DNA of 64,000 nt from Candidatus Aminicenantes bacterium (GTDB lineage Bacteria > Acidobacteriota > Aminicenantia > Aminicenantales > Saccharicenantaceae): contig JAPKZD010000022.1 in the NCBI GenBank assembly GCA_026393975.1, forward strand, positions 44,483 to 108,482. The letters run 5' to 3'. Below the pieces are notes generated by a model, which was not told the DNA's origin, searched no databases, and worked only from the letters and a program-made list of their open reading frames with translations. Positions within the stretch are counted from its first letter, which is position 1; the number at the start of each line of letters is the position of its first letter. The translations under genes and the position numbers were made by a program. Positions 1 to 64,000 of the stretch are shown here, one piece after another.

Positions 1-2
1 CC

Positions 3-308
3 GTTGTCGTCGATGCGGCGGCCCGCTTCGTTCCGGGCGTCGTGGGCAAGGAAGGGTCGGTGGAGAACGATTCCTTCGCCGGGGGGATCCTCGATTTCCC
101 CCAATACACGAGGCCGCGGGAATTCCGGGGACTGAAGGTCCCCCAGGTCCTGTTCTCGGGCGACCACAAGAAGATCGAACGCTGGCGGCGGAAAAAGGCC
201 CTCGAAAAAACGATCCGGCAGCGGCCGGACCTGGTCACGCATAAAACACTTACCCCGGAGGACCGGCGTCTTCTGGAGGAAATTCCGAACGAAAGGAAGG
301 GCGAATGA
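3..308 (+). CDS. trmD: tRNA (guanine37-N1)-methyltransferase, 5'-truncated by window edge
   Basis: C-terminal motifs [32 protein letters not shown]; directly upstream of rplS. Confidence 0.95.
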
Positions 309-649
309 ACCTGGTCGACATGGTTGAGGATAAACAGTTGAGGAAGGACCTCGATCCTTTCAACGTCGGCGACACCGTCAAGATCCACGTTATCATCCGG
401 GAAGGCGACAAGGAACGCACCCAGATCTTCCAGGGCGTCGTCATCAGCAAGCGCGGCGCCGGCATGAAGGCCTCCTTCACGGTCCGCAAGGTCTCTTTCG
501 GCATCGGCGTCGAGCGTGTCTTCCCCGCGCATTCCAAGATGATCCGCAAGATCGAGGTCGTCCGCAAGGCCAACGTCCGCAGGGCCAAGCTGTACTATCT
601 CCGCGATCTCAAGGGCAAGGCCGCCCGGCTCAAAGAGGACCAGGGGTAA
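305..649 (+). CDS. rplS: 50S ribosomal protein L19
   Basis: [52 protein letters not shown]. Confidence 0.98.
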
Positions 650-660
650 CGTCGGGGGCC

Positions 661-1272
661 GTGGCCACCCTCAGGCTCGAGAAGAAGCTCTTCCGGGGTG
701 GTTTTCGGCTCGTCGCCGGGGTCGACGAGGTCGGCCGCGGCTCCCTGTTCGGCCCGGTCGCGGCCGCCGCCGTCATCCTCCCTCCGGAGTGGCTTCTGCG
801 GCGACCCCCGTCCTGGGCCGGCGCCATCGACGACTCGAAGCTTCTTTCCCCGGCCCGGCGCGCGAACCTCGCGACCGCCATCCTCTGCGAGGCCGTCGGC
901 GTGGGGATCGGCCTGGCCTCCGCGGCCGAAATCGATTCCTTGAACATCCTCCGGGCGACGCACTTGGCCATGGTCCGGGCGGTCGAGAGCCTGCCCGGCG
1001 CTCCCGACATGCTCCTTGTTGACGGGTTCCCGATAAAAGATGTAATGTATCGCCAGATGGGCATCCTGAAGGGAGACCGGAAGAGCCGGTCGATCGCCGC
1101 GGCCTCCATCGTGGCCAAGGTCTTCCGAGACGGCCTGATGCGGGTTTTCGCCGACCTCTACCAGGGCTACGGCCTGGACAGGAACAAGGGCTATGGGACC
1201 GAGGAGCACATCCGTTCGTTGAAGGACAAGGGGCCGACCGGACTCCACCGGACCTCTTTCAAGCTCGGATAA
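661..1272 (+). CDS. rnhB: Ribonuclease HII
   Basis: AGVDEVGRG, DDSKLL, LVDG, KGDRKSRSIAAASIVAKV, NKGYGT; canonical synteny after rplS. Confidence 0.96.
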   Translation: MATLRLEKKLFRGGFRLVAGVDEVGRGSLFGPVAAAAVILPPEWLLRRPPSWAGAIDDSKLLSPARRANLATAILCEAVGVGIGLASAAEIDSLNILRATHLAMVRAVESLPGAPDMLLVDGFPIKDVMYRQMGILKGDRKSRSIAAASIVAKVFRDGLMRVFADLYQGYGLDRNKGYGTEEHIRSLKDKGPTGLHRTSFKLG

Positions 1273-1284
1273 GAACGGAACGCC

Positions 1285-3432
1285 ATGAGCGCGCGCAGCG
1301 ACCGGGTCAAGATCATCGAGCAGGCCGAGAAGCACGTCCGGGCCGGCCGGGTCAAGGACGCCATCACCGAATACGAGAAGCTCGCGCTCACAGACCCCCA
1401 GGACGTCGGGACCCTCAACATCATCGGCGACCTCTACATCCGGCTCCGCCATAACGACCGGGCCGTCGTGTTCTTTCTGAAGGTCGCCGAGGAATACGAA
1501 CGTCGGGGCCTCTTCTCCCAGGCCCTGGCCATCTACAAGAAGATCCACAAGCTCAATCCCGAAAACGTGGAGTACGCCCTCAAGCTCGGCGACCTCTACG
1601 GTCAGCAGGGTTTCCTGGCCGACGCCAAGAACGTCTACCTGGCCATCGCCGGCGGCCTCGCCGGGGCGGAGAAGGTCCCGGACGCCATCGCCATCTTCGA
1701 GAAGGTTATCAAGCTCGATCGGGAGGACCTCGAAGCGCGGAAAGCGCTTTCCGGCCTGTACAGGGACGTCGGCAACCTCGACGCCGCCTTGGAGCAGTTG
1801 AACGATATCGCCGAGATCCGCGCGGAACACGACCAGTTCGAGGCCGCGGTGGGGATCCTCAACGAGGCCCTGGCCCTGAGGCCGGGGGATAACAAGAGCC
1901 TGGTCAACCTGGTCGACGTCTACAAGCGCCAGAACCAGGCCGGCAAGGCCATCGAGATCCTCGAAAAACAGCTCGAATCGACCCCCGACAACGTTCAGCT
2001 CCTCAACATCCTGGGAAACATCTACTTCGAAGCCGGGGACACCAAGAAGGCGGAGGAGATCTTCACCCGGATCGTGACCGGCCACCCACTCAACGTCAAT
2101 GCCCGGATCAAGCTCGGCCGCATCCAGATCCTCAAGGACAAGCTCGACCAAGCCTACGAGCTCTTCGAGCCCCTGATCAACAACCTCGTCATGAAGCACA
2201 GGGACGAGAAGGCCATCGGCCTCTTGGGCCTCATCCTGGAGAGCCAGAAGCCTCACCTGCCCGCTCTGGAACGCCTGGCCCTGATCTACCGATCGAACAA
2301 GGAAATGAAGAAACTCGAGGTCGTGGACCGGGCCATTCTGGACGAGCTCCGGAAGCAGGGAGACAAGGGCAGGATGGTCGCCGTCTGCGCGGAGCTCCTG
2401 GAGCTCCGGCCCGACGACGCCGACATCGCCCGGGAAGCGCAGGCCCTCCGGCTCGAGAAAGGCCTGCCCGCGGTAGAGGTCCGTGAGGAGACGCCGGAGC
2501 TTTCGAAAAGGGATCTCGAAGCCCTCCAGGAGGGCATGGCCCAGGCGGACCTCTACATGCAGCAGGGTCTCGTCCGGATCTCCCGCCGGCTCCTCGAGAA
2601 CCTCCGCTTCCGTTATCCCGAGGCGCCCCAGATCCAGAGGAAGATCGCCGTCCTCGACGAGGTCCGGACCCACATGGACGAAGAGGAGATCCGCCGGCGC
2701 GTCGAGAAGACCAGCGTCCTCGAAGCCAAATTCAAGGAAAAGACCGCGGAAAAAAAGGCCGAAGACAAGAGGGCCGAGGACCGCAAGAAGACCGCGGGTC
2801 CGTTCAAGGATGACGTCCTCGAAGGCGCGAAGGTCAGCACGGCCGATATCTTCGCCGGAACGGACATCCTCCCCTTCGTCAGTTCCGAAACCGGCGAGAA
2901 AAAATATTACGACCTCAAGGCGTTGGCGGTCGAGGAGCTCCGGCTGCTCGCCGCCGCGCACACCCAGCAGCTCCAAGGGGACACGTCCCAGTACGAGCGG
3001 GAGCTTTCCGGGATCGTCGCCGAATTCCGGAAGGACCTCCAGGCCAAGGTGGAAGGGGACGCCTCCGAGACCCACTACCAGCTCGGCCTGGCCTTCATGG
3101 GGCAGGGCCTCACCGGAGAAGCCGTCGAGGAGCTCACCCAGGCCGCAAAGGACAAGGAACTCGCCATCGACAGCTACAGTTTGATCAGTCAGTGCTACAG
3201 GCAGAAGCGGAATCACGATGAAGCGGAGAAATGGCTGAAAATGGCTCTTGCCGCGGCCAAGCCGGGCACCGACCAGTATTACGCCCTCTTCTATGAACTC
3301 GCCGAGATCTACGAGGAATCCGACGACCGGGAGAAGGCCACCTCCCTCTTCAAGGAGATCCGCGCCTGGAACCCGGGCTACCGGAACATCTTGGCCAGGC
3401 TCGAGAGCTTGGAAAAAGTGTCCGCCGGCTGA
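1285..3432 (+). CDS. Tetratricopeptide repeat protein (715 aa)
   Basis: Many TPR-like helices; C-terminal ETHYQLGLAF..EAVEEL TPR block. Confidence 0.85.
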   Translation: MSARSDRVKIIEQAEKHVRAGRVKDAITEYEKLALTDPQDVGTLNIIGDLYIRLRHNDRAVVFFLKVAEEYERRGLFSQALAIYKKIHKLNPENVEYALKLGDLYGQQGFLADAKNVYLAIAGGLAGAEKVPDAIAIFEKVIKLDREDLEARKALSGLYRDVGNLDAALEQLNDIAEIRAEHDQFEAAVGILNEALALRPGDNKSLVNLVDVYKRQNQAGKAIEILEKQLESTPDNVQLLNILGNIYFEAGDTKKAEEIFTRIVTGHPLNVNARIKLGRIQILKDKLDQAYELFEPLINNLVMKHRDEKAIGLLGLILESQKPHLPALERLALIYRSNKEMKKLEVVDRAILDELRKQGDKGRMVAVCAELLELRPDDADIAREAQALRLEKGLPAVEVREETPELSKRDLEALQEGMAQADLYMQQGLVRISRRLLENLRFRYPEAPQIQRKIAVLDEVRTHMDEEEIRRRVEKTSVLEAKFKEKTAEKKAEDKRAEDRKKTAGPFKDDVLEGAKVSTADIFAGTDILPFVSSETGEKKYYDLKALAVEELRLLAAAHTQQLQGDTSQYERELSGIVAEFRKDLQAKVEGDASETHYQLGLAFMGQGLTGEAVEELTQAAKDKELAIDSYSLISQCYRQKRNHDEAEKWLKMALAAAKPGTDQYYALFYELAEIYEESDDREKATSLFKEIRAWNPGYRNILARLESLEKVSAG

Positions 3433-3435
3433 CGC

Positions 3436-3490
3436 AAACAAAGAGGGACAGTCCCCACCCCCGGAGGGTGGGGACTGTCCCTCTTTGTTT
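3436..3490. terminator. Bidirectional intrinsic terminator / REP-like hairpin
   Basis: Perfect 25-bp inverted repeat (3436-3460 / 3466-3490, 5-nt loop) with A/T tails, between convergent genes. Confidence 0.85.
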
Positions 3491-3496
3491 TTCCGC

Positions 3497-4249
3497 TCAG
3501 TCGACGATCTTACCCGAAATGATGAGGATCAGTCCCTTGCCGCTGCCGTCGAGCTTGGAGACCCCGACGACGGTCTTGTCTCCCGGCTTGATGTTGAGCG
3601 TCGTCCCGATAAGGTCGGTCGTGATGTACTCGGGCTTAGCCGAGGTGGCGTTCGGCGGCATGCTGGCGATAAAGATCCGCCGCAGTCTGACCTCCATCTG
3701 AATGAGAGACGTTTTTTCGTCCTTGATGACCTTCGGTCTGATCCAGAACTCGAATTCGGCCTTCTCTCCCATCCGGACTTGCGAATCGGAATTATCCATG
3801 GCCCGGATGAGGGACGTATCGAGAAGGGAATAGCTCTGATACTTCAGGAGATTGCGGAGCTCCTTGATGATGGGATCGTTCGGCAGGGCCTCGCCGCCCT
3901 TCTCTTCCGTGTCCGTGCCCAGGATGAGCTGGACGGTAAATTGGAGGTCGGCCGGTTTGACGTCGACCTGACGGATGGCTTGAAGGATCCTTTCGATGTT
4001 CTCAGGATAGTCGCTGATGACGATGATCTTTTCATTGGGCCCCGGCTCGGTGCGCCCGTCGCGGCTGAGATAGGTGTTGATGAGGCCCGCCATCCTGCCG
4101 CCGGAAAAATATTTCAGGCGGACGAGTTCGGTCTTAACGGGCGGTTTCGTCACGTTCTTCGGTTCTTGGGCTGGGTCCTCGGCGAAAGCCGGAAGGACGA
4201 TGGCCAGGGAAAATGCCAAAGCCAGAAACGCGAGAATTCCCTTTTTCAT
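3497..4249 (-). CDS. Secreted protein with secretin N-terminal (NolW-like) domain
   Basis: Signal peptide; VRLKY..IIVISDYPENIERILQAIRQVDVKP resembles Secretin_N; only 250 aa. Confidence 0.65.
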   Translation of the reverse strand: MKKGILAFLALAFSLAIVLPAFAEDPAQEPKNVTKPPVKTELVRLKYFSGGRMAGLINTYLSRDGRTEPGPNEKIIVISDYPENIERILQAIRQVDVKPADLQFTVQLILGTDTEEKGGEALPNDPIIKELRNLLKYQSYSLLDTSLIRAMDNSDSQVRMGEKAEFEFWIRPKVIKDEKTSLIQMEVRLRRIFIASMPPNATSAKPEYITTDLIGTTLNIKPGDKTVVGVSKLDGSGKGLILIISGKIVD

Positions 4250-4722
4250 TTTTCATCTCCTTTCCATTCGAAATTCTTGTCGAGGAACCAGACGACTTGG
4301 AGTCCGGTTTCCTGTGATACCAGGGTGAGTGAAACGACGGAAGGTTCGCCCGCCGGCGATGTCCCTCGCGGCCCCAAATTCCCGTTCTTGAAGACGAGGG
4401 ACAGGACGGCCAGGCCGAGAAACGCGCCCAGGAACGAGGCGGCGGCCCATCGTGGCCAGGCGAGGAGCGCGGGCCGCCTCGTCGCGGGAGCCGCCGGTTT
4501 GAACCGGGCCGCAAGGGCTTGCCATTCGCCCTCGCTCCAGTCGGAAATACTCTCGGCCTTTGCCGCCGTTTTGAGCCTCGTCAAAGCCTGCCCGTATTCT
4601 CCGAGTTCTTTCCGGCACGCCGGGCACGAATCGACGTGAGCCCGGACCGCCGCCCCCAGCCGCGGCCGAAGGTCGTCGCCTGTGTAGAGGGGAATGAGCT
4701 TCTTCGCTCTTCGGCACGTCAT
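4246..4722 (-). CDS. Zinc-finger (zf-HC2) anti-sigma factor
   Basis: MTC..HVDSCPAC (HxxxCxxC), one TM helix; ATGA overlap with ECF sigma. Confidence 0.88.
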   Translation of the reverse strand: MTCRRAKKLIPLYTGDDLRPRLGAAVRAHVDSCPACRKELGEYGQALTRLKTAAKAESISDWSEGEWQALAARFKPAAPATRRPALLAWPRWAAASFLGAFLGLAVLSLVFKNGNLGPRGTSPAGEPSVVSLTLVSQETGLQVVWFLDKNFEWKGDEK

Positions 4723-5387
4723 CGTCCCTCCTCGGCGGCCGGGGCCCCGGGCTTTACCCGGGGGTCCGCTTCCGCCGTACTCGCCCGTGGATATAAGTCA
4801 CGGGCGAGTGGCGAGCCCAAGGCTCGTCCCTTGACCATGTGAGGAAAATTGGCCCTGATCGCTTCGCGGAGCTTCCGCCGAGCCGATGAAAGGTTCACGC
4901 GCACCGAGATGCTCGAACAGCCCAGGGCCCGGGCCGTTTCCTTGATGTCGAGCTCCTCGAGGTCCCTCAGGACGAAGACCTCCCGCTCCCGGGGGCTGAG
5001 CACCGCAAGACACGTCAGGATATCGGATCGGATTTCTTGGCGTTCCCGGCTGGCCTCCGAATTTGCGGAACCCGTGGCCCCATGGCCGGCGTTCTCGAAG
5101 GCCGCCTTCTCGCGCGTCCTCTTCCTGAACCTGTCGCGGGCCTCGTTGGCCGCGATCTGAAAGAGCCAGTTCCTGAAGCTCCGGGAGACATCGTAGCGGG
5201 AGAGGGAGCGGAAGGCGCGGAGGAGCGCTTCCTGCGCGACTTCCAGGGCCTCCTCCCGGTTGCGGGTCAGCCTGTAGGCCAGGGCGAGTAGCGGCCGCCG
5301 GTACGGGGTGACCAGCGGCTCGAACGCCTCGGTGCGGCCGGATAGAACCATTGCCACAAGCTCCTTCTCGGTTTCGTTCATCCGCAT
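4719..5387 (-). CDS. ECF RNA polymerase sigma factor (start may be 5381)
   Basis: Region 2 (EVAQEALLRAF..FRNWLFQIAAN) and region 4 (LSPREREVFVLR..ETARALG); atypical C-terminal tail. Confidence 0.93.
   Translation of the reverse strand: MRMNETEKELVAMVLSGRTEAFEPLVTPYRRPLLALAYRLTRNREEALEVAQEALLRAFRSLSRYDVSRSFRNWLFQIAANEARDRFRKRTREKAAFENAGHGATGSANSEASRERQEIRSDILTCLAVLSPREREVFVLRDLEELDIKETARALGCSSISVRVNLSSARRKLREAIRANFPHMVKGRALGSPLARDLYPRASTAEADPRVKPGAPAAEEGR
4722..4831. repeat. Palindromic three-hairpin element flanked by 8-bp direct repeat, inside ECF sigma 3' end
   Basis: TCGTCCCT at 4722-4729 and 4824-4831; hairpins 4745-4763, 4779-4809 (perfect 11 bp), 4811-4827. Confidence 0.55.
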
Positions 5388-5504
5388 GGTTATACCCGGG
5401 CCCGGGCGAAAATGTTAAGGCGTCCCGATGACGACGAACATAACATAGCTCGGGACGCGACTCCAGAGAGGGGTGGGCGGAGGCCGGCGGACGAGGAGTC
5501 GGCT

Positions 5505-6737
5505 TCAGGCGCCGATGAGAACGAGGTCTTTCACTTTCCGGAAGACTTCGAGGACCCGGTCGATCTGCTCGTCCGTATGGGTGGCCATGTAGCTCGTGCG
5601 GAGAAGGGCCAACTCGGGCGGGACGGCCGGGGGCAGGGCCACGTTGGTGTAGATCCCGGCCTCGTAGAAGACCTTCCAGGCCTGTATCGTCTTCATCATG
5701 TCGCCGATGATGATGGGGATGATGGGCGTTTCGGTCTCGCCGATATTGTAGCCCATGGCCTTGAGCTCGGTCCTCATCCGTTCGCCGATCTTGTTGACCC
5801 GCTCGACGCGCTCCGGTTCCTTCTCCAGGATGTCCAGGCAGGCGAGGACCGTGGCCACGTTGGACGGGGGGAGGCTGGCGCTGAAGATGAACGGCCGGGC
5901 GAACATCTGGATCCAGTGGACGACCTCCTTGGGGCCGGCGATGAACCCGCCGACCGAGGCCAGGGACTTGCTGAACGTGCCCATGACCAGGTCCACGTCT
6001 TTCTGGCAGCCGAAGTGATGCCCAGTGCCCCGGCCGCCGCCGAGGACTCCCAGGGAGTGGGCGTCGTCGACCATGAGCCGGGCGCCGTATTTCTTGCAGA
6101 TGGGGATGATCCCGGGCAGCTTGGCGATGTCGCCGCCCATGCTGAAGACGCCGTCGACGATGACGAGTTTCGCCGGGTCGGGCGGCAGGGATTTCATGAC
6201 CTCTTCCAGGTCGGCCATGTCGTTGTGCCGGTAATAGCGGGTCTGGACGTTTTTCAAGACCTTGGCCATCCGGACGCCGTCGATGATACTGGCGTGGACC
6301 TCCTGGTCGGTGATGACGATGTCGTCGCGGTCCATGACGGCCGGGATGGTGCCGAGGTTGACCTGGAAGCCCGTGCTGAAGACCAGGGCCGCCTCCATGC
6401 CGACGTACTTGGCCAGGCGCTCCTCGAGCTCGAGATGGAGGTCGAGCGTCCCGTTGAGGAAGCGCGACCCGGTGCAGCTCGTGCCGTACTTTTTAATGGC
6501 CTCGATAGCGGCTTCCTTGACCTTGGGGTGGTCGGTCAGTCCGACGTAGTTGTTCGAGCCGATCATGATGAACTTCTTGCCGTGGATGTAGACTTCGGTC
6601 CCCTCGGGGTGCTCGATGGGGATGAAGTAAGGGAAAATCCCCATGGCCTGGGCCGTACGCGGATTGAGGGGGTAGCCGTATTTCTGGGCGACCTTGGGGT
6701 CGGAGTAAAAGCCAATGCACTTTTCGAAGAGGTCCAT
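5505..6737 (-). CDS. PLP-dependent alpha-oxoamine synthase, serine palmitoyltransferase-like
   Basis: GIFPYF, GSNNYVGL, GSRFLNGTLDLH, HASIIDG, DGVFSM, DDAH, GTFSKS (PLP lysine). Confidence 0.85.
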   Translation of the reverse strand: MDLFEKCIGFYSDPKVAQKYGYPLNPRTAQAMGIFPYFIPIEHPEGTEVYIHGKKFIMIGSNNYVGLTDHPKVKEAAIEAIKKYGTSCTGSRFLNGTLDLHLELEERLAKYVGMEAALVFSTGFQVNLGTIPAVMDRDDIVITDQEVHASIIDGVRMAKVLKNVQTRYYRHNDMADLEEVMKSLPPDPAKLVIVDGVFSMGGDIAKLPGIIPICKKYGARLMVDDAHSLGVLGGGRGTGHHFGCQKDVDLVMGTFSKSLASVGGFIAGPKEVVHWIQMFARPFIFSASLPPSNVATVLACLDILEKEPERVERVNKIGERMRTELKAMGYNIGETETPIIPIIIGDMMKTIQAWKVFYEAGIYTNVALPPAVPPELALLRTSYMATHTDEQIDRVLEVFRKVKDLVLIGA

Positions 6738-6769
6738 TGTCACGTCCTTAGGAAGGATTTCAGTCCCTC

Positions 6770-6798
6770 AGTATAAGATTCTCCGCCTGCCGTGTCAA
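6770..6798 (-). promoter_or_regulatory. sigma70 promoter of SPT-like gene
   Basis: TTGACA-17 bp-TATACT on minus strand. Confidence 0.75.
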
Positions 6799-6810
6799 TT
6801 TTTGGGCCCC

Positions 6811-7689
6811 TCAGGTGGAGCGAAGAATGGGGCGGGTCAGGCAGGTCGGGCCGCCGGCGCCCTTGCGCGAGATCTCATCGCCTTCGTAGGTCCAGACCTC
6901 GATGCCGGCCTTGTTCAGGACCTCGATGGTTCGCGGGTTGCCGGCGAGGGCGACGCATTTCCCCGGCGCCATGGCTAAAACGTTCGTGGCCATGGTCGCG
7001 TATTCTTCATCCGGCACTTCGAGGAGCGCGAAGCCCATCTCGAGCAGGCGCTTGCGGAAGGGAACGGGCAGGAGGCGGGAGTAGACGAGGAGCGTCCGCT
7101 CGGCGACGGGGCTGAGCATGCTCATCAGGTGGAGGACATCCCCTGGCCCGTCCCAATGCGGCAGGGGCACCTCGATGACTTCGCATCCGTCTCCGCCGAC
7201 GATCTCCCGGAACTGCCGGATGCCCTCGGCGTTGGTCCGGTAGCCGTGGCCGACGGCCGCGGTCCTTTCGTCGAGCCAGGCGACGTCGCCTCCTTCGAGA
7301 GTGCCCGGCTCACGGATGGTCCCGACGACCGGCCAGTCGGCCTTCGCAGAGAAGTCGCCGACCGCGGCGGGCTCTCCCGAGCGGGGCGGCTTTCCCATCC
7401 GGCAGAGGACGATGCCTTTCCCGGTGACGCAGGCGGCGTCGCGGACGTAGATCGAATCGAGTCCGGTCCGGGCGTCCGTGGGAAGAAAATGGACATCGGT
7501 TACGAAGCCGCGCAGGATGTCGACGAAGCGGTCGTATTCCGCGACGGCTCTCCCGAGGTCCGGCTCCTCCGTGTAGCCCAGGGCTTTCCATTGATTCCGC
7601 ATATTTTCCTGGCCGCGCCAGGCCTCGCGGGGGTGCTTGAGGAGAAGGCTCTTGATCGGGGCGACTTCGGACAGGGCGCCAAGGGTCAT
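6811..7689 (-). CDS. Amidinotransferase / arginine deiminase / DDAH superfamily protein
   Basis: DSIYVRD, LEGGD, RTN, LHL, GGPTCLTRPI catalytic Cys motif. Confidence 0.88.
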   Translation of the reverse strand: MTLGALSEVAPIKSLLLKHPREAWRGQENMRNQWKALGYTEEPDLGRAVAEYDRFVDILRGFVTDVHFLPTDARTGLDSIYVRDAACVTGKGIVLCRMGKPPRSGEPAAVGDFSAKADWPVVGTIREPGTLEGGDVAWLDERTAAVGHGYRTNAEGIRQFREIVGGDGCEVIEVPLPHWDGPGDVLHLMSMLSPVAERTLLVYSRLLPVPFRKRLLEMGFALLEVPDEEYATMATNVLAMAPGKCVALAGNPRTIEVLNKAGIEVWTYEGDEISRKGAGGPTCLTRPILRST

Positions 7690-7935
7690 GTTAGGTCCTT
7701 ATTCCATGAATATACCGTGAATATACCGTCTTTGAATCCGGATTACAAAGGTCGGCCGCCCGAGAGGGCCCGGGATTTTTGGCATTGTTGGTGAATTTTC
7801 GCCGGTCCCCCCGCTTATAAACCGGATCTATATATGTAACTTGCTGATAATTAAGATGATAAAGAACGCCCGTGTTTTTTTTGTGGATTTTCTTCAAAGG
7901 ATAGGATAGAATCTCCGGACAAACTAGGAGGTAAA

Positions 7936-9189
7936 ATGAAAACATGTATGCGACTCTTCTTGGCCGTCGTCCTGGCGGCGGGCCTGACGATGGGCCTCTT
8001 CGCCAACGGCCTCAACCTGAACGGTACCGGCGCCAAATCCGACGCCATGGGCGGCGCTTTCGTCGGCCTGGCCAACGATTTCAGCGCGGCGTATTGGAAT
8101 CCGGCCGGATTGGCCCAGATCGCCAAGGCCAGCTTCTCACTTTACGGTGCGGATATCCTGCCCACGGGGACGTATGTGTTTTCCGGAGCCGGAGTCGACG
8201 CCAAGTCGACCCCCAAGCACTATCTGATCCCCGGCCTCGGATACTTCCAGCCCCTCGGCAAGAAGTTTGTCGTCGGCGTCTATGTCTATGCTCCTTCAGG
8301 AGCCGGCTCGACTTATGACGGCGCGGACCTGGCGAATCTCACGAAGTTCACACCCTATGATTGGAACAGCAAGCTGGGGATCTTCACGATCTCGCCTGCC
8401 ATCGCCTACAAGATCAGCGATAAGGTCCTGATCGGCGCTACCGTCGATATCAACTATGGCATGCTCAAGATGGCCCAGCCCATTCAGCCCGCTCCCGGCC
8501 TCTTCACTCAGTATTCGGAGGATTTGAAAGGCTGGGCGGTTAATGGCACGCTCGGCCTGCTCGTCAAACCCGTCAAGCAGTTCAGCTTCGGCGTGACCTA
8601 CAAGCTGCCCTTCACGGCCAAGCTCAAAGGCGACGTCACGATTCCCGCGGCCGCCGGCTTCGGCCTGCCGACAACGGATACCGGAACTCGGACGGCCAAG
8701 TGGCCGATGTGGCTCGCCGGCGGCATCGCCGTCAAGCCGACCGACAAGCTGACCATCACGGCGGACGTACAGTACACGAACTGGAAAGAACTCGATTCGA
8801 TCCCTGTCAGCTTCACTAATCCCGGTTGGCAGGCTGCCCTCGCGCCAGAGGCGGCTTACAATCTCGCCTGGAAGGACACGTTCCAGTATCGTATCGGAGC
8901 GGAATACTGGATCTCCAACAGCTTCGCCCTGCGGGCCGGCTACTACATCGACGAGAACCCTGGCCCCATTGAATCCCAGAACATCCTGCTGCCCGAGTTC
9001 AAGTACAACTGGTTCACGGCGGGCTTCGGTTACAAGTCAGATAAGTTCGTCATCGATGCCGCCATCCAATACGGTGTGGGCGGGGATATTACGGTCCCGC
9101 TCTCCTCATACATCCCTGGCCAGAACATGCCCGGCGTCCACGGCATGAGCATGTGGGTGCCGAGCCTCAACTTCACCTACAAGTTCTAA
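7936..9189 (+). CDS. FadL/OmpP1/TodX family outer-membrane transporter
   Basis: Signal peptide; AMGGAFVGLANDFSAAYWNPAGL hatch motif; C-terminal YKF. Confidence 0.92.
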   Translation: MKTCMRLFLAVVLAAGLTMGLFANGLNLNGTGAKSDAMGGAFVGLANDFSAAYWNPAGLAQIAKASFSLYGADILPTGTYVFSGAGVDAKSTPKHYLIPGLGYFQPLGKKFVVGVYVYAPSGAGSTYDGADLANLTKFTPYDWNSKLGIFTISPAIAYKISDKVLIGATVDINYGMLKMAQPIQPAPGLFTQYSEDLKGWAVNGTLGLLVKPVKQFSFGVTYKLPFTAKLKGDVTIPAAAGFGLPTTDTGTRTAKWPMWLAGGIAVKPTDKLTITADVQYTNWKELDSIPVSFTNPGWQAALAPEAAYNLAWKDTFQYRIGAEYWISNSFALRAGYYIDENPGPIESQNILLPEFKYNWFTAGFGYKSDKFVIDAAIQYGVGGDITVPLSSYIPGQNMPGVHGMSMWVPSLNFTYKF

Positions 9190-9201
9190 GAAATTCACGC
9201 G

Positions 9202-9241
9202 CCCGGGCCTTTCCCCCCAGGGGGAGGGCCCGGGATTTTCT
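9202..9241 (+). terminator. Intrinsic terminator after FadL gene
   Basis: GC-rich stem CCCGGGCCTTTCCCC/GGGGAGGGCCCGGG followed by ATTTTCT. Confidence 0.6.
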
Positions 9242-9457
9242 CCCCCGAAATTGACCCCCGTCGCGGCTTTGTGATATAAGCCTCTGTGGTATGCGGAATC
9301 CCGATCCCATGAGGCTAGACGCCGTCCCCGCGCCCCCTTGGAAATTCCCCCTGAGCATTCCCCCGCTTTCTTTCGGGGCGTTGTCCGCGGCGGCCGGCCT
9401 CCCTTGGCCCATCAGGAAAAGCGCGACCAGTCAACTCTGACGGATAGGAAGGTGAAC

Positions 9458-10852
9458 ATGGACGAAAGCACGAAATCCCCGGGACCCGGCGAGCCGCTCT
9501 GGAGCCGCCGGAAGTTCCTCGGCGCGTCGGCGACGGCCGCGGCCGGCCTGATGGTCGTTCCCCGCCACGTCGTCGGGGCGACCCAAAAGAAAAAGGCGCC
9601 GAGCGACACCCTCAATATCGCCTGCGTCGGCGTTGGCGGCATGGGCTTTTCGGACACGCGCGGCGTCCGCTCGGAGAACATCGTTGCCCTCTGCGACGTC
9701 GATGACGAGATGGTTGCCAACCTCATCCGATCCGAGGACGTCGAACCGGCCGAGAAGGCCATGTACGAAAAGGCGGCCAAGTACCGCGATTTTCGGCGGA
9801 TGCTGGAGAAGGAAAAGGGCATCGACGCCATCACCGTGACGGTCCCCGACCACAATCATGCCGTCATCGCCATGGCCGCCATCAAACTGGGCAAGCACGT
9901 CTATGTCCAGAAACCCCTGACCCACACCATCAAGGAAGCCCGCATCCTGGCCAAGGCCGCCAAGGAGGCCAAGGTCGTCACCCAGATGGGCAACCAGGGC
10001 CATTCCAAGGAAGGCGCTCGGCTCATCTGCGAATGGATCTGGGCCGGCGCCATCGGCGACGTCTTCGAGGTCCACTGCTGGACGGACCGTCCGATCTGGC
10101 CCCAAGGCGTCGATGCTCCCAAGGAGATCCCCTCGGTGCCATCGACGCTCGATTGGGACGTCTGGCTCGGCCCGGCCCCGTTCCGGCCCTACCATCCGGC
10201 CTACGCGCCCTTCAAGTGGCGCGGGCTGTGGGACTTCGGCACGGGCGCTTTGGGCGACATGGGCGCTCACATCATGGACCAGCCCTTCTGGGCCCTCAAG
10301 CTCAAGTCCCCCATCAGCGTCCAGGCCTCCTCGACGGTGTTCACGAAGGACTACGCCCCCCGGGCCGAGGTCGTGACCTACGAGTTCGCCGCCCGTGAGG
10401 GGATGGGCCCCCTGACCCTGACCTGGTGGGACGGCGGCATCATGCCACCCCGCCCGGCCGAGCTCGAGCCCGGCCGGATGATGGGCGACGAGGGCGGCGG
10501 ATGCCTTTTCCGCGGCACCAAGGGCCTCTTGGTGTGCAGCACCTACGGCGAGAACCCCCGCCTCATCCCCGAGACCCGGATGCAGGAATACAAGCGGCCC
10601 GAGAAGACCATCCTTCGCTCTCCCGGTATTCGCGAGGAATGGATCGAGGCCATCAAGAAGGGCACGAAGTCAACGACCGACTTCTCCTACTCGGGACCGC
10701 TGACCGAGACCATGCTCCTGGCCAACGTCGCCGTCCGCCTCAAGGACAAGAACATGAAGCTCCTCTGGGACGGCGAGAAGATGGAGTTCACCAACCTGGC
10801 CGAGGCCAACGAGCTCCTTCACTTCGAATACCGGCCCGGCTGGAGTCTGTAA
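9458..10852 (+). CDS. Tat-exported Gfo/Idh/MocA oxidoreductase
   Basis: SRRKFL Tat motif; GVGGMG; PDHNH; YVQKP; GALGDMGAH. Confidence 0.92.
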   Translation: MDESTKSPGPGEPLWSRRKFLGASATAAAGLMVVPRHVVGATQKKKAPSDTLNIACVGVGGMGFSDTRGVRSENIVALCDVDDEMVANLIRSEDVEPAEKAMYEKAAKYRDFRRMLEKEKGIDAITVTVPDHNHAVIAMAAIKLGKHVYVQKPLTHTIKEARILAKAAKEAKVVTQMGNQGHSKEGARLICEWIWAGAIGDVFEVHCWTDRPIWPQGVDAPKEIPSVPSTLDWDVWLGPAPFRPYHPAYAPFKWRGLWDFGTGALGDMGAHIMDQPFWALKLKSPISVQASSTVFTKDYAPRAEVVTYEFAAREGMGPLTLTWWDGGIMPPRPAELEPGRMMGDEGGGCLFRGTKGLLVCSTYGENPRLIPETRMQEYKRPEKTILRSPGIREEWIEAIKKGTKSTTDFSYSGPLTETMLLANVAVRLKDKNMKLLWDGEKMEFTNLAEANELLHFEYRPGWSL

Positions 10853-10874
10853 GGGAAAAAAGAGGGGTTCTTCG

Positions 10875-11621
10875 ATGAAGAAAGCCACGCTTTTCGTCGC
10901 GAGTTCGATTTTCCTGGCTGCCGCGCTTTGGGCCGTCCAGGATCAGTGGCCGGTCCACGACCCGAACCGGCCCATGCCTCCGGTCGTCGCGCCGGGCCCG
11001 GCCGGCCCGCCCGTCCCGCCGCCCGCCGACGCGGTCGTCCTTTTCGACGGCAAGAGCCTCGCCTCGTGGACCGACGCCAAGGGCCAGCCCGTGAAGTGGA
11101 AAGTCGAGAACGGATACATGGAGGTCGTGCCCAAGACGGGCGCCATCCGTACCGTCCGGGGGTTCGGGGACTGCCAGCTCCACGTCGAATGGATGGCCCC
11201 GACGCCGGCCAAGGGGATGGGCCAGGACCGCGGTAACAGCGGTGTTTTCCTCATGGACCTCTATGAAGTCCAGGTCCTCGACTGCTACGGCAACACAACC
11301 TACGCCGACGGCATGACCGCGGCCATCTACGGCCAGCATCCACCCCTGGTCAACGCCTGTCGGCCGCCCGGCGAATGGCAGACCTACGACATCGTCTTCC
11401 ACAGGCCGCGGTTCGAAACGGACGGCAAGCTCCTCACTCCGGCCCGGATGACCGTCTTCCATAACGGCATCCTCGTCCACGAGTGCGCCGTCCTGACCGG
11501 GCCGACGGCCCACATGGCCCGGCCGCCCTATAAGACGCACGCTGATAAACTGCCGCTCTCTCTCCAGGACCACGGCCATCCCGTCCGCTACCGGAATATC
11601 TGGCTGAGGGAGCTCGAGTGA
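10875..11621 (+). CDS. DUF1080 (3-keto-glycoside hydratase-like) secreted protein
   Basis: [50 protein letters not shown]. Confidence 0.92.
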
Positions 11622-11629
11622 AGGAGTCC

Positions 11630-12424
11630 ATGATGAAGACGAAAACCCTGCTAGCGACGGTTGTCCTAGGAGTCTCCTGTCTCCTCGTCGGCTCACCCGC
11701 GGCCCAGGCGCCCAAAAAGCAGAGGACGGTCCTCATGGTCTGGGGCGGCTGGGAGGGCCACGAGCCCAAGCAGTGTGTGGACATCTTCGCGCCTTGGCTC
11801 GAATCCCAGGGCTTCAAGGTCGAGATCTCCCATTCGCTCGACGCCTACCTCGACCTCGACAAGCTCAAGACGCTCGACCTCATCGTCCACATCTTCACCA
11901 TGTCCGACATCAAACCCGAGCAGGAGAAGAACCTCGAGGAGGCCGTCAAGAGCGGCGTCGGACTCGCCGGCTGGCACGGCGGGCTGGGCGATGCCCACCG
12001 CACGGCCGTCGAATACCAGTTCATGGTCGGCGGCCAGTGGGTCGCGCACCCCGGCGGGGTCATCGACTACGACGTCGACATCACCAACCCCTCCGACCCG
12101 ATCACGAAGGGCCTCAAGAGGCGCTTCCACATGAAGTCCGAGCAGTACTTCATGCAAGTCGACCCCATCGTCGACGTCTTGGCCACGACGACGTTCACGG
12201 GCCAGCACGCGCCCTGGATCGACGGCCTGGTCATGCCGGTCGTCTGGAAGAAGCTCTACGGGAAGGGGCGGGTTTTCTACACGTCCCTCGGCCACGTCGC
12301 GGCCGATTTCAACGTCCCCGAGGCCCGCGAGATCGTCGAGCGGGGGCTCCTCTGGGCCGCCCGGGTCATGGGCGACGATCCGCCCAAAATGAACATCTAC
12401 GCGCCGCTTCTCAAAAAGAAATAG
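11630..12424 (+). CDS. ThuA-like domain protein
   Basis: [37 protein letters not shown]; signal peptide; AAGGAG RBS. Confidence 0.88.
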
Positions 12425-12443
12425 GCGGTGACTGGTCGGAGGA

Positions 12444-14051
12444 TCAGCGGGAAATCGGCGGCCTGCTTTTGAGCAATTCGTCCCAGAGGTCGCGGCGGAC
12501 GAAGAGCGCGAGGACGACTTCGGGACGCAGGCCGTAGAAGCTCTGTTGATACCGGTCGCCGAGCGCCGTCGCGACCTTTTCGACGTTGGCGGCTGAGGCG
12601 ATGACCACCGCCGCGTCGCCGGGGTCGCCCGCCGTCTCCGCGCTCGTCCAGTATCCCACCCGGCCGTACCGTCTCAGATACCAGGGAAGGGGCCAGGTCT
12701 CATCGGGCGGGGCGATGACCTTGATCAACAGGTCCTTTTTTTCCGGCGCGGCGGCGGCGATTTTCTCCACGGCGGCGACGAGCTTCAGGAAGTCCGGGAT
12801 CGTCTGAGCGTAGACATAGGGGTTCGATGGGTCGGAGGGAGCGGTGAAATTGGCCCTGTAGGCCTGGGCGGTCAGATTGACAAAGCCCGGGACGAGCGCG
12901 GCCAGGATGAGGATTTTGATCAGGCGGAATCGGCTTATTCTCAGGAGAAGGCCAACGCCGTTTCCCGCCAGAAGCACCAGGCCGAGGTAGAAAGGAAGGA
13001 TGTTCCACGGTGTTTTATAAGGAACCAGGCTGTACACCGCCGCCGTCATGACGGTGAAGAAGAGGACGAAACGGACGAAGCGGGGACTGCCGTCCTTTCC
13101 CGCGTCATGTTCGAACGCGGCGATGCCTCCGGCCGCGGCGAGGAAGAGGAGGAAGGCTTCGCTCCAGACCGGGCCGCCGGCGGTTTTGGAATAGGCCAGC
13201 GTCTGGAAATAGTAGTACCAGGGGTGGGCATGGAATCCGGGATGGCCGGCCCGGTTGAAAGACGCCCCTATGGCCCGGACCGAATCGGCCAGTCCGTGCG
13301 GGTTTTGGAAGAACGAGGTGAAGAAGAGGAGGGCGGTCATGGCGCCGGCGGCCAGGAAGAGAGTGGCGTGCAGGGCTGTCCGAAGCTTTGCCGGGGCATT
13401 CCGCCCGCCTCGGGCGTTTCCGGCCGCGCCGGCCCCTTCCCCCCGGCGGGCGCGAGGGTTGTCCATGAGGAACACAAGCCCGAGCGCCGCGGCCAGACCG
13501 GCGAAAAGGATGACGCTCGTTTCCTTCGTGGCGTACATCAGGCCGGTCGAGACGCCGGCCGCGAGGGCCCACCAGCCGGAGCGCGTTCGCGCGTATTTCC
13601 ATCCGGCGGCGATGAGCCCTGCCAGGAAGAAGACGAGCAGGGTCTCCTGGATGTAGAACCGGCTGTAGTAGGTCATCGCCGGCGAGACGGCGGCCAATGA
13701 GGCCGCCGCGAGCGACGCCTCGCGGGAGAGCCCGCCGGCGAGGAGAAGAAAGAGAAGAAGCAATCCCGCTCCGAAGAGGGCCGGGACGAGGCGGAGCGTC
13801 GTTTCGCTGAGCTCGGCCAGGGTTCTCTCGCCCGCCACCCGGGCCACGGGCAGCGTCAGGTAATAGAGGCTCGGCCCGTGGTGGTCGTTCGGGTCGAACC
13901 GGTATTCCCCTCGCTCGAGGAGGTCTCCGAACTTGACCGCCTGGTTGGCCTCGTCGTGGTGCATGGGCCGGACGTCCAGGCGGACGATACGGAAAAGGAG
14001 GGCGCCGAGGACGGCGCAGACAAAGAGCCCCCGAAAGACCTTATTCGTCAT
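12444..14051 (-). CDS. TIGR03663/Agl23-like multi-pass membrane GT-C-type protein
   Basis: RPMHHDEANQA..HHGPSLYY, YYSRFYIQE, ATKET, YKTPW, WPLPWYLR; many TM segments. Confidence 0.8.
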   Translation of the reverse strand: MTNKVFRGLFVCAVLGALLFRIVRLDVRPMHHDEANQAVKFGDLLERGEYRFDPNDHHGPSLYYLTLPVARVAGERTLAELSETTLRLVPALFGAGLLLLFLLLAGGLSREASLAAASLAAVSPAMTYYSRFYIQETLLVFFLAGLIAAGWKYARTRSGWWALAAGVSTGLMYATKETSVILFAGLAAALGLVFLMDNPRARRGEGAGAAGNARGGRNAPAKLRTALHATLFLAAGAMTALLFFTSFFQNPHGLADSVRAIGASFNRAGHPGFHAHPWYYYFQTLAYSKTAGGPVWSEAFLLFLAAAGGIAAFEHDAGKDGSPRFVRFVLFFTVMTAAVYSLVPYKTPWNILPFYLGLVLLAGNGVGLLLRISRFRLIKILILAALVPGFVNLTAQAYRANFTAPSDPSNPYVYAQTIPDFLKLVAAVEKIAAAAPEKKDLLIKVIAPPDETWPLPWYLRRYGRVGYWTSAETAGDPGDAAVVIASAANVEKVATALGDRYQQSFYGLRPEVVLALFVRRDLWDELLKSRPPISR

Positions 14052-14725
14052 TTGGCCGGGATGCCGTAGACCTCAACCTCCACATAATGGTTCATGTCGT
14101 TCGAAGTGTTGCCGCCGCTGGTGAGACGGACGTAGCGGGCCTTGACCCCCTTGGGGTCGAAGAGCTTGCCGTCGAAGGTTTCGATGTACTCCTTGTCCTT
14201 GCCGGCGCCGAGGCCCGAGGTGTTGTCGTGGTCGTTATTGAAAACCGTCGTCACGCCGCTGATGAAGTCCTTGTCGTCGGAAACCTGGACGACGACGTCC
14301 CGGTAGACGCGGGCCTGGCTGTGGTAGTGCCAGGCGACGATGGCGTGGAGCTCCTGGGATTTCCCGAGGTCGATCTGGACCCACTGGAGCATGGGTCCGA
14401 ACTCGACGTAGTAGCCGTCCTCGCCGGATTTCTTGCCGTCCGTGACGAAGGCGATCTCGCCGATGACGGGCTCCTTGTCGCTCGCGGCGACCGGCTTTCC
14501 CGCGGAAAGGAGGACCGTGCCGACCGGGACCATGAAAGGTCCCCGGGGTTTCCCGGTGATCGTTTCGAGATTGGGCGTGCGGATGTTCTTGGGCGTGCCG
14601 ACGAACATCGGTTTGGGGAGCTGGATCTTCAGGACCTCTTTTCCCTGGTCCTGTGCCGGGGCCGTGGGCGCGAGGAAGGCCAGGCCGAGGACGGCGGTCG
14701 ATATCCAACCGAGGATCTTCTTCAT
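14048..14725 (-). CDS. Secreted discoidin/F5-8 type C-like galactose-binding-fold protein
   Basis: Signal peptide; QWVQIDLG, ARYVRL, YVEVEVYG. Confidence 0.75.
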   Translation of the reverse strand: MKKILGWISTAVLGLAFLAPTAPAQDQGKEVLKIQLPKPMFVGTPKNIRTPNLETITGKPRGPFMVPVGTVLLSAGKPVAASDKEPVIGEIAFVTDGKKSGEDGYYVEFGPMLQWVQIDLGKSQELHAIVAWHYHSQARVYRDVVVQVSDDKDFISGVTTVFNNDHDNTSGLGAGKDKEYIETFDGKLFDPKGVKARYVRLTSGGNTSNDMNHYVEVEVYGIPAK

Positions 14726-15655
14726 CTCTGTCTCCTTGTTCGGACGGGCCCGTTTCCGGCGATCGTACCCGCGTTGAATATTCTACACTTTTTCCGGGCG
14801 TTTATCACGAGCGCCCAGACCTCGGGATGACGGCTGCAGAGGGCCGCCACACCGGCCGTGGCCATGACCATGAAAGCGGTCGAGAGCGCGTCAGCCGCGG
14901 CTGCGGATGGATGGGACGCCCAGGCGGCACGGTGCCCCCGGGCCGGGCGGCCCGTCCGCGGATCGACGATGTGTTCACCCTTGACCTCGGTCCCGGAACC
15001 GCTCAGGGCTCGGTCCCGGAGAAAGACGCGGTCCGGGCCGCCCGGCGCCGACCGGCCAGCCTCGCCCGGACCCGTTTTTTCCCGGGCCCGGGCCCGCGGC
15101 CAGAGCGGTGCTCGTGCCGGAGTGCAAGAGGACATTTTCGACCTCCCAATCGCGGAGGACGGCCAGGGCGCCGTCCAAGGCGTAGCCCTTGCCGACGGCC
15201 CCGAAATCGAGGAGGAGCGGCGGAGCTTTCGCCTTCCCCCTGCCGGCGAGCCGCGCGACCTCGATCCCCCGGCCGGTCTGGACGACGTGGATGAGCTTGC
15301 CGAGCGGCGGGGGGGATGCCGTGGACTTCCTCGCCGCGGACCGGCCGGCGGCCAGATAGTTGACGTCGAAGGCGCCGTCCGTTTCCGCCTGGACGGCGGC
15401 CGCGATGCCCAGGACTTCGGCCGTCTCGATCCCGATGCGCAGGGACTCTCCGGGGCCGAGGCGCCCGATGCGGCTCGTCTCGCTCGCCGGGTCGAACCGG
15501 CTGAAAAGTCGCTCCAGCCGGTCGATCTCGTCGAAGGCCGCCCGAGCCGCCTGCCGGGCATAGGCTTCGGCCTTCCCGGCGACGAAGACCTCGAACACGG
15601 TCGCCATCGCCTCGTGGGCGAACCGGTGAACGCGCTTTCCGGGTTGTAAGGACAT
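14722..15655 (-). pseudogene. apbE: FAD:protein FMN transferase (ApbE), frameshifted near 15043
   Basis: N-part AMATVF..SRFDPASE..TDGAFD..DFGAVGKGYALD..GWPVG in one frame; C-part ALSGSG..HIVDPRTG..ADALSTAF in another. Confidence 0.8.
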
Positions 15656-15666
15656 CTCGCGTGGAC

Positions 15667-18600
15667 CTATTTTGGGGATTTCGGACCGAGAGGGAGCTCC
15701 CGGACGCTGTCCGAAGGAGCCTTGATGCGGGCGGCGACGTCTTTCTCGCTGCGGATTTTCTCGTCCGTCAGATAGTGGACGTCGAGCAGACCCTCGGAAT
15801 GGAAGCCCGTCCGGAAATAGTTCATTTCGGCCAGGGACAGGCTCCAGCCCTGGAGCCACGTCTCGAGCTCCTTGCGCTGCCGCGCGCCGCCCTGGAAATG
15901 GACGATGAGCTTGATCGGGCTGTCCGGGCTGACCTCCCCGGCCTCGGTTTCGTCGAGGAGATAGACGCCCCGCACGCCCCAGGGCTGGCCGCCGCAGTGG
16001 TAGGCGATCCGCTCGGCCATGCGCTGGCGCCAGCGGAAATGGTCCTCGTCCTCGCGGACGGCGGGCAGGCTCGTCGCGCAGGCGGTCCGTACGGTCGCCT
16101 CGGGGCTGGCGAAGAAGCCGACGGCGAGCTCCCGGTCGGCGTTCATGAGCACCCGGAGGACCTTCCCGCCGGTCGCCTCGGGGACGTCGATGACCCGCAG
16201 GGCGTCGGTCAGCAGGGCGCATTCGGGGCAGAACTCGGCCAGCTTGTTCGGGGCCTGGAGCAGGAAGGCCTCGTTGAACTTCGCGCCGGGATCGTCCGGG
16301 TAGAGCGGCAGGTAGCGGATGCCCGATTCCACCAGGTCCTGGAAGAAATGCGTCCCGAACGAGACGTCGGGGACGTAGTTGCCCTTTTTCCGGGCGACCT
16401 CGATGAGCATGGCCGAGTTGTTGATCTCCGAATAGGTCACGCGCACGCCGAGCTTGATGTCGCCGCGGCTGCCCCACCGCCCCGGGCCCATGAGGATGAA
16501 CTGGCGGCGGGGCAGGATCTTGTTGAGCTTGCCCACGGCCTGACCGACGGCGACGAGGTCCGTGTAATCGGCGAGCTCCCCATACTTGTCGGGGTCGACG
16601 TAAACGATGTGGGTGATGTCGGCGACGCGGCCGTTCGAGACATATTTGCTGGCCGTGAAGAGGACGGACTCGTCGGACAGGTTCGCCGGGATCTCCATGG
16701 CCACGTCCTCGGCGGCCTGGCTCTGCGGCCGGCACTGGAGGAGGTAGAAGTCCGTTCCCGTGGAAGCGAATTCGATGTCGACCGGGACGCCGAGCGCCGT
16801 GGACAGGGTCTTGAGGATGGCCTCGAGCTGGAGCATAAATGGCGTCCCGGAGATGAGGCCGTCGAACGTCACGACGGCGTCCGACTTGGCGATGTCCGTG
16901 GCCAGGCCCATGGGCCTCTGGAGAAGCCCGTCCCGGTAAACCGAGAAGACCTTGGTCAGGGCCGGGAATTCGTGGCCGACCTCGCCGAGGAGCTCCTTGA
17001 TGTCCTTGGTGACGAAGGTGTTCTCCTCGAGGTCGATGACGTCGATTTTCTTGGGCGAATAGCGGACGGCCTCGTCGACCGAGACGTTGACCCGCAGGTT
17101 CGGCTGGCCGGGGGAGACGAGGACGGGGTAGTCGTCGCTGACCCGGTCCACGGCCCGCGTCCCGAGCCCGGGGACGAGCCGGAGCAGGCCGTCCTCGCGT
17201 TTGATCCGCGGCGACCAGCGGAACTCGTTCCGGCTGAAGGCGACGCCGGCGTAGGCCGGGAAGAAGTACTTGCCGGCCCGGGTGCCGACGACCTCCTGGA
17301 TCATGATGCCCATCTCCTCGTAGAAGTCGAGGAGGCCGCGCTCGGCCCGGTACTGGATGGGGTCGGGGCTGAAGATCGAGGCATAGACCTCGGCCACGGC
17401 GTCGAGGAGGGCCTCGAGGCGCTGCTGCTTGTCGCCTTGGTTGGCCAGGAAGAGGCTCTTGTATTTCCCGGCGAAGGCCGTTCCCAGCCGGTCCTCGAGG
17501 AGGCTCGAACTGCGGACGATGAGCGGCACGTCGCCGAAGTCGTCAAGGGCCACCGAAAGGCCCTTGACGACTTCGGGCGGGAAGGTCGAGTTCTTGAAGA
17601 CCTGGACGAGATGGGGATATTCCTGGCGGACGACCTCGATGTCCTTGTACTTCTGCTCGATGACGTCGTCGAGGTTGTTGTGGGTGGTGAAGGCGATCAG
17701 CCCGTCGGACGTGATGTACCAGGTCTTGGGCTTCTTCACGGAGCCGATGAGCTTCGTCCGGCGTGCCGCTTGCTTGAGGATCCGGCTGGCCAGGAAGAGG
17801 CCGGCGCTCTTGCCGCCGAGCTTGCCGTGGCTGCCGGGCGGGAAGACGATCCGCTCCATGAGGCCGAAGAAGTCCTCGAGGTCGACGTACTTCTTGGCGA
17901 CGTTGATGAACTCGAGCTGTTCCGTGAAAAAGCGCCGGATGAGGGCGACGCGGACGCTGTTGGCCGTCGACCGGGGCAGCTGGATGCCCTCCGGCGCCAG
18001 GAGCTTGATCCGGCGCATGCTGTCGAGGACTTCGGCCAGGTCGGCGTAGATGTTTTCCAGGCTGTTGACGGCCGAGCTGGAGCGGTCCTCGTTGATCCAT
18101 TTCTGGATGCGGTCCAGGATGTCGTCGTCGGTCAAGTTGGCCGAAGCGATCTTGAACGTCTCCTCGGTCAGCTCAAAGAAGCGGTCCATCGATTCCTTGT
18201 TCTGGGGCAGGTTCGAGTCGCCGAAGAGTCCGTTGGCCACCCGGTCCCCGCTGAAGCGCTGGAGGAGGTCGCGGGCTTCGGTGACGCCGCGCCAGCCGAG
18301 GTAGTTCATCATCTTGCGGGACACCCGGATGAGGAGGCTCGGATTGGTGTTGCGGAGGAGGTCCAGGGCGATGCGCCAGCCCCGCTTCCCCTCGGCCACG
18401 TCGCGGCGGCCGTCGCTCATCTGCTCGTACATGCCCCGCAGGCGCTGGTGGAGGATGAAGTGCCCCAGGCGCTCGGCGAGCGTCTGGATGAGCTTGGCCT
18501 CGCCCTTCATGAACGGGCCGCAGTCACTCTCGGGCGTCGGCTTTCGGTAGGAGACGCAGAGCCGGCCGACCGACGTGTCCTGAACCCGGATCTCGGCGCA

Positions 18601-18855
18601 ATGGGTGTACGGGGTCTCTTCGAACTCGGGCGACTCGAAGACCTCTGAGCCGTAGCTGATCTGGGCCTGGCAGCAGTCCGGGAATTGCCAGCCGGGCGGG
18701 ATGGCCTCGATGACCTGACGAAAGACGTCTTCGAGGGGGACATCGTAGATGCTCAGGATCTCCTCGATGCGGTAGAGGCAGCTGAGCTCCTTGGCCCGTT
18801 CGTGGAGGGTGGAGAAGAGGGTGCTGACGGCCGTCGGGGTGCGCTGGTTGGTCAT
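15667..18855 (-). CDS. PEP synthase/PPDK N-terminal (ATP-grasp) domain protein with N-terminal sensor-like and C-terminal NTase-like domains
   Basis: GKLGGKSAGL, VRSSSLLED, FAGKYKS, IQEVVG, GLGTRAV, PVDIEFA, LQCRP. Confidence 0.85.
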   Translation of the reverse strand: MTNQRTPTAVSTLFSTLHERAKELSCLYRIEEILSIYDVPLEDVFRQVIEAIPPGWQFPDCCQAQISYGSEVFESPEFEETPYTHCAEIRVQDTSVGRLCVSYRKPTPESDCGPFMKGEAKLIQTLAERLGHFILHQRLRGMYEQMSDGRRDVAEGKRGWRIALDLLRNTNPSLLIRVSRKMMNYLGWRGVTEARDLLQRFSGDRVANGLFGDSNLPQNKESMDRFFELTEETFKIASANLTDDDILDRIQKWINEDRSSSAVNSLENIYADLAEVLDSMRRIKLLAPEGIQLPRSTANSVRVALIRRFFTEQLEFINVAKKYVDLEDFFGLMERIVFPPGSHGKLGGKSAGLFLASRILKQAARRTKLIGSVKKPKTWYITSDGLIAFTTHNNLDDVIEQKYKDIEVVRQEYPHLVQVFKNSTFPPEVVKGLSVALDDFGDVPLIVRSSSLLEDRLGTAFAGKYKSLFLANQGDKQQRLEALLDAVAEVYASIFSPDPIQYRAERGLLDFYEEMGIMIQEVVGTRAGKYFFPAYAGVAFSRNEFRWSPRIKREDGLLRLVPGLGTRAVDRVSDDYPVLVSPGQPNLRVNVSVDEAVRYSPKKIDVIDLEENTFVTKDIKELLGEVGHEFPALTKVFSVYRDGLLQRPMGLATDIAKSDAVVTFDGLISGTPFMLQLEAILKTLSTALGVPVDIEFASTGTDFYLLQCRPQSQAAEDVAMEIPANLSDESVLFTASKYVSNGRVADITHIVYVDPDKYGELADYTDLVAVGQAVGKLNKILPRRQFILMGPGRWGSRGDIKLGVRVTYSEINNSAMLIEVARKKGNYVPDVSFGTHFFQDLVESGIRYLPLYPDDPGAKFNEAFLLQAPNKLAEFCPECALLTDALRVIDVPEATGGKVLRVLMNADRELAVGFFASPEATVRTACATSLPAVREDEDHFRWRQRMAERIAYHCGGQPWGVRGVYLLDETEAGEVSPDSPIKLIVHFQGGARQRKELETWLQGWSLSLAEMNYFRTGFHSEGLLDVHYLTDEKIRSEKDVAARIKAPSDSVRELPLGPKSPK

Positions 18856-18927
18856 GTCGCCGCGTCCCTCCTTGGCCGCCCGCGCGGCCCTCTCCTAGTC
18901 GGCCCGGCTTCCCGGGCTAAAGAAGGC

Positions 18928-18957
18928 CCGTCTCCCCCGGCGGTCCGGGGGAGACGG
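18928..18957 (-). terminator. Hairpin after gdh (terminator or mRNA-stabilising stem)
   Basis: Perfect 13-bp stem CCGTCTCCCCCGG/CCGGGGGAGACGG; weak U-tract on minus strand. Confidence 0.5.
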
Positions 18958-18984
18958 ATCGTGAAGTCGCAGCGTCGAAACGGT

Positions 18985-20271
18985 TCAGACCCAGCCGCGG
19001 TCCTTGCAAGCGTTGGCGACGCGGCTGACGGAAATGACATACGCGGCGTCGCGCATGTAGAGCTTGCGCGTCCGGGCCAGCTCGCTCACGGCCTTGAAGG
19101 CCGAGGTCATTTTGTCGTCGAGCCGGGTCAGGACCTCTTCCTTGGTCCAGAAGTAGTTCATGTTGCACTGGACCTGCTCGAAATAGCTGCAGGTGACCCC
19201 GCCGGCGTTGGCCAGGAAGTCAGGGATGACGAAGATGCCGCGGCTCTTGATGACCACGTCGGCTTCGGGGGTCGTCGGCCCGTTGGCGCCTTCGGCCATG
19301 ACCTTGACCCGGGGCGCGATCTTCTTCACGGTCTCGGCGTTGACCTGGTTTTCGAGGGCGCAGGGGAGGAGGATGTCGACGTCCTGCTCGATCCAGGCGT
19401 CGCCGGGGAGCCGTTCGTACTCGAGGGCCTCGGCCTTGGCCTTGTCGATGCCGCCGAAGCGGTCGGTGATGGCCCTGAGCTCCTCCAGGCTGACACCGCG
19501 CTTTTTCCGGTAGGTGTAGGAGGCTTGGTCGGCCTGGTCCCAACAGGCGACCGCGATGACCTTGCCGCCGAGCCGGGTGTAGAGCTCGATGGCGTACTGG
19601 GCGACGTTGCCGAAGCCCTGGACCGAGGCGACCGTCGTCTCGATCTTGATGCCCAGCTCCTTGAGCGCCTCGCGGACCGTGTAGATGAGGCTGTAGCCGG
19701 TGGCCTCGGTCCGGCCGAGAGAGCCGCCCATGCCCACGGGCTTGCCGGTGATGAAACCGGGGTACTTGGCGCCGTGGATCGTCTCGAACTCGTCCAGCAT
19801 CCAGAGCATGTGCTGGGGGCTGGTCATAACGTCGGGCGCGGGGACGTCGCGGAGGTGGCCGATGTCCTGGGCGATGGCCCGGATCCAGCCGCGGCAGAGC
19901 CGTTCCTGCTCGCGCGGGCTGAGGTCGTGCGGGTCGCAGATGACGCCGCCTTTGCCGCCGCCGAGCGGGATGTCGACGACGGCGCACTTCCAGGTCATCC
20001 ACATGGACAGGGCCCGGACGGTGTCGATCGTCTCCTGGGGGTGGAAGCGGATGCCGCCCTTGCAAGGGCCGCGGGCGTCGTTGTGCTGGCAGCGGAAGCC
20101 GCGGAAAACGCGGACGCTGTTGTCGTCCATGCGGACGGGGATCGAGAAATGGTACTCCCGCAGCGGCTGCCGCAGGAGGTCCCGGGTCGGTTGGTCGAGC
20201 TCGAGAAGGTCAGCGACAGTGTCGAACTGTTTCTGGGCCATCTCGAACGCGTTGAACCCTTTGGTGGCCAT
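18985..20271 (-). CDS. gdhA: Glu/Leu/Phe/Val dehydrogenase (glutamate dehydrogenase)
   Basis: [50 protein letters not shown]. Confidence 0.92.
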
Positions 20272-20346
20272 GAAAAGACTCCTTATGATATCGTGAAAAT
20301 CTGTTGACTTGCTTCAGACCGAAAGACCATGAAGCCGCAACAAAAA

Positions 20347-20375
20347 ATGATAGCCGAAGACAGGCCAAATAGCAA
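20347..20375 (-). promoter_or_regulatory. sigma70 promoter of gdh
   Basis: TTGCTA-17 bp-TATCAT on minus strand. Confidence 0.55.
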
Positions 20376-20421
20376 GTCCCGATGGCGGGTGTGCCGGGGG
20401 CGGGTCGGGGCCGCCTCCGGA

Positions 20422-20450
20422 TTGAAAAAGGCTGGGCTTCCGGCTAGGAT
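20422..20450 (+). promoter_or_regulatory. sigma70 promoter of amidase
   Basis: TTGAAA-17 bp-TAGGAT; AGGAGG RBS downstream. Confidence 0.55.
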
Positions 20451-20476
20451 AAGACGCGGTTTGGAAAGGAGGTCCC

Positions 20477-22234
20477 ATGAGCGAATACGACGAGCACGAG
20501 AAGGACGAACGGGCGGCCGTCAACCGGCGCCGGTTTCTCGGGTATTTCGCCGCGGCCGGCCTGGGGGGGACGCTCCTCCCCGGGGCCCTTCTTGCCGCGG
20601 CCCAGGACGCCTCCGAAATCACGCCCGGCATGGTCGCCGCGGCGGCGAAGATCGCCGGCGTCCCGCTCATACCCGAGGCTGAGAAGTCGATCGCCGACGG
20701 CCTGAACCGGCGCGGCGGCCTGCTTCAAGACTTCCAGGCCCTCAGGGAAATGGACCTGGGCAACGACACGCCGTCGGCCCTTGTCTTCAACCCCATCTTT
20801 CCCGGGACGAAGCTCCCGGCCGGGGTTTCCATGCTGAAGATATCCAAGGTCAAGGTCGCGGCGCCCCGGACCGACGAAGACCTGGCTTTTCTGCCGGTGA
20901 GCCATCTCGCCGCGCTCCTCAAGAAGCGCGAGATCAAGTCCGTCGACCTAGCCAAGCTCTGCCTGGAACGTCTCAAGAAATACGACCCTATCCTCCATTG
21001 TGTCGTCACGCTGACCGAGGACCTGGCTCTGGAGCAGGCGGCCCGGGCGGACAGGGAGATAGCGGCAGGGAGATACCAGGGACCTTTCCATGGTGTCCCC
21101 TGGGGTGCCAAGGATCTCTTCGCGGTTAAGGGATATAAGACGACCTTCGGCGCCTCGCCTTACAAGGACCAGGCGATCGACAGGAACGCCACGGTTTATG
21201 AGCGGCTGACCGAGGCCGGCGCCGTTCTCGTGGCCAAGCTGACCCTGGGGGCGCTGGCCATGGGTGACCGCTGGTTCGGCGGCCAGACGAAAAGCCCCTG
21301 GGACCCGACGAACCCCGGCCAGGGTTCGAGCGGCTCTTCGGCCGGGCCGGCCGCGTCCGTGGCCGCGGGGCTGGTTCCCTTCGCCATAGGTTCGGAGACG
21401 CGCGGCTCGATCATCTCGCCTGCGAGCCGTTGCGGTGTCACCGGGCTCAGACCCTCTTTCGGCCGCGTCAGCCGCTACGGCGCCATGGCCTTGAGCTTCT
21501 CCATGGACAAGATCGGACCGCTCTGCCGGACGGCCGAGGACTGCGCCGTCGTCCTGCACGCGATCCAGGGGCCTGACGGCCGGGACAACTCGGTGGTCGA
21601 TGTCCCCTTCGCCTGGGACGCCGGCCGCGACGTCCGCAAGCTCCGGGTCGGCTATCTCAAGTCCGACGTGGAAAAAGAGATCCCCGACGATCCGAAGAAT
21701 CCGGACAGGGTCCTGAGGATGAGAGAGACGCAGGCCTTCAACAAGGCCTCCCTTGAGATTCTCCGAGCGCTCGGCGTCAAGACGGTTCCGGTTGAGCTTC
21801 CGAAGATGGGTTCGGGGCCGATGGATTTCCTCTTGACCACGGAAGCGGCCGCCGCCTTCGACGGCCTCATCCGGAGCGATAGGCTCGATATGATGTCGGC
21901 CGAGCCGGAGCGCAGCGCTTGGGTCGGCTCCTTCCGGCAACATGAGTTGGTCCCCGCCGTACAGTACATCCAGGCCAACCGGGCCCGGTATCGTCTGATG
22001 GAAGCTTACCACGAATTCTTCAAAGATATGGACGTGCTCGTCGGGAGCGCGCTGGGACCGACGAACCTCACCGGACATCCCGAAGTGGCTTTTCCGCAGG
22101 GCTTCGACTCCAAGGGCCAGCCGGCCGTCCTGCGTCTGACGGGGCGGCTCTTCGGCGAAGCGGACATCCTGCTCCTCGCCCATGCCTTCCAGCAGAAGAC
22201 CGACTTTCACCTCAAGCGGCCGAAGCTCGATTGA
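20477..22234 (+). CDS. Tat-exported amidase-signature family enzyme
   Basis: NRRRFL Tat motif; GAKDLF, SSGSSAG, GSETRGSI (Ser-cisSer-Lys triad). Confidence 0.92.
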   Translation: MSEYDEHEKDERAAVNRRRFLGYFAAAGLGGTLLPGALLAAAQDASEITPGMVAAAAKIAGVPLIPEAEKSIADGLNRRGGLLQDFQALREMDLGNDTPSALVFNPIFPGTKLPAGVSMLKISKVKVAAPRTDEDLAFLPVSHLAALLKKREIKSVDLAKLCLERLKKYDPILHCVVTLTEDLALEQAARADREIAAGRYQGPFHGVPWGAKDLFAVKGYKTTFGASPYKDQAIDRNATVYERLTEAGAVLVAKLTLGALAMGDRWFGGQTKSPWDPTNPGQGSSGSSAGPAASVAAGLVPFAIGSETRGSIISPASRCGVTGLRPSFGRVSRYGAMALSFSMDKIGPLCRTAEDCAVVLHAIQGPDGRDNSVVDVPFAWDAGRDVRKLRVGYLKSDVEKEIPDDPKNPDRVLRMRETQAFNKASLEILRALGVKTVPVELPKMGSGPMDFLLTTEAAAAFDGLIRSDRLDMMSAEPERSAWVGSFRQHELVPAVQYIQANRARYRLMEAYHEFFKDMDVLVGSALGPTNLTGHPEVAFPQGFDSKGQPAVLRLTGRLFGEADILLLAHAFQQKTDFHLKRPKLD

Positions 22235-22282
22235 GGAGCGGCAGCCTCGGCCGCGTCCCCAGCTTTAAGACAAGAAACCCTA

Positions 22283-22326
22283 TTGACATCAATAAATGAC
22301 TAATATATAATATAGTTCATTAGTCA
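22283..22326 (+). promoter_or_regulatory. Consensus sigma70 promoter with overlapping TetR-type operator
   Basis: TTGACA(22283)-17-TATAAT(22306); inverted repeat TGACTAAT(22297)-N14-ATTAGTCA(22319). Confidence 0.85.
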
Positions 22327-22328
22327 CA

Positions 22329-22958
22329 ATGAGACAAATAGCCAGACGTGAAGACATTCGTGACCTGATTCTCGACGCCGTGGACATCCTTTTGGCCAAG
22401 TTCGGTTATAAGAAGATGACCATGGAGGACGTGGCCCGCCAAGTCGGGATCGGCAAGGGCACGATCTATCTTCATTTCCCGGGAAAAGAGGAGTTGATCC
22501 TGTCCCATATCGACCGCATCGCTGACAGGATTGTCGCCAAGCTCCGCGAGATCGCCGGCTCGTCCGACTCTCCCGACAGGCGCATCCGCAAGATGCTCGT
22601 CCATCGGGTCCTCTTCCGCTTCGATAGCGTCGCCCACTACTCCCAGAACCTCAGCGACCTTCTATCGTCGGTGAGGCCGGCGCTCCTAACCCGTCGTGAA
22701 GCGCATTTCGAAAAAGAGGCGGCTGTGATCGAGGATGTCCTCCGGGAGGGCGCCCGTCTTGGGTCCCTGGAATGCCCCGACCCCCGGACGACCTCCTTCG
22801 TGCTCATCCAGAGCACCAATTCCCTCCTGCCGTTCAGCCTTTCGGCCCGCGAACTGGGCCGGAGGGAAGAAGTGGAGGACCAGGTGACGCGCATCGCCGA
22901 CCTGCTCATCAAAGGTCTTCTCCCCTGTCCTTCGCGTCCGGCCAGCTGGACGCGATGA
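22329..22958 (+). CDS. TetR/AcrR family transcriptional regulator
   Basis: ILDA..GYKKMTMEDVARQVGIGKGTIYLHFPGKEEL HTH. Confidence 0.93.
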   Translation: MRQIARREDIRDLILDAVDILLAKFGYKKMTMEDVARQVGIGKGTIYLHFPGKEELILSHIDRIADRIVAKLREIAGSSDSPDRRIRKMLVHRVLFRFDSVAHYSQNLSDLLSSVRPALLTRREAHFEKEAAVIEDVLREGARLGSLECPDPRTTSFVLIQSTNSLLPFSLSARELGRREEVEDQVTRIADLLIKGLLPCPSRPASWTR

Positions 22959-22996
22959 CGCGGACACGCCTTCAAACGAACTCGGGTAGGTTCGAC

Positions 22997-23103
22997 ATGA
23001 CTAAAACGGCAGTCCGGTAGATACTCGCCATCGCCGCGTTGCTGGTGCTCTGGGGTTCCCCCGCCTTCGGCCAGGAGCCGAAGGCCCCGACCCTCTTCGC
23101 CGG
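22997..23103 (+). pseudogene. Remnant of a secreted-protein gene (signal peptide with in-frame TAG)
   Basis: MTKTAVR*ILAIAALLVLWGSPAFG-QEPKAPTLF then runs into the convergent gene. Confidence 0.45.
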
Positions 23104-23790
23104 TCAGGGCCGGCGGGCACCCATCGCCTCGAGGTCCACGTAGACCGTGGCGGCGAGGGCCGACGCCAGCGCCGTGTAGCGGTGGAGCTCGAACATGAAC
23201 TTCTGCCCGGCCGTGCGGAGAAGCGGGAGCATCGGCACGAGGGCGGACAGGGTCAGGAGGAAGCCGGCCAGGACGAATAACCAGAAGGCCGCGATCTTGA
23301 CCCGGGCCGCCGTGATGCCCATCTTCCTGGGGTCGAGAAGGGCCAGGCTCAGGTTGACCGGCTTGGGGACGGAGATGAAATTCCGGCCCTTGAAGATGAC
23401 GATGACGGCGAGGCAGGCCGCGAACAGGCCGCCGGCCATGACGTGGCCGACAAGGGGAAAACCGTAGAGTCCGCGCGGGACGAAAATGGCGAAGAAAAAA
23501 CCACTTGCCGCGAGGTAGGCGAAGCTTCCGTAAAAACCGACGAAAAGCCACTTCTCGAGGTCCGGCAGGCGCCACAACGGCAGGGCTTTGACGTAATCCC
23601 ACCAGTCTTTGGGCGAAGCCTTGCGGGCCGATTGGATCGTCCGGAGGGCCAGCCAGGCCAAGTACTTCTTGAAGATCTCGACGTAGATGATGGTCGACCG
23701 GGCCTCCTCTCTGGTCGTCCAGAAACGGTGGAAGGCGAGGCCGGCGAAAAGCCCCAGCGCCAAGAGGATGGTGATGATCGTGAACAGCAT
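23104..23790 (-). CDS. Membrane protein, cytochrome b-like
   Basis: About 5 TM helices with membrane-positioned His (GHVMAGGLF, ELHRY); follows multiheme cytochrome. Confidence 0.6.
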   Translation of the reverse strand: MLFTIITILLALGLFAGLAFHRFWTTREEARSTIIYVEIFKKYLAWLALRTIQSARKASPKDWWDYVKALPLWRLPDLEKWLFVGFYGSFAYLAASGFFFAIFVPRGLYGFPLVGHVMAGGLFAACLAVIVIFKGRNFISVPKPVNLSLALLDPRKMGITAARVKIAAFWLFVLAGFLLTLSALVPMLPLLRTAGQKFMFELHRYTALASALAATVYVDLEAMGARRP

Positions 23791-23795
23791 GGCTC

Positions 23796-26141
23796 TCACT
23801 TTTTCTCGAGGAAGCCGGCCAGGCGCCCGAGGAGGAGCAGGCCGGCCAGGAAGACGAGCGACCCGATGACGAAAGCGCAGACGGCCAGGACGACCTTGAA
23901 CAACGGCCGGGTGATGAAGGACAGCCCGAAGAACCTCTGGAAGATTCCGCCCAGGCCCATGAAGGAGGCGGCCGAGCGTTTCTCGACCTTCTTCGTCAGG
24001 AGCGGGCCCGCGCCCTTGAGCTTGGTGAAGAAAAAGTCCGAGCCGCCGCTGTGACAATCCGTGCAGCCGTTCCAGCCGAGCGACTGCTGGGCCGGCCGGA
24101 CGTTGTGGGCCAGGGGCCAGGTCACGGGCTCGGCCGCGGGATGAGCGCCGGCCGCGAGCTTTCCGTTCTTGTCGAGCCGGAACATCCGGCCCCCGGAGAT
24201 GTAGACGAAATCGGATTTTTCCCCTGATTTGGCGAGCGCCGCGAGAACGAGCGCGACCTGCTCCTCGGTCAGCGTTTGTTCTGTACCGGCTTTGGCCGTC
24301 ACCGTCCGGATGTCGAAGTCCGAGCCGAGCGGGGCCAACTTCCCTTCGGCCAGCCAGCCGGGTCCGGCCGCGCCGGCGAGCTCGGCCGGAGCGTCCGACA
24401 TGTCGAGGCCGCCGTCGACGAGCTTGTAGAGCGTCTTCTTGACGACGATGACCGGCTGGCCTGGCGCGCTGACGACCGTCCCCAGCGCCTGCAGGAACTC
24501 CTGGAACCTCGTTTCGACAGCCGGGTCCTTATCGGCCGCGGCCGGGTCGAAATCCGGCACGAGCGGCAGGACCTCGGCTCCCTTGCCGATGCCCCAGAAA
24601 GCCGGGGTTCCCGCCTTGGCTCCCGGGTGCTCCGCCGAGTCGATGCCGCCGTCCACGTTGGGAGAGAAGACGAACTTCCCCGAAACGAGGACGGGGATCT
24701 CGTCCTCGGCCATGACCTGGGTGAGGGCGACGAGGACTTGGCCGATGTGCTCTTCCGCCTTAAGGATATCGCCGGCCGCAGTTTCGACGTCGGACGGCTT
24801 GAGCGGCTTGACGTCTTTTCCTTCGAGCTTCGCCCAGAAGGCCGGCCAGACGAGCCTATTCGGGGCGATCTTGTGTCCGGCGCTCTTGGCGTAGACGGGC
24901 TCGACGACTGCGGGCATGTCCGTCGCCCATGTCGCGACGCCGTAGATGCCGAGCCGGTTGGCCCGCGAGGTCCTCCCCCGGGTGAAGCCCTCTTTCGGCT
25001 TGGGCCCGGAATGGCAGACCGTGCACGCGAGCCGCTTGAAGTGGACAAGAGGGATGCCGGTATGCTTGGGGAATGGCGCGCCGAGACGGCCCGGGACGAC
25101 GGACTTCTCGCCGGCCGCATTCTCGCCGAGATGGCAGCCTCGGCAGGTGAAGGACTCCGCGGTCCGGTTCCCCGTCTCCGCCGCCTCGCCTTCGTAGCCG
25201 CGGACGATGGCGTGGCCGAGGTCGTTCCGGTGGCAATCGGTGCACTTTAGTCCGGCCGTCGAGTGGACATCGGCGTCGGCGCTCCACTGGGTCTCGTCCT
25301 TGGCCGAGACCGAATGGCAGGCCAGACAGCGGTCGTCCGCCGGCTGGTAGTTGAGGTCGAAGAAGTAGCGGTGCTTGGAGTCGAAGTCGGCCGTCCTGTA
25401 CTTGACGGACGGGGCAACGGCCCACTCATGGTCGTCGAGGTTGGGCCCGTCGTAAACATCCCGCGTTTCGTTGAGCCGGGAGGCCATGCCGCCGACCTCT
25501 CCGACGCCGCCGGCCGCCGTGGCCGCCCAGCGCAGGTTCTCGCGGAGGACCTGTTTAGCCCATTCGCTATGGTCCTGGCGTCCCGACTTGTTGTGGCAGG
25601 CGAGGCAGTTGATTTCGGCCCGGCCGGAAACGCTCCAACGGGAGGCTCGGTCGGCCAGAACCCCCTCGTCTGACGGCTCGGCCGGGCCGCCGCCCGGGAG
25701 GTGCCGGCCGAAGAGAAGCGTAAAATCCCAGGCCGTGAGGCCCGCGGCCTTCGGGTCGTGACTTCCGGGCCATCTTCGGTACGAGAGGGGCAGGACGGTC
25801 CCCGTCTTCGGATCGACCTGGAGCCAGGGTTCGCCGGGCCGGCCGTTCTTTGTCGCGGTCATGGCGCCGAAGTGCCACCCGCCCTGGATCGTCTTGTAGT
25901 CGTGGCAGGGGCCGCAGGTGAAGCGGGCGGAATAGGGCAGGGGGTTCGTTTCCGTCGGGATGATGGGCTGGTCGTTCTCGTCGCGGAGCGGGATGAGGTG
26001 GGCCGGCGTCGTCCGGTTGCCGTCCCAGGCGGTCTTCTTCGCATCCTGGTCCGCAGCCGCGGCGGAACCGGCCGGGGCGAGGGCGAAAACGGCGAGCGCA
26101 AAGCCCAGGGCTCCGAGGACGAATCGTCCGTGGCGGCTCAT
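23796..26141 (-). CDS. Multiheme cytochrome c (7 CxxCH), signal peptide and C-terminal TM anchor
   Basis: CGPCH, CLACH, CLACH, CTDCH, CRGCH, CTVCH, CTDCH; ATGA-coupled to upstream oxidoreductase. Confidence 0.9.
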   Translation of the reverse strand: MSRHGRFVLGALGFALAVFALAPAGSAAAADQDAKKTAWDGNRTTPAHLIPLRDENDQPIIPTETNPLPYSARFTCGPCHDYKTIQGGWHFGAMTATKNGRPGEPWLQVDPKTGTVLPLSYRRWPGSHDPKAAGLTAWDFTLLFGRHLPGGGPAEPSDEGVLADRASRWSVSGRAEINCLACHNKSGRQDHSEWAKQVLRENLRWAATAAGGVGEVGGMASRLNETRDVYDGPNLDDHEWAVAPSVKYRTADFDSKHRYFFDLNYQPADDRCLACHSVSAKDETQWSADADVHSTAGLKCTDCHRNDLGHAIVRGYEGEAAETGNRTAESFTCRGCHLGENAAGEKSVVPGRLGAPFPKHTGIPLVHFKRLACTVCHSGPKPKEGFTRGRTSRANRLGIYGVATWATDMPAVVEPVYAKSAGHKIAPNRLVWPAFWAKLEGKDVKPLKPSDVETAAGDILKAEEHIGQVLVALTQVMAEDEIPVLVSGKFVFSPNVDGGIDSAEHPGAKAGTPAFWGIGKGAEVLPLVPDFDPAAADKDPAVETRFQEFLQALGTVVSAPGQPVIVVKKTLYKLVDGGLDMSDAPAELAGAAGPGWLAEGKLAPLGSDFDIRTVTAKAGTEQTLTEEQVALVLAALAKSGEKSDFVYISGGRMFRLDKNGKLAAGAHPAAEPVTWPLAHNVRPAQQSLGWNGCTDCHSGGSDFFFTKLKGAGPLLTKKVEKRSAASFMGLGGIFQRFFGLSFITRPLFKVVLAVCAFVIGSLVFLAGLLLLGRLAGFLEKK

Positions 26142-27511
26142 ACTTTGAACTGCTCCGGCCGGAAGTCCATGACCCGGCGGGCCTTGACGGCTTCGTTGGT
26201 CTTTAGCACGGCGACGCAGGATTCGTAGGCCACCTCGGCAGGGCAATTGAGGGGCGTGCCGCGTCGCACGGCGTCGAAAAAGTTCTCGAGGTGGGGCTGG
26301 TGGGCAGGCTTGGCCAGCTCGACCGGAAGAGGCCAGCGCCCGGCCTCGGCCGTCACTCGGACGTCGACGTAGACGTTCTTCGTCGTCGACTTCTGGATGG
26401 GCACGCTCTCGGACAGGAGGAGGCCGGCCTTCGCCAGGGAATTCCATTCCGGGGCATGGGGTTCGCGCATGGCCCAGTTGCCGCGCTGAGGGATCTCGGA
26501 CAGGACGAGCGAGCCGTTCTCGCCCATGAAGGTCTCGTAGAAGCCGCCGTGCTGGGTCGTCGTCTGGACCTGGTAGAAGGCCCGGGACGTTCCTTCCTTC
26601 GTCTCAAACTCGTAGATGGCCATGACATTGTCGTACCACTCCCAGTTCTTGTAGTAGTCGAGGCCGCCGCTGGCCACGACCGACTTGGGAGGCGTGCCGT
26701 GGACCCAGCTGAAGAGGTCGATCTGGTGGGAGCCCAGGTCGACCATCGGGCCGCCGCCGAACTTCTTGAAAAGACGCCAGTTACGGAACTCGGTCATGGA
26801 ACCGTAGCCGTACTTGTCCAGGGTGGCCTGGTCGATGACGTACTTTTCCGGCCAGCCGAGTAGGTCGGCTTTGGCCCGGTTCCACTGGGCGTAAGCGACG
26901 GTCACCCGGCCGAGGAGGCTGTGCTCGCGGATAAGGCGGTTGATGGCGTGGATGTAGCGCGGGTTGGAGCGGCGCTGGTGCCCGATCTGGAGGAGCTTGC
27001 CGGTCTCGCGGGCGGCCAGGACCATGGACCGGGCCTTGTCGAGCGAGTTGGACATCTCTTTTTCGCAGTAGACGTGGAGCCCGGCCCGGAGACAGGCGCC
27101 GGCCTGTTCGGCGTGGACCCAGTCGGGGGTGGCGACGACGGCCGCCTGGAGGCCTTTCTCCGCGGCCAGAAGCTCGCGGTAATCTTCGTAGACGTTGGCG
27201 ACATGGCCGTACTTCTTGAGGTAGTTGCCCGCGTACTGGCGGCTGTAGGACCAGATGTCGCAGATGGCCGCGATGCGGACCGACGGGATGCGCAGCATGG
27301 ACTCGATGAGGACGCGGCCCTGGGCGCCGCAGCCGATGACGGCGACCCGGAGCTCGTCGGCGCTTTTCGCGGCCGCGGGCGCGGCCTGGGATGGCGACTG
27401 GCCGAGGGCCGTCCCGGCCAGGGCGACGCCGAGGCCTGCCGTAGCCGAGGATTTGAGAAAATCGCGACGCGTGATCCGGTCTATCGCCGGCTTTTTTTCG
27501 GATATGCCCAT
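26138..27511 (-). CDS. Tat-exported Gfo/Idh/MocA oxidoreductase
   Basis: TRRDFL; IGCGAQG; TPDWVH; CEKEM variant of EKP; DLGSHQID. Confidence 0.92.
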   Translation of the reverse strand: MGISEKKPAIDRITRRDFLKSSATAGLGVALAGTALGQSPSQAAPAAAKSADELRVAVIGCGAQGRVLIESMLRIPSVRIAAICDIWSYSRQYAGNYLKKYGHVANVYEDYRELLAAEKGLQAAVVATPDWVHAEQAGACLRAGLHVYCEKEMSNSLDKARSMVLAARETGKLLQIGHQRRSNPRYIHAINRLIREHSLLGRVTVAYAQWNRAKADLLGWPEKYVIDQATLDKYGYGSMTEFRNWRLFKKFGGGPMVDLGSHQIDLFSWVHGTPPKSVVASGGLDYYKNWEWYDNVMAIYEFETKEGTSRAFYQVQTTTQHGGFYETFMGENGSLVLSEIPQRGNWAMREPHAPEWNSLAKAGLLLSESVPIQKSTTKNVYVDVRVTAEAGRWPLPVELAKPAHQPHLENFFDAVRRGTPLNCPAEVAYESCVAVLKTNEAVKARRVMDFRPEQFKV

Positions 27512-27515
27512 GAAA

Positions 27516-28556
27516 CTACTCCTGCCTCGGTTGAGGCCGACAGCGGCCGGCCAGGCCTTCGAGCTCCTTGCGGCTCTCCGGAGTGGTGATGAAAACGAGG
27601 ACGTCCTTCTCCCGGAGGACGGTGTCGGCCGGCGGGTTGAAGATGTAGCCCGGGCCGCCCTCGCGCTTGACGGCGACGAGGAGCGCTTCCCGCTTCTCGC
27701 GGATCGTCGTCTCGGCCAGGGTTTTTCCGGCCAGCATGGATCCGGGCTCGACGATGACTTCATCGACGCGGAAGGCCTTGTCCCTTTCCCGAAGCATCAT
27801 GTCGAGGAAGGTCACGGCGGCCGGCCGGACCAACTGGGAGACCATGCGCATGCCCCCGATGAACGTCGGCGAAACGGCGTAATCGGCGCCGGCCCGGACC
27901 ATTTTCTCGTGGGACTTGACGTCGATGCCCTTGGCCACGATGCGGATCTGCGGGTTGAGCTGGCGCGCGGTGACCGTGACGAAGAGGTTGGCCTCGTCGG
28001 TGGGCAGGGAGAGGAGGATGCCGCGGGCCCGCTCGATCCCGGCCTTCTTCAGCACTTCATCGTCGGCCGGGTCGCCTTCGACGAAGAGGAAGGTCGCCGC
28101 GGCCGCGAGCTTATCGATTTTGGCCCGGTCCGGCTCGACGACGACGAAATCCCGCTTCGTCGTGAGGAGCTCCCGGATGATGGTCTGGGCCGTCTCGTCG
28201 GCGCCGCAGACGATGTCGTGGCCTTTGAGCCGACTGATTTCCTTTTCCATCTTGCGCCTCCCCAGGATGCGTTTGAGCTCCCCCTCGACGACGAATGCGG
28301 TGATCGAGGTCACGGCGAAGGCAATCGTCCCCAGGGAGAGGATGATATAGGCCGCGGCGAAGACGCGGGCGGCCGGGTTTCCGCCGAGGTCGTGGGTTTC
28401 GCCGTAGCCGACCGTGCCGACGGTGATGACGGTCATATAGACTGCGTCGAGAAGGGACCACTCGGCGCCGCCGATCGTCTTGAAGCCGGCGACGCCGATG
28501 AGGAAGACGGTGACGAACAGCCCGAGGGAGATGAAGATGCGTTTGCGGCTGTCCAT
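27516..28556 (-). CDS. Potassium channel with TrkA-N/TrkA-C (RCK) domains
   Basis: 2-TM pore with TVGYG filter, then Rossmann-like RCK and TrkA-C. Confidence 0.92.
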   Translation of the reverse strand: MDSRKRIFISLGLFVTVFLIGVAGFKTIGGAEWSLLDAVYMTVITVGTVGYGETHDLGGNPAARVFAAAYIILSLGTIAFAVTSITAFVVEGELKRILGRRKMEKEISRLKGHDIVCGADETAQTIIRELLTTKRDFVVVEPDRAKIDKLAAAATFLFVEGDPADDEVLKKAGIERARGILLSLPTDEANLFVTVTARQLNPQIRIVAKGIDVKSHEKMVRAGADYAVSPTFIGGMRMVSQLVRPAAVTFLDMMLRERDKAFRVDEVIVEPGSMLAGKTLAETTIREKREALLVAVKREGGPGYIFNPPADTVLREKDVLVFITTPESRKELEGLAGRCRPQPRQE

Positions 28557-28580
28557 CGTGTTCCGGCGTCCGTCGCCCCG

Positions 28581-28609
28581 ATTATACGAAAGCGGCGGCG
28601 CTTCCGCAA
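28581..28609 (-). promoter_or_regulatory. sigma70 promoter for K channel-oxidoreductase-cytochrome unit
   Basis: TTGCGG-17 bp-TATAAT on minus strand. Confidence 0.6.
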
Positions 28610-28617
28610 GGCGGCGC

Positions 28618-30237
28618 TCAGCGCTTGAAGAGATGCACGAGCTTCTTCAGGTATTCGAGGACGGACTTCTTGTCGGCGCCCGCTTCGATGTCCCGGGCGG
28701 CCAGGTCCTTGACCTTCCGCAGTGTCTCCAGGTTCGCCCGGTTCCGGCCGCTGATGACCTCGGCGACCGCCTCGGCCAGCTGGGGGTTGCGGGCGAGGAG
28801 CGAGGCCAGGGCCGGGGCCCGGATTTCGAGGAGCTCGGCTTCCTCGTCGACGACCACGGTGGCCGTCCGCGGCAGGCCGGTGAAAAGCGACATTTCGCCG
28901 AAGATACCGCCGCGGCCGACCTCGAACGAAGTCGTATAGGTTTTCCCGCCCTCCTCGTAGACGATCTCGCCCTTGACCTTGCCGCGGGCGACGACGTAGC
29001 AGGCGTCTCCTGTTTCGCCCTGCCGGAAGAGGACCTCCCGGGCGCCGAAACGCACCCGCTCGGATTTCGCCGCCAGGTCGCGGACCTCGGCTTCCGAGAG
29101 GACCGACTGGCCGGCCCTCTCGCCCTCCTGGATGTTAAGGAACGTCGACTTCGAAAAGTCCTGGTAATTCCGTTCCCTGTCCGTGGCGATCTCGGCGATC
29201 CGGTCTTCCGATGGCCGGAGGGCGCGGAGGACGCCCCTCAGCTTGCTCTCGACGGGGACGGAGATCTCGACACCGCGCCGCCGGAGCTTGTGCCAGACGA
29301 GCCGGCCGACCTCTCCGGCGATGGCGGGTCGTTTCCCGTAGTCGGAGATCCAGAATTTCGCGACGTAGGACAATCCGAACTCATCGTAGCTCTGCAGGTA
29401 GGCGGTCGGGGCGGGTTCGGCGAGAACCCCTGTCGTCTCCCTGGCCGCCTCGACTAGCAGTCCTAGAACGACGGCCGGCGGGGCCAGGAAGTCGACCTTG
29501 ACCGGAAGAACGACGGCCGAGGCCCTGTCCGGCAGGGAGAAATTAACGATCGTCTGGGAGGCGACGACGGTGTTGGGGATGACGACGATGTTCGAGGCCC
29601 GGTCCCGGAGCCGCGTTTCCCGCCAGTTCGTGTCCACGACCTGGCCTTCCGTCTCCCCAACCTTGACCCAGTCGCCGCGGCTGAAGGATTTCGTGTAGTG
29701 GAGCGACATCCCGGAGAAGACGTTGCCGAGAACGCCCTGGAGGGCCAGGCCGAGGACGGCCGTCAGAATGGCGGAGCCGGCCAGCAGGGGAGTGATGTTG
29801 AAGCCGAGAAACCCGCGGAGGATGGCCAGGGCGGCCGCGATGTAGACGACGATCAGGAAAAACCCGTGGAGGACGAGGGGGAGGGGAAACGGCCGCCCCT
29901 TTCTCTCGTATCGCATGTGGACGAGGCCGTCGAGGAGCCGGACGAGGAGGAAGATGACGAAAAAGACGAAGGCGGCGTCGACGAACCTGAAAAATTTCGT
30001 CCCCAGCGGAAGGGCGGTCCGGAGAACCGGCAGATTGGCGAGGCCGGCGACGGCCAGGAGAGAAACCGGGAGGAGGAGCCGGGACGGCAGGCCGGGCGCG
30101 CCTTTCCCGCCGGCGGCCGCCGGCCGGACGAAAATCCGGCGGAGCAGAGCCATGACCAAGCCCGCCAGCGCGATAAAGAGGAGAGAGAAGAGGATTTGCC
30201 CGTATAGCGTCAACTCCGGAGAGAAGCTTTTCTCCAT
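28618..30237 (-). CDS. MscS-family channel with C-terminal cyclic-nucleotide-binding domain (bCNG-like)
   Basis: GLALQGVLGNVFSG, FSRGDWV, NWRET, IPN; CNB motifs LFRQGETGD..FGEMSLFTGLPRTATV. Confidence 0.9.
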   Translation of the reverse strand: MEKSFSPELTLYGQILFSLLFIALAGLVMALLRRIFVRPAAAGGKGAPGLPSRLLLPVSLLAVAGLANLPVLRTALPLGTKFFRFVDAAFVFFVIFLLVRLLDGLVHMRYERKGRPFPLPLVLHGFFLIVVYIAAALAILRGFLGFNITPLLAGSAILTAVLGLALQGVLGNVFSGMSLHYTKSFSRGDWVKVGETEGQVVDTNWRETRLRDRASNIVVIPNTVVASQTIVNFSLPDRASAVVLPVKVDFLAPPAVVLGLLVEAARETTGVLAEPAPTAYLQSYDEFGLSYVAKFWISDYGKRPAIAGEVGRLVWHKLRRRGVEISVPVESKLRGVLRALRPSEDRIAEIATDRERNYQDFSKSTFLNIQEGERAGQSVLSEAEVRDLAAKSERVRFGAREVLFRQGETGDACYVVARGKVKGEIVYEEGGKTYTTSFEVGRGGIFGEMSLFTGLPRTATVVVDEEAELLEIRAPALASLLARNPQLAEAVAEVISGRNRANLETLRKVKDLAARDIEAGADKKSVLEYLKKLVHLFKR

Positions 30238-30240
30238 GGG

Positions 30241-31059
30241 TCATTCCTTTCCGAGCTTGAGGCCCTGAGCCGCCGCGAGCGTCGCTGGAAAGTGCCCGCG
30301 TGCTTCCCCCAGGATAAGGTCTACCGCTTCGTCGGTGTGGGCGGGATTGAAATGGGCGAGGACGAGATGCCCGGCTCCGGCCCCGGCGGCGAGGGCCGTC
30401 CCGGCCAGCCAGGTCGAATGCCCCCAGCCTTTTTTCCCGGCTTCATATTCCCCGGGCGTGTACATGGCGTCGCAGACGAGATAATCCGTGCCGCGGGCGA
30501 AGGCGGCCAAGCGTTCGTCGATGCCCGCCTCCGGGTGCTCCGTGTCCGTGGCCAGGACGACGCTCGTCGCGCCGGCATCGAGCCGGTAGGCGACGCTGCC
30601 CTGGGGATGGCGAAGGCGGCAGGCGGAAACCGCGATGCCTCCGGCGAGCGGCCCCGGTTCGAATTTCCGGAATTCTTTCCTGGCCGCCGTCCGGCCGAGC
30701 CCGAGGGGGAAATAAGGGTAGGCCATCAGCCCGGCCAGGGCGCTTTCCGTCTCCCGGGCCCCGGCCGGGGAATGGACGACGAGCGCCGTCCGGGGCGAGA
30801 AGAGAGGCGCGAAATCCGGGAATCCCATGATGTGGTCGAGGTGGAAATGGGTCAGCAGGAGGTCGATACGGATGTCCCCGTTTTCTCCCTCGGCTATGAT
30901 CCGGTCGCCCAGCTCGCGGATACCCGTTCCCGCGTCGATGACGATGTACTCTCCGAGCCCGACCCGGACCGACGAACAGGTCGTGTGCCCGCCGTAGCGG
31001 GCCCAGGCGGCCCCCGGCGCCGGCGCCGTCCCGCGGACTCCCCAGAATTCGAGTTCCAT
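30241..31059 (-). CDS. MBL-fold metallo-hydrolase (putative phosphodiesterase)
   Basis: FWGVRG..YGGHTTC, DAGTG, THFHLDH (HxHxDH), HPQ, TDTE, GWGHST. Confidence 0.88.
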   Translation of the reverse strand: MELEFWGVRGTAPAPGAAWARYGGHTTCSSVRVGLGEYIVIDAGTGIRELGDRIIAEGENGDIRIDLLLTHFHLDHIMGFPDFAPLFSPRTALVVHSPAGARETESALAGLMAYPYFPLGLGRTAARKEFRKFEPGPLAGGIAVSACRLRHPQGSVAYRLDAGATSVVLATDTEHPEAGIDERLAAFARGTDYLVCDAMYTPGEYEAGKKGWGHSTWLAGTALAAGAGAGHLVLAHFNPAHTDEAVDLILGEARGHFPATLAAAQGLKLGKE

Positions 31060-31068
31060 GGCCCTATC

Positions 31069-33180
31069 CTATTTTTTATCCAGCTCGTAGACGCCGTCCC
31101 AGTCCCCGGGCGGGGGCGAGGCGGCCGACTGCCGCGCCCGGCCGGCGTAGACCGTGGCAACGGGGTCGCCGGCGATGGCTTCGAACATGGCTGCGGCCTC
31201 GGAGAAGCGTTGTATCCGGTAGGTTTCGAGGGCCCGACCGAACCGGGCCGCCTTCTCTAATTCCTCCGCTGGGACCGCGCCCTTTTCTCCGATGAGCTCG
31301 AAGACGCGGATGGGCTGTTTCTTTCCGACGACACGGATGACGTCCACTTCCCGGGCCAGGATCTCGTCCCGCACACGCCGCTCCGTTTCCTCGCCGACGA
31401 GGGTCGAAACCCCGTAGATCTTGCCGGCGCTTTCGAGCCGTGAGGCCAGGTTCATCGTATCGCCCATGGCCGTGTAGTCGAAGCGCCGCTCCGAGCCCAT
31501 GTTGCCGACGACGGCCGGGCCCGAGTTGACACCGATCCGCATCCGGACCTCGTGCCCGTAGCGGCCGCGGAAATCCTCGCGGAGCTCGGCCAGCCGTTGC
31601 CGGCAGCGGAGGGCCGCCCGGCAGGCCCGCAGGGCGTGGTCCGGCTGGTCGACGGGCGCGTTCCAGAAAGCGATGATGGCGTCGCCCTCGTACTTGTCGA
31701 GGGTGCCGCCGAGGTCGAGGATGATGTCGGTCATCTCCGAAAGGTAGGCGTTGAGGAGGCCGACGAGGTCCTCGGGCGAAAGTCCTTCGGAGATCGAAGT
31801 GAACCCGGCGACGTCGGAGAAAAAGGCGGTGATCTCCCGCCTCTCGCCGCCGAGCCGGAGGAGGGACGGATCGGCCAGGACGCGGTCGATGACCAGCGGG
31901 CTCAGGTAATAACGGAAGGCGTTCTTGATGAAGCGGCGCTGGCGCCCTTCGATGCCGTAGTTGAGGAGCGAGGCGGCGATGAACGTCATGACGGCGGCGA
32001 AAGCCGGGGCGACAAACTCGGCCCAGAAGCCCGCCCGGACGGCCAGGAGGGAGCCGACCGCGGCCAGGCCCGGCAGGGCCAGACCGAGGGCCGCCAGGTG
32101 CCGGATTTTTTTCAGCATCGTCGTTCCGATGCCGGCGAGGAGGGCCAGGAAGAGGACCGAAATCCAGGTGACGGCCGGCGGAGTTTCACGGACAAACGTC
32201 TTGCCGACGAGGTTGTCGAGGGCCGTGGCCAGGATCTCCATCCCCGGATAGACGCCGCCGAAGGGCGTCGGGCGGAAGTCAAGCAGTCCGGCCGCCGTCG
32301 TCCCGACGATGACGGTCTTGCCGGCGAATTCCCGGGGCTGAACCTGGGGCTCGAGGCCTTCTTCGATGCGGGCCTGGGAATTGATGATCGCGCCGATCGA
32401 GTAGGTTTTATACGTCCCGCTCGGGCCGAAAAAGTGGAGGATCATGTTTCCCGAACGGTCCAAGGGGACTTTGTGGAGGTCCACCCCGGTGGAGATGAAT
32501 TCGGCCATGGCCAGGGGCAAGGCCGGAAGGAGCCAATCCCCGTAGCGAAAGACGAGCGGCAGCCGCCTGTAGACGGAATCACCGTCCGGGACGAACTGGA
32601 CGTTGCCCATCTTCACGGCGGCCGCAGCCAGGATGTCGACCGGCAGGGAAACGGACTTGAGGGCGTGGGCGGCCGGTCCGGGGATTCGGCTCCTGTCCAT
32701 GACCGATTTTTCGAGGAGCCGCGTCTCTCCCTCGTCTTGTTCCCGCTCATCGGCGCTCAGGAAAATGGGCAGGAAGACGTTTCCCGCGCGGGTCATGGCC
32801 TCGGCCAGGAGCCGGTCGTCGTCGACGCCGTAGGTCGAATCCTCCGTCAGTATGAGGTCGAGAAAGACCGCCTTGGCCCCGCCTGCCTTCAGGAAGTCGA
32901 GGACGCCGGCGTAGATCTGCCGCGGCCAGGGCCAGCCGAGGCCCTGCTCTTTTTCATAGACGTCCAGGCTGTACTGGTCGACGGCCATCAGCACGATGTC
33001 TTTGGAGGCCTGTTCCGGGGCGGCGAGAAGATGGAGGCGCGCGTCCCATGACTTCCACTCCAGGGGCGGGAAGACCTTCAGGAGGCCCAGGAGTAAGGTG
33101 AGGGCGAAAACGGCCAAGCCGACCGCCAGGCCTCGAAGAGCTTTCTTGCGGGCCGGAGATTTCGTCTTTTCGTTCGGCAT
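31069..33180 (-). CDS. CHASE2-domain class III adenylate cyclase
   Basis: CHASE2 (WPWPR, DGDSVYRR, PGMEI), TM helices, FSDVAGFT, DKYEGD, YTAMGDTMNLASRLE. Confidence 0.93.
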   Translation of the reverse strand: MPNEKTKSPARKKALRGLAVGLAVFALTLLLGLLKVFPPLEWKSWDARLHLLAAPEQASKDIVLMAVDQYSLDVYEKEQGLGWPWPRQIYAGVLDFLKAGGAKAVFLDLILTEDSTYGVDDDRLLAEAMTRAGNVFLPIFLSADEREQDEGETRLLEKSVMDRSRIPGPAAHALKSVSLPVDILAAAAVKMGNVQFVPDGDSVYRRLPLVFRYGDWLLPALPLAMAEFISTGVDLHKVPLDRSGNMILHFFGPSGTYKTYSIGAIINSQARIEEGLEPQVQPREFAGKTVIVGTTAAGLLDFRPTPFGGVYPGMEILATALDNLVGKTFVRETPPAVTWISVLFLALLAGIGTTMLKKIRHLAALGLALPGLAAVGSLLAVRAGFWAEFVAPAFAAVMTFIAASLLNYGIEGRQRRFIKNAFRYYLSPLVIDRVLADPSLLRLGGERREITAFFSDVAGFTSISEGLSPEDLVGLLNAYLSEMTDIILDLGGTLDKYEGDAIIAFWNAPVDQPDHALRACRAALRCRQRLAELREDFRGRYGHEVRMRIGVNSGPAVVGNMGSERRFDYTAMGDTMNLASRLESAGKIYGVSTLVGEETERRVRDEILAREVDVIRVVGKKQPIRVFELIGEKGAVPAEELEKAARFGRALETYRIQRFSEAAAMFEAIAGDPVATVYAGRARQSAASPPPGDWDGVYELDKK

Positions 33181-33240
33181 GATCCGTTCACATCACCATC
33201 GGGCGCGAAAACGTCGGAGCCCGGCAAGCCTGTGGCCCGG

Positions 33241-34158
33241 TCAACGCAGGTTCTTGACGGCTTCGGCGAACCGGGCCGTCCGGACGTCGAGCCTTGCGGG
33301 CACGGCGCCCAGGGCTGCGGTCTCGGTCTTCACCCTGGCCAGCCGGTCGGCCGGGCTCGGGTGCGTCTTGAACCAGCCCGCCGCCGTGCCGGAAGGCTTG
33401 TGTTCCTCCATGCCCACGAGAAATTCGGCCAGCCCGCCGGGCGAGTAGCCCGTCCGAACGGTGAAGGACAGGGCCAGCTTGTCGGCCTCGTACTCGAACT
33501 TGCGGTCATAGCCCCGCTCGACCAGGGTCTCGACGACGTCGCCGAGGACGCCCTCGAAGATGCCGGTAACCTTGGCCAGTTCCTCGGAGTTGAACTGCCG
33601 GGAGGCCTCGCTGCCGATGACCTTGAAAGCGTCCAGGAGGCGCGACTTCTTGATGGATTGGAGCCCGTGCCGCTCGGCGACGTGGCCGATCTCGTGGGCC
33701 AGGATGGCGGCCAGCGTTTCCTCGTCGCCGCAGCGGTTGACCAGGCCCTTGGTGACGAAGATGAATCCCCCGGGCGCGGCCATGGCGTTGACCTCGTCGG
33801 TGTCGAGGACGAGGAAATGATAGCCCCCGTATGTTTCGGGTCGGTCGGAGTTGTAGGCGAGGACCGTTCCCATGACATTGACGTAGGCGTTCAGGGCCTC
33901 GTTCCGGTAGGGCGTGTACTTCGAGAGGATGAGGGCGGCCGTGGCCCGGCCGATGTAGTATTCCTCTTCTTCGGTGATCTCGGCGAAGGTCGAGCGCACG
34001 GCCTCGGCGGTCCGGACCAGGGACTGGGCGTCCTCCCGGCTGACCTTGCCCGTCGAGGCGATGATGCCCGCGGCGCCCTGCTTGATGGCCTGACAGCCGG
34101 CCAGGGCGAGTGTCGCGGCGAGCGCGGCCGCCGCGAGGGCCTTCGTCCGGGCGCTCAT
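33241..34158 (-). CDS. M48 family zinc metalloprotease lipoprotein
   Basis: Lipobox LAGC; NAMAAPGG; HEIGH; EYEAD; THP. Confidence 0.9.
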   Translation of the reverse strand: MSARTKALAAAALAATLALAGCQAIKQGAAGIIASTGKVSREDAQSLVRTAEAVRSTFAEITEEEEYYIGRATAALILSKYTPYRNEALNAYVNVMGTVLAYNSDRPETYGGYHFLVLDTDEVNAMAAPGGFIFVTKGLVNRCGDEETLAAILAHEIGHVAERHGLQSIKKSRLLDAFKVIGSEASRQFNSEELAKVTGIFEGVLGDVVETLVERGYDRKFEYEADKLALSFTVRTGYSPGGLAEFLVGMEEHKPSGTAAGWFKTHPSPADRLARVKTETAALGAVPARLDVRTARFAEAVKNLR

Positions 34159-34640
34159 CGGGCACCTCCGTATTCGCCGAGCTTGCCCTGTTTCAGGAAG
34201 GCATCGACCTCGGCCGCCGAGGGTTTGACCTTTTCCATAGCGTCGACGGCGGCGAAATCGGCGGCCGCGTTCCCGGCCCGGTACTTGTCCTCGACCTGCT
34301 TGTTGAAGCCCTTGGCGGCCAGGGCGACCTCGCCCGCGGAGGCCTGTGTTTTCATGGTCTTATCCATGGCCAGGAGATCGAGTTTCTTGGTTTCCACGGC
34401 TGTCGAGTGGAGCCACCCGACGACCCCGGCCTTCGTCCTGACCTTGACCCAGCCGTCGCGGGCTTCGAGCTTCTCCATCGTGTCCCCGGCCTTGATGGCG
34501 GCGACCGCGGGAGAGGTGAACTTGGGATCGCGCCTGATGCTTGTCGTCTTGATCTTGACGACGACGGTCTCGGCCAGAAGAAAGACGAAGACGACGAGAA
34601 CCGTCGCGATGAGAAACGTCAACCGAGCGGGCTTTTTCAT
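34155..34640 (-). CDS. Secreted bacterial SH3-domain protein
   Basis: Signal/TM; IRRDP..GD..GWVKVRT..GWL; ATGA-coupled to M48 gene. Confidence 0.8.
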   Translation of the reverse strand: MKKPARLTFLIATVLVVFVFLLAETVVVKIKTTSIRRDPKFTSPAVAAIKAGDTMEKLEARDGWVKVRTKAGVVGWLHSTAVETKKLDLLAMDKTMKTQASAGEVALAAKGFNKQVEDKYRAGNAAADFAAVDAMEKVKPSAAEVDAFLKQGKLGEYGGAR

Positions 34641-34667
34641 CCGAACCTCCTTTACGCGTTGAGTCGT

Positions 34668-34696
34668 ATCATATTACTTCTTCATGTCCCTATCAA
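34668..34696 (-). promoter_or_regulatory. sigma70 promoter for SH3-M48-cyclase cassette
   Basis: TTGATA-17 bp-TATGAT overlapping the upstream gene end; AAGGAGG RBS. Confidence 0.55.
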
Positions 34697-35663
34697 AAGC
34701 CACATTGGACGGCGAGAAGTTCGTCGCGCGGACGAAGTCGAGGGCTTCCTGGGCGCCGAAATCGCGGTCCATGGCGTTGTCCTCCCACTCGACCGAGAGG
34801 GGGCCGTCGTAGCCGACGGCGTTGAGCTCGCGGATGACGGCCTCGAAGTCGACGTCGCCGTGGCCGAGCGAGCGAAAGTTCCAGCCGCGGCGGACGTCGC
34901 CGAAGGGCAGGAACGAACCGAGGATGCCGGCCTTCCCATCGAGGGTCACGGCCACGTCCTTCATGTGGACGTGGTAGATGCGGTCGGCGAACTCGCGGAT
35001 GAAGAGGTGCGGCTCCATGCCCTGCCAGACGAGGTGGCTCGGGTCGAAGTTGAGGCCGAGGGTCAACCGGCAGTTGAAGACGTCGAGCAGGCGCCTCGTC
35101 GTGTAGACGTCGAAGGCGATCTCGGTCGGATGGACCTCGAGGGCGAACTTGACGCCCTGCTCGTCGAACTCGTCGAGGATGGGCGTCCAGAGGCCGAGGA
35201 TCCTCTGGAACCCCGCCTCGACCATCTCCTCGGTCGTCGACGGGAAGGAATACCAGGCCTTCCAGATGGGCGAGCCCATGAACCCGTTGACGACGTAACA
35301 GCCCATGTTGCGGGCGGCCCGGGCCGCGGCCTTCATCTCCTCGACGGCCCACTTGCGCAGGGCTTCCGGTTTGCCTTTGACGACATCGGGGGCGAAACCG
35401 TCGAGCCGGGGGTCGTATTCGTCGCCGACGCACTGGCCGGCCAGGTGCGCGCCGAGGGCCCAGCACTTGAGGCCGTGCTTCTCGAGGACGCGCTTCTTCT
35501 CGCGGACATAGGCCGGATCGGCCGCGGCCTTGCGGACGTCCATGTGGTCGCCCCAGCAGGCGATCTCCAAGCCGTCGTAGCCCCAGGCGCCCGCCTTCTT
35601 GCAGATATCTTCGAAGGGCAGGTCGGCCCACTGGCCGGTGAATAAGGTTACAGGTCTGGCCAT
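34674..35663 (-). CDS. Sugar phosphate isomerase/epimerase (AP_endonuc_2 TIM barrel; possible 3-keto-glycoside lyase)
   Basis: TLFTGQWADL, GYDGLEIACWG, ALEVHP, NFDPSH, HVHMKD, SVEWED. Confidence 0.88.
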   Translation of the reverse strand: MARPVTLFTGQWADLPFEDICKKAGAWGYDGLEIACWGDHMDVRKAAADPAYVREKKRVLEKHGLKCWALGAHLAGQCVGDEYDPRLDGFAPDVVKGKPEALRKWAVEEMKAAARAARNMGCYVVNGFMGSPIWKAWYSFPSTTEEMVEAGFQRILGLWTPILDEFDEQGVKFALEVHPTEIAFDVYTTRRLLDVFNCRLTLGLNFDPSHLVWQGMEPHLFIREFADRIYHVHMKDVAVTLDGKAGILGSFLPFGDVRRGWNFRSLGHGDVDFEAVIRELNAVGYDGPLSVEWEDNAMDRDFGAQEALDFVRATNFSPSNVAFDRDMKK

Positions 35664-35685
35664 AGATCCCTCCTACTTCCTTGAG

Positions 35686-36864
35686 TCATGTCCCCATGTC
35701 CAGCCAAATCGCGCCTTTTGCCGAGCTTTCCACACATTTCTCGATGTATTTGACGCCTTGGACTCCTTCCTCGACGCCGGGGAAGTCGAGGTCGTCGGCC
35801 GTGAGCGCCTCTCCCCGGAGCTTCTTGGCCAGGGCCGTGATGAAGGTCGAGTAGATGTTGGCGAATCCTACGAAATAACCTTCGGGGTGGCCCGACGGAA
35901 GACGTGACAGGCTCTGGGTCCGGGCCGACATCGGGTCGCGGCCGCGGGAGAGCGTTGCGCTCGGCCGGTCAAGGAAGGAGACCCGGGCGGTGTTCGGCGT
36001 TTCCTGGAACCATTCGAACGCGCCTTTGGTCCCGTATATCCGGAGGCGCAGGGCGTTGTCGTGGCCGGGGGCGACCTGGGAGCTCCAGTAAACGCCCCTG
36101 GCCCCGCCCTTGTAGTTGACCATGACCGTGGCGTTGTCGTCGAGGGGCCGGCCGGGGCCGAATTTATCCAGGCGGGCGCAGAGCGATTCGATGACGAGGC
36201 CGGTCATGTGGCCGGCCATGAACGCGATGTGACTGCCGATGTCGCCGACGCAGTTGGAGATCCCGGCGAGCGCCGGGTCGGTCCGCCAGGCGGCCTGTTT
36301 CTGGCCGGTGTCCTCGAGCTTCGTCGCCAGCCACTCCTGCGGGTATTCGCCGTTGACGAAGCGGATCTCGCCGATCTCGCCCCGCGCGATCGAGTCGCGG
36401 ATATGCTTGACCATGGGATAGCCCGAGTAAGCGTAGGTGACGCAGAAGAGAAGGTCCTTCTGGAGGACGAGACGGGCCAGGTCCGCGGCGTCGCGGGAGT
36501 TCGTGGCCAGCGGCTTTTCGCAGACGACGGCGAAGCCGTGCTCGAGGGCCAGCTTGGCTGCGGCGTAATGAGTGCTGTTGGGGGTGACGATGCTGATGAA
36601 GTGCGGCCGGTCCGGGCGTCCCGCCTCTGTCTTGATCATCTCTTCGAAGGTCCGGTAGAGGCGCTCCTGGGGAAGCCCGAGGGTGTCCCCCGTGGTCAGT
36701 GTATTATCGTGGCTTTGGGAGAAGGCGCCGCAGACGAGCTCTGCCTTGCCGTCCATGGCGACGGCCTTGCGGTGGACGTCGCCGATGAAGGCGCCTTGGC
36801 CGCCGCCGATCATGCCGTAGCGGAGCTTCGGCGTTCTTTCTCCCGAGGCCTGTCCTTCGATCAT
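35686..36864 (-). CDS. Cytoplasmic Gfo/Idh/MocA oxidoreductase
   Basis: GMIGGGQGAFIG, TPN..H, CEKP, WRTDP, GDIGSH, GHPEG; no Tat motif. Confidence 0.92.
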   Translation of the reverse strand: MIEGQASGERTPKLRYGMIGGGQGAFIGDVHRKAVAMDGKAELVCGAFSQSHDNTLTTGDTLGLPQERLYRTFEEMIKTEAGRPDRPHFISIVTPNSTHYAAAKLALEHGFAVVCEKPLATNSRDAADLARLVLQKDLLFCVTYAYSGYPMVKHIRDSIARGEIGEIRFVNGEYPQEWLATKLEDTGQKQAAWRTDPALAGISNCVGDIGSHIAFMAGHMTGLVIESLCARLDKFGPGRPLDDNATVMVNYKGGARGVYWSSQVAPGHDNALRLRIYGTKGAFEWFQETPNTARVSFLDRPSATLSRGRDPMSARTQSLSRLPSGHPEGYFVGFANIYSTFITALAKKLRGEALTADDLDFPGVEEGVQGVKYIEKCVESSAKGAIWLDMGT

Positions 36865-36880
36865 GGCCGGCCCACCTTTT

Positions 36881-38857
36881 TTACTTCGCCCCGAGTGCTT
36901 GGCGGATGCGGCCGGCGGCGAGCTTGGCCTCTTCGGCGAGAGCGGCGTCGGATTGGAGCGACTCGGCCGTCTTCAGCGCCGTGACGCAAGGGAAGCGGAC
37001 GAGCATCGCCAGGACGAGCTTTTTTTCCTCCGAACGCGGAGATAGGGATAGGATCTTGAGAAGATCGGCGGCGGCCCCCTCGGGCCCTCGATACGGCTCG
37101 AGGCCGACCATGCGGATGAAGGCGCGGATGGCCAGGACGCGGTGGCTGAGGACGAGCGAGGTCCGGGCGACCTCGTAGACGTCGTCCCGAGCAGCCGGGG
37201 TCGGCCAATCGACGAGGCCGCGGACAGCCGCGTCGACCACGGTCTCGTCCGGGTCCGCGAGGGCGGCCCGGATCTGGGCCAGGCTGGTGTCGTCGCCGAT
37301 CTTGCCCAGGACGCGGAGGAGGTCCGCCTTTTTCTTAGGGTCTTTTTCCGAGGCCAGGAGGTCCTTGACGGCCCCGGCGCGGCTGAGTTCCCTCGGGTTG
37401 GTGCGAGCGACCGCGGCGACGGTGTCCCGCATCGACTCACGGGCGGTTTCGTCTTCGAGGCCGAGAAGCAGGCCGAGGAGGTCGGGAATGTCCGCCGTCC
37501 CGGCGATATCGCGGAGCGCGGCCGCCGCCTTGGCCTTGAGCATAGGCGAAGCGGACTTGACCATGTCCATGAGCGCGGGCTTGGCGCCGGTGATGCGGCG
37601 CTCGCCCGCCGCCTGGACGAGCTCGGCCTTGACCGCGTCGTCGGACGTCTTGGGGATATAGGCCAGGATCGCGGCGTCGACCTCGGCGCCCTTGAGCCGG
37701 GCCAGCGTCTCCCGCGCGGCGTCCTGCTCGGCGCCGGACGCCCTGGCGGCCTTGGTCGACAGGAACGCGACCGACTTCGCGTCGCCGGCCTTGCCGATGG
37801 ACCGGAGCGCGGCCAGTCTCACGTCGAGTGACGCATTTTCCGCGGCCGAGAGGAGGTAAGGGCCGACGACGTCGGCGGGATAGCCGGCGAAGACAGCCAT
37901 GAGCTGGACCCGGGCCTCGACGGGAAGCCGATCGAAAGAATCGGCCACCTTCCCGATCTCCCCCGGCCCGAAATTCGCCGGGACCATGGCGATCGCCGGG
38001 GCGAAGAGGACGGCGTCCTTGCCGGCGAGAGCTTTCAAGATGAGGTCTTTCCCGCCGCCTCCGCCCGCCGCTTCGATCCTCCCCTTGAACGCGGCCTGCC
38101 GCATGACCGGGGGAAGATCCGCGGCGAAGAGCTTGTCGTAAATGGCCGCCGCCCCCGGGTCATTTTCGGCCGCGAGGAGAAGGGCTGATGCCGCTTCGAG
38201 CTTGAGCGGTGGGCCGGCCTTGCCGAGCGTCGCAACGAGCGCGCGGACGGCTTCGGGGCCGCCGACCTTGCCCAGGGCCTTGACGGCGTCCGCGGCCGAC
38301 GAGAGGTCCTTGCCGCCGGCCAGACGCTCGAGCGCCGGGACCGCCGCGGCCGACTTTCGCTCCCCGAGCGAGAAGACGATACCCCGCCGGACGTCGCCCT
38401 GGGATTTGTCCAACGCGGAGATGAGCGCCTGGTCGGCCTCGTTGCCCGGGATCCTCTCGAGAGCGAAGCGGGCCGCGTCCGTCGTCTCCGGCTTGAGGAC
38501 GAGCGCCGCGAGAGCGGGCACCGAATCCGGGCCGCCGATGAGCCGCAGCGCCCGGCAGGCCGCCATCAGCCCGCCCGGCGCGGGCGAGCCCTGGATGAAG
38601 CGGAGCAACCCGGCCGCGGTTTCCCGGCGGGCCTGAGGGTCGTCCTTATGCGAGAAGACATAGGCCCGGAGCCGCGTCAGCGCCCCGACGCCTTGGGCGA
38701 AGTCGTAAGACTGGAGGTCTTTGAGGATGGTCTCGAGCGATTCGGAGGGCGCCCCGGCCGTCGCCGTCTGCGGGCCGGCCGCGGCGGCGGCCGCGATCCC
38801 CAGAAACGCGAAAAGGAGGAGGGCCGAGAACGCGATCTGTTTCTTTCTCTTTATCAT
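36881..38857 (-). CDS. Secreted HEAT/PBS-like repeat protein
   Basis: Signal peptide; repeated AxxALGxIGG/VPAL helices. Confidence 0.85.
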   Translation of the reverse strand: MIKRKKQIAFSALLLFAFLGIAAAAAAGPQTATAGAPSESLETILKDLQSYDFAQGVGALTRLRAYVFSHKDDPQARRETAAGLLRFIQGSPAPGGLMAACRALRLIGGPDSVPALAALVLKPETTDAARFALERIPGNEADQALISALDKSQGDVRRGIVFSLGERKSAAAVPALERLAGGKDLSSAADAVKALGKVGGPEAVRALVATLGKAGPPLKLEAASALLLAAENDPGAAAIYDKLFAADLPPVMRQAAFKGRIEAAGGGGGKDLILKALAGKDAVLFAPAIAMVPANFGPGEIGKVADSFDRLPVEARVQLMAVFAGYPADVVGPYLLSAAENASLDVRLAALRSIGKAGDAKSVAFLSTKAARASGAEQDAARETLARLKGAEVDAAILAYIPKTSDDAVKAELVQAAGERRITGAKPALMDMVKSASPMLKAKAAAALRDIAGTADIPDLLGLLLGLEDETARESMRDTVAAVARTNPRELSRAGAVKDLLASEKDPKKKADLLRVLGKIGDDTSLAQIRAALADPDETVVDAAVRGLVDWPTPAARDDVYEVARTSLVLSHRVLAIRAFIRMVGLEPYRGPEGAAADLLKILSLSPRSEEKKLVLAMLVRFPCVTALKTAESLQSDAALAEEAKLAAGRIRQALGAK

Positions 38858-38868
38858 TTTCGGCCTCC

Positions 38869-40203
38869 TTATTCCGGCAGCTGCCAGGGTTTGCGGTACG
38901 AGTGGCCGAGGAGCCGCTCCGCCTCGGGATCGCCGATGATGGTCTCGGTGGCCGGGTCCCATTTTATCTTCCGGCCGATCTCCATGGCGATGACGCCGAG
39001 ATGACCGACGCTCGCCGAGCGGTGGGCCGTCTCGGCCGGCGCGATCGTCTTGGACCGGCTGCGGACGCCGTCGAGGAAGTTCTGGTAATGGTCACGGCTC
39101 TTGGTGAGGCGCACCTCTCCGGGCCCGATGACCTCACGCTTCAGGCTCGCGGGCTCGGCCTCGAACTGGCCGCGGTCGACCCAGATCCAGCCGTGCTCGC
39201 CGATCCATTTGGTGCCGCTCCAGATCTCGTCGTGGCCGCCGGCCAGGACCATGGGTGTCCCGTCGGCGTACTTGGCCTTGACGTAGTAACGGGTCGGGCT
39301 GTTGTAGATGCCCGACGTCGGGAACTCGCCGGTCGCTTCGATCTCGACGGGGCCGGTCTCGTCCCAACCCATGCCCCAATGGGCGATGTCGAGGTGATGG
39401 CCGATCCAGTCCATGTACTGGCCGCCGCCGAAGTCCATGTTCCAGCGCCAGTTCATATGGACGCGGGCTTTACAGTAAGGCCACCAGGGCGCGGGTCCGA
39501 CCCAGAATTTGTAGTCGAGGTTCGCCGGCGGGGCGACGAGCGCCTCCTGGCCGAAGGTCCCGGCGAAGTCGTAGTGCCCCGAGGGGAGTCCGACCTCGAT
39601 CCTCTCGATCTTGCCGATGCGGCCGTTGCGGACGAGCTCCGAGGCTAGGTGGAAGTTCTCGACGGAGCGCTGCCAAGAACCGGTCTGCCAGACGCGGCCG
39701 TAGCGCTCGACGGCGTCGCAGAGGGCCCGGCCCTCGCGCAGATTGTGGGTCAGCGGTTTCTCGCCGTAGACGTCGAGGCCGGACCGGAGCGCGGAGATAG
39801 CCAGGATGGCGTGCCAATGGTCGGGGACGGCGATGGAGACGGCATCGAGGTCCTTACGCAGGAAGAGCTCGCGGAAGTCGTGATAGGTTACGCAGGATCT
39901 ATTGCCGTACTTCTTGTTGACCATGTCCCGGGCCATGGCCAGCGGCTCGGTATCGAGGTCGCAGACGGCGACCCACTGGACCTCGGACTTCTCGAGGAAG
40001 CTCGACATATTGCCCGGTCCCATCATGCCGAAGCCGATACCGGCCATGACGATCCGGTTCGACGGCGCGATGGCGCCGTCCTTCCCCAGGGCCGCGGCCT
40101 TGATGATCGTCGGGAATCCCGTGACGGCGGCCCCGCCGGCGACAGCGACTGTCTTGAGGAAATGCCTCCGGTTCATTTTCTTATTCCCGTTTTTTTCCCT
40201 CAT
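38869..40203 (-). CDS. Tat-exported Gfo/Idh/MocA oxidoreductase
   Basis: NRRHFL; GFGMMG; PDHWH; YGEKP; QTGSWQRS; DWIGHHLD. Confidence 0.92.
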   Translation of the reverse strand: MREKNGNKKMNRRHFLKTVAVAGGAAVTGFPTIIKAAALGKDGAIAPSNRIVMAGIGFGMMGPGNMSSFLEKSEVQWVAVCDLDTEPLAMARDMVNKKYGNRSCVTYHDFRELFLRKDLDAVSIAVPDHWHAILAISALRSGLDVYGEKPLTHNLREGRALCDAVERYGRVWQTGSWQRSVENFHLASELVRNGRIGKIERIEVGLPSGHYDFAGTFGQEALVAPPANLDYKFWVGPAPWWPYCKARVHMNWRWNMDFGGGQYMDWIGHHLDIAHWGMGWDETGPVEIEATGEFPTSGIYNSPTRYYVKAKYADGTPMVLAGGHDEIWSGTKWIGEHGWIWVDRGQFEAEPASLKREVIGPGEVRLTKSRDHYQNFLDGVRSRSKTIAPAETAHRSASVGHLGVIAMEIGRKIKWDPATETIIGDPEAERLLGHSYRKPWQLPE

Positions 40204-40231
40204 AGGACTTCCTCCGTTTTGCCGTGGTGCT

Positions 40232-41524
40232 TCAGACGAGCGGCGTTTTCCCCGGGACGGCGACGGGCTCGACCGGAAGCGGTCCGAACTCGATTTTCGC
40301 CGGCGTCAGGTCGAGCTTGGAGGCGTTCATGGCCCAATCCCAAGAGATCGCCCGGCCGGTGTAAGCGCTCATCCGGCCCATGATGGCGCAGAGGGTGCTT
40401 TCGGCGACGCGTTTGCCTTCGTTGAGCGGCTTCCCGGCGCGGATGCCGGCAATGAGGTCGGTGTGCTCTTGGACGTAGGGATTGATTTCGTCGCCTTCGA
40501 ACTTCCAGGCGTTCGGCCCGGAGATCTCGCCGTAGCCCATGGCCGAGCCCTTCGTGCCGACGATCTTTTCCTCGACGCGGTCGGCGCAGCCCGGGGTCTG
40601 GCGGCACATGCTCATGACGCGGGCGCCGTTCGGGTACTCGAACTCGACGGCGAAGTGGTCGAAGATGTTGCCGTATTCGGGCGCGGTCCGGACCTGGCGG
40701 CCGCCCATGCCCATGACCTTGACCGGCGTCGCGCCGAAGGCCCAGTTCATGACGTCGATATTGTGGACGTGCTGTTCGACGATGTGGTCGCCCGAAAGCC
40801 AGGTGAAGTAGAGCCAGTTCCGGCACTGCCATTCCATGTCGGTCATCTGCGGCGTCTGCTTGACGACCCAGAGCTCGCCCTGGTTCCAGTAGCACTGGCC
40901 GCCGACGACTTCGCCGATGGCCCCGCCGTGGATCCGTTTCATGAGTTCGAGGTAGCGGGCCTGGTGGCGGCGCTGGGTGCCGGCGACGATGGCCAGGCCC
41001 TTCTGGCGGGCCAGCTCCGAGCTGGCGATGACCGAGCGGATCCCGACCGGGTCGACGGCCACCGGCTTTTCCGTGAAGACGTGCTTGCCCGCTTCGACGG
41101 CCGCCTTGAGGTGCAGGGGCCGGAAGCCGGGCGGCGCGGCGGTGACGATGAGGTCGACCTCGGGCAGAGCGCAGACTTTCTTGTAGGCGTCGAAACCCGT
41201 GAAGCACTTGTCGGGCGTGACCTTGACCTTGTCCGCGTGTTTTTCCTTGAGCCGGGCGAGCGAGCTCTGGACGCGGTCAGCGAAGAGGTCGGCCAGGGCC
41301 ACGACCTCGACGCCGGGCGCGGCGTCCATGCAGTCGATGGCCGCGCCCGTGCCCCGGCCGCCGCAGGCGACGACGCCGACGCGGACGGTGTCGGCGCCGG
41401 CGGCGAAGAGGCCTCCGGAGCCCGAAACGGCCGCCGCGAGAGAGGCCATGGAGGCGACCGACGTCGTCTTGATGAAATCTCGTCTGGTCATGCCGAAGAT
41501 GGTGTCTTTTTTTTCGTTGGTCAT
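40232..41524 (-). CDS. Tat-exported Gfo/Idh/MocA oxidoreductase
   Basis: TRRDFI; ACGGRGTGA; PPGFRP; TEKP; GDHIVEQHVHNID. Confidence 0.92.
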   Translation of the reverse strand: MTNEKKDTIFGMTRRDFIKTTSVASMASLAAAVSGSGGLFAAGADTVRVGVVACGGRGTGAAIDCMDAAPGVEVVALADLFADRVQSSLARLKEKHADKVKVTPDKCFTGFDAYKKVCALPEVDLIVTAAPPGFRPLHLKAAVEAGKHVFTEKPVAVDPVGIRSVIASSELARQKGLAIVAGTQRRHQARYLELMKRIHGGAIGEVVGGQCYWNQGELWVVKQTPQMTDMEWQCRNWLYFTWLSGDHIVEQHVHNIDVMNWAFGATPVKVMGMGGRQVRTAPEYGNIFDHFAVEFEYPNGARVMSMCRQTPGCADRVEEKIVGTKGSAMGYGEISGPNAWKFEGDEINPYVQEHTDLIAGIRAGKPLNEGKRVAESTLCAIMGRMSAYTGRAISWDWAMNASKLDLTPAKIEFGPLPVEPVAVPGKTPLV

Positions 41525-41543
41525 GTTCTCTCCTTTTTTCAAT

Positions 41544-42482
41544 TTAGAAGGCGTCGGCGGCGCGGTAGGCCTCGATGAGGGCCTTTTCGCCCTCGAGGCC
41601 GGCCTTGCTCTTGCCGTGCTCGAGGCAGAGCACGTCCTGGTAGCCCTTGCCGTAGATGTGCTTGAAAATATTCCGGTAGTTCATCTCGCCCGTGCCCGGC
41701 TCCTTCCGTCCCGGCGAGTCGCCGACGTGGAAGGCCGCGATCTCGTCCCAGCAGGCGTCGATGTTGGGGATGATGTTGCCCTCGGTGATCTGCTGGTGGT
41801 ACATGTCGTCGAGGATCTTGACGGACGGGCTCCCGACGGCGCGGCAGATCTGGTAGGCCTGGGCCATCTTGGTCAGGAAGAGGCCGGGGTGGTCCTTCGG
41901 ATTGAGGGGTTCGAGGACGATGATCAAGCCCGACGGCTCGCACAGCCCGGCGAATCGCTTGAGGTTCTCGACGACGTTGGCCGTCTGGTAGTCCCAGTCG
42001 AGGCTCTCGTCGAAGCGGCCGGGGACGGCGAGGGCCCACTTGCAGCCGGTCCTCCGGCCCGTTTCGACGGCTGTCTTGAACCGTCCGGCGAGCATGTCGA
42101 GGACGGCCGCGTCCCGGGCGACGAAGGATTTGACCTTGAAGTCGGCGTAGACGACGAACGGGCCGATCGTCAGGCCGAGTCGGGTGGATTCCCTGGCCAG
42201 AGCCTCCTGCTCGGCGGGAGCCCGGCCCATCAGGCCGTTGTCGAACCAGGCTTTGAAGCCCTGATCGGCAATGAACTTGAGCTGGTCGGCGGGAGCTTTC
42301 CCGGCGTGGGCCTCGAACATCCCCAAGTCCGGGGCGTACTTGAGCTTGAAGCCGCCGCCGGCGGCCGCCGCGGACTTGGCCTGGCCGGACACGCCGAGCG
42401 GTGACAGGGATGCGGCCGCCGCCCCGAGAACCGCGGTCTTGAGGAAACCCCTCCGAGTCGAGCGGTTGTCTCGATTTCCCAT
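41544..42482 (-). CDS. Tat-exported hydroxypyruvate isomerase-like TIM-barrel protein
   Basis: TRRGFL; LEPLN; DMYHQQITEGN; HVGDSPGRKEPGTGEMNY; LEH. Confidence 0.88.
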   Translation of the reverse strand: MGNRDNRSTRRGFLKTAVLGAAAASLSPLGVSGQAKSAAAAGGGFKLKYAPDLGMFEAHAGKAPADQLKFIADQGFKAWFDNGLMGRAPAEQEALARESTRLGLTIGPFVVYADFKVKSFVARDAAVLDMLAGRFKTAVETGRRTGCKWALAVPGRFDESLDWDYQTANVVENLKRFAGLCEPSGLIIVLEPLNPKDHPGLFLTKMAQAYQICRAVGSPSVKILDDMYHQQITEGNIIPNIDACWDEIAAFHVGDSPGRKEPGTGEMNYRNIFKHIYGKGYQDVLCLEHGKSKAGLEGEKALIEAYRAADAF

Positions 42483-42676
42483 GGATACCCTCCTTGCTTA
42501 CCCGAATTCCGGGGCGGCGAAAGGACGGACTCCGAGAACGGGATCAGGCAAGAAGAGAGCGACAAGCCCGGGACAGGATGGAAAGGGGTTCTCGGAGGGT
42601 TCTTTTTACGCCCACGACACCAAGATTCTATTAAAAGGAGGGGGCTAATTCAACCGTGATGAAAAAAAGGGGGGAT

Positions 42677-42705
42677 TTGACCCGGGCCGGGGCATGGCCT
42701 ACACT
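42677..42705 (+). promoter_or_regulatory. sigma70 promoter of lipocalin gene
   Basis: TTGACC-17 bp-TACACT. Confidence 0.6.
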
Positions 42706-42725
42706 GGAGAGGAGAGAGGCCGCGC

Positions 42726-43256
42726 ATGAAACCATGGATAGTGATTCTTTTTATGATCGTCGCCGCGGGCGCGGCCGCGAAGGCCCGGGCCGGGACAAAG
42801 CCCCTCGAGGTCGTCCCCTCCGTCGACGTCCGGAGATACCTCGGCACGTGGTACGAGATCGCGACCATCCCCCAGCGCTTCCAGAAGGGCTGCGTCGGCG
42901 TCACGGCCCATTACTCGCTCCGCGAAGATGGGGATATCGATGTTATCAACACCTGCCGCAAAGAGACGCTCGACGGGAAGGAGCGCTCGGCCCGCGGCAA
43001 GGCTTGGATCGTGGATAAGACAACCAACGCCAAACTCAAGGTCCGCTTCTTCTGGCCTTTCTCCGGCGCCTACTGGATCATCGAGCTCGACAAGGACTAC
43101 CAGTGGGCCGTCGTCGGCCATCCCAACCGGAGCTACCTCTGGATCCTCAGCCGGACGCCACATATGGACGGGGCTGTCTACGAGGAGCTCATCCGCCGGA
43201 TCGCGGCCAAAGGCTACGACCTGAGCAAGATCAAAAAGACCCTCCAGCCCTCATGA
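42726..43256 (+). CDS. blc: Bacterial lipocalin (Blc-like)
   Basis: YLGTWYEIA, YWIIELDKDY, YLWILSR. Confidence 0.9.
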   Translation: MKPWIVILFMIVAAGAAAKARAGTKPLEVVPSVDVRRYLGTWYEIATIPQRFQKGCVGVTAHYSLREDGDIDVINTCRKETLDGKERSARGKAWIVDKTTNAKLKVRFFWPFSGAYWIIELDKDYQWAVVGHPNRSYLWILSRTPHMDGAVYEELIRRIAAKGYDLSKIKKTLQPS

Positions 43257-43361
43257 AATCTTACTAAAATAGTAGGAAATAGGACAGGGACCGTCCCCCT
43301 TTTCGGACATCCGCCGGTTCCCGTTCCAGGTCCCTAACCCGTCCCCTCCCCCCGTGTACCT

Positions 43362-43377
43362 TGGCATGAAACTTGCA
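43362..43377 (+). promoter_or_regulatory. sigma54 (-24/-12) promoter
   Basis: TGGCATGAAACTTGCA: GG-N10-GC, near-consensus; 28 bp upstream of ATG 43405. Confidence 0.75.
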
Positions 43378-43404
43378 CTTCTCCTATACAGAAAGGAGAA
43401 TTCG

Positions 43405-43983
43405 ATGAAACTCATCAGACTGGCGTTGATCGCTCTCGTCATCTCGGCGACGGCCTATCCGCAGACGGCGGACCTGGGCATGGGCGCGTTTTCCAACGAA
43501 AAAGGCGCCATCCTCGTGGCCGTCGACGCCGCCCTCGTCAACCAGGAGATCCATAGCCCTTACGTCATGTTCGTCGTTTTCCTGGCCGCCAAGGACAAGG
43601 GCCAGTCCATCAGCGTCGCGGCGAAGGACGTGGTCATGGTTTACAAGGGGCAGGAATATCGTATGCCCTCGCTGAAAGACCTCCGGGACAGCTACCAGGG
43701 CGAGATCCGGGACGTCGATTTTTACCGGCACCTGGGCAAGGAGGGCATCATCGCCTCTTGGGCCAGGCTCTATGAGTTTCCGGAGAAGGCGAATTTCTTC
43801 CCTCCGCTCACGCTCACGTCGACGCTCTCGGTGGATGAGGGGCACATGGCCGCGTTCAATGGATTCCTGACGCCCATGTACTTCAAGAATCCCGGCTTCG
43901 CCAAGGGGGACAAGCTGACGATCAAGGTCCGGGACACGAAAAACCCACAGCTCGCCGGAGAGTGCGAGGTCGTCCTCAACTGA
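43405..43983 (+). CDS. Hypothetical secreted protein
   Basis: AAGGAG RBS, signal peptide, coding-like codon usage; no recognised family. Confidence 0.75.
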   Translation: MKLIRLALIALVISATAYPQTADLGMGAFSNEKGAILVAVDAALVNQEIHSPYVMFVVFLAAKDKGQSISVAAKDVVMVYKGQEYRMPSLKDLRDSYQGEIRDVDFYRHLGKEGIIASWARLYEFPEKANFFPPLTLTSTLSVDEGHMAAFNGFLTPMYFKNPGFAKGDKLTIKVRDTKNPQLAGECEVVLN

Positions 43984-43998
43984 CGGCTGGAGGCTATT

Positions 43999-45738
43999 TC
44001 ACTTCGCCGGGACGAGGGTGACTTTTTCCAGGTTCATGGCGTGGTTGTTGACGACGGACGTGATCCTGACCCGGAGCTTGTGCGCACCCGCCCTGAGAGT
44101 GACCTTGCCCACGGGAAACGTCTTGGGGAAATAGACGCTCGGCGACGATTCCGTCTGGGCGGCGATTTTCTGTCCGTCCACCTCGACCTCATACGCGGCC
44201 TTGCCGCCCCACATGCTGGCGTAGGAGGCCAGGATTTCGAAGGCCCCGGCTTTGTCCGTCGTGAAAGCCCACTCCGGGTAGTCGTTGACGTTCTGCCAGT
44301 TGGTCAGCATCGTTGTCCGGTAGAAATGGTCGATATAGGCGCGCTGGCCCATCTCCGATTGGATGTCGGCGAGATAAACGGGGAGCTCGATCCGCCCGTC
44401 TTTCTCCGGGCTTATCTTGTAGGGTTCGACCATGGGCGGTCCCTGGAGTTCGATGACGACCACCGTCGCGTCGGGGTCGCGCTCGCGTTCCGGGAGGGTG
44501 ATGATGACGTCCTTCCCTGCCCGCTTGAATGGCAAAGGCCTCCCCGGGCCCGTTAAAAGATAAGTTTTTTTCACGTCCGTCTTGAGCCCGGGAAGACGGA
44601 TCCTGCCGTCCGCGGGCCAGCCCATGACGTGGATGTAGAGCTTGTTGCCCTTGACCGTGCACCGGCCGAAGAAGGGCAGACGCTCGAAGACGCTGGCCGT
44701 CGTCCCGTAGATCGCTTCGCCGTTCGTCTTCAGCCATTCGCCCATCCGTCTCAGCCGGGCGACGAAGTCGGCCTGGATGCGGCCGTCGGGCTGGGGCCCG
44801 ACGTTGAGGAGGAGGTTGCCGCCCTTGCTGACGATCTCGATGAGTTGTCGGATGAGCTGGCTGGCGCTGTGGAACTCGGTCTCGGTACGGTTGTAGCCCC
44901 AGCCGTTCCAGTTCATCGTGTAACAGGCTTCCCACAGGCGGGGTGAACCGTCGGGGTTGCGGACGCCCGTGGCCGGGACGTAGTTTTCGGGTGTGCCAAA
45001 ATCGCCGTGGCCGGGCTCGCGCTTGAACAGCCGGTCGTTGATGAGGAGCGTCGGCTTCAAGCCGAGGAGGATTTTTTCGATGGCGAAGGCCCGTTGCTCC
45101 TCGTTCGAATGCTCCCACTCGCCGTCGAACCAGAGGACGGCCGGGTCGTATTTCGTTACGAGCTCCTTGAGCTGGTTTGTCGCGAAGTCCATGTAGCGCC
45201 CGAAGTCGGCGCCCTTGGAACTCCGGTCGGTCTCCCAGCCGCGGCGCGGCAGGTAGTCGGGGTGGTGCCAATCCATGATCGAGTAATAGAAGCCGAGCGG
45301 CACCCCGGCCTTCTTCATCGAGGATGAGAGCGGACCCAGGATGTCCCGGCCGTACTTGGCCTTCATGATGTCGTAGTCGGTGTACTGGCTGTCGAAGATC
45401 GAGAAGCCATCGTGGTGCTTCGAAGTAATGATGACATATTTCACGCCGGCGTCTTTCGCCAGCGCGGCCCACGCGTCCGGGTCGAAGTCGATCGGGTTGA
45501 AGTTGTCGGCGTAGTACTGGTACTCCTTGAGCGGGATCTGGAGGAGTTGGCGGGCCCACTCCTCGCGGCCGATCATGGAGTAGACGCCCCAGTGGATGAA
45601 CAGGCCGAATTTGGCTTCCCGGAACCACTGGAGGCGATCAGGCGTCTGGGACTGGGCCTCCAGGGACGGGACCGTTGAGGCGAAAAACGTTGAAAATAAA
45701 AGAAATGCCGCGAAAAAGGCGATCGTCCGGGTTTTCAT
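43999..45738 (-). CDS. Alpha-L-fucosidase (GH29) with C-terminal CBM-like domain
   Basis: WFREAKFGLFIHWGVYS, TSKHHDGF, YYSIMDWHH, LWFDG, GGNLLLNVGP, NGEAIYGT. Confidence 0.93.
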   Translation of the reverse strand: MKTRTIAFFAAFLLFSTFFASTVPSLEAQSQTPDRLQWFREAKFGLFIHWGVYSMIGREEWARQLLQIPLKEYQYYADNFNPIDFDPDAWAALAKDAGVKYVIITSKHHDGFSIFDSQYTDYDIMKAKYGRDILGPLSSSMKKAGVPLGFYYSIMDWHHPDYLPRRGWETDRSSKGADFGRYMDFATNQLKELVTKYDPAVLWFDGEWEHSNEEQRAFAIEKILLGLKPTLLINDRLFKREPGHGDFGTPENYVPATGVRNPDGSPRLWEACYTMNWNGWGYNRTETEFHSASQLIRQLIEIVSKGGNLLLNVGPQPDGRIQADFVARLRRMGEWLKTNGEAIYGTTASVFERLPFFGRCTVKGNKLYIHVMGWPADGRIRLPGLKTDVKKTYLLTGPGRPLPFKRAGKDVIITLPERERDPDATVVVIELQGPPMVEPYKISPEKDGRIELPVYLADIQSEMGQRAYIDHFYRTTMLTNWQNVNDYPEWAFTTDKAGAFEILASYASMWGGKAAYEVEVDGQKIAAQTESSPSVYFPKTFPVGKVTLRAGAHKLRVRITSVVNNHAMNLEKVTLVPAK

Positions 45739-45913
45739 GTTTCGACCTCTCCTCCTCGACGAATATCCCAAGATTATCCCCGACAGGGAGGGCTGTCAAC
45801 GCCGGAGCCCCGGCCGCTGGCAAATGGGTAGATACATTCGCGGGCGTCAAGCCCCGCTCAGTATCAACCCTGAGCATATCCCGGACTTCAGACCGGGAAG
45901 GCGAATGGGTTGA

Positions 45914-48244
45914 TCAGTACTTGATATACGTTTTCGGGTCGAGCCCGGAATCCGGCGGCAGGCGCCACATGAAATCGGGATCGATGCGGGGCTCGTCCGC
46001 CCGGTGTTTTTCCATGAGAGCGACTTTTCTCCGTATGAGCTCGGGGAGGTTCGTCCCGTACATGTTGAAGGTCTCGCCCGTGGGGTCGACGGGCATGAAC
46101 CGTGTCTTCGACTCTTCGAAGAGCGCGGCCAGCGTCCTGGCGTTCCCGATCTCGTCGTCGACCATGGCCCTGACCATAACCAAGCGTCTCTCTTTCTCGG
46201 CAGGGTCTTTCGTCTCGATGGTGCCGTGGACGCCGGCCACCCAGGCGGCGGTGTTGCGCAGGGTCCGGAAGTAGCAACGCAGGGCCCGGAGCCGGTCGAA
46301 CTGGTCGACGAAGACCGCTCGCGCTTTGTCCTTCGCTCCCTTGACCGCGTCACCCAGGACCCCGATCGCCTCGTCCAGGGGCTTCCATGTCGCCCGGTCG
46401 GCCTGGGCCACGGCCGCGTCCGCCTGATCGCGGGTCATGAGCGTCCAGAGGATGTCCGTGCCGAGGTCGATGAGGTTGGGGTTATTGAAGGTCACGGTCA
46501 TGTATTTCTCGTAGTAGGCGCGCTCGGCCTCCGGGATCTTGCCGATGTCCGGGGCGAAGGGCCGGACGAGGAGCCGGTACCAGGGAAAACCCCAGTTGTT
46601 GTCGCCGTAGAGCATAATCGATGGGAAACCGCGGACGGCCGCGTCGCAGAGTCGCCAAGCCTTGACCAGGGCCGGGGCGCCGCTTTTTCCAACGAGGCGT
46701 GAGGCCGCCGCCGCAACGACGGCGTCGACGTCTGCGCCCGCGTCGAAGTTGAACGCCCGCAGGATGTCCCGATTGACGTCATAAGGGGCGAGCGGCTCGG
46801 GGTCGACCGTGACCTGGGCCTTGTCGAAGCCGGCCGCCTGGAGGCCGCGGACCTCTTCGGCCGCGAGCCAGGGCGAGGGGATGCCCAGGAGGTAGTTGTT
46901 CTGGAGCCGCGTCGTCGTGAAGATCTCGCTGCCTTTCGCCGGCAGGGACTTGAGCCGCCGGCCGCGGGGCGAGTCGTCGAGTTCTTTCGGGGCGATCCAG
47001 AGGTCGAGCCCCTCGGTCAGGCCGTCGAGGATGAATTCCTCCTCGTTCGAGAAGGAGAAGAGGTTGAAGAGGAGGCGGAAGTCGGGACGGGTCTCGGCTG
47101 CCGCGTCCCGCAGGGTTCGGAAATAGCGGAGGACGTTCTCCGCCGCCGCCTTGGCGATGGCCTCGTGGGACTTCCACTCGCGGACAAGATAGGCCCCGCC
47201 GTTGCGGCCGGCGTAGAGGCTGGCCGTGTACTCGAAGCCCGAGCCGCTGTCGTTTGTCCAGAGATAGATGTAGCCGAGTTCGGGGACCTCGCGCATCAGC
47301 CGCCGCATGAGCTCGGCGTAATGCCAGCGGACGGCGGGATGCGAGAGCGTCAGAGTGAAGCGCGGGCGGTAGCTCCTGAAGGGGTGGTCGACGCGGGCCC
47401 CGCGGAGGTAGGGGTACTTTTCGAGAACGGAATCCGGGACCGAGCGGGGCGAACTGATGTTGAGGCCGGGCGTCAAGCCGTATTTGACGGCCAGGCGGGC
47501 GTTCTCCTTGAGAAGCGTCAGGTTGGCCTCGAGGTATTCCGGCGAGTAGGCCCCGGCGTTGAGGGGCGTCTCGACGAACTGGTCGAGGTCGGGGCTGAAA
47601 TAGTAAAAACGGTAGTAGATCTCCCCGGGCGGCCCCTGTTCGGCGGGCATATCCTTGGCCAGGGCGTTCACGGGAATATGGCTGAAACCGAGGCGGGCCA
47701 GCTCGCGAACGGAGCGCTCGGCATCGTAGCCGGCCGCGACCCGCTTCGGGTTGGCCAGGTAATTGTCGCCGCCCTCGAGCCGGGAGAAACGGGGGACGAC
47801 GATTTTTCCGTTCTCGAACCCGGCGGCGTCGAGCCCGAGCCAGTCTTCCTTGAGCAGGGAATAGAGCGCATAAAGGAGGTGGGGCGCGGACGTCGTGAGC
47901 TCGCCGCTTCCGTCAGGGGCGAGCTTGAGGAACATCCAGCCTTTCCCGCCGGACTCGCGGAGGGCGTCGGGCAACGGGCCGGAGAGGAATTTTTCGTCGG
48001 CGATGGCGATGCGCATGACGCCCTTTTCGTTCCGCCCTGCCTGGCCGGGGGTTTCGATCTCTGCCTGGGGCACGAGGTCGCGGCGGAATTCATCGGCCAC
48101 GGTCCGGTCGACGGGACGTCCGTTCGCGGGGATGGCCAGGACGCGGATGTTTTTCAGGGCGTCGGCGACCGTCGACTTGCGCTCGGCGGCGAAACCGAAC
48201 CCGAACAGGGACAGGGCCCCCAGGAGTGCAACGAATTTAGCCAT
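45914..48244 (-). CDS. Large secreted hypothetical protein, possibly a glycoside-hydrolase-like TIM barrel
   Basis: Signal peptide, AAGGAGG RBS; VPELGYIYLWTNDSGSG resembles GH TIM-barrel segments. Confidence 0.6.
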   Translation of the reverse strand: MAKFVALLGALSLFGFGFAAERKSTVADALKNIRVLAIPANGRPVDRTVADEFRRDLVPQAEIETPGQAGRNEKGVMRIAIADEKFLSGPLPDALRESGGKGWMFLKLAPDGSGELTTSAPHLLYALYSLLKEDWLGLDAAGFENGKIVVPRFSRLEGGDNYLANPKRVAAGYDAERSVRELARLGFSHIPVNALAKDMPAEQGPPGEIYYRFYYFSPDLDQFVETPLNAGAYSPEYLEANLTLLKENARLAVKYGLTPGLNISSPRSVPDSVLEKYPYLRGARVDHPFRSYRPRFTLTLSHPAVRWHYAELMRRLMREVPELGYIYLWTNDSGSGFEYTASLYAGRNGGAYLVREWKSHEAIAKAAAENVLRYFRTLRDAAAETRPDFRLLFNLFSFSNEEEFILDGLTEGLDLWIAPKELDDSPRGRRLKSLPAKGSEIFTTTRLQNNYLLGIPSPWLAAEEVRGLQAAGFDKAQVTVDPEPLAPYDVNRDILRAFNFDAGADVDAVVAAAASRLVGKSGAPALVKAWRLCDAAVRGFPSIMLYGDNNWGFPWYRLLVRPFAPDIGKIPEAERAYYEKYMTVTFNNPNLIDLGTDILWTLMTRDQADAAVAQADRATWKPLDEAIGVLGDAVKGAKDKARAVFVDQFDRLRALRCYFRTLRNTAAWVAGVHGTIETKDPAEKERRLVMVRAMVDDEIGNARTLAALFEESKTRFMPVDPTGETFNMYGTNLPELIRRKVALMEKHRADEPRIDPDFMWRLPPDSGLDPKTYIKY

Positions 48245-48372
48245 GGACGCCTCCTTCTCGTTATTCTATGAGATTCTCGCCAGGGCCTGCAAGCGGCGAG
48301 GTCCCTGAGAAAATCCGGCCGCGCCGAGCGTTGCTTTAATGAAGGCATTAAGAAACGTCTCCCCGAGGTTCC

Positions 48373-49821
48373 ATGGCGAATCGATTCCTTTCCCGGCTGG
48401 CCGAGATCATCTTCGACCAGGTCCCCTCGGACCAGGCCCTTTTCCGGACGCTCGACGGAAATGGGAACAAGGTCTTCGAAACCTCCAAGGGGATGGATGG
48501 GACGAACGGAGGAGGGGGACCCATAAGGGAAACGGACGAAACGATCGTCCGCCGTGTCCTCGAGATGGGCCGGCCGGTCCTCGTCACGGACCTTGCCTCG
48601 GAGCCGCTCTTTGCCGACCTGGAGCTCGACGGAAGCTGTCATCCCCGAAGCCTTCTGGCCTATCCCTGGACGCTCCAAGGCCTCCCTGCCGGCGTTGCCT
48701 ACCTGGCCCGAAACGGTGACGGCTGTCCCTTCACCCGGGAAAACATGGAGTTCCTGACCCTGGTCATGTCGCCCGTCCTCTACTTTTTGCGGGGAAAGGG
48801 GAGCCGCGGCCCGGAGGATGGGGCGTCCTCGCGGGATGACGACAGAGCCGGGAGCCCGTTCATGGGGACGGCGCTCCCCGTCCGGCGTGTCCGGGCCATG
48901 ATCGAAAAAGTTCGGGACACCGACGCGCCCGTCTTCATCTCGGGGGAGAGTGGGACGGGAAAGGAACTCGCCGCCAGGATCATCCACGAAACGGGGCGGC
49001 GTCGAGCCGGCCCGTTCGTCGCCGTCAATTGCGCCGCCATCCCTGAAGCCCTCATCGAGAGCGAACTCTTCGGCCATGCCCGGGGGGCCTTCACCGGCGC
49101 CGTGAGGGACAAGACGGGCCTGGTCGAGGAGGCCACGGGCGGGACGTTCTTCCTCGACGAGATCGGCGACCTGCCGCTTGCCCTCCAATCCAAGCTCCTC
49201 CGCGTCCTCGAAGAGAAAAAAGTCCGCCGGGTCGGCGAAACGCGCCATCGCGCGGTCGACGCCCGATTCGTCAGCGCCACGAACAAGGACCTCGACCACG
49301 AGGTCGAGCGGGGCCGTTTCCGCCAGGACCTCTACTACCGGCTGAAGATCATCGCCATCGACCTGCCGCCCCTCCGGGAAAGGCCGGAGGACGCCCTGCT
49401 CCTCCTCAATCACTTCCTCGACGAATTCTCCCGGTCCATGGGCAAGCCCCGGCCGTTCCTTTCGCCTGTTGCGTTGGAGATGCTCCTGCGCTATCCCTGG
49501 CCCGGGAACGTCCGCGAGCTCCAGAACGAGATCCAGCGATGTCTGGTCATGGCCGACGGCGCCCCGCTCATCCTCGAGGAGTACCTCTCGCCCAAGATCA
49601 ACCCGGCCGGGGAGACCTATTCGCGCGCCTCCCACCGCTTCTCCGAAGCCAAGGCGGATTTCGAGAAGCGGTTCCTCAGGGAGGCCTTGGTCCGTTGCCG
49701 GTATCACCGCACCCGGACGGCGGCCGAAGTGGGGCTGACTCGCCAGGGGCTTTTCAAGCTGCTAAAAAAACACGGGATAGATCCGAAAGCCGCTCAGGCC
49801 GGACCGCAGCCGGATCAGTAA
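48373..49821 (+). CDS. sigma54-dependent transcriptional activator (GAF-like + AAA+ + Fis HTH)
   Basis: GESGTGKE, ESELFGH, GAFTGA, FLDEIG, FRQDLYYRL, WPGNVREL. Confidence 0.93.
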   Translation: MANRFLSRLAEIIFDQVPSDQALFRTLDGNGNKVFETSKGMDGTNGGGGPIRETDETIVRRVLEMGRPVLVTDLASEPLFADLELDGSCHPRSLLAYPWTLQGLPAGVAYLARNGDGCPFTRENMEFLTLVMSPVLYFLRGKGSRGPEDGASSRDDDRAGSPFMGTALPVRRVRAMIEKVRDTDAPVFISGESGTGKELAARIIHETGRRRAGPFVAVNCAAIPEALIESELFGHARGAFTGAVRDKTGLVEEATGGTFFLDEIGDLPLALQSKLLRVLEEKKVRRVGETRHRAVDARFVSATNKDLDHEVERGRFRQDLYYRLKIIAIDLPPLRERPEDALLLLNHFLDEFSRSMGKPRPFLSPVALEMLLRYPWPGNVRELQNEIQRCLVMADGAPLILEEYLSPKINPAGETYSRASHRFSEAKADFEKRFLREALVRCRYHRTRTAAEVGLTRQGLFKLLKKHGIDPKAAQAGPQPDQ

Positions 49822-49853
49822 AAGAGGGACAGTCCGACGGTCCCTCTTTGTTG
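49821..49853 (+). terminator. Terminator hairpin related to the 3436 element
   Basis: AAAGAGGGAC/GTCCCTCTTT stem directly at the stop codon. Confidence 0.6.
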
Positions 49854-49879
49854 AAGAGGGGGGCGGGTTATGCTACATT
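49851..49879 (+). promoter_or_regulatory. sigma70 promoter, probably leaderless transcript
   Basis: TTGAAG-17-TACATT with extended TG; ATG 6 nt after -10. Confidence 0.55.
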
Positions 49880-49885
49880 CGCTCC

Positions 49886-50179
49886 ATGGCCGAGACAAAA
49901 GATGAGGCCCGCGTCTTTTCGCTAACATGTCCTTGCTGCGAGGCGACCCTCTGGGTCGACGACGAAACCCGGGCGGTCCTGCGCTCGGAGAAGGCCAAGA
50001 AGAAGAAGGGCTCGCTCGACGACCTCCTGGTCAAGGAGCACAAGCGGCAGAGCGAGTTCGACCGCAAGTTCGACGCCACGTTCGAGCTCCAGAAGGAGAA
50101 ACACGACAAGGCCGACGAGCTGTTCAAGAAGGCGCTCGAGAAGGCCGAGAAGGGCGAGGACGAAGAACCCGCGGCCTAA
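49886..50179 (+). CDS. Small protein with CPCC motif and charged helical tail
   Basis: LTCPCCEATLWVD..; K/E-rich C-terminus. Confidence 0.75.
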   Translation: MAETKDEARVFSLTCPCCEATLWVDDETRAVLRSEKAKKKKGSLDDLLVKEHKRQSEFDRKFDATFELQKEKHDKADELFKKALEKAEKGEDEEPAA

Positions 50180-50202
50180 GGTCGCGCGGCCTTCTCGTTA
50201 GG

Positions 50203-50350
50203 TGACGCCACCCGTTTTGGCTGCGAGGGGAACCACCCGTTTCCCCCGGCCCCCGGGAACCAGTCCCGGCGGTTCCCCCATCGGTACCCGATGGTGCCCC
50301 CTCCGCTACGGGGGCTCCGGATAGTTCCCCTCACAGCCCGGGTGGCGTCA
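50203..50350 (-). repeat. Highly structured intergenic palindromic element (MITE/REP-like or ncRNA)
   Basis: Terminal stems of 12 bp and 15 bp enclosing three internal hairpins. Confidence 0.6.
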
Positions 50351-50390
50351 AAGAGGTCCCTTACGTACATCGGAGCTAAAACGTGCGGTG

Positions 50391-51851
50391 TCAGCTGCCG
50401 GGCTGCGTCTCGTCCTCGCGAACCCGCGGCGACATCGTCCACTTGGTGAAGCCGAAGACGGCCAGCATAACGACCGAGAGATAATTCATGAAGGCCCAGG
50501 GCAGGTAGGCGAAGGTCGAGACCCCCAGCGTCCCCGTGATGTAAACGCCGGCCATGCTCCAGGGGATGAGCGGCACGATGATGCCGCCGCTCTCCTCGAT
50601 GATGCGCGACAGGTTTTTGGCGGCCAGGCCCTTTTTCTTGAAGATGGGCGCGAGAAGGTCGGCCGGCAGGATCATCGAAAGATAGGAGCTCCCGGTGATC
50701 ATGGCCGAGAGAACGGCCGCGCCGATCGTCGTCAGGACGAGGCTCCAGACCTCCCGGGTGAACTTCATCACCCGCTCTAGGATGACGGCCAGACATCCCG
50801 TTTTATGCATGATGCCGCCGAAGGCGAAGGCGGTGAAGGCGATGAGCTGGGTCTCCATCATGCTCATCATGCCGCCCTTGGCCAGGAGCCGGTCGACGAC
50901 CTCGACGCCCGTCCGCGCCGGGAGGCCCGAGTTCATGGCCGTGGCCACGACCGTGAGGGGGATCTTCTGGAAGATGACGGCCAGGGCCGCGGCGACGAGG
51001 GAGGACAGGATCATGGCCGGGATGGTCGGCTTCTTGGCCACCGCGAAATAGAAGATGACGACCATGGGCAGGAGCAGGAGGACGCTGAACCGGAAGTTCG
51101 ACTTGAGCGTACGGAGGATGAGGTCGAGCGTGTCCGACTGGACGGCCACCGCGCCGTACTTCAGGCCGACGAAGAAGTATATGACGAGGCCGGCCAGCCA
51201 GGCCGGCACGGCCGACCACATCATGTGCTTGATGTGGTCGAAGAGGTTCGACCCGGAGATGACCGTGGCCAGGTTGGGGATGTCGGAGAGAGGCGACATT
51301 TTGTCGCCGAAGTAGGCGCCGGCCACGACCGCCCCGGCCGCCGGGCCGAGGGGGATGCCGAGGCCCATGGCGATGCCGATGAAGGCCACGCCCACCGTGC
51401 CGATCGTGCCCCACGACGTCCCCGAGGCGATGGCGACGACCGACGAGACGAGGCAGGCCGTGGCCAGGAAGAACTTGGGAGAGATGAGCTTCAGGCCGTA
51501 ATAAATGACCATGGGGATAGTGCCGCCGGCCATCCAGGACCCGACGAGGATGCCGACCGAGAGCATGATCAGGATGGCCGGCATGGCCTTGTGGATGCTG
51601 TCGACGATGCCCCGCTCCATGTCCTTCCACTTGAAGCCGAGGGCGAGGCCCATCGTCGCGGCGATCGCGGCCGCGGCGACGAGGAGGACCTGGGCCTTGA
51701 TCTTGTAGACGCCGTAGCCGACGCCGAGGAGGAGGGCCATGGCGACGAGCGGAATGAGGGCGACCCCGAACTTCGGCGGTCGTCCCGGGATGGGGGCTTG
51801 AGGAGGCGGCTGGGGCGGCATCGCCGCCGGCTGAACGGTCTTTTCGTCCAT
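50391..51851 (-). CDS. nhaC: Na+/H+ antiporter NhaC family transporter
   Basis: GTSWGTIGTVG, GAYFGDKMSPLSD, LSRIIEESG, LIPW. Confidence 0.88.
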   Translation of the reverse strand: MDEKTVQPAAMPPQPPPQAPIPGRPPKFGVALIPLVAMALLLGVGYGVYKIKAQVLLVAAAAIAATMGLALGFKWKDMERGIVDSIHKAMPAILIMLSVGILVGSWMAGGTIPMVIYYGLKLISPKFFLATACLVSSVVAIASGTSWGTIGTVGVAFIGIAMGLGIPLGPAAGAVVAGAYFGDKMSPLSDIPNLATVISGSNLFDHIKHMMWSAVPAWLAGLVIYFFVGLKYGAVAVQSDTLDLILRTLKSNFRFSVLLLLPMVVIFYFAVAKKPTIPAMILSSLVAAALAVIFQKIPLTVVATAMNSGLPARTGVEVVDRLLAKGGMMSMMETQLIAFTAFAFGGIMHKTGCLAVILERVMKFTREVWSLVLTTIGAAVLSAMITGSSYLSMILPADLLAPIFKKKGLAAKNLSRIIEESGGIIVPLIPWSMAGVYITGTLGVSTFAYLPWAFMNYLSVVMLAVFGFTKWTMSPRVREDETQPGS

Positions 51852-51861
51852 GGGAATCCCC

Positions 51862-53031
51862 TCAGGCGCTGAACGTGCCGCGGACGAGGAGCCTCCCGCC
51901 GGCCATCATCCTTTTTCCCCGGGCGAAGACGTCGCTCAGGGCGAGATTGCCGTCGATGACGACGAGGTCGGCGTCCCGTCCCGGCCCGATACGCCCTTTT
52001 TTCCCAAGCTTGTAGAACTCTGCCGCGTTGGTCGAAAAAAGCCGGGCGGCCGTTTCGGGGGGCAGGAGGCCCTTGCGGAGAACGTCCCCGAACTTGCGGA
52101 AGAGGTCCTTCTCCGTGGCGATCGTCAGCCGGACGAGCCGGCCGCTCTCGTCGAAAACGGGGATACTGCCGTTGCTGTCCGAGCTGAGCATCATCCGGCC
52201 GAATGGGAGGCCTTTTTCCCGGAAGCGGGCGATGCAGTCTTCGAGACTCACCTCCGGGTCGGGCGGGACGGGATCCGGCCCGACGGTGATATCGACGGAA
52301 CCGCCGCCGGCGACCCATTCGAGGCCCTCTTCGAAAAGCTCCGGGTTGCGGCTGATGTGGGTCGGGACAAACTGGCTCGCAGGGATCTCCGTTTCGCGGA
52401 CGAGCCGGAAGAGAAACTCGAGCCGGCGCTTGCCGTCGCCGAGATGGAGGTGGAGGACGCCGGCCTTCCCGCCGAGCATCCCCCCGACGCGGCATTCGGC
52501 CGCGAGCCTCGCGACCTCGTCGAACGTCGGCTGCGAGGAGCGGTGGTCGCTCACGGCGATCTCGCCCGCGCCGACGACCTTGTCGACGACGATGAGGTCG
52601 GAACGGACGCTTCCGGTCAGGGTCCGGACGGGGATCTCGTAGGACCCCGAATAGATGAACGTCGAGACGCCCTCGAGCTCGAGCGCTTGGGCCTTGGCCA
52701 GGAGGGACGTCATGTGGCGGGTGACGCCGTCGGTCCCCAGACAGCCGATGACGGTGGTGACGCCGCTCGAGATGATATCTTCGACCCTGATCTCGGGAGC
52801 GCGCGTCGCCGGGCCGCCTTCCCCTCCGCCCCCCAGGATGTGGACGTGGGGGTCGATGAGCCCGGGGAAGACGCGCTTCCCGGCCGCGTCCACGGTTTCG
52901 GCCTCGAGGCCGTCGACCCGGATGCGGCCCGGTTCGGCCACGGCCTCGATCGCGCCTCCGGCGAGCAGGATGTCCTTCCGGCCGAGCGGCTCAGGGGCAA
53001 AGACGTCTCCGCCGCGAATCAGAGTGACCAT
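51862..53031 (-). CDS. iadA: Isoaspartyl dipeptidase (beta-aspartyl peptidase)
   Basis: HVHILGGGGEGG..TRAPE, GCLGTDG, SDHRSSQP, HLGDG, PTH, SSDSNGS. Confidence 0.93.
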   Translation of the reverse strand: MVTLIRGGDVFAPEPLGRKDILLAGGAIEAVAEPGRIRVDGLEAETVDAAGKRVFPGLIDPHVHILGGGGEGGPATRAPEIRVEDIISSGVTTVIGCLGTDGVTRHMTSLLAKAQALELEGVSTFIYSGSYEIPVRTLTGSVRSDLIVVDKVVGAGEIAVSDHRSSQPTFDEVARLAAECRVGGMLGGKAGVLHLHLGDGKRRLEFLFRLVRETEIPASQFVPTHISRNPELFEEGLEWVAGGGSVDITVGPDPVPPDPEVSLEDCIARFREKGLPFGRMMLSSDSNGSIPVFDESGRLVRLTIATEKDLFRKFGDVLRKGLLPPETAARLFSTNAAEFYKLGKKGRIGPGRDADLVVIDGNLALSDVFARGKRMMAGGRLLVRGTFSA

Positions 53032-53112
53032 GGGCACCTCCTTATCCGGACGGGGCCTAAATTATCACGGCTGACGGGCGTTCGCAAGCGGCCGCTCCGC
53101 CCCGGGCGCTCT

Positions 53113-53141
53113 TTGAATTTCCCGGGCGGATTTTGTAGAAT
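53113..53141 (+). promoter_or_regulatory. sigma70 promoter, probably leaderless transcript
   Basis: TTGAAT-17-TAGAAT; ATG 6 nt after -10, no SD. Confidence 0.6.
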
Positions 53142-53147
53142 AGCTCT

Positions 53148-53912
53148 ATGCCCGTGGCTACGTTCGAGGAAGAATTCAAGCGCATCGAAAAGTCCATCGA
53201 CCGCGTGACGCGGGCGTTTATTTTCCCCAAGAAAATCGACCTCCGCGGCGGCGAGAACTTCGTCCAAGAGGGTCCGAACATCATCATCGGGAACCACATC
53301 GGGAGCTACAAGGACGTGGCCATCATGCTCCGGACCGTGCCGCGGATGATCTTCTTCACCGCCAACAAGATGATCTTCGATAAGAAAGAGGCGAGCGAAC
53401 TCGTCCTCCGTCACCTCCATCGGCACATGGGCAAGTTCGGCGGGTTCGTCCATCTCATCCTCATCCCGCTCTACTCCTATTTGGTCCACTTCGTGTCCGG
53501 GCATGCGGCCAAGATCGGCTCCATTCCCGTCGACATTTACGGCAGCAAGCGCGAGTCGATCCTCAAGTGCCAGGACTATCTGAGGAAGGGGAGGGCTGTC
53601 ATCGCTCTGCAGGGCCGGGGCCGCGTCCACCCCAAGGACCCGAACCCCTACGTCAAGAGCTTCCGGCGGGGCGTCTCCATCATGGCCTACAACCTTTTCA
53701 AGCAGGAAGGCTTTGCCGTCCCCGTCACGCCCATGTCGATTTTCGGAACTCACATCATGTGGGGAGTGCCGGCGACGATCAAGGTCAACGTCGGGAAGCC
53801 GCTCTATATCAGAGACTACTGGGGAGGCGGCGAAGTGGAGACCGTCGAGAAGTTCCGGGCCGCCCTCGAACGGCGGGTTTCCGGACTTTTGTACGAAAGC
53901 TTATCGTGGTGA
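53148..53912 (+). CDS. PlsC-like (lysophospholipid) acyltransferase, divergent
   Basis: GGENF..GPNIIIGNH..D, IPVD, FRRGV, VPVTP, VNVGKPL. Confidence 0.7.
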   Translation: MPVATFEEEFKRIEKSIDRVTRAFIFPKKIDLRGGENFVQEGPNIIIGNHIGSYKDVAIMLRTVPRMIFFTANKMIFDKKEASELVLRHLHRHMGKFGGFVHLILIPLYSYLVHFVSGHAAKIGSIPVDIYGSKRESILKCQDYLRKGRAVIALQGRGRVHPKDPNPYVKSFRRGVSIMAYNLFKQEGFAVPVTPMSIFGTHIMWGVPATIKVNVGKPLYIRDYWGGGEVETVEKFRAALERRVSGLLYESLSW

Positions 53913-53982
53913 GAACGAGGAGGGGACAATGGTTTCCCTCTAGGTCATGAAGAGGTACCTGAAAAAGTGTAGGATTTAAGGT

Positions 53983-54010
53983 TTGACCCCTTCTATTTTT
54001 TTGTTATAAT
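53983..54010 (+). promoter_or_regulatory. sigma70 promoter of POT transporter
   Basis: TTGACC-16-TATAAT with extended TGn. Confidence 0.65.
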
Positions 54011-54067
54011 CCCCGCGCTTTGAGAGCAATTCGGCATCCCCGAAATCCCTGCCCAGGACGGTGAACC

Positions 54068-55750
54068 ATGTTTAAAGGACATCCCAAGGGCCTGTTCGTC
54101 GCCTTCTTCGCCAATATGGGCGAGCGCTTCGGCTTCTACACGATGATCAGCATCTTCGTCCTGTTCATGCAGGCGAAGTACGGCATGTCCGCCGCCGCGG
54201 CAGGCTTCATGTACGCGACCTTCATGGTCGGCGTCTACATCTTCCCCCTGCTCGGCGGCTTCCTGGCCGACCGCTACCTCGGCTACGGCCGGACGATCAG
54301 CCTGGGCATCATCGTCATGTTCATCGGCTACGTCATGCTGGTTCTGCCGACGGCAATGAATACCGGTTTCCCCCTCATCGTCGCTGCCCTGGCCGTCATT
54401 GCCCTAGGCACGGGCCTGTTCAAGGGCAACCTCCAGGTGCTCGTCGGCAACCTCTACGACGACCCCAAGTACTCCGCCATGCGCGACCGGGCCTTCAACA
54501 TCTTCTATATGGGCATCAACATCGGAGCCATGTTCGCGCCCTCGGCCTCCGAAGCCGTGTCCAACTTCATCCTGCGCAAGGCCCATTTCGTCTACGATCC
54601 AAGCATTCCCGCCCTGGCCAACGATTTCCTCAAGGGCAAGCTGGCCGACGTCGCCTCCTACCTGACGATCGCCCAGCGTCAGGACCCGGCGGTGACCGCG
54701 GATACCCTGCGGGGCTTCTCGGAAACCTACATCAACGCCCTGAGCAAGTCCTACCACTTCGCGTTCGGCGTCGCCTGCCTCAGCTTGATCCTGTCCATGG
54801 CCATCTTCTGGGCCTTCCGGAAACACTACAAGCTGGCCGACCTGACCGAGCGCCAGAAGGCCAAGTCCGAGGCCTTCAAATCCCAGGTCGTCGAGCTGAC
54901 CCGCGAGCAGACGCGCGAGCGGCTGGTCACCCTAGGCCTCGTCTTCTTCGTCGTCATCTTCTTCTGGATGGCCTTCAACCAGAGCGCCGTGACCATGACC
55001 TATTTCGCTCGCGATTATACCGTCCATAGCGTGGGCAGGGCCAACAACCTCTGGTTCGATATGGCCGGACTGCTCATCATTTTTCTGGCGCTTGCCGGCT
55101 TGGTCGTCCTCCTGCGAAGGGCCTCGGGCCGCCTCGCCCGCGTCCTCGGCGCGGCCTCGTTCATCGGGTTCGGCGTTCTGGCCTTCCTCCGCTATCGGGG
55201 CTACGGAGTAGCGAATGACTTCCAACCTCAAATTTTTCAGCAGTTCAACCCCTTATTCATCGTCGCCCTGACGCCCCTTGTCGTCGGGATCTTCGGCTGG
55301 CTGAACCGCAAAGGCAAGGAACCCTCGGCGCCGCGCAAGATCGGCATCGGCATGCTCATCACCGCTGCCGCCTACGCTATTCTGGTCTTGGCCTCGCTTA
55401 AACTGCCCAGCCCGAGGGCTTTGGGCGGACTCGTCGCCCCGGCCGGCTCCCAAGTCTCCGTCTACTGGCTCATCTCGACCTACTTCCTGGTGACCATTGC
55501 CGAGCTCTTCCTCAGCCCCATCGGCATCTCGTTCGTTTCGCGCGTCGCCCCGCCCAAGTACAAGGGCCTGATGCAGGGCGGCTGGTTCGCGGCGACGGCC
55601 ATCGGCAGCAACCTCGTCGGCGTCGTCGCCTGGTTCTGGATGCGGGTGCCGCTCTGGTCGGTGTGGGCGATCCTCGTCGTGGCCTGCCTCCTCTCGGCCG
55701 CCTTCATATTCTCGATCATGAAGCGGCTGGAAAGGGTCGCCCGGGCTTAG
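54068..55750 (+). CDS. POT/PTR family proton-dependent oligopeptide transporter
   Basis: GHPKGL, ERFGFY, GGFLADRYLG, GLFKGN, FYMGINIG, ELFLSPIG. Confidence 0.93.
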   Translation: MFKGHPKGLFVAFFANMGERFGFYTMISIFVLFMQAKYGMSAAAAGFMYATFMVGVYIFPLLGGFLADRYLGYGRTISLGIIVMFIGYVMLVLPTAMNTGFPLIVAALAVIALGTGLFKGNLQVLVGNLYDDPKYSAMRDRAFNIFYMGINIGAMFAPSASEAVSNFILRKAHFVYDPSIPALANDFLKGKLADVASYLTIAQRQDPAVTADTLRGFSETYINALSKSYHFAFGVACLSLILSMAIFWAFRKHYKLADLTERQKAKSEAFKSQVVELTREQTRERLVTLGLVFFVVIFFWMAFNQSAVTMTYFARDYTVHSVGRANNLWFDMAGLLIIFLALAGLVVLLRRASGRLARVLGAASFIGFGVLAFLRYRGYGVANDFQPQIFQQFNPLFIVALTPLVVGIFGWLNRKGKEPSAPRKIGIGMLITAAAYAILVLASLKLPSPRALGGLVAPAGSQVSVYWLISTYFLVTIAELFLSPIGISFVSRVAPPKYKGLMQGGWFAATAIGSNLVGVVAWFWMRVPLWSVWAILVVACLLSAAFIFSIMKRLERVARA

Positions 55751-55757
55751 TCCCGGG

Positions 55758-56864
55758 TCACAGGATCGCTTTTTTCTTTTCGAGGTAATAAAGGTAGTTC
55801 TCGTAGGTGACGTCGGGCGGGACGCGGTGGTCGACGCACGGCAGGTAGCCGCCGCGCTCGACCAGCGGCTGGAGCCTCTCGAGCTCCCGGTCGATGGCGT
55901 TTTTACCGGCGATCAGGGCCATCTTGTCGACGCCGCCGAGCAAAAGGACTTTATCCCCGTACTCTTCCCTCAGCCGCAAGGGGTCCGTGTGTAATGCCTC
56001 GATAGGGAACATGCCGTTGATGCCGCCCCTGAGCCAGCCCGGGACGAGCTCGTAGATCCGGCCGTCGCAGTCGAGGACGTTGACGGCGATGCCGCGTGTC
56101 TTGAGGGCGTCCGTGATCCGCTTGTAGCGCGGCACCATGAGTTCCTCGAAGAGCCGGGGCGACATGAGCGGGCCGTGATTGTAGCACATGTCCTCCCACC
56201 ACCAGGCGACGTCGACCCCGTCCGCCGGGATGTGCTTCTCGATGAACTCGAGGTCCATCAAGGTGATATGCTCCATCATCTCATCGACCCAAGTGCGGTC
56301 GGTCATGAGGGCGATGGACAGGTTCTCAAGGCCCATCCAATCGCGCAGCCAGCCGTAGAGCGAGCCGCAGTGGAAGAGGATGGGCATGCCGGCGGCGTGG
56401 GCCGCGGCAATCGCCGCCGGAACGTCGCCGACCCGGCCGGGACGCCGGGGGTCGAGGCGCTCGTCTCGGAGTCGCTCCCAATCGGCCCGGGTCTCGACGG
56501 CGAACTTGAGGAACTTGGGCATGGAAGAGTCGTAGTCGAGCATCTCGGTCAGGGCACCGTCTTTCGTCTGGACGATGCGCCGCTCGCCCCTCAGCTCGAT
56601 GGTTTTTTCTTCAAAGGCCGGAAACAGTCCCTTCCGGATAGGGACTTCGGGGATGATGGAGATCCCTTCGAGTCCCAGGCGCCTCTCGACGTCCTCATTC
56701 GTCCGGCAGTCGCTCGGCAGCCCCTGCTCGTGCCAGACGGCGATCGTCTTGTCCCAATAGCCGAACTCCATGTCGGGGACGCGGTCCGGCTTCTCCCAGC
56801 GGAAAACCCTGTTGAATCGCTCGCGGGTGGTCATAGGCGTTTTTATCTTATCACGGATCTTCAT
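55758..56864 (-). CDS. Uroporphyrinogen decarboxylase / MtaA-CmuA-like family protein
   Basis: MTTRERF..PDRVP, EDMCY..GPLMSP, DCDG, LLGGVDK, GGY..DH.VPPDV. Confidence 0.85.
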   Translation of the reverse strand: MKIRDKIKTPMTTRERFNRVFRWEKPDRVPDMEFGYWDKTIAVWHEQGLPSDCRTNEDVERRLGLEGISIIPEVPIRKGLFPAFEEKTIELRGERRIVQTKDGALTEMLDYDSSMPKFLKFAVETRADWERLRDERLDPRRPGRVGDVPAAIAAAHAAGMPILFHCGSLYGWLRDWMGLENLSIALMTDRTWVDEMMEHITLMDLEFIEKHIPADGVDVAWWWEDMCYNHGPLMSPRLFEELMVPRYKRITDALKTRGIAVNVLDCDGRIYELVPGWLRGGINGMFPIEALHTDPLRLREEYGDKVLLLGGVDKMALIAGKNAIDRELERLQPLVERGGYLPCVDHRVPPDVTYENYLYYLEKKKAIL

Positions 56865-56937
56865 CGGGAATGAACGCCGCCTTTTTTTTCCTTTTAAAAA
56901 GACGATCCGTGCCGGGCCGGGATTCTCGGGGGACGCG

Positions 56938-56966
56938 TTGAAATGCGGCCGTGCCTGTATTAGAAT
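56938..56966 (+). promoter_or_regulatory. sigma70 promoter
   Basis: TTGAAA-17 bp-TAGAAT. Confidence 0.55.
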
Positions 56967-56994
56967 GAAGGGCACAAGGACCGTGGTGCTCGAG

Positions 56995-59994
56995 ATGAAA
57001 CACCGATCGACCGGCAGAGCCTTCTTCGTTCTTTCCGCCATCGCCCTCGCGGCGTTCCAGGGGTGCGCCCGGAAGGGCCCGAGCCCGGACATCGTCATCG
57101 CCAAGGATGCTTCCTGGCACGAGCGCGTAGCGGCGGCCGAAATCCGCCGCTATTACTACCTGAGGACCGGCGTTCTCCCGGTCCTCAGGGAAGTGGGGTC
57201 GTTCTCCCGGGTCGCGTTCCCGGCCGTGGCCATACTGGAAAAAGGCGGGACATTCGCTCGGGGCCTGGAGGACGCCGGCGCCGCATCGAAAATCGCCGCC
57301 CTCGGGCCCGAGGATTACTGGCTGAAGACGATCCCGCGCCGGTCCGGGCAGATCGTCCTCGTCGCCGGCGGCAGCGGTCCGGCCGTCCTTTACGGCGCCT
57401 ACCAGCTCGCCGAGAAGCTGGGAGTCCGCTTCTTCCTCGAGGGCGACGTCGTCCCTGACGGGACCGTCAAAAACCTCAGCCTCGACCTCGACGAGACGGG
57501 CCACCCGCTCTTTGCCGTCCGCGGTATCCAGCCCTTCCACGATTTCCCCGAGGGCCCGGACTGGTGGACGCTCGAGGACTACAAGGCCATCCTGAGCCAG
57601 CTCCCGAAACTGCGGATGAACTTCTTCGGCCTCCACACTTACCCTGAGAATCCCAGCAAGGCCAAGGGCGCGACACCGAACGCCGAGCCCACGGTCTGGA
57701 TCGGCCGGGAGGGCGATTTCGGCGCGGACGGAAAAGTCCTCGCGAGCTACCCCGCGAGCTACCAGACGACCGCCCGCGGCAACTGGGGCTACGAGGCCAA
57801 GAAGACCGGCGATTTTCACTTCGGCGCGGGCCTTCTCTTCGAGCGCGACGATTTTGGCAACGACGTGATGGCCGGCTTCAGCCCCGACCCGGCCACCCCC
57901 GAAGCCTCGAACGAGGTTTTCGACCGGGCCGCGGCCGTTTTCCGGAACGCCTTCACCCTGGCCCGGCGCTTCGGCGTCAAGACCTGCGTCGGGGCGGAAA
58001 CGGCGCTGACCATCCCCGATCTGGTCAAAAAGCGACTGGCCGACTCCGGCCGGGACCCCAAGGACCCGGCCGTCGTTAAGGACCTCTACAAGGGGATGTT
58101 CAAGCGGATCGCCGCGGCCTATCCTGTCGATTATTATTGGTTTTGGACGAATGAAGGATGGACTTGGGACGACGCTTCGCCGGAGGCCATCAAGGCCGTG
58201 ACCACGGACCTGGATATGGCCATTCAGGCTTGGAAGGAAGCCGCCCCGCCCTTCAGCCTGGCGACGTGCGGCTGGGTCCTCGGTCCGCCGTCGAACCGGA
58301 CGCTCTTCGACCAGGTCCTGCCGAAGGACGTGGCCATGAGCTGCATCAATCGCGAGGTCGGCAAGGCGCCCGTGGACCCCGGGTTCTCGAGGATCTCGGG
58401 CCGGTCGCTCTGGGCTATCCCCTGGATGGAGGACGACCCCGCGCTCACCTCGCCCCAGCTCTGGGCCGGCCGGATGCGCCGGGACGCGGCCGACGCCCTG
58501 CGCTACGGCTGCGACGGACTGCTCGGCATCCACTGGCGGACACGGGTCCTCTCGGCGAACGTCCTGGCCCTGGCCCGGGCCGCCTGGGACCAGAGCTGGA
58601 ACACTCTGCCCGGACGCGTCGCCGACGACATCGGACCGATCACCGGCCAGTTCGTGGCCTTCAAGGACCGGAAGATCGCCGGCGCCGGCCCGGACAGCGA
58701 GGCCGTTTACCGGGACGTCCGCGACCGCGTCTTCGGCTATCATCTGTCCGTCCCGAACGGCACCTACTCCGTGACGCTTCAATTCGTCGAGGGCGAGATC
58801 AAGGAAAAGGGCCGCCGCGTTTTCGACGTCCTGATCCAGGGGCGCAAGGCCGCGGAGAGGGTGGACATCTTTGCCGCCGCCAGCCTGTTCAGGGCCTACG
58901 ATCTGATGTTCGAGAATATCGAGGTCGCCGACGGCCGGCTGGCCGTCGATTTCGCCGACCGCATCTATTACCCCTCGGTCGCCGCCATCGTCATCAAGGG
59001 GAAGGGCTTCGTTAAGAAGATCAATTGCGGCGGCCCGGCCGTCCTCGATTATGAAGCGGATGGACCGGAGACGGAGCGGTACCTGCCCGCGCTCGATTTT
59101 TACCAGGACTGGTGCCGCGCTCAATTCGGCGCTGAGGCAGCGGAGGAAATCGCCGCGGTTTTCTCCCGCATCGACGGCCGGCACCCCGTCCCCGTCACCT
59201 GGATCGGCGGACCCGGAAACATCCAGCCGGACCCCCGGCCGTGGGACGAGGTCAGGACGGCCTACAGATTCGTCGACGACCTGGCCGTGCCCGCGCCCAA
59301 GGTTTCCGGGATGGGGAACCGGGAGCGTTTCGACTACTGGCTTCGGAACTTCCGCTATATGCGCGAGGTCGCCCGCTTCAACTGCCTCTGGGCCGTCTAC
59401 AACAAGGCCGTAGAGAAGGCCAAGGCGGCAGCGGACGAGCCGGCGAAAAAGGCTATCCTCGAGGCTGAGGCCCTGCCGGTCCGGGCCGAAATGGCCGCGG
59501 CCCTGCGCGGAATTTTCGCCGCCCTTCTCGCCACCGTAAGCAACACGGGTGAGCTCGGGACGATCGCCAACTGGGAACAGCACCTCCTCCCTGGCGCCTG
59601 GGACCGGCCGGAGGCCGAGCTCGTGAAGATGCTGGGCGGGGAATTGCCGCCGGAAGTCCGACTGCCCCGGGAGTATGACGGACTGCCCCGGGTTATTGTC
59701 CCGGCCGTGCGTACGTCTCTCGAGGCCGGCGAAGCGCTTTCGCTCAGGGTCCTCGTCCTGGCCAAGGGCCGGCCGGAGTCCGTCGCGTTCTGCTGGCGCG
59801 AGATGGGCAAGGGGGAGTTTCGGACCGTCCCCCTGGAGAACGTCGCCCGGGGCGTCTATCGCCTGATTTTCCCCGTGCCAGAAACAGGTATCGAGTACTA
59901 TATCGAGGCCCGAGCCGACGCCCAAGCCGTTTTTTTTCCGGCTACGGCTCCGGCCCTGAACCAGACCGTCATCGTTTTTCCGGCGGCGAAATGA
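56995..59994 (+). CDS. Large lipoprotein glycoside-hydrolase-like protein with malectin domain
   Basis: Lipobox-like FQGC; GH20/67-type N-domain (LGPEDY..AGG..LYGAY); RGIQPFHDF; malectin VPNGTYSVTLQFVE..GRRVFDV. Confidence 0.75.
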   Translation: MKHRSTGRAFFVLSAIALAAFQGCARKGPSPDIVIAKDASWHERVAAAEIRRYYYLRTGVLPVLREVGSFSRVAFPAVAILEKGGTFARGLEDAGAASKIAALGPEDYWLKTIPRRSGQIVLVAGGSGPAVLYGAYQLAEKLGVRFFLEGDVVPDGTVKNLSLDLDETGHPLFAVRGIQPFHDFPEGPDWWTLEDYKAILSQLPKLRMNFFGLHTYPENPSKAKGATPNAEPTVWIGREGDFGADGKVLASYPASYQTTARGNWGYEAKKTGDFHFGAGLLFERDDFGNDVMAGFSPDPATPEASNEVFDRAAAVFRNAFTLARRFGVKTCVGAETALTIPDLVKKRLADSGRDPKDPAVVKDLYKGMFKRIAAAYPVDYYWFWTNEGWTWDDASPEAIKAVTTDLDMAIQAWKEAAPPFSLATCGWVLGPPSNRTLFDQVLPKDVAMSCINREVGKAPVDPGFSRISGRSLWAIPWMEDDPALTSPQLWAGRMRRDAADALRYGCDGLLGIHWRTRVLSANVLALARAAWDQSWNTLPGRVADDIGPITGQFVAFKDRKIAGAGPDSEAVYRDVRDRVFGYHLSVPNGTYSVTLQFVEGEIKEKGRRVFDVLIQGRKAAERVDIFAAASLFRAYDLMFENIEVADGRLAVDFADRIYYPSVAAIVIKGKGFVKKINCGGPAVLDYEADGPETERYLPALDFYQDWCRAQFGAEAAEEIAAVFSRIDGRHPVPVTWIGGPGNIQPDPRPWDEVRTAYRFVDDLAVPAPKVSGMGNRERFDYWLRNFRYMREVARFNCLWAVYNKAVEKAKAAADEPAKKAILEAEALPVRAEMAAALRGIFAALLATVSNTGELGTIANWEQHLLPGAWDRPEAELVKMLGGELPPEVRLPREYDGLPRVIVPAVRTSLEAGEALSLRVLVLAKGRPESVAFCWREMGKGEFRTVPLENVARGVYRLIFPVPETGIEYYIEARADAQAVFFPATAPALNQTVIVFPAAK

Positions 59995-60013
59995 GGAGTG
60001 TGAGGGAAAGAGC

Positions 60014-61105
60014 ATGAACGAACCCCAGGCGGCCGCGGCAACTCCGGAGACCATCCTCCTGCCGAGACGCATCCGGGCCCCCGAGGTCGCCGCCCTCCTC
60101 GACGGCATCTGCCGCTCGGCCGAGGCCGGGCCGCTGACCCTCGATTTCCGGGACGTCGAGGAATTCGACAGTTCGACCCTGGCCCTCTTGAACTACGTCC
60201 GGGGCCGACTGGCGAACGTCGTCACGGTCAACATCGGGGGCGCCCTGGCCCGAGCCGAGGAGAGCTTTGTCAGGAGGCCGCCGACCGAGGAGACCAAAGG
60301 TCCGCCCTCCGGGGGCCTGCCCAGCCGGGCGCTGACCGCCATCGCCGACCGCTTCATCTTCCAGGCGAAGAGCCTGGGGCGGTTCCTGGCCATGCTCGGC
60401 GACGAAGTCTATCACGTCGGTGTCTACCTCAAGGAGCGCAAGGGCGTCTACCCCGGAGAGACGTGGAACCAGATGTTCTTCATGGGCTACCGCTCTTTTC
60501 CCATCGTCTGCCTGCTCATCTTTCTCGTCGGGGTCACGATCTCGATCACCTCGGCCGAGCAGTTGCGGCACTTCGGTGCCGATATCTACCTCGCCGATCT
60601 CGTCGGCATCGGCATGTTGAAGGAGCTCGTGCCCCTCATGACCGGCGTCATCCTCGCGGGCAAGGTTGGCGCTGCGGTAACCGCTGAGTTGGCCAGCATG
60701 ACCGTCCTCGAGGAAGTCGACGCCCTGCGGACCATGGGCGTCGTCCCGGAGAAGTTTCTCATGGTCCCCCGCCTCCTGGCCATCACCCTGGTCGTCCCGC
60801 TCCTCGTGGCCATGGCCGACGTCGTCGGCATCTTCGGCGGCATCGTCGTTGCCCGGGTCACGTTCGGGACGCCCCCGTCGGCCTTCATCGCCGAGATGGT
60901 CACCGCCGTCGACTGGACCGACTTCGGCTGGGGGCTCATCAAGACGGTCGTCTTCGGCTGGGCGGTCGTCGTCGGGGCGGGCTTCAAGGGATTGACGGTC
61001 GGCCGGAGCGCCGAGGAGGTCGGCCGGGCCACGACGGAATCCGTGGTCCTGTCGATCACCCTGATCATTGTCATCGACTGCCTCTTTTCGTTCATCTTGT
61101 ATTGA
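60014..61105 (+). CDS. mlaE: MlaE-family ABC permease with N-terminal STAS-like domain
   Basis: ELVPLMTGVILAGKVGAAVTAELASM..EEVDALRTMG..VPR, VGRATT. Confidence 0.88.
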   Translation: MNEPQAAAATPETILLPRRIRAPEVAALLDGICRSAEAGPLTLDFRDVEEFDSSTLALLNYVRGRLANVVTVNIGGALARAEESFVRRPPTEETKGPPSGGLPSRALTAIADRFIFQAKSLGRFLAMLGDEVYHVGVYLKERKGVYPGETWNQMFFMGYRSFPIVCLLIFLVGVTISITSAEQLRHFGADIYLADLVGIGMLKELVPLMTGVILAGKVGAAVTAELASMTVLEEVDALRTMGVVPEKFLMVPRLLAITLVVPLLVAMADVVGIFGGIVVARVTFGTPPSAFIAEMVTAVDWTDFGWGLIKTVVFGWAVVVGAGFKGLTVGRSAEEVGRATTESVVLSITLIIVIDCLFSFILY

Positions 61106-61109
61106 GACC

Positions 61110-61859
61110 ATGGACATCATAAGAGCTCGCGATCTGACCGTCGGCTACGGCCGGACCGAGGTCCTCCGCGACCTGGACTTCACCGTGCCCGAAGGGCGGA
61201 TCACGGCGATCGTGGGTGTCAGCGGCTCGGGGAAATCGACCCTGCTCAAGACGCTCGCCGGCCTCCTGCCCCCGCTTTCTGGCGGCTTCGACTTCGCCGG
61301 CTCACTGGTGGATTACCGCTCCGAAGCCTCCCTCCGCTTTCTCTACGGGAAGATCGGTGTCCTCTACCAGGGCGGGGCGCTCCTCAATGGCCTCAGCCTC
61401 TTCGAGAACGTCGCTCTGCCCATCCGCATGCAGTACCCCAAGATGCCCGAGGACATGGTCTGTGACATGGTCTACGCCAGCCTGGCCCAAGTCGAACTCG
61501 CCGGGAGCGCCGAAAAGTATCCGGCCGAACTCTCCGGCGGCATGACCAAGCGGGGGGGCCTGGCCCGGGCCCTCGTCCTCGACCCGGACGTCGTCTTCTG
61601 CGACGAGCCTTCGTCGGGCCTCGACCCGATCACGTCGGCCCTCCTGGACGATCTTCTGCTCCGGCTGAAAGAGACGTTCAAGATGACCCTCGTCGTCGTC
61701 ACGCACGAGCTCCGCTCGATCGAGCGGGTGGCGGACAGTATCCTCGTCGTCAACGACGGGGGCCTCCGTTTTTCGGGGGACTACGCCGACCTGGCCGCCG
61801 CGGACGACAAATTCATCCGGACATTCTTTCTCAGGAAGGACAGCCATGATGACGCATGA
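61110..61859 (+). CDS. mlaF: MlaF-family ABC ATPase
   Basis: GVSGSGKST, LSGGM, DEPSSGLDP, VVVTH. Confidence 0.9.
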   Translation: MDIIRARDLTVGYGRTEVLRDLDFTVPEGRITAIVGVSGSGKSTLLKTLAGLLPPLSGGFDFAGSLVDYRSEASLRFLYGKIGVLYQGGALLNGLSLFENVALPIRMQYPKMPEDMVCDMVYASLAQVELAGSAEKYPAELSGGMTKRGGLARALVLDPDVVFCDEPSSGLDPITSALLDDLLLRLKETFKMTLVVVTHELRSIERVADSILVVNDGGLRFSGDYADLAAADDKFIRTFFLRKDSHDDA

Positions 61860-62793
61860 ACAAAAGATCCGCTTGGGGGTTTTCCTGTCCCTGGCCACGG
61901 TCATCTTCATCGCCGTCGCCGGTTTCTTCATCGTCCCCAAGCTCCGCGACCCCGGGGACGAGTACACCGTCAACTTCCGGGACACCTCCGTCCAGGGCCT
62001 GATCGTCGGCTCGCTCGTCAAGTATCGGGGCGTCGAGATCGGACGGGTCATCAGGATCCGCGTCAACCCGCTGAACCTCGATTCCGTCCTTGTCGACGTC
62101 AAGATCCGGCCGGGGCTGGTCATGAAAACGGACATGCGCGCCCTCCTGGTCTACGTGGGACTGACCGGACAGAAATACATCGAGCTCAGCGGGGGCACCC
62201 TTGCCGCCGAGAACCTGAAGGCCCACGGCGAGATCGAGACGGGCCGGGGCCTCGGGGAAAAGGCGGACAGTATCGTCAATAACATCGATACGACGGCCTC
62301 GCGGATCGCCGAGCTCCTCGCCCCGGAGAACATAAAGAGGTTTTCCGCCTTCCTCGAGAACGCGGAGAAGGGCTCGGCGGCCCTCTCCGGGATCCTCGAA
62401 TCCCGCCGGACGTCCCTCGAGAACACACTGGCCAATTTCGAAAAGGCGTCCCTCGAATTCGCCCGGGCGACGGAAAAGTTCGTGCCCATGACCGAGGACA
62501 TGAACCGCCTCATCCGGACGCTCGAGACGAATTCCCAGGAAACCCTCGGCAACATCTCCCGCCGCTTCTCTAGCGAGGAAATGGGCCAGGCCATCAAGGA
62601 CGTCCGGGCCTTCCTCGACACGGCCTCGGTCAGCCTGAAAAAGGTCGAGAGCGTCCTCCTCGAGCAGCAGTCGGAGCTGACGAGGACGTTCTCGAGCCTC
62701 GGCGTCGCCGTCGAAAACCTGGCCCGTTTCTCCCGAGAGATCGCCGACGAGCCGTCGGCCCTCATCCGGACACGAAAGGACAAGAAAAAATGA
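61846..62793 (+). CDS. mlaD: MCE/MlaD family protein with long helical C-terminus
   Basis: N-terminal TM; VQGL.VGS.VKYRGVEIG; GLTGQKYIEL. Confidence 0.88.
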   Translation: MMTHEQKIRLGVFLSLATVIFIAVAGFFIVPKLRDPGDEYTVNFRDTSVQGLIVGSLVKYRGVEIGRVIRIRVNPLNLDSVLVDVKIRPGLVMKTDMRALLVYVGLTGQKYIELSGGTLAAENLKAHGEIETGRGLGEKADSIVNNIDTTASRIAELLAPENIKRFSAFLENAEKGSAALSGILESRRTSLENTLANFEKASLEFARATEKFVPMTEDMNRLIRTLETNSQETLGNISRRFSSEEMGQAIKDVRAFLDTASVSLKKVESVLLEQQSELTRTFSSLGVAVENLARFSREIADEPSALIRTRKDKKK

Positions 62794-63407
62794 GGAAAGC
62801 CGCGCGTTGTGCTCTTCTCGTCCTCCTTCTCACCGGCTGTTTTTCCGCCCCGACCAAACGGTACTTCCAGATCGTCGTCACGGACACGAACGCCCAGCCC
62901 CACCCCAAGATCGACAAGGTTCTCTACATCGAGCCGGTCCGCGTCGACCCCCTCTACGACGATTTCCGGGTCATCTACCGCGTCTCTCTGTTCGAGCTCA
63001 AATATTACTCCTACGTGTTCTGGGCGACGAAGCCGGACGCCCTCTTCCGCGAGGCGATCGGCGATTACCTCATCGAGAAAGAGGGCTTCTCCCTGGTGAC
63101 GCTCGACGTCCTCCAGGGCAACCCGGAGATCGTCCTGCGCTCGAACGTCCGCCTCGTCGAGGAGATCGACAACCCCAAAGCCTGGTTTGGCCGGCTGGCC
63201 ATGGACCTTGAGTTCCTGGAGTTCAAATCCGGCCGGAGCCTTCTCAAGCACTCGTTCGACAGAAAGCTGCCGCTCCAGGTCCGCAAGGTCCAGCAGCTTC
63301 CAGCCGTCCTTTCGAATATCCTCATGGGAGAGCTGGACATTGCCGTCCGGAAGCTGGCCGGCGCGCTGGAAGTGAAGGAGCCCGCCCATGCCGACCATCG
63401 TGATTGA
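62790..63407 (+). CDS. PqiC-like ABC auxiliary lipoprotein
   Basis: Lipobox LTGC; YY..WA..P; follows MCE gene. Confidence 0.8.
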   Translation: MRKAARCALLVLLLTGCFSAPTKRYFQIVVTDTNAQPHPKIDKVLYIEPVRVDPLYDDFRVIYRVSLFELKYYSYVFWATKPDALFREAIGDYLIEKEGFSLVTLDVLQGNPEIVLRSNVRLVEEIDNPKAWFGRLAMDLEFLEFKSGRSLLKHSFDRKLPLQVRKVQQLPAVLSNILMGELDIAVRKLAGALEVKEPAHADHRD

Positions 63408-63579
63408 GGGACCGCCCCTCGGCGACATCGAGAAAAAACGGAGGCTCGTGGCCGAAGTGTCTGCCGCCGCGTCGACGGCCTTTGGAATTCCGGTGGCGGC
63501 GATGGTCGTGATCATCAAGGATAATCCGCCGGAGAATGTCGGGGTCGGGGGCCGGCTGCTCAGCGACCGGAAAGAATAG
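63388..63579 (+). CDS. 4-oxalocrotonate tautomerase family (DmpI-like)
   Basis: N-terminal catalytic Pro (MPTIVIEG), ENVGVGG. Confidence 0.88.
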   Translation: MPTIVIEGPPLGDIEKKRRLVAEVSAAASTAFGIPVAAMVVIIKDNPPENVGVGGRLLSDRKE

Positions 63580-63595
63580 CCGCCCGTCGGGGGGT

Positions 63596-64000
63596 TCAGG
63601 CGGTTTTCAGCCAGTGACGCTCGATCTCCTCGAGCGATTTTCCCTTCGTTTCGGGCAGGAAATGCCATATGAACACGAGGTCGCAGGCGCACATCGCCGC
63701 GTAAAGCCAAAACGCCGTCGACGGGTGGAACTTATCCGAGATTACCGGGAACGTTAGGGTCACGGCGAAATCGGCCAGCCAGAGGACGAGGGTTGCCAGG
63801 CCCATGGCGCTGCCTCGGACCTTGATGGGGAAGATCTCGGCCATGACGACCCAGACGAGCGGCCCCATGGCCGAGGCGAAGAAGGCGATGTAGAGGAGGA
63901 TGATGAGGAGCAGGGCCGAGGCCGGCAGGACCGGGAACCTGAACGCGGCCCCGAGCAGGACGAGGGAGACGCCCATGCCGCCGGTGGCGATGAGCAGAAG
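63596..64000 (-). CDS. Sugar porter family MFS transporter, 5' part outside window
   Basis: GPLVWVVMAEIFP..VRG, PETKGKSLEEIE. Confidence 0.93.
   Translation of the reverse strand, partial: LLLIATGGMGVSLVLLGAAFRFPVLPASALLLIILLYIAFFASAMGPLVWVVMAEIFPIKVRGSAMGLATLVLWLADFAVTLTFPVISDKFHPSTAFWLYAAMCACDLVFIWHFLPETKGKSLEEIERHWLKTA

Follow-up and report, generated by a model that had tools for sequence, protein, structure and literature searches.

Gene content and promoters of the locus

The window, i.e., the whole stretch of DNA that was analysed, comprises 64,000 nt of contig JAPKZD010000022.1 (GCA_026393975.1) from an uncultured sediment bacterium, Candidatus Aminicenantes, whose genome is 95% complete. 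Five adjoining ORFs on its minus strand encode an SH3 protein (34155-34640; 161 amino acids), an M48 lipoprotein (33241-34158; 305 amino acids), a CHASE2 cyclase (31069-33180; 703 amino acids), an MBL protein (30241-31059; 272 amino acids) and an MscS-CNB channel (28618-30237; 539 amino acids). The SH3 and M48 genes overlap by 4 nt, and the following intergenic distances are 60 nt (M48/CHASE2), 9 nt (CHASE2/MBL) and 3 nt (MBL/channel). A preliminary description of five tightly packed minus-strand genes with these domains is exact in its coordinates and agrees with both the ORF list and the Pfam annotation; the translations contain the motifs DKYEGD, YTAMGD and HFHLDH. The compact layout recurs elsewhere, with the 4-nt overlap in 46 out of 48 loci and median gaps of 32.5, 14 and 8 nt at the remaining junctions. 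The G+C content of the cassette (0.653-0.677) lies inside the range of the window (0.607-0.679). Metatranscriptome contigs from four libraries, with a likeness of 90-95%, match pieces of all five genes, and one of them spans the MBL/channel junction, which is a weak hint of expression as carry-over of DNA may also explain such contigs.

Upstream of the SH3 gene lies a sigma-70-type promoter, TTGATA-17-TATGAT (34668..34696, minus strand; 10 out of 12 matches in the promoter scan), which overlaps the 3' end of an upstream xylose-isomerase-like gene and is followed by an AGGAGG ribosome site 7 nt upstream of the ATG. Over 10.2 kb, the scan returned two sites where 0.9 ± 1.1 are expected, and the match has no significance by itself. 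The earlier assignment of an own promoter to the cassette is nonetheless supported, because comparison across loci adds to the scan match: among 17 related loci compared, 13 have TTGAC(T/A)-N17-TATGAT at an equal distance upstream of the SH3 gene, while the upstream DNA differs in many of them.

A second promoter-like element, TTGCGG-17-TATAAT (28581..28609, minus strand), is located in the 61-nt spacer that precedes the gene of a two-TM K+ channel with an RCK domain (27516..28556, minus strand; Ion_trans_2 40.4, TrkA_N 98.9 and TrkA_C 53.3 bits). The promoter scan did not report this element, which fails the −35 rule of the scanner. It is letter-identical in five loci of the genus and absent from a second clade, in which the spacer is reduced and the start codon of the K+ channel follows 4-5 nt past the MscS-CNB stop. 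The preliminary description had let the cassette end with the MscS-CNB channel, but an end of the unit at 28618 is improbable: the K+ channel gene lies directly downstream of the cassette in 15 loci from both clades and, given the 4-5-nt junction in one of them, the unit probably extends further. It was not found in five out of five congeners that lack the cassette. In this genus, the K+ channel gene is thus probably the sixth gene of the unit, and the element at 28581-28609 may be an internal promoter.

Conservation of the gene order

A gene-neighbourhood survey had been set beforehand as the test by which the module could be refuted. The MBL and MscS-CNB genes are conserved beside SH3-M48-CHASE2: 52 of the 80 MBL-anchored loci, all from Aminicenantes-type MAGs, contain the five genes in identical order, one more locus carries frame breaks, and another ten are cut by contig ends yet are consistent with this order. 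Among 20 loci from relatives across the order, the same arrangement occurs in 15, with four contig-end cuts and one alternative context. The identities to the five proteins of the window co-vary (r = 0.94-0.98; 30 loci). A literature search yielded no published description of this five-gene module. Within the genus, the cassette is patchy (8 out of 24 genomes) and occupies a variable site between conserved flanks; a channel-type CNB occurs in 15 of 42 genomes, and 19 of the 42 have no CNB match.

Beyond the order, the SH3-M48-CHASE2 trio is present without MBL or channel in all seven sister-order loci. Judged from these gene orders, the MBL and channel genes are an add-on of one order. The output of the sister-order trio may differ, since neither gene adjoins it there. 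In other acidobacterial classes, a CHASE2 cyclase, an M48 protein and an MscS-CNB channel are adjacent in three of 20 MscS-CNB loci. For the other 17 of these MscS-CNB genes from elsewhere in the phylum, our query detected no cyclase within about 7 kb, so the link between channel and cyclase is not obligate.

We regard it as fairly probable that the locus constitutes a self-contained circuit with its own promoter, in which an extracytoplasmic signal would be passed on through cAMP to an ion flux. Three of its steps, namely the action of SH3/M48 on CHASE2, the breakdown of cAMP by the MBL protein and the gating of the channel by cAMP, are proposed from the linkage of the genes, the similarity of folds and the conservation of residues. 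Such a module gives leads on what CHASE2 sensors detect and on what bCNG-type channels do.

Proposed signal perception and cAMP synthesis

The cyclase matches CHASE2 (178.5 bits) and Guanylate_cyc (75.6 bits) and has a predicted layout of a first TM segment (residues 18-36), a periplasmic CHASE2 domain (37-336), three TM segments (337-406) and a class III domain thereafter. Its best solved relative is CyaB of P. aeruginosa (PDB 3R5G), to which the catalytic domain aligns at an E-value of 1.9e-37 (132.5 bits) with the K, T, N and R residues in register, including an identical Lys/Thr pair. D456, K496, D500, T570, N577 and R581 are invariant in 32 out of 32 orthologues. The earlier reading of the Lys and Thr residues (Lys496 and Thr570) as those of an adenylate cyclase is borne out by this alignment and invariance. 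The residues thus support a receptor adenylate cyclase, which would act as the writer of the circuit by making cAMP. The host genome (95% complete) has one CHASE2 match and two PF00211 matches; the second cyclase is weak and could also feed the channel.

The SH3 protein (SH3_3; 35.2 bits) carries an SH3b domain (residues 33-82) and a single hydrophobic segment (residues 10-28) as an N-terminal signal or anchor helix. Its C-terminal helical region holds the motif E-V-A-L-A-x-K-G-F-N-K-Q-V-E, the residues of which are invariant in group A2 and kept in relatives of 28-46% identity, and its length is confined to 157-162 amino acids in 50 out of 50 orthologues. The M48 protein (Peptidase_M48; 112.5 bits) has an intact HEXXH motif and an LAGC lipobox with Cys22; across 34 sequences, H155, E156 and H159 do not vary and at least 90% retain C22. 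Judged by sequence, both proteins are exported and, as the 4-nt overlap couples the two genes, produced at a constant ratio. We propose that their target or partner is the CHASE2 domain in the periplasm. The M48 protein probably cleaves a periplasmic regulator, the best candidate being the SH3 protein itself at its invariant C-terminal motif, while the SH3b domain would tether the pair to the cell wall, such that the state of the envelope or wall determines cyclase activity.

Parts of this scheme have precedents in Sinorhizobium-type signalling as described in two reports on S. meliloti. In the first (PMC10659215), control of a membrane sensor depends on an M48 lipoprotein, which carries a wall-binding module, and on its small partner; together they degrade the periplasmic inhibitor of the sensor. 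This JspA-LppA-ExoR-ExoS/ChvI pathway shares with the present locus the M48 lipoprotein, the peptidoglycan-binding module and the small partner, and the periplasmic proteolysis described there is proposed here. However, JspA has a LysM domain on its own chain, whereas the SH3b domain belongs here to a second protein whose translation is coupled to that of the protease; the sensor is a CHASE2 cyclase instead of a histidine kinase; and the locus encodes no ExoR-like inhibitor, with cleavage by the M48 protein being putative. In the second (PMC13001267), the CHASE2 cyclases CyaD1, CyaD2 and CyaK work with the outer-membrane protein NsrA in signal perception. There too, CHASE2 is fused to a class III cyclase and an extracytoplasmic partner, proposed here, is needed. 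The partners differ, being an SH3 protein and an M48 lipoprotein here and a β-barrel there, as does the reader, which is a channel here and the CRP-type regulator Clr there.

An alternative that leaves the cAMP part intact, and that we consider unlikely, is that the SH3 and M48 proteins serve the maturation or quality control of the CHASE2 receptor or of the nearby envelope, with the ligand of CHASE2 being something else. The curated models closest to the M48 protein are indeed BepA (82.4 bits) and LoiP (55.4 bits), two proteases of envelope quality control, but these scores are far under the cut-offs of 570 and 365, respectively. The inseparability of the trio in every context seen would suit an assembly factor and an input equally. 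On the contrary, a dedicated SH3 partner with an invariant length and an exposed motif exceeds the needs of a general chaperone-protease, and the JspA/LppA precedent (PMC10659215) is regulatory.

Proposed breakdown and read-out of cAMP

The MBL protein is cytoplasmic, matches Lactamase_B_2 (51.1 bits) and contains the HFHLDH motif. Its metal ligands are invariant across 34 sequences, and its clade has an invariant W-G-H-S-T-W block of its own. The AlphaFold2 model (pLDDT 92.3) retrieves YhfI (6KNS) as the top Foldseek hit (E-value 1e-15; TM-score 0.70-0.79), followed by RNase Z (which scores about as high as YhfI), by PhnP and by Apyc1 (7U2S, at rank 47). According to Hobbs et al. (PMC9117128), YhfI of B. 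subtilis and Apyc1 of phages are MBL-fold cyclic-mononucleotide phosphodiesterases, of which YhfI prefers cAMP/cGMP. The protein shares the fold and the HxHxDH metal site with both, yet differs in an identity of 15-20%, a position outside the Pfam Apyc1 family, a distinct clade and an activity that is putative. It fails every curated phosphodiesterase model: against class II PDE (PF02112), 11 of the 34 members give sub-threshold matches only (best E-value 0.031); against Apyc1 (PF23023), one of the 34 does so (E-value 0.18) and none at this locus; and against NF041851 it scores 41.6 bits with a cut-off of 400. The same MBL clade occurs in a second, unrelated cluster together with an FHA-GAF cyclase, a small CNB protein and an unknown protein, and the MBL proteins of this cluster are interspersed among those of the cassette on the tree. 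Based on the modelled fold, the protein is likely a cAMP phosphodiesterase, which would hydrolyse cAMP and reset the circuit as its eraser.

The channel comprises five predicted TM segments and matches MS_channel_2nd (62.4 bits), MS_channel_3rd (24.8 bits) and cNMP_binding (69.7 bits), with MscK, MscM, YnaI and MscS as solved relatives. Across 27 sequences, the phosphate-binding cassette of the channel always has R457, T458 and A459, and E448 is present in at least 90% of them. The channel is the sole PF00027 match in the 95% complete host genome, a census in which only PF00027-type receptors were counted. These residues and the census support the channel as the reader: cAMP would bind its CNB domain and change gating, in either direction. 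The earlier proposal of an output via the channel rather than transcription fits, because the genome has no second match to this cNMP-binding domain (PF00027). The output would then be a flux of solutes or ions, and the unit of this genus probably also encodes an RCK K+ channel. Related proteins are known as bCNG, the bacterial cyclic-nucleotide-gated MscS-like channels (Caldwell et al. 2010; Malcolm et al. 2012, via PMC13591265). According to this 2026 review, their overexpression in E. coli gives no protection from hypo-osmotic shock, neither their physiological role nor what the nucleotide does in gating is known, and no structure exists. Unlike these bCNG channels, the present one lies inside a conserved operon with a presumed source and sink of cAMP and the parts of a periplasmic sensor.

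Somewhat less probable again than a maturation role for SH3/M48 is that the genes are operon neighbours without a closed circuit, the MBL protein being an RNase Z/PhnP-like hydrolase of another substrate and the channel an MscS gated mainly by tension, whose CNB domain is vestigial or modulatory. By sequence, the MBL protein matches RNase Z best (2CBN; E-value 3.2e-8; residues 185-263), ahead of YhfI, the protein is accepted by no curated phosphodiesterase family, and one bCNG member is reportedly tension-gated, with the gating role of the nucleotide given as unknown in the review (PMC13591265). Nonetheless, the RNase Z matches are far under the cut-offs (TIGR02651: 64.2 bits versus 292.95; matched residues 166-265), and the stretches shown cover the C-terminal part only. 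Moreover, the MBL clade is linked to cyclase and CNB genes in two unrelated cluster types, and 27 sequences with identities of 42-84% conserve the cNMP-contacting Arg and Glu, which speaks against a vestigial CNB domain.

The closed cAMP circuit also has to be weighed against an anti-phage system of the Pycsar type, in which infection triggers the cyclase, the nucleotide opens a membrane effector, the cell dies or arrests, and the MBL protein guards against self-activation. PADLOC models for PycC match the cyclase domain (best 97.6 bits) and those for PycTIR match the CNB domain, the distribution in the genus is patchy (8/24 and 15/42) at a variable site between conserved flanks, and the MBL fold is related to that of Apyc1. 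These PADLOC matches represent domain-level homology, however. The cyclase is closer to the adenylate cyclase CyaB (132.5 bits) and has the purine-type Lys/Thr pair, and the SH3, M48 and MBL proteins have no PADLOC match. The sensor of the cyclase is predicted to face the periplasm, the unit keeps one gene order across many families of an order, the flanking genes are metabolic, with no defence or mobile-element family in a Pfam scan of 14 flanking ORFs, and 2.9 million viral contigs contain one weak, partial relative of the MBL protein only. The anti-phage option of the preliminary description thus found no support in PADLOC, the viral contigs or the Pfam scan of flanking genes, and we deem it very improbable. 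What the locus shares with Pycsar is a class III-type cyclase and an effector in which a CNB domain is joined with a part that acts on the membrane; what sets it apart is a periplasmic sensor, purine-type residues, a built-in eraser, vertical inheritance and a metabolic neighbourhood.

Organization and conservation of the operon

The locus is a real, conserved and coherent operon with a well-supported architecture, and its products would act as writer, eraser and reader of cAMP, a protease/SH3 pair forming the periplasmic front end and a channel the output. Six closely spaced open reading frames (ORFs) lie on the minus strand between positions 27516 and 34696, as delineated by ORF calling, Pfam domains and transmembrane (TM) prediction. 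The first five (28618-34640) make up the cassette: an SH3 protein (161 aa) whose bacterial SH3 domain is accompanied by a single hydrophobic helix at the N-terminus; an M48 metalloprotease (305 aa) with the lipobox LAGC and an HEXXH motif; a CHASE2 cyclase (703 aa) in which an N-terminal TM helix and the CHASE2 domain precede three TM helices and the class III cyclase domain; an MBL-fold protein (272 aa) with the motif HFHLDH; and an MscS-CNB channel. The sixth, behind a 61-nt spacer, encodes a K+ channel (27516-28556; 346 aa) with two TM segments and an RCK domain. The coordinates and domain calls of the preliminary description were correct. Curated NCBIfam models yield sub-threshold matches only for all six proteins, and none of them is therefore a named equivalog.

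The assembly that contains the window comprises 25 contigs with a total of 2.95 Mb, at 95% completeness. In a collection of species-representative genomes, the top-ranking relatives of the MBL gene all stem from metagenome-assembled genomes (MAGs) labeled Candidatus Aminicenantes, Aminicenantales or Acidobacteriota, or carrying uninformative labels. Many cassette-bearing third-party MAG records (L042, L043, L050, L051 and others) are titled 'uncultured Eubacteriales bacterium', and their MBL proteins nest among those of Aminicenantes on the tree; by this placement, the titles look wrong.

Conservation was surveyed with the MBL gene as anchor, fetching 8 to 10 kb on either side for each locus. 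The order SH3, M48, CHASE2 cyclase, MBL, MscS-CNB on one strand recurs in 15 of the 20 loci sampled from relatives throughout the order, with protein identities in this sample falling as low as 42-50%; four of the remaining loci are cut by a contig end but consistent, and one has a different context. Among the best 80 of 104 MBL relatives, 52 complete cassettes occur, along with one that is complete with frame breaks, 10 that are contig-end-cut but consistent, 16 with another context and an odd one (L112). In 46 of 48 loci, a 4-nt overlap joins the stop of the SH3 gene to the start of the M48 gene; the remaining three junctions have median gaps of 32.5, 14 and 8 nt. Across 30 loci, the identities of the five proteins to the window copies co-vary (r = 0.94-0.98), which would be consistent with inheritance as a block but is expected for any vertically inherited genes too.

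The promoter proposed earlier at 34668-34696 is backed by comparison. The scan itself returned two sites where 0.9 ± 1.1 are expected, so that the match alone is not significant; the site is supported because the motif before the SH3 gene is conserved across related loci, TTGAC(T/A)-N17-TATGAT followed by AAGGAGG being present in 13 of the 17 printed, often with different DNA upstream. The 17-nt spacer is conserved as well, reading CCTTTT[GA]CC right before the -10 element (window 34668-34696, L041-L048, L065, L090 and L103), and could be a candidate site for a regulator. A scan of window positions 26000-37000 against Rfam, at E-values up to 0.1, gave no match. The idea of a mobile island was rejected, as composition is unremarkable and the flanks are metabolic.

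Contigs from four metatranscriptome libraries (sediment, lake water) align with 90-95% likeness to pieces of all five genes. Those of run X1 touch 28 out of 30 bins, and one library contig (30125-30285) spans the junction between the MBL and channel genes. These contigs are a weak hint of expression of the cassette, bearing in mind that they come from relatives and may include DNA carry-over; stretches free of RNA-library contigs are evidence of nothing.

Predicted writer, eraser and reader

Among solved structures, the cyclase domain comes closest to CyaB, an adenylate cyclase from Pseudomonas aeruginosa (3R5G; E = 1.9e-37). The alignment pairs the LDKYEGD Lys and the YTAMGD Thr with the Lys and Thr of CyaB, positions that are occupied by Glu and Gly in Cya2 (2W01), a guanylate cyclase. 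D456, K496, D500, T570, N577 and R581 are invariant in all 32 cyclase orthologues; we take the two Asp residues to bind metal, Lys and Thr to specify the substrate, and Asn and Arg to stabilize the transition state. Compared residue by residue with 3R5G, the set of a Lys/Thr-type class III adenylate cyclase is thus complete, and the protein is a predicted CyaB-like adenylate cyclase whose product would be cAMP. CHASE2 is a widespread extracytoplasmic sensor domain. Here it is recognized with 178.5 bits (PF05226, residues 26-349), and TM segments at 18-36, 337-355, 363-381 and 385-406 give the receptor layout, with one TM helix on its N-terminal side and a block of three on the other.

For the MBL protein, an AlphaFold2 model (pLDDT 92.3) finds its nearest solved fold in Bacillus subtilis YhfI (Foldseek E = 1e-15, TM-score 0.70-0.79). 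It also resembles RNase Z, BA1088 and PhnP-family structures, with Apyc1 ranking 47th; the top 50 are mostly YhfI, RNase Z, PhnP-family proteins and Apyc1. The metal ligands H71, H73, D75, H76, H151, D172, H214 and H236 are invariant, and by fold, full metal-ligand set and likeness the protein belongs to the RNase Z/PhnP/YhfI branch. According to the accessible part of Hobbs et al. (PMC9117128), YhfI strongly prefers cAMP and cGMP over cCMP and cUMP. Membership of the class II phosphodiesterases, Apyc1 or NF041851 was ruled out, matches remaining below the curated cut-offs. For class II (PF02112), the window's protein has no match at E-values up to 10, and 11 of 34 orthologues have a sub-threshold one (best E = 0.031); the Apyc1 profile PF23023 has none at this locus and one among the 34 orthologues (E = 0.18); and NF041851, a model of cyclic-nucleotide-degrading phosphodiesterases, scores 41.6 bits at a cut-off of 400. 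PF23023 does occur in 31-63% of the members of neighboring Atlas clusters, which is a lead only. The MBL proteins form their own clade with an invariant WGHSTW block.

This clade also takes part in a second type of cNMP cluster, found at four annotated loci (L085/L037, L087, L092) out of 16 cassette-less MBL loci. The MBL gene is accompanied there by genes for an FHA-GAF class III cyclase, a CNB-only protein and a protein of 456-461 aa, arranged divergently in L087 and co-directionally in L092. At L087:6319-10819 and L092:4065-8368, the cyclase measures 550-563 aa and the CNB-only protein 125-170 aa. The 456-461-aa protein, whose two copies are 56% identical, has no Pfam match and carries an N-terminal GxGxxG motif of the dinucleotide-binding type. 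On the tree, second-cluster MBL proteins are interspersed with those of cassettes, for which reason the idea that the MBL proteins in alternative contexts are a separate deep paralogue was rejected. The MBL protein is thereby put forward as a candidate cNMP phosphodiesterase, and the best argument for such a role is its linkage in two different settings.

The channel comprises an MscS-type pore helix and beta domain (PF00924, 62.4 bits; PF21082, 24.8 bits), with MscK, MscM, YnaI and MscS as solved relatives (E = 1e-15 to 1e-10) and conserved GLALQG and TNWRET blocks. Its CNB domain spans residues 395-484 (PF00027, 69.7 bits). Across 27 sequences with 42-84% identity, R457, T458 and A459 of the phosphate-binding cassette never vary, and E448 is retained in at least 90%. 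The genome itself holds one PF00027 match, which is this channel, one CHASE2 domain and two cyclase domains. Within the genus, a channel-type CNB domain is encoded in 15 of 42 genomes and 19 lack any CNB match, several of the latter being over 90% complete. Given the sole PF00027 match and this census, the cassette brings essentially the whole cNMP pathway in this lineage. The visible output of the pathway is the predicted channel rather than a CRP-type regulator. As the channel is the only recognizable cNMP receptor of the genome, the circuit could be rebuilt in Escherichia coli from six genes. For the bacterial cyclic-nucleotide-gated MscS-like (bCNG) channels, the available part of a 2026 review (PMC13591265) describes the physiological role, the structure and the effect of the nucleotide as undefined, including the gating of the founding members; PMC4560390 names bCNG in its reference list only.

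The other cyclase-domain protein of the genome (327 aa; PF00211, 37.7 bits) is encoded at the end of contig C9 (L160:3468-6633). A gene for a TIR_2-domain protein (28.6 bits) lies approximately 1.3 kb away, and a protein of 197 aa is encoded between the two. No CNB domain is present at this locus, and the cyclase and TIR_2 protein may be a small defence-like pair.

The periplasmic front end and the role of the cassette

SH3 orthologues are uniform in size (157-162 aa in 50 out of 50), and their most conserved part is the C-terminal stretch TQASAxEVALAGKGFNKQVE and not the SH3 domain. Searched against 1.84 billion representative proteins, the SH3 profile returns 170 at E-values up to 1e-30; most of the 150 matches listed have a length of 150-175 aa and align from end to end. 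In 30 of these proteins, with 28-46% identity, the residues A108, F112 and E117 do not vary, and L107, G109, K110 and G111 hardly do. In a sample of the phylum, full-length relatives are found inside the class only, and outside the class the SH3 domain alone matches. The AlphaFold2 model has a mean pLDDT of 58.3, too low for a fold search, with the lowest values in the motif region, which gives the impression of an exposed, conditionally ordered segment. The M48 protein (PF01435, 112.5 bits) has H155, E156 and H159 invariant in 34 sequences. It was rejected as an equivalog of BepA (82.4 bits, cut-off 570) or LoiP (55.4 bits, cut-off 365), scoring below both curated cut-offs, and the TPR part is absent. 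Complex prediction for the CHASE2 periplasmic domain, M48 and SH3 proteins scored 0.64, 0.56 and 0.56, compared to 0.66 for a control with an unrelated protein in place of CHASE2, and nothing is concluded from these values.

SH3, M48 and CHASE2 also occur as a trio, with neither MBL nor channel, in seven out of seven loci from two sister families; in one of these (L150), the neighbors are housekeeping genes such as enolase. The five trio-only genomes that were searched encode MscS-CNB homologues (five out of five) and MBL homologues (four out of five) elsewhere in the genome. In other acidobacterial classes, the CHASE2 cyclase, M48 and MscS-CNB genes are adjacent in another order in three of 20 MscS-CNB loci; the tally behind this survey stands at 137 of 401 genomes, including two unpublished ones (G106 and G081) that contributed no fetched locus and bear on no other claim. 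The trio alone in sister families and the arrangement in other classes thus mark the trio as the old core. Going by gene order, its link to MscS-CNB arose or persisted in at least two arrangements. One of these three loci (L193:6986-11483) encodes, in this order, a CHASE2 cyclase of 640 aa, an M48 protein of 406 aa and a shorter MscS-CNB channel of 428 aa. Its cyclase and M48 genes share a 4-nt overlap, the M48 protein has about 130 extra C-terminal residues lacking a Pfam match, and no SH3 gene was detected there with the window-derived query.

A precedent for an M48 lipoprotein with a small partner in the periplasm is provided by Sinorhizobium meliloti, for which the consulted part of PMC10659215 describes that JspA, an M48 lipoprotein with LysM, and the small lipoprotein LppA jointly lower ExoR, the periplasmic inhibitor of the sensor kinase ExoS. 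The SH3 motif may serve the coupled M48 protease as its substrate or pseudo-substrate. A tentative reading, which is more probably wrong than right, is that SH3, M48 and CHASE2 form a proteolysis-gated periplasmic sensor of the state of the envelope or cell wall, in which M48 would cut SH3 at EVALAGKGF and a pulse of cAMP would open the MscS-family valve and the K+ channel.

That the cassette is instead an anti-phage defence akin to Pycsar, the pyrimidine cyclase system, appears highly improbable. Both share the logic of a cyclase with a CNB effector, but the sensor of the cassette faces the periplasm and its cyclase residues are CyaB-type. Presence within the genus is patchy, yet the cassette is kept across an order, and its flanks are metabolic rather than a defence island. 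The PADLOC models PycC and PycTIR match at the domain level only, whereas SH3, M48 and MBL have no PADLOC match, and viral contigs yielded one weak MBL relative only.

Should the proteolysis-gated sensor reading be true, the operon would encode a release valve with a chemical trigger that acts ahead of membrane tension or in its place, and it would provide the first defined input pathway of CHASE2 and the first physiological role of bCNG channels. The operon joins these two long-standing gaps, the input of CHASE2 and the role of bCNG channels, with all parts encoded together, and the SH3 partner, through its invariant motif, provides a specific candidate for a substrate or ligand. Each part of the cassette is of a known kind. 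Our literature search found no paper that joins them, with the proviso that the founding bCNG papers may mention neighbors, and the titles and abstract openings of the CHASE2 papers listed describe no SH3/M48 partner. The only CHASE2 signal in the literature consulted concerns S. meliloti cyclases, for which the consulted part of PMC13001267 describes a plant protein sensed via NsrA.

The K+ channel and the variable site

The K+ channel gene lies 3' of the cassette in 15 loci from two clades, namely the genus of the window and a clade with an approximately 45% identical cassette. In the second clade, its ATG follows the MscS-CNB stop by 4-5 nt; in the window's genus, the spacer contains a conserved TTGCGG-N17-TATAAT. 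No K+ channel was found in five cassette-less congeners (0/5 at E = 1e-20). The oxidoreductase gene of the flank is retained in all five. Three of the stretches fetched from them (L171, L172, L175) include the xylose-isomerase-like gene as well, and there the two genes are separated by roughly 8 to 11.6 kb of different DNA. The retained flanks and the different DNA between them therefore identify the unit as an accessory block at a variable site, and by gene content this unit comprises six genes in the window's genus. In L171 (5476-13445), the site is occupied by genes for a periplasm-protecting pair, a bacterial alpha-2-macroglobulin of 1872 aa and a PBP1C-like protein of 790 aa.

Window positions 23796-27763 contain long overlapping ORF calls. 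An 883-aa multihaem-cytochrome-like ORF occupies 23796-26447. The listed start of a 541-aa GFO/IDH/MocA-type ORF overlaps the K+ channel gene; since its relatives align from about residue 75, the true start is probably further in.
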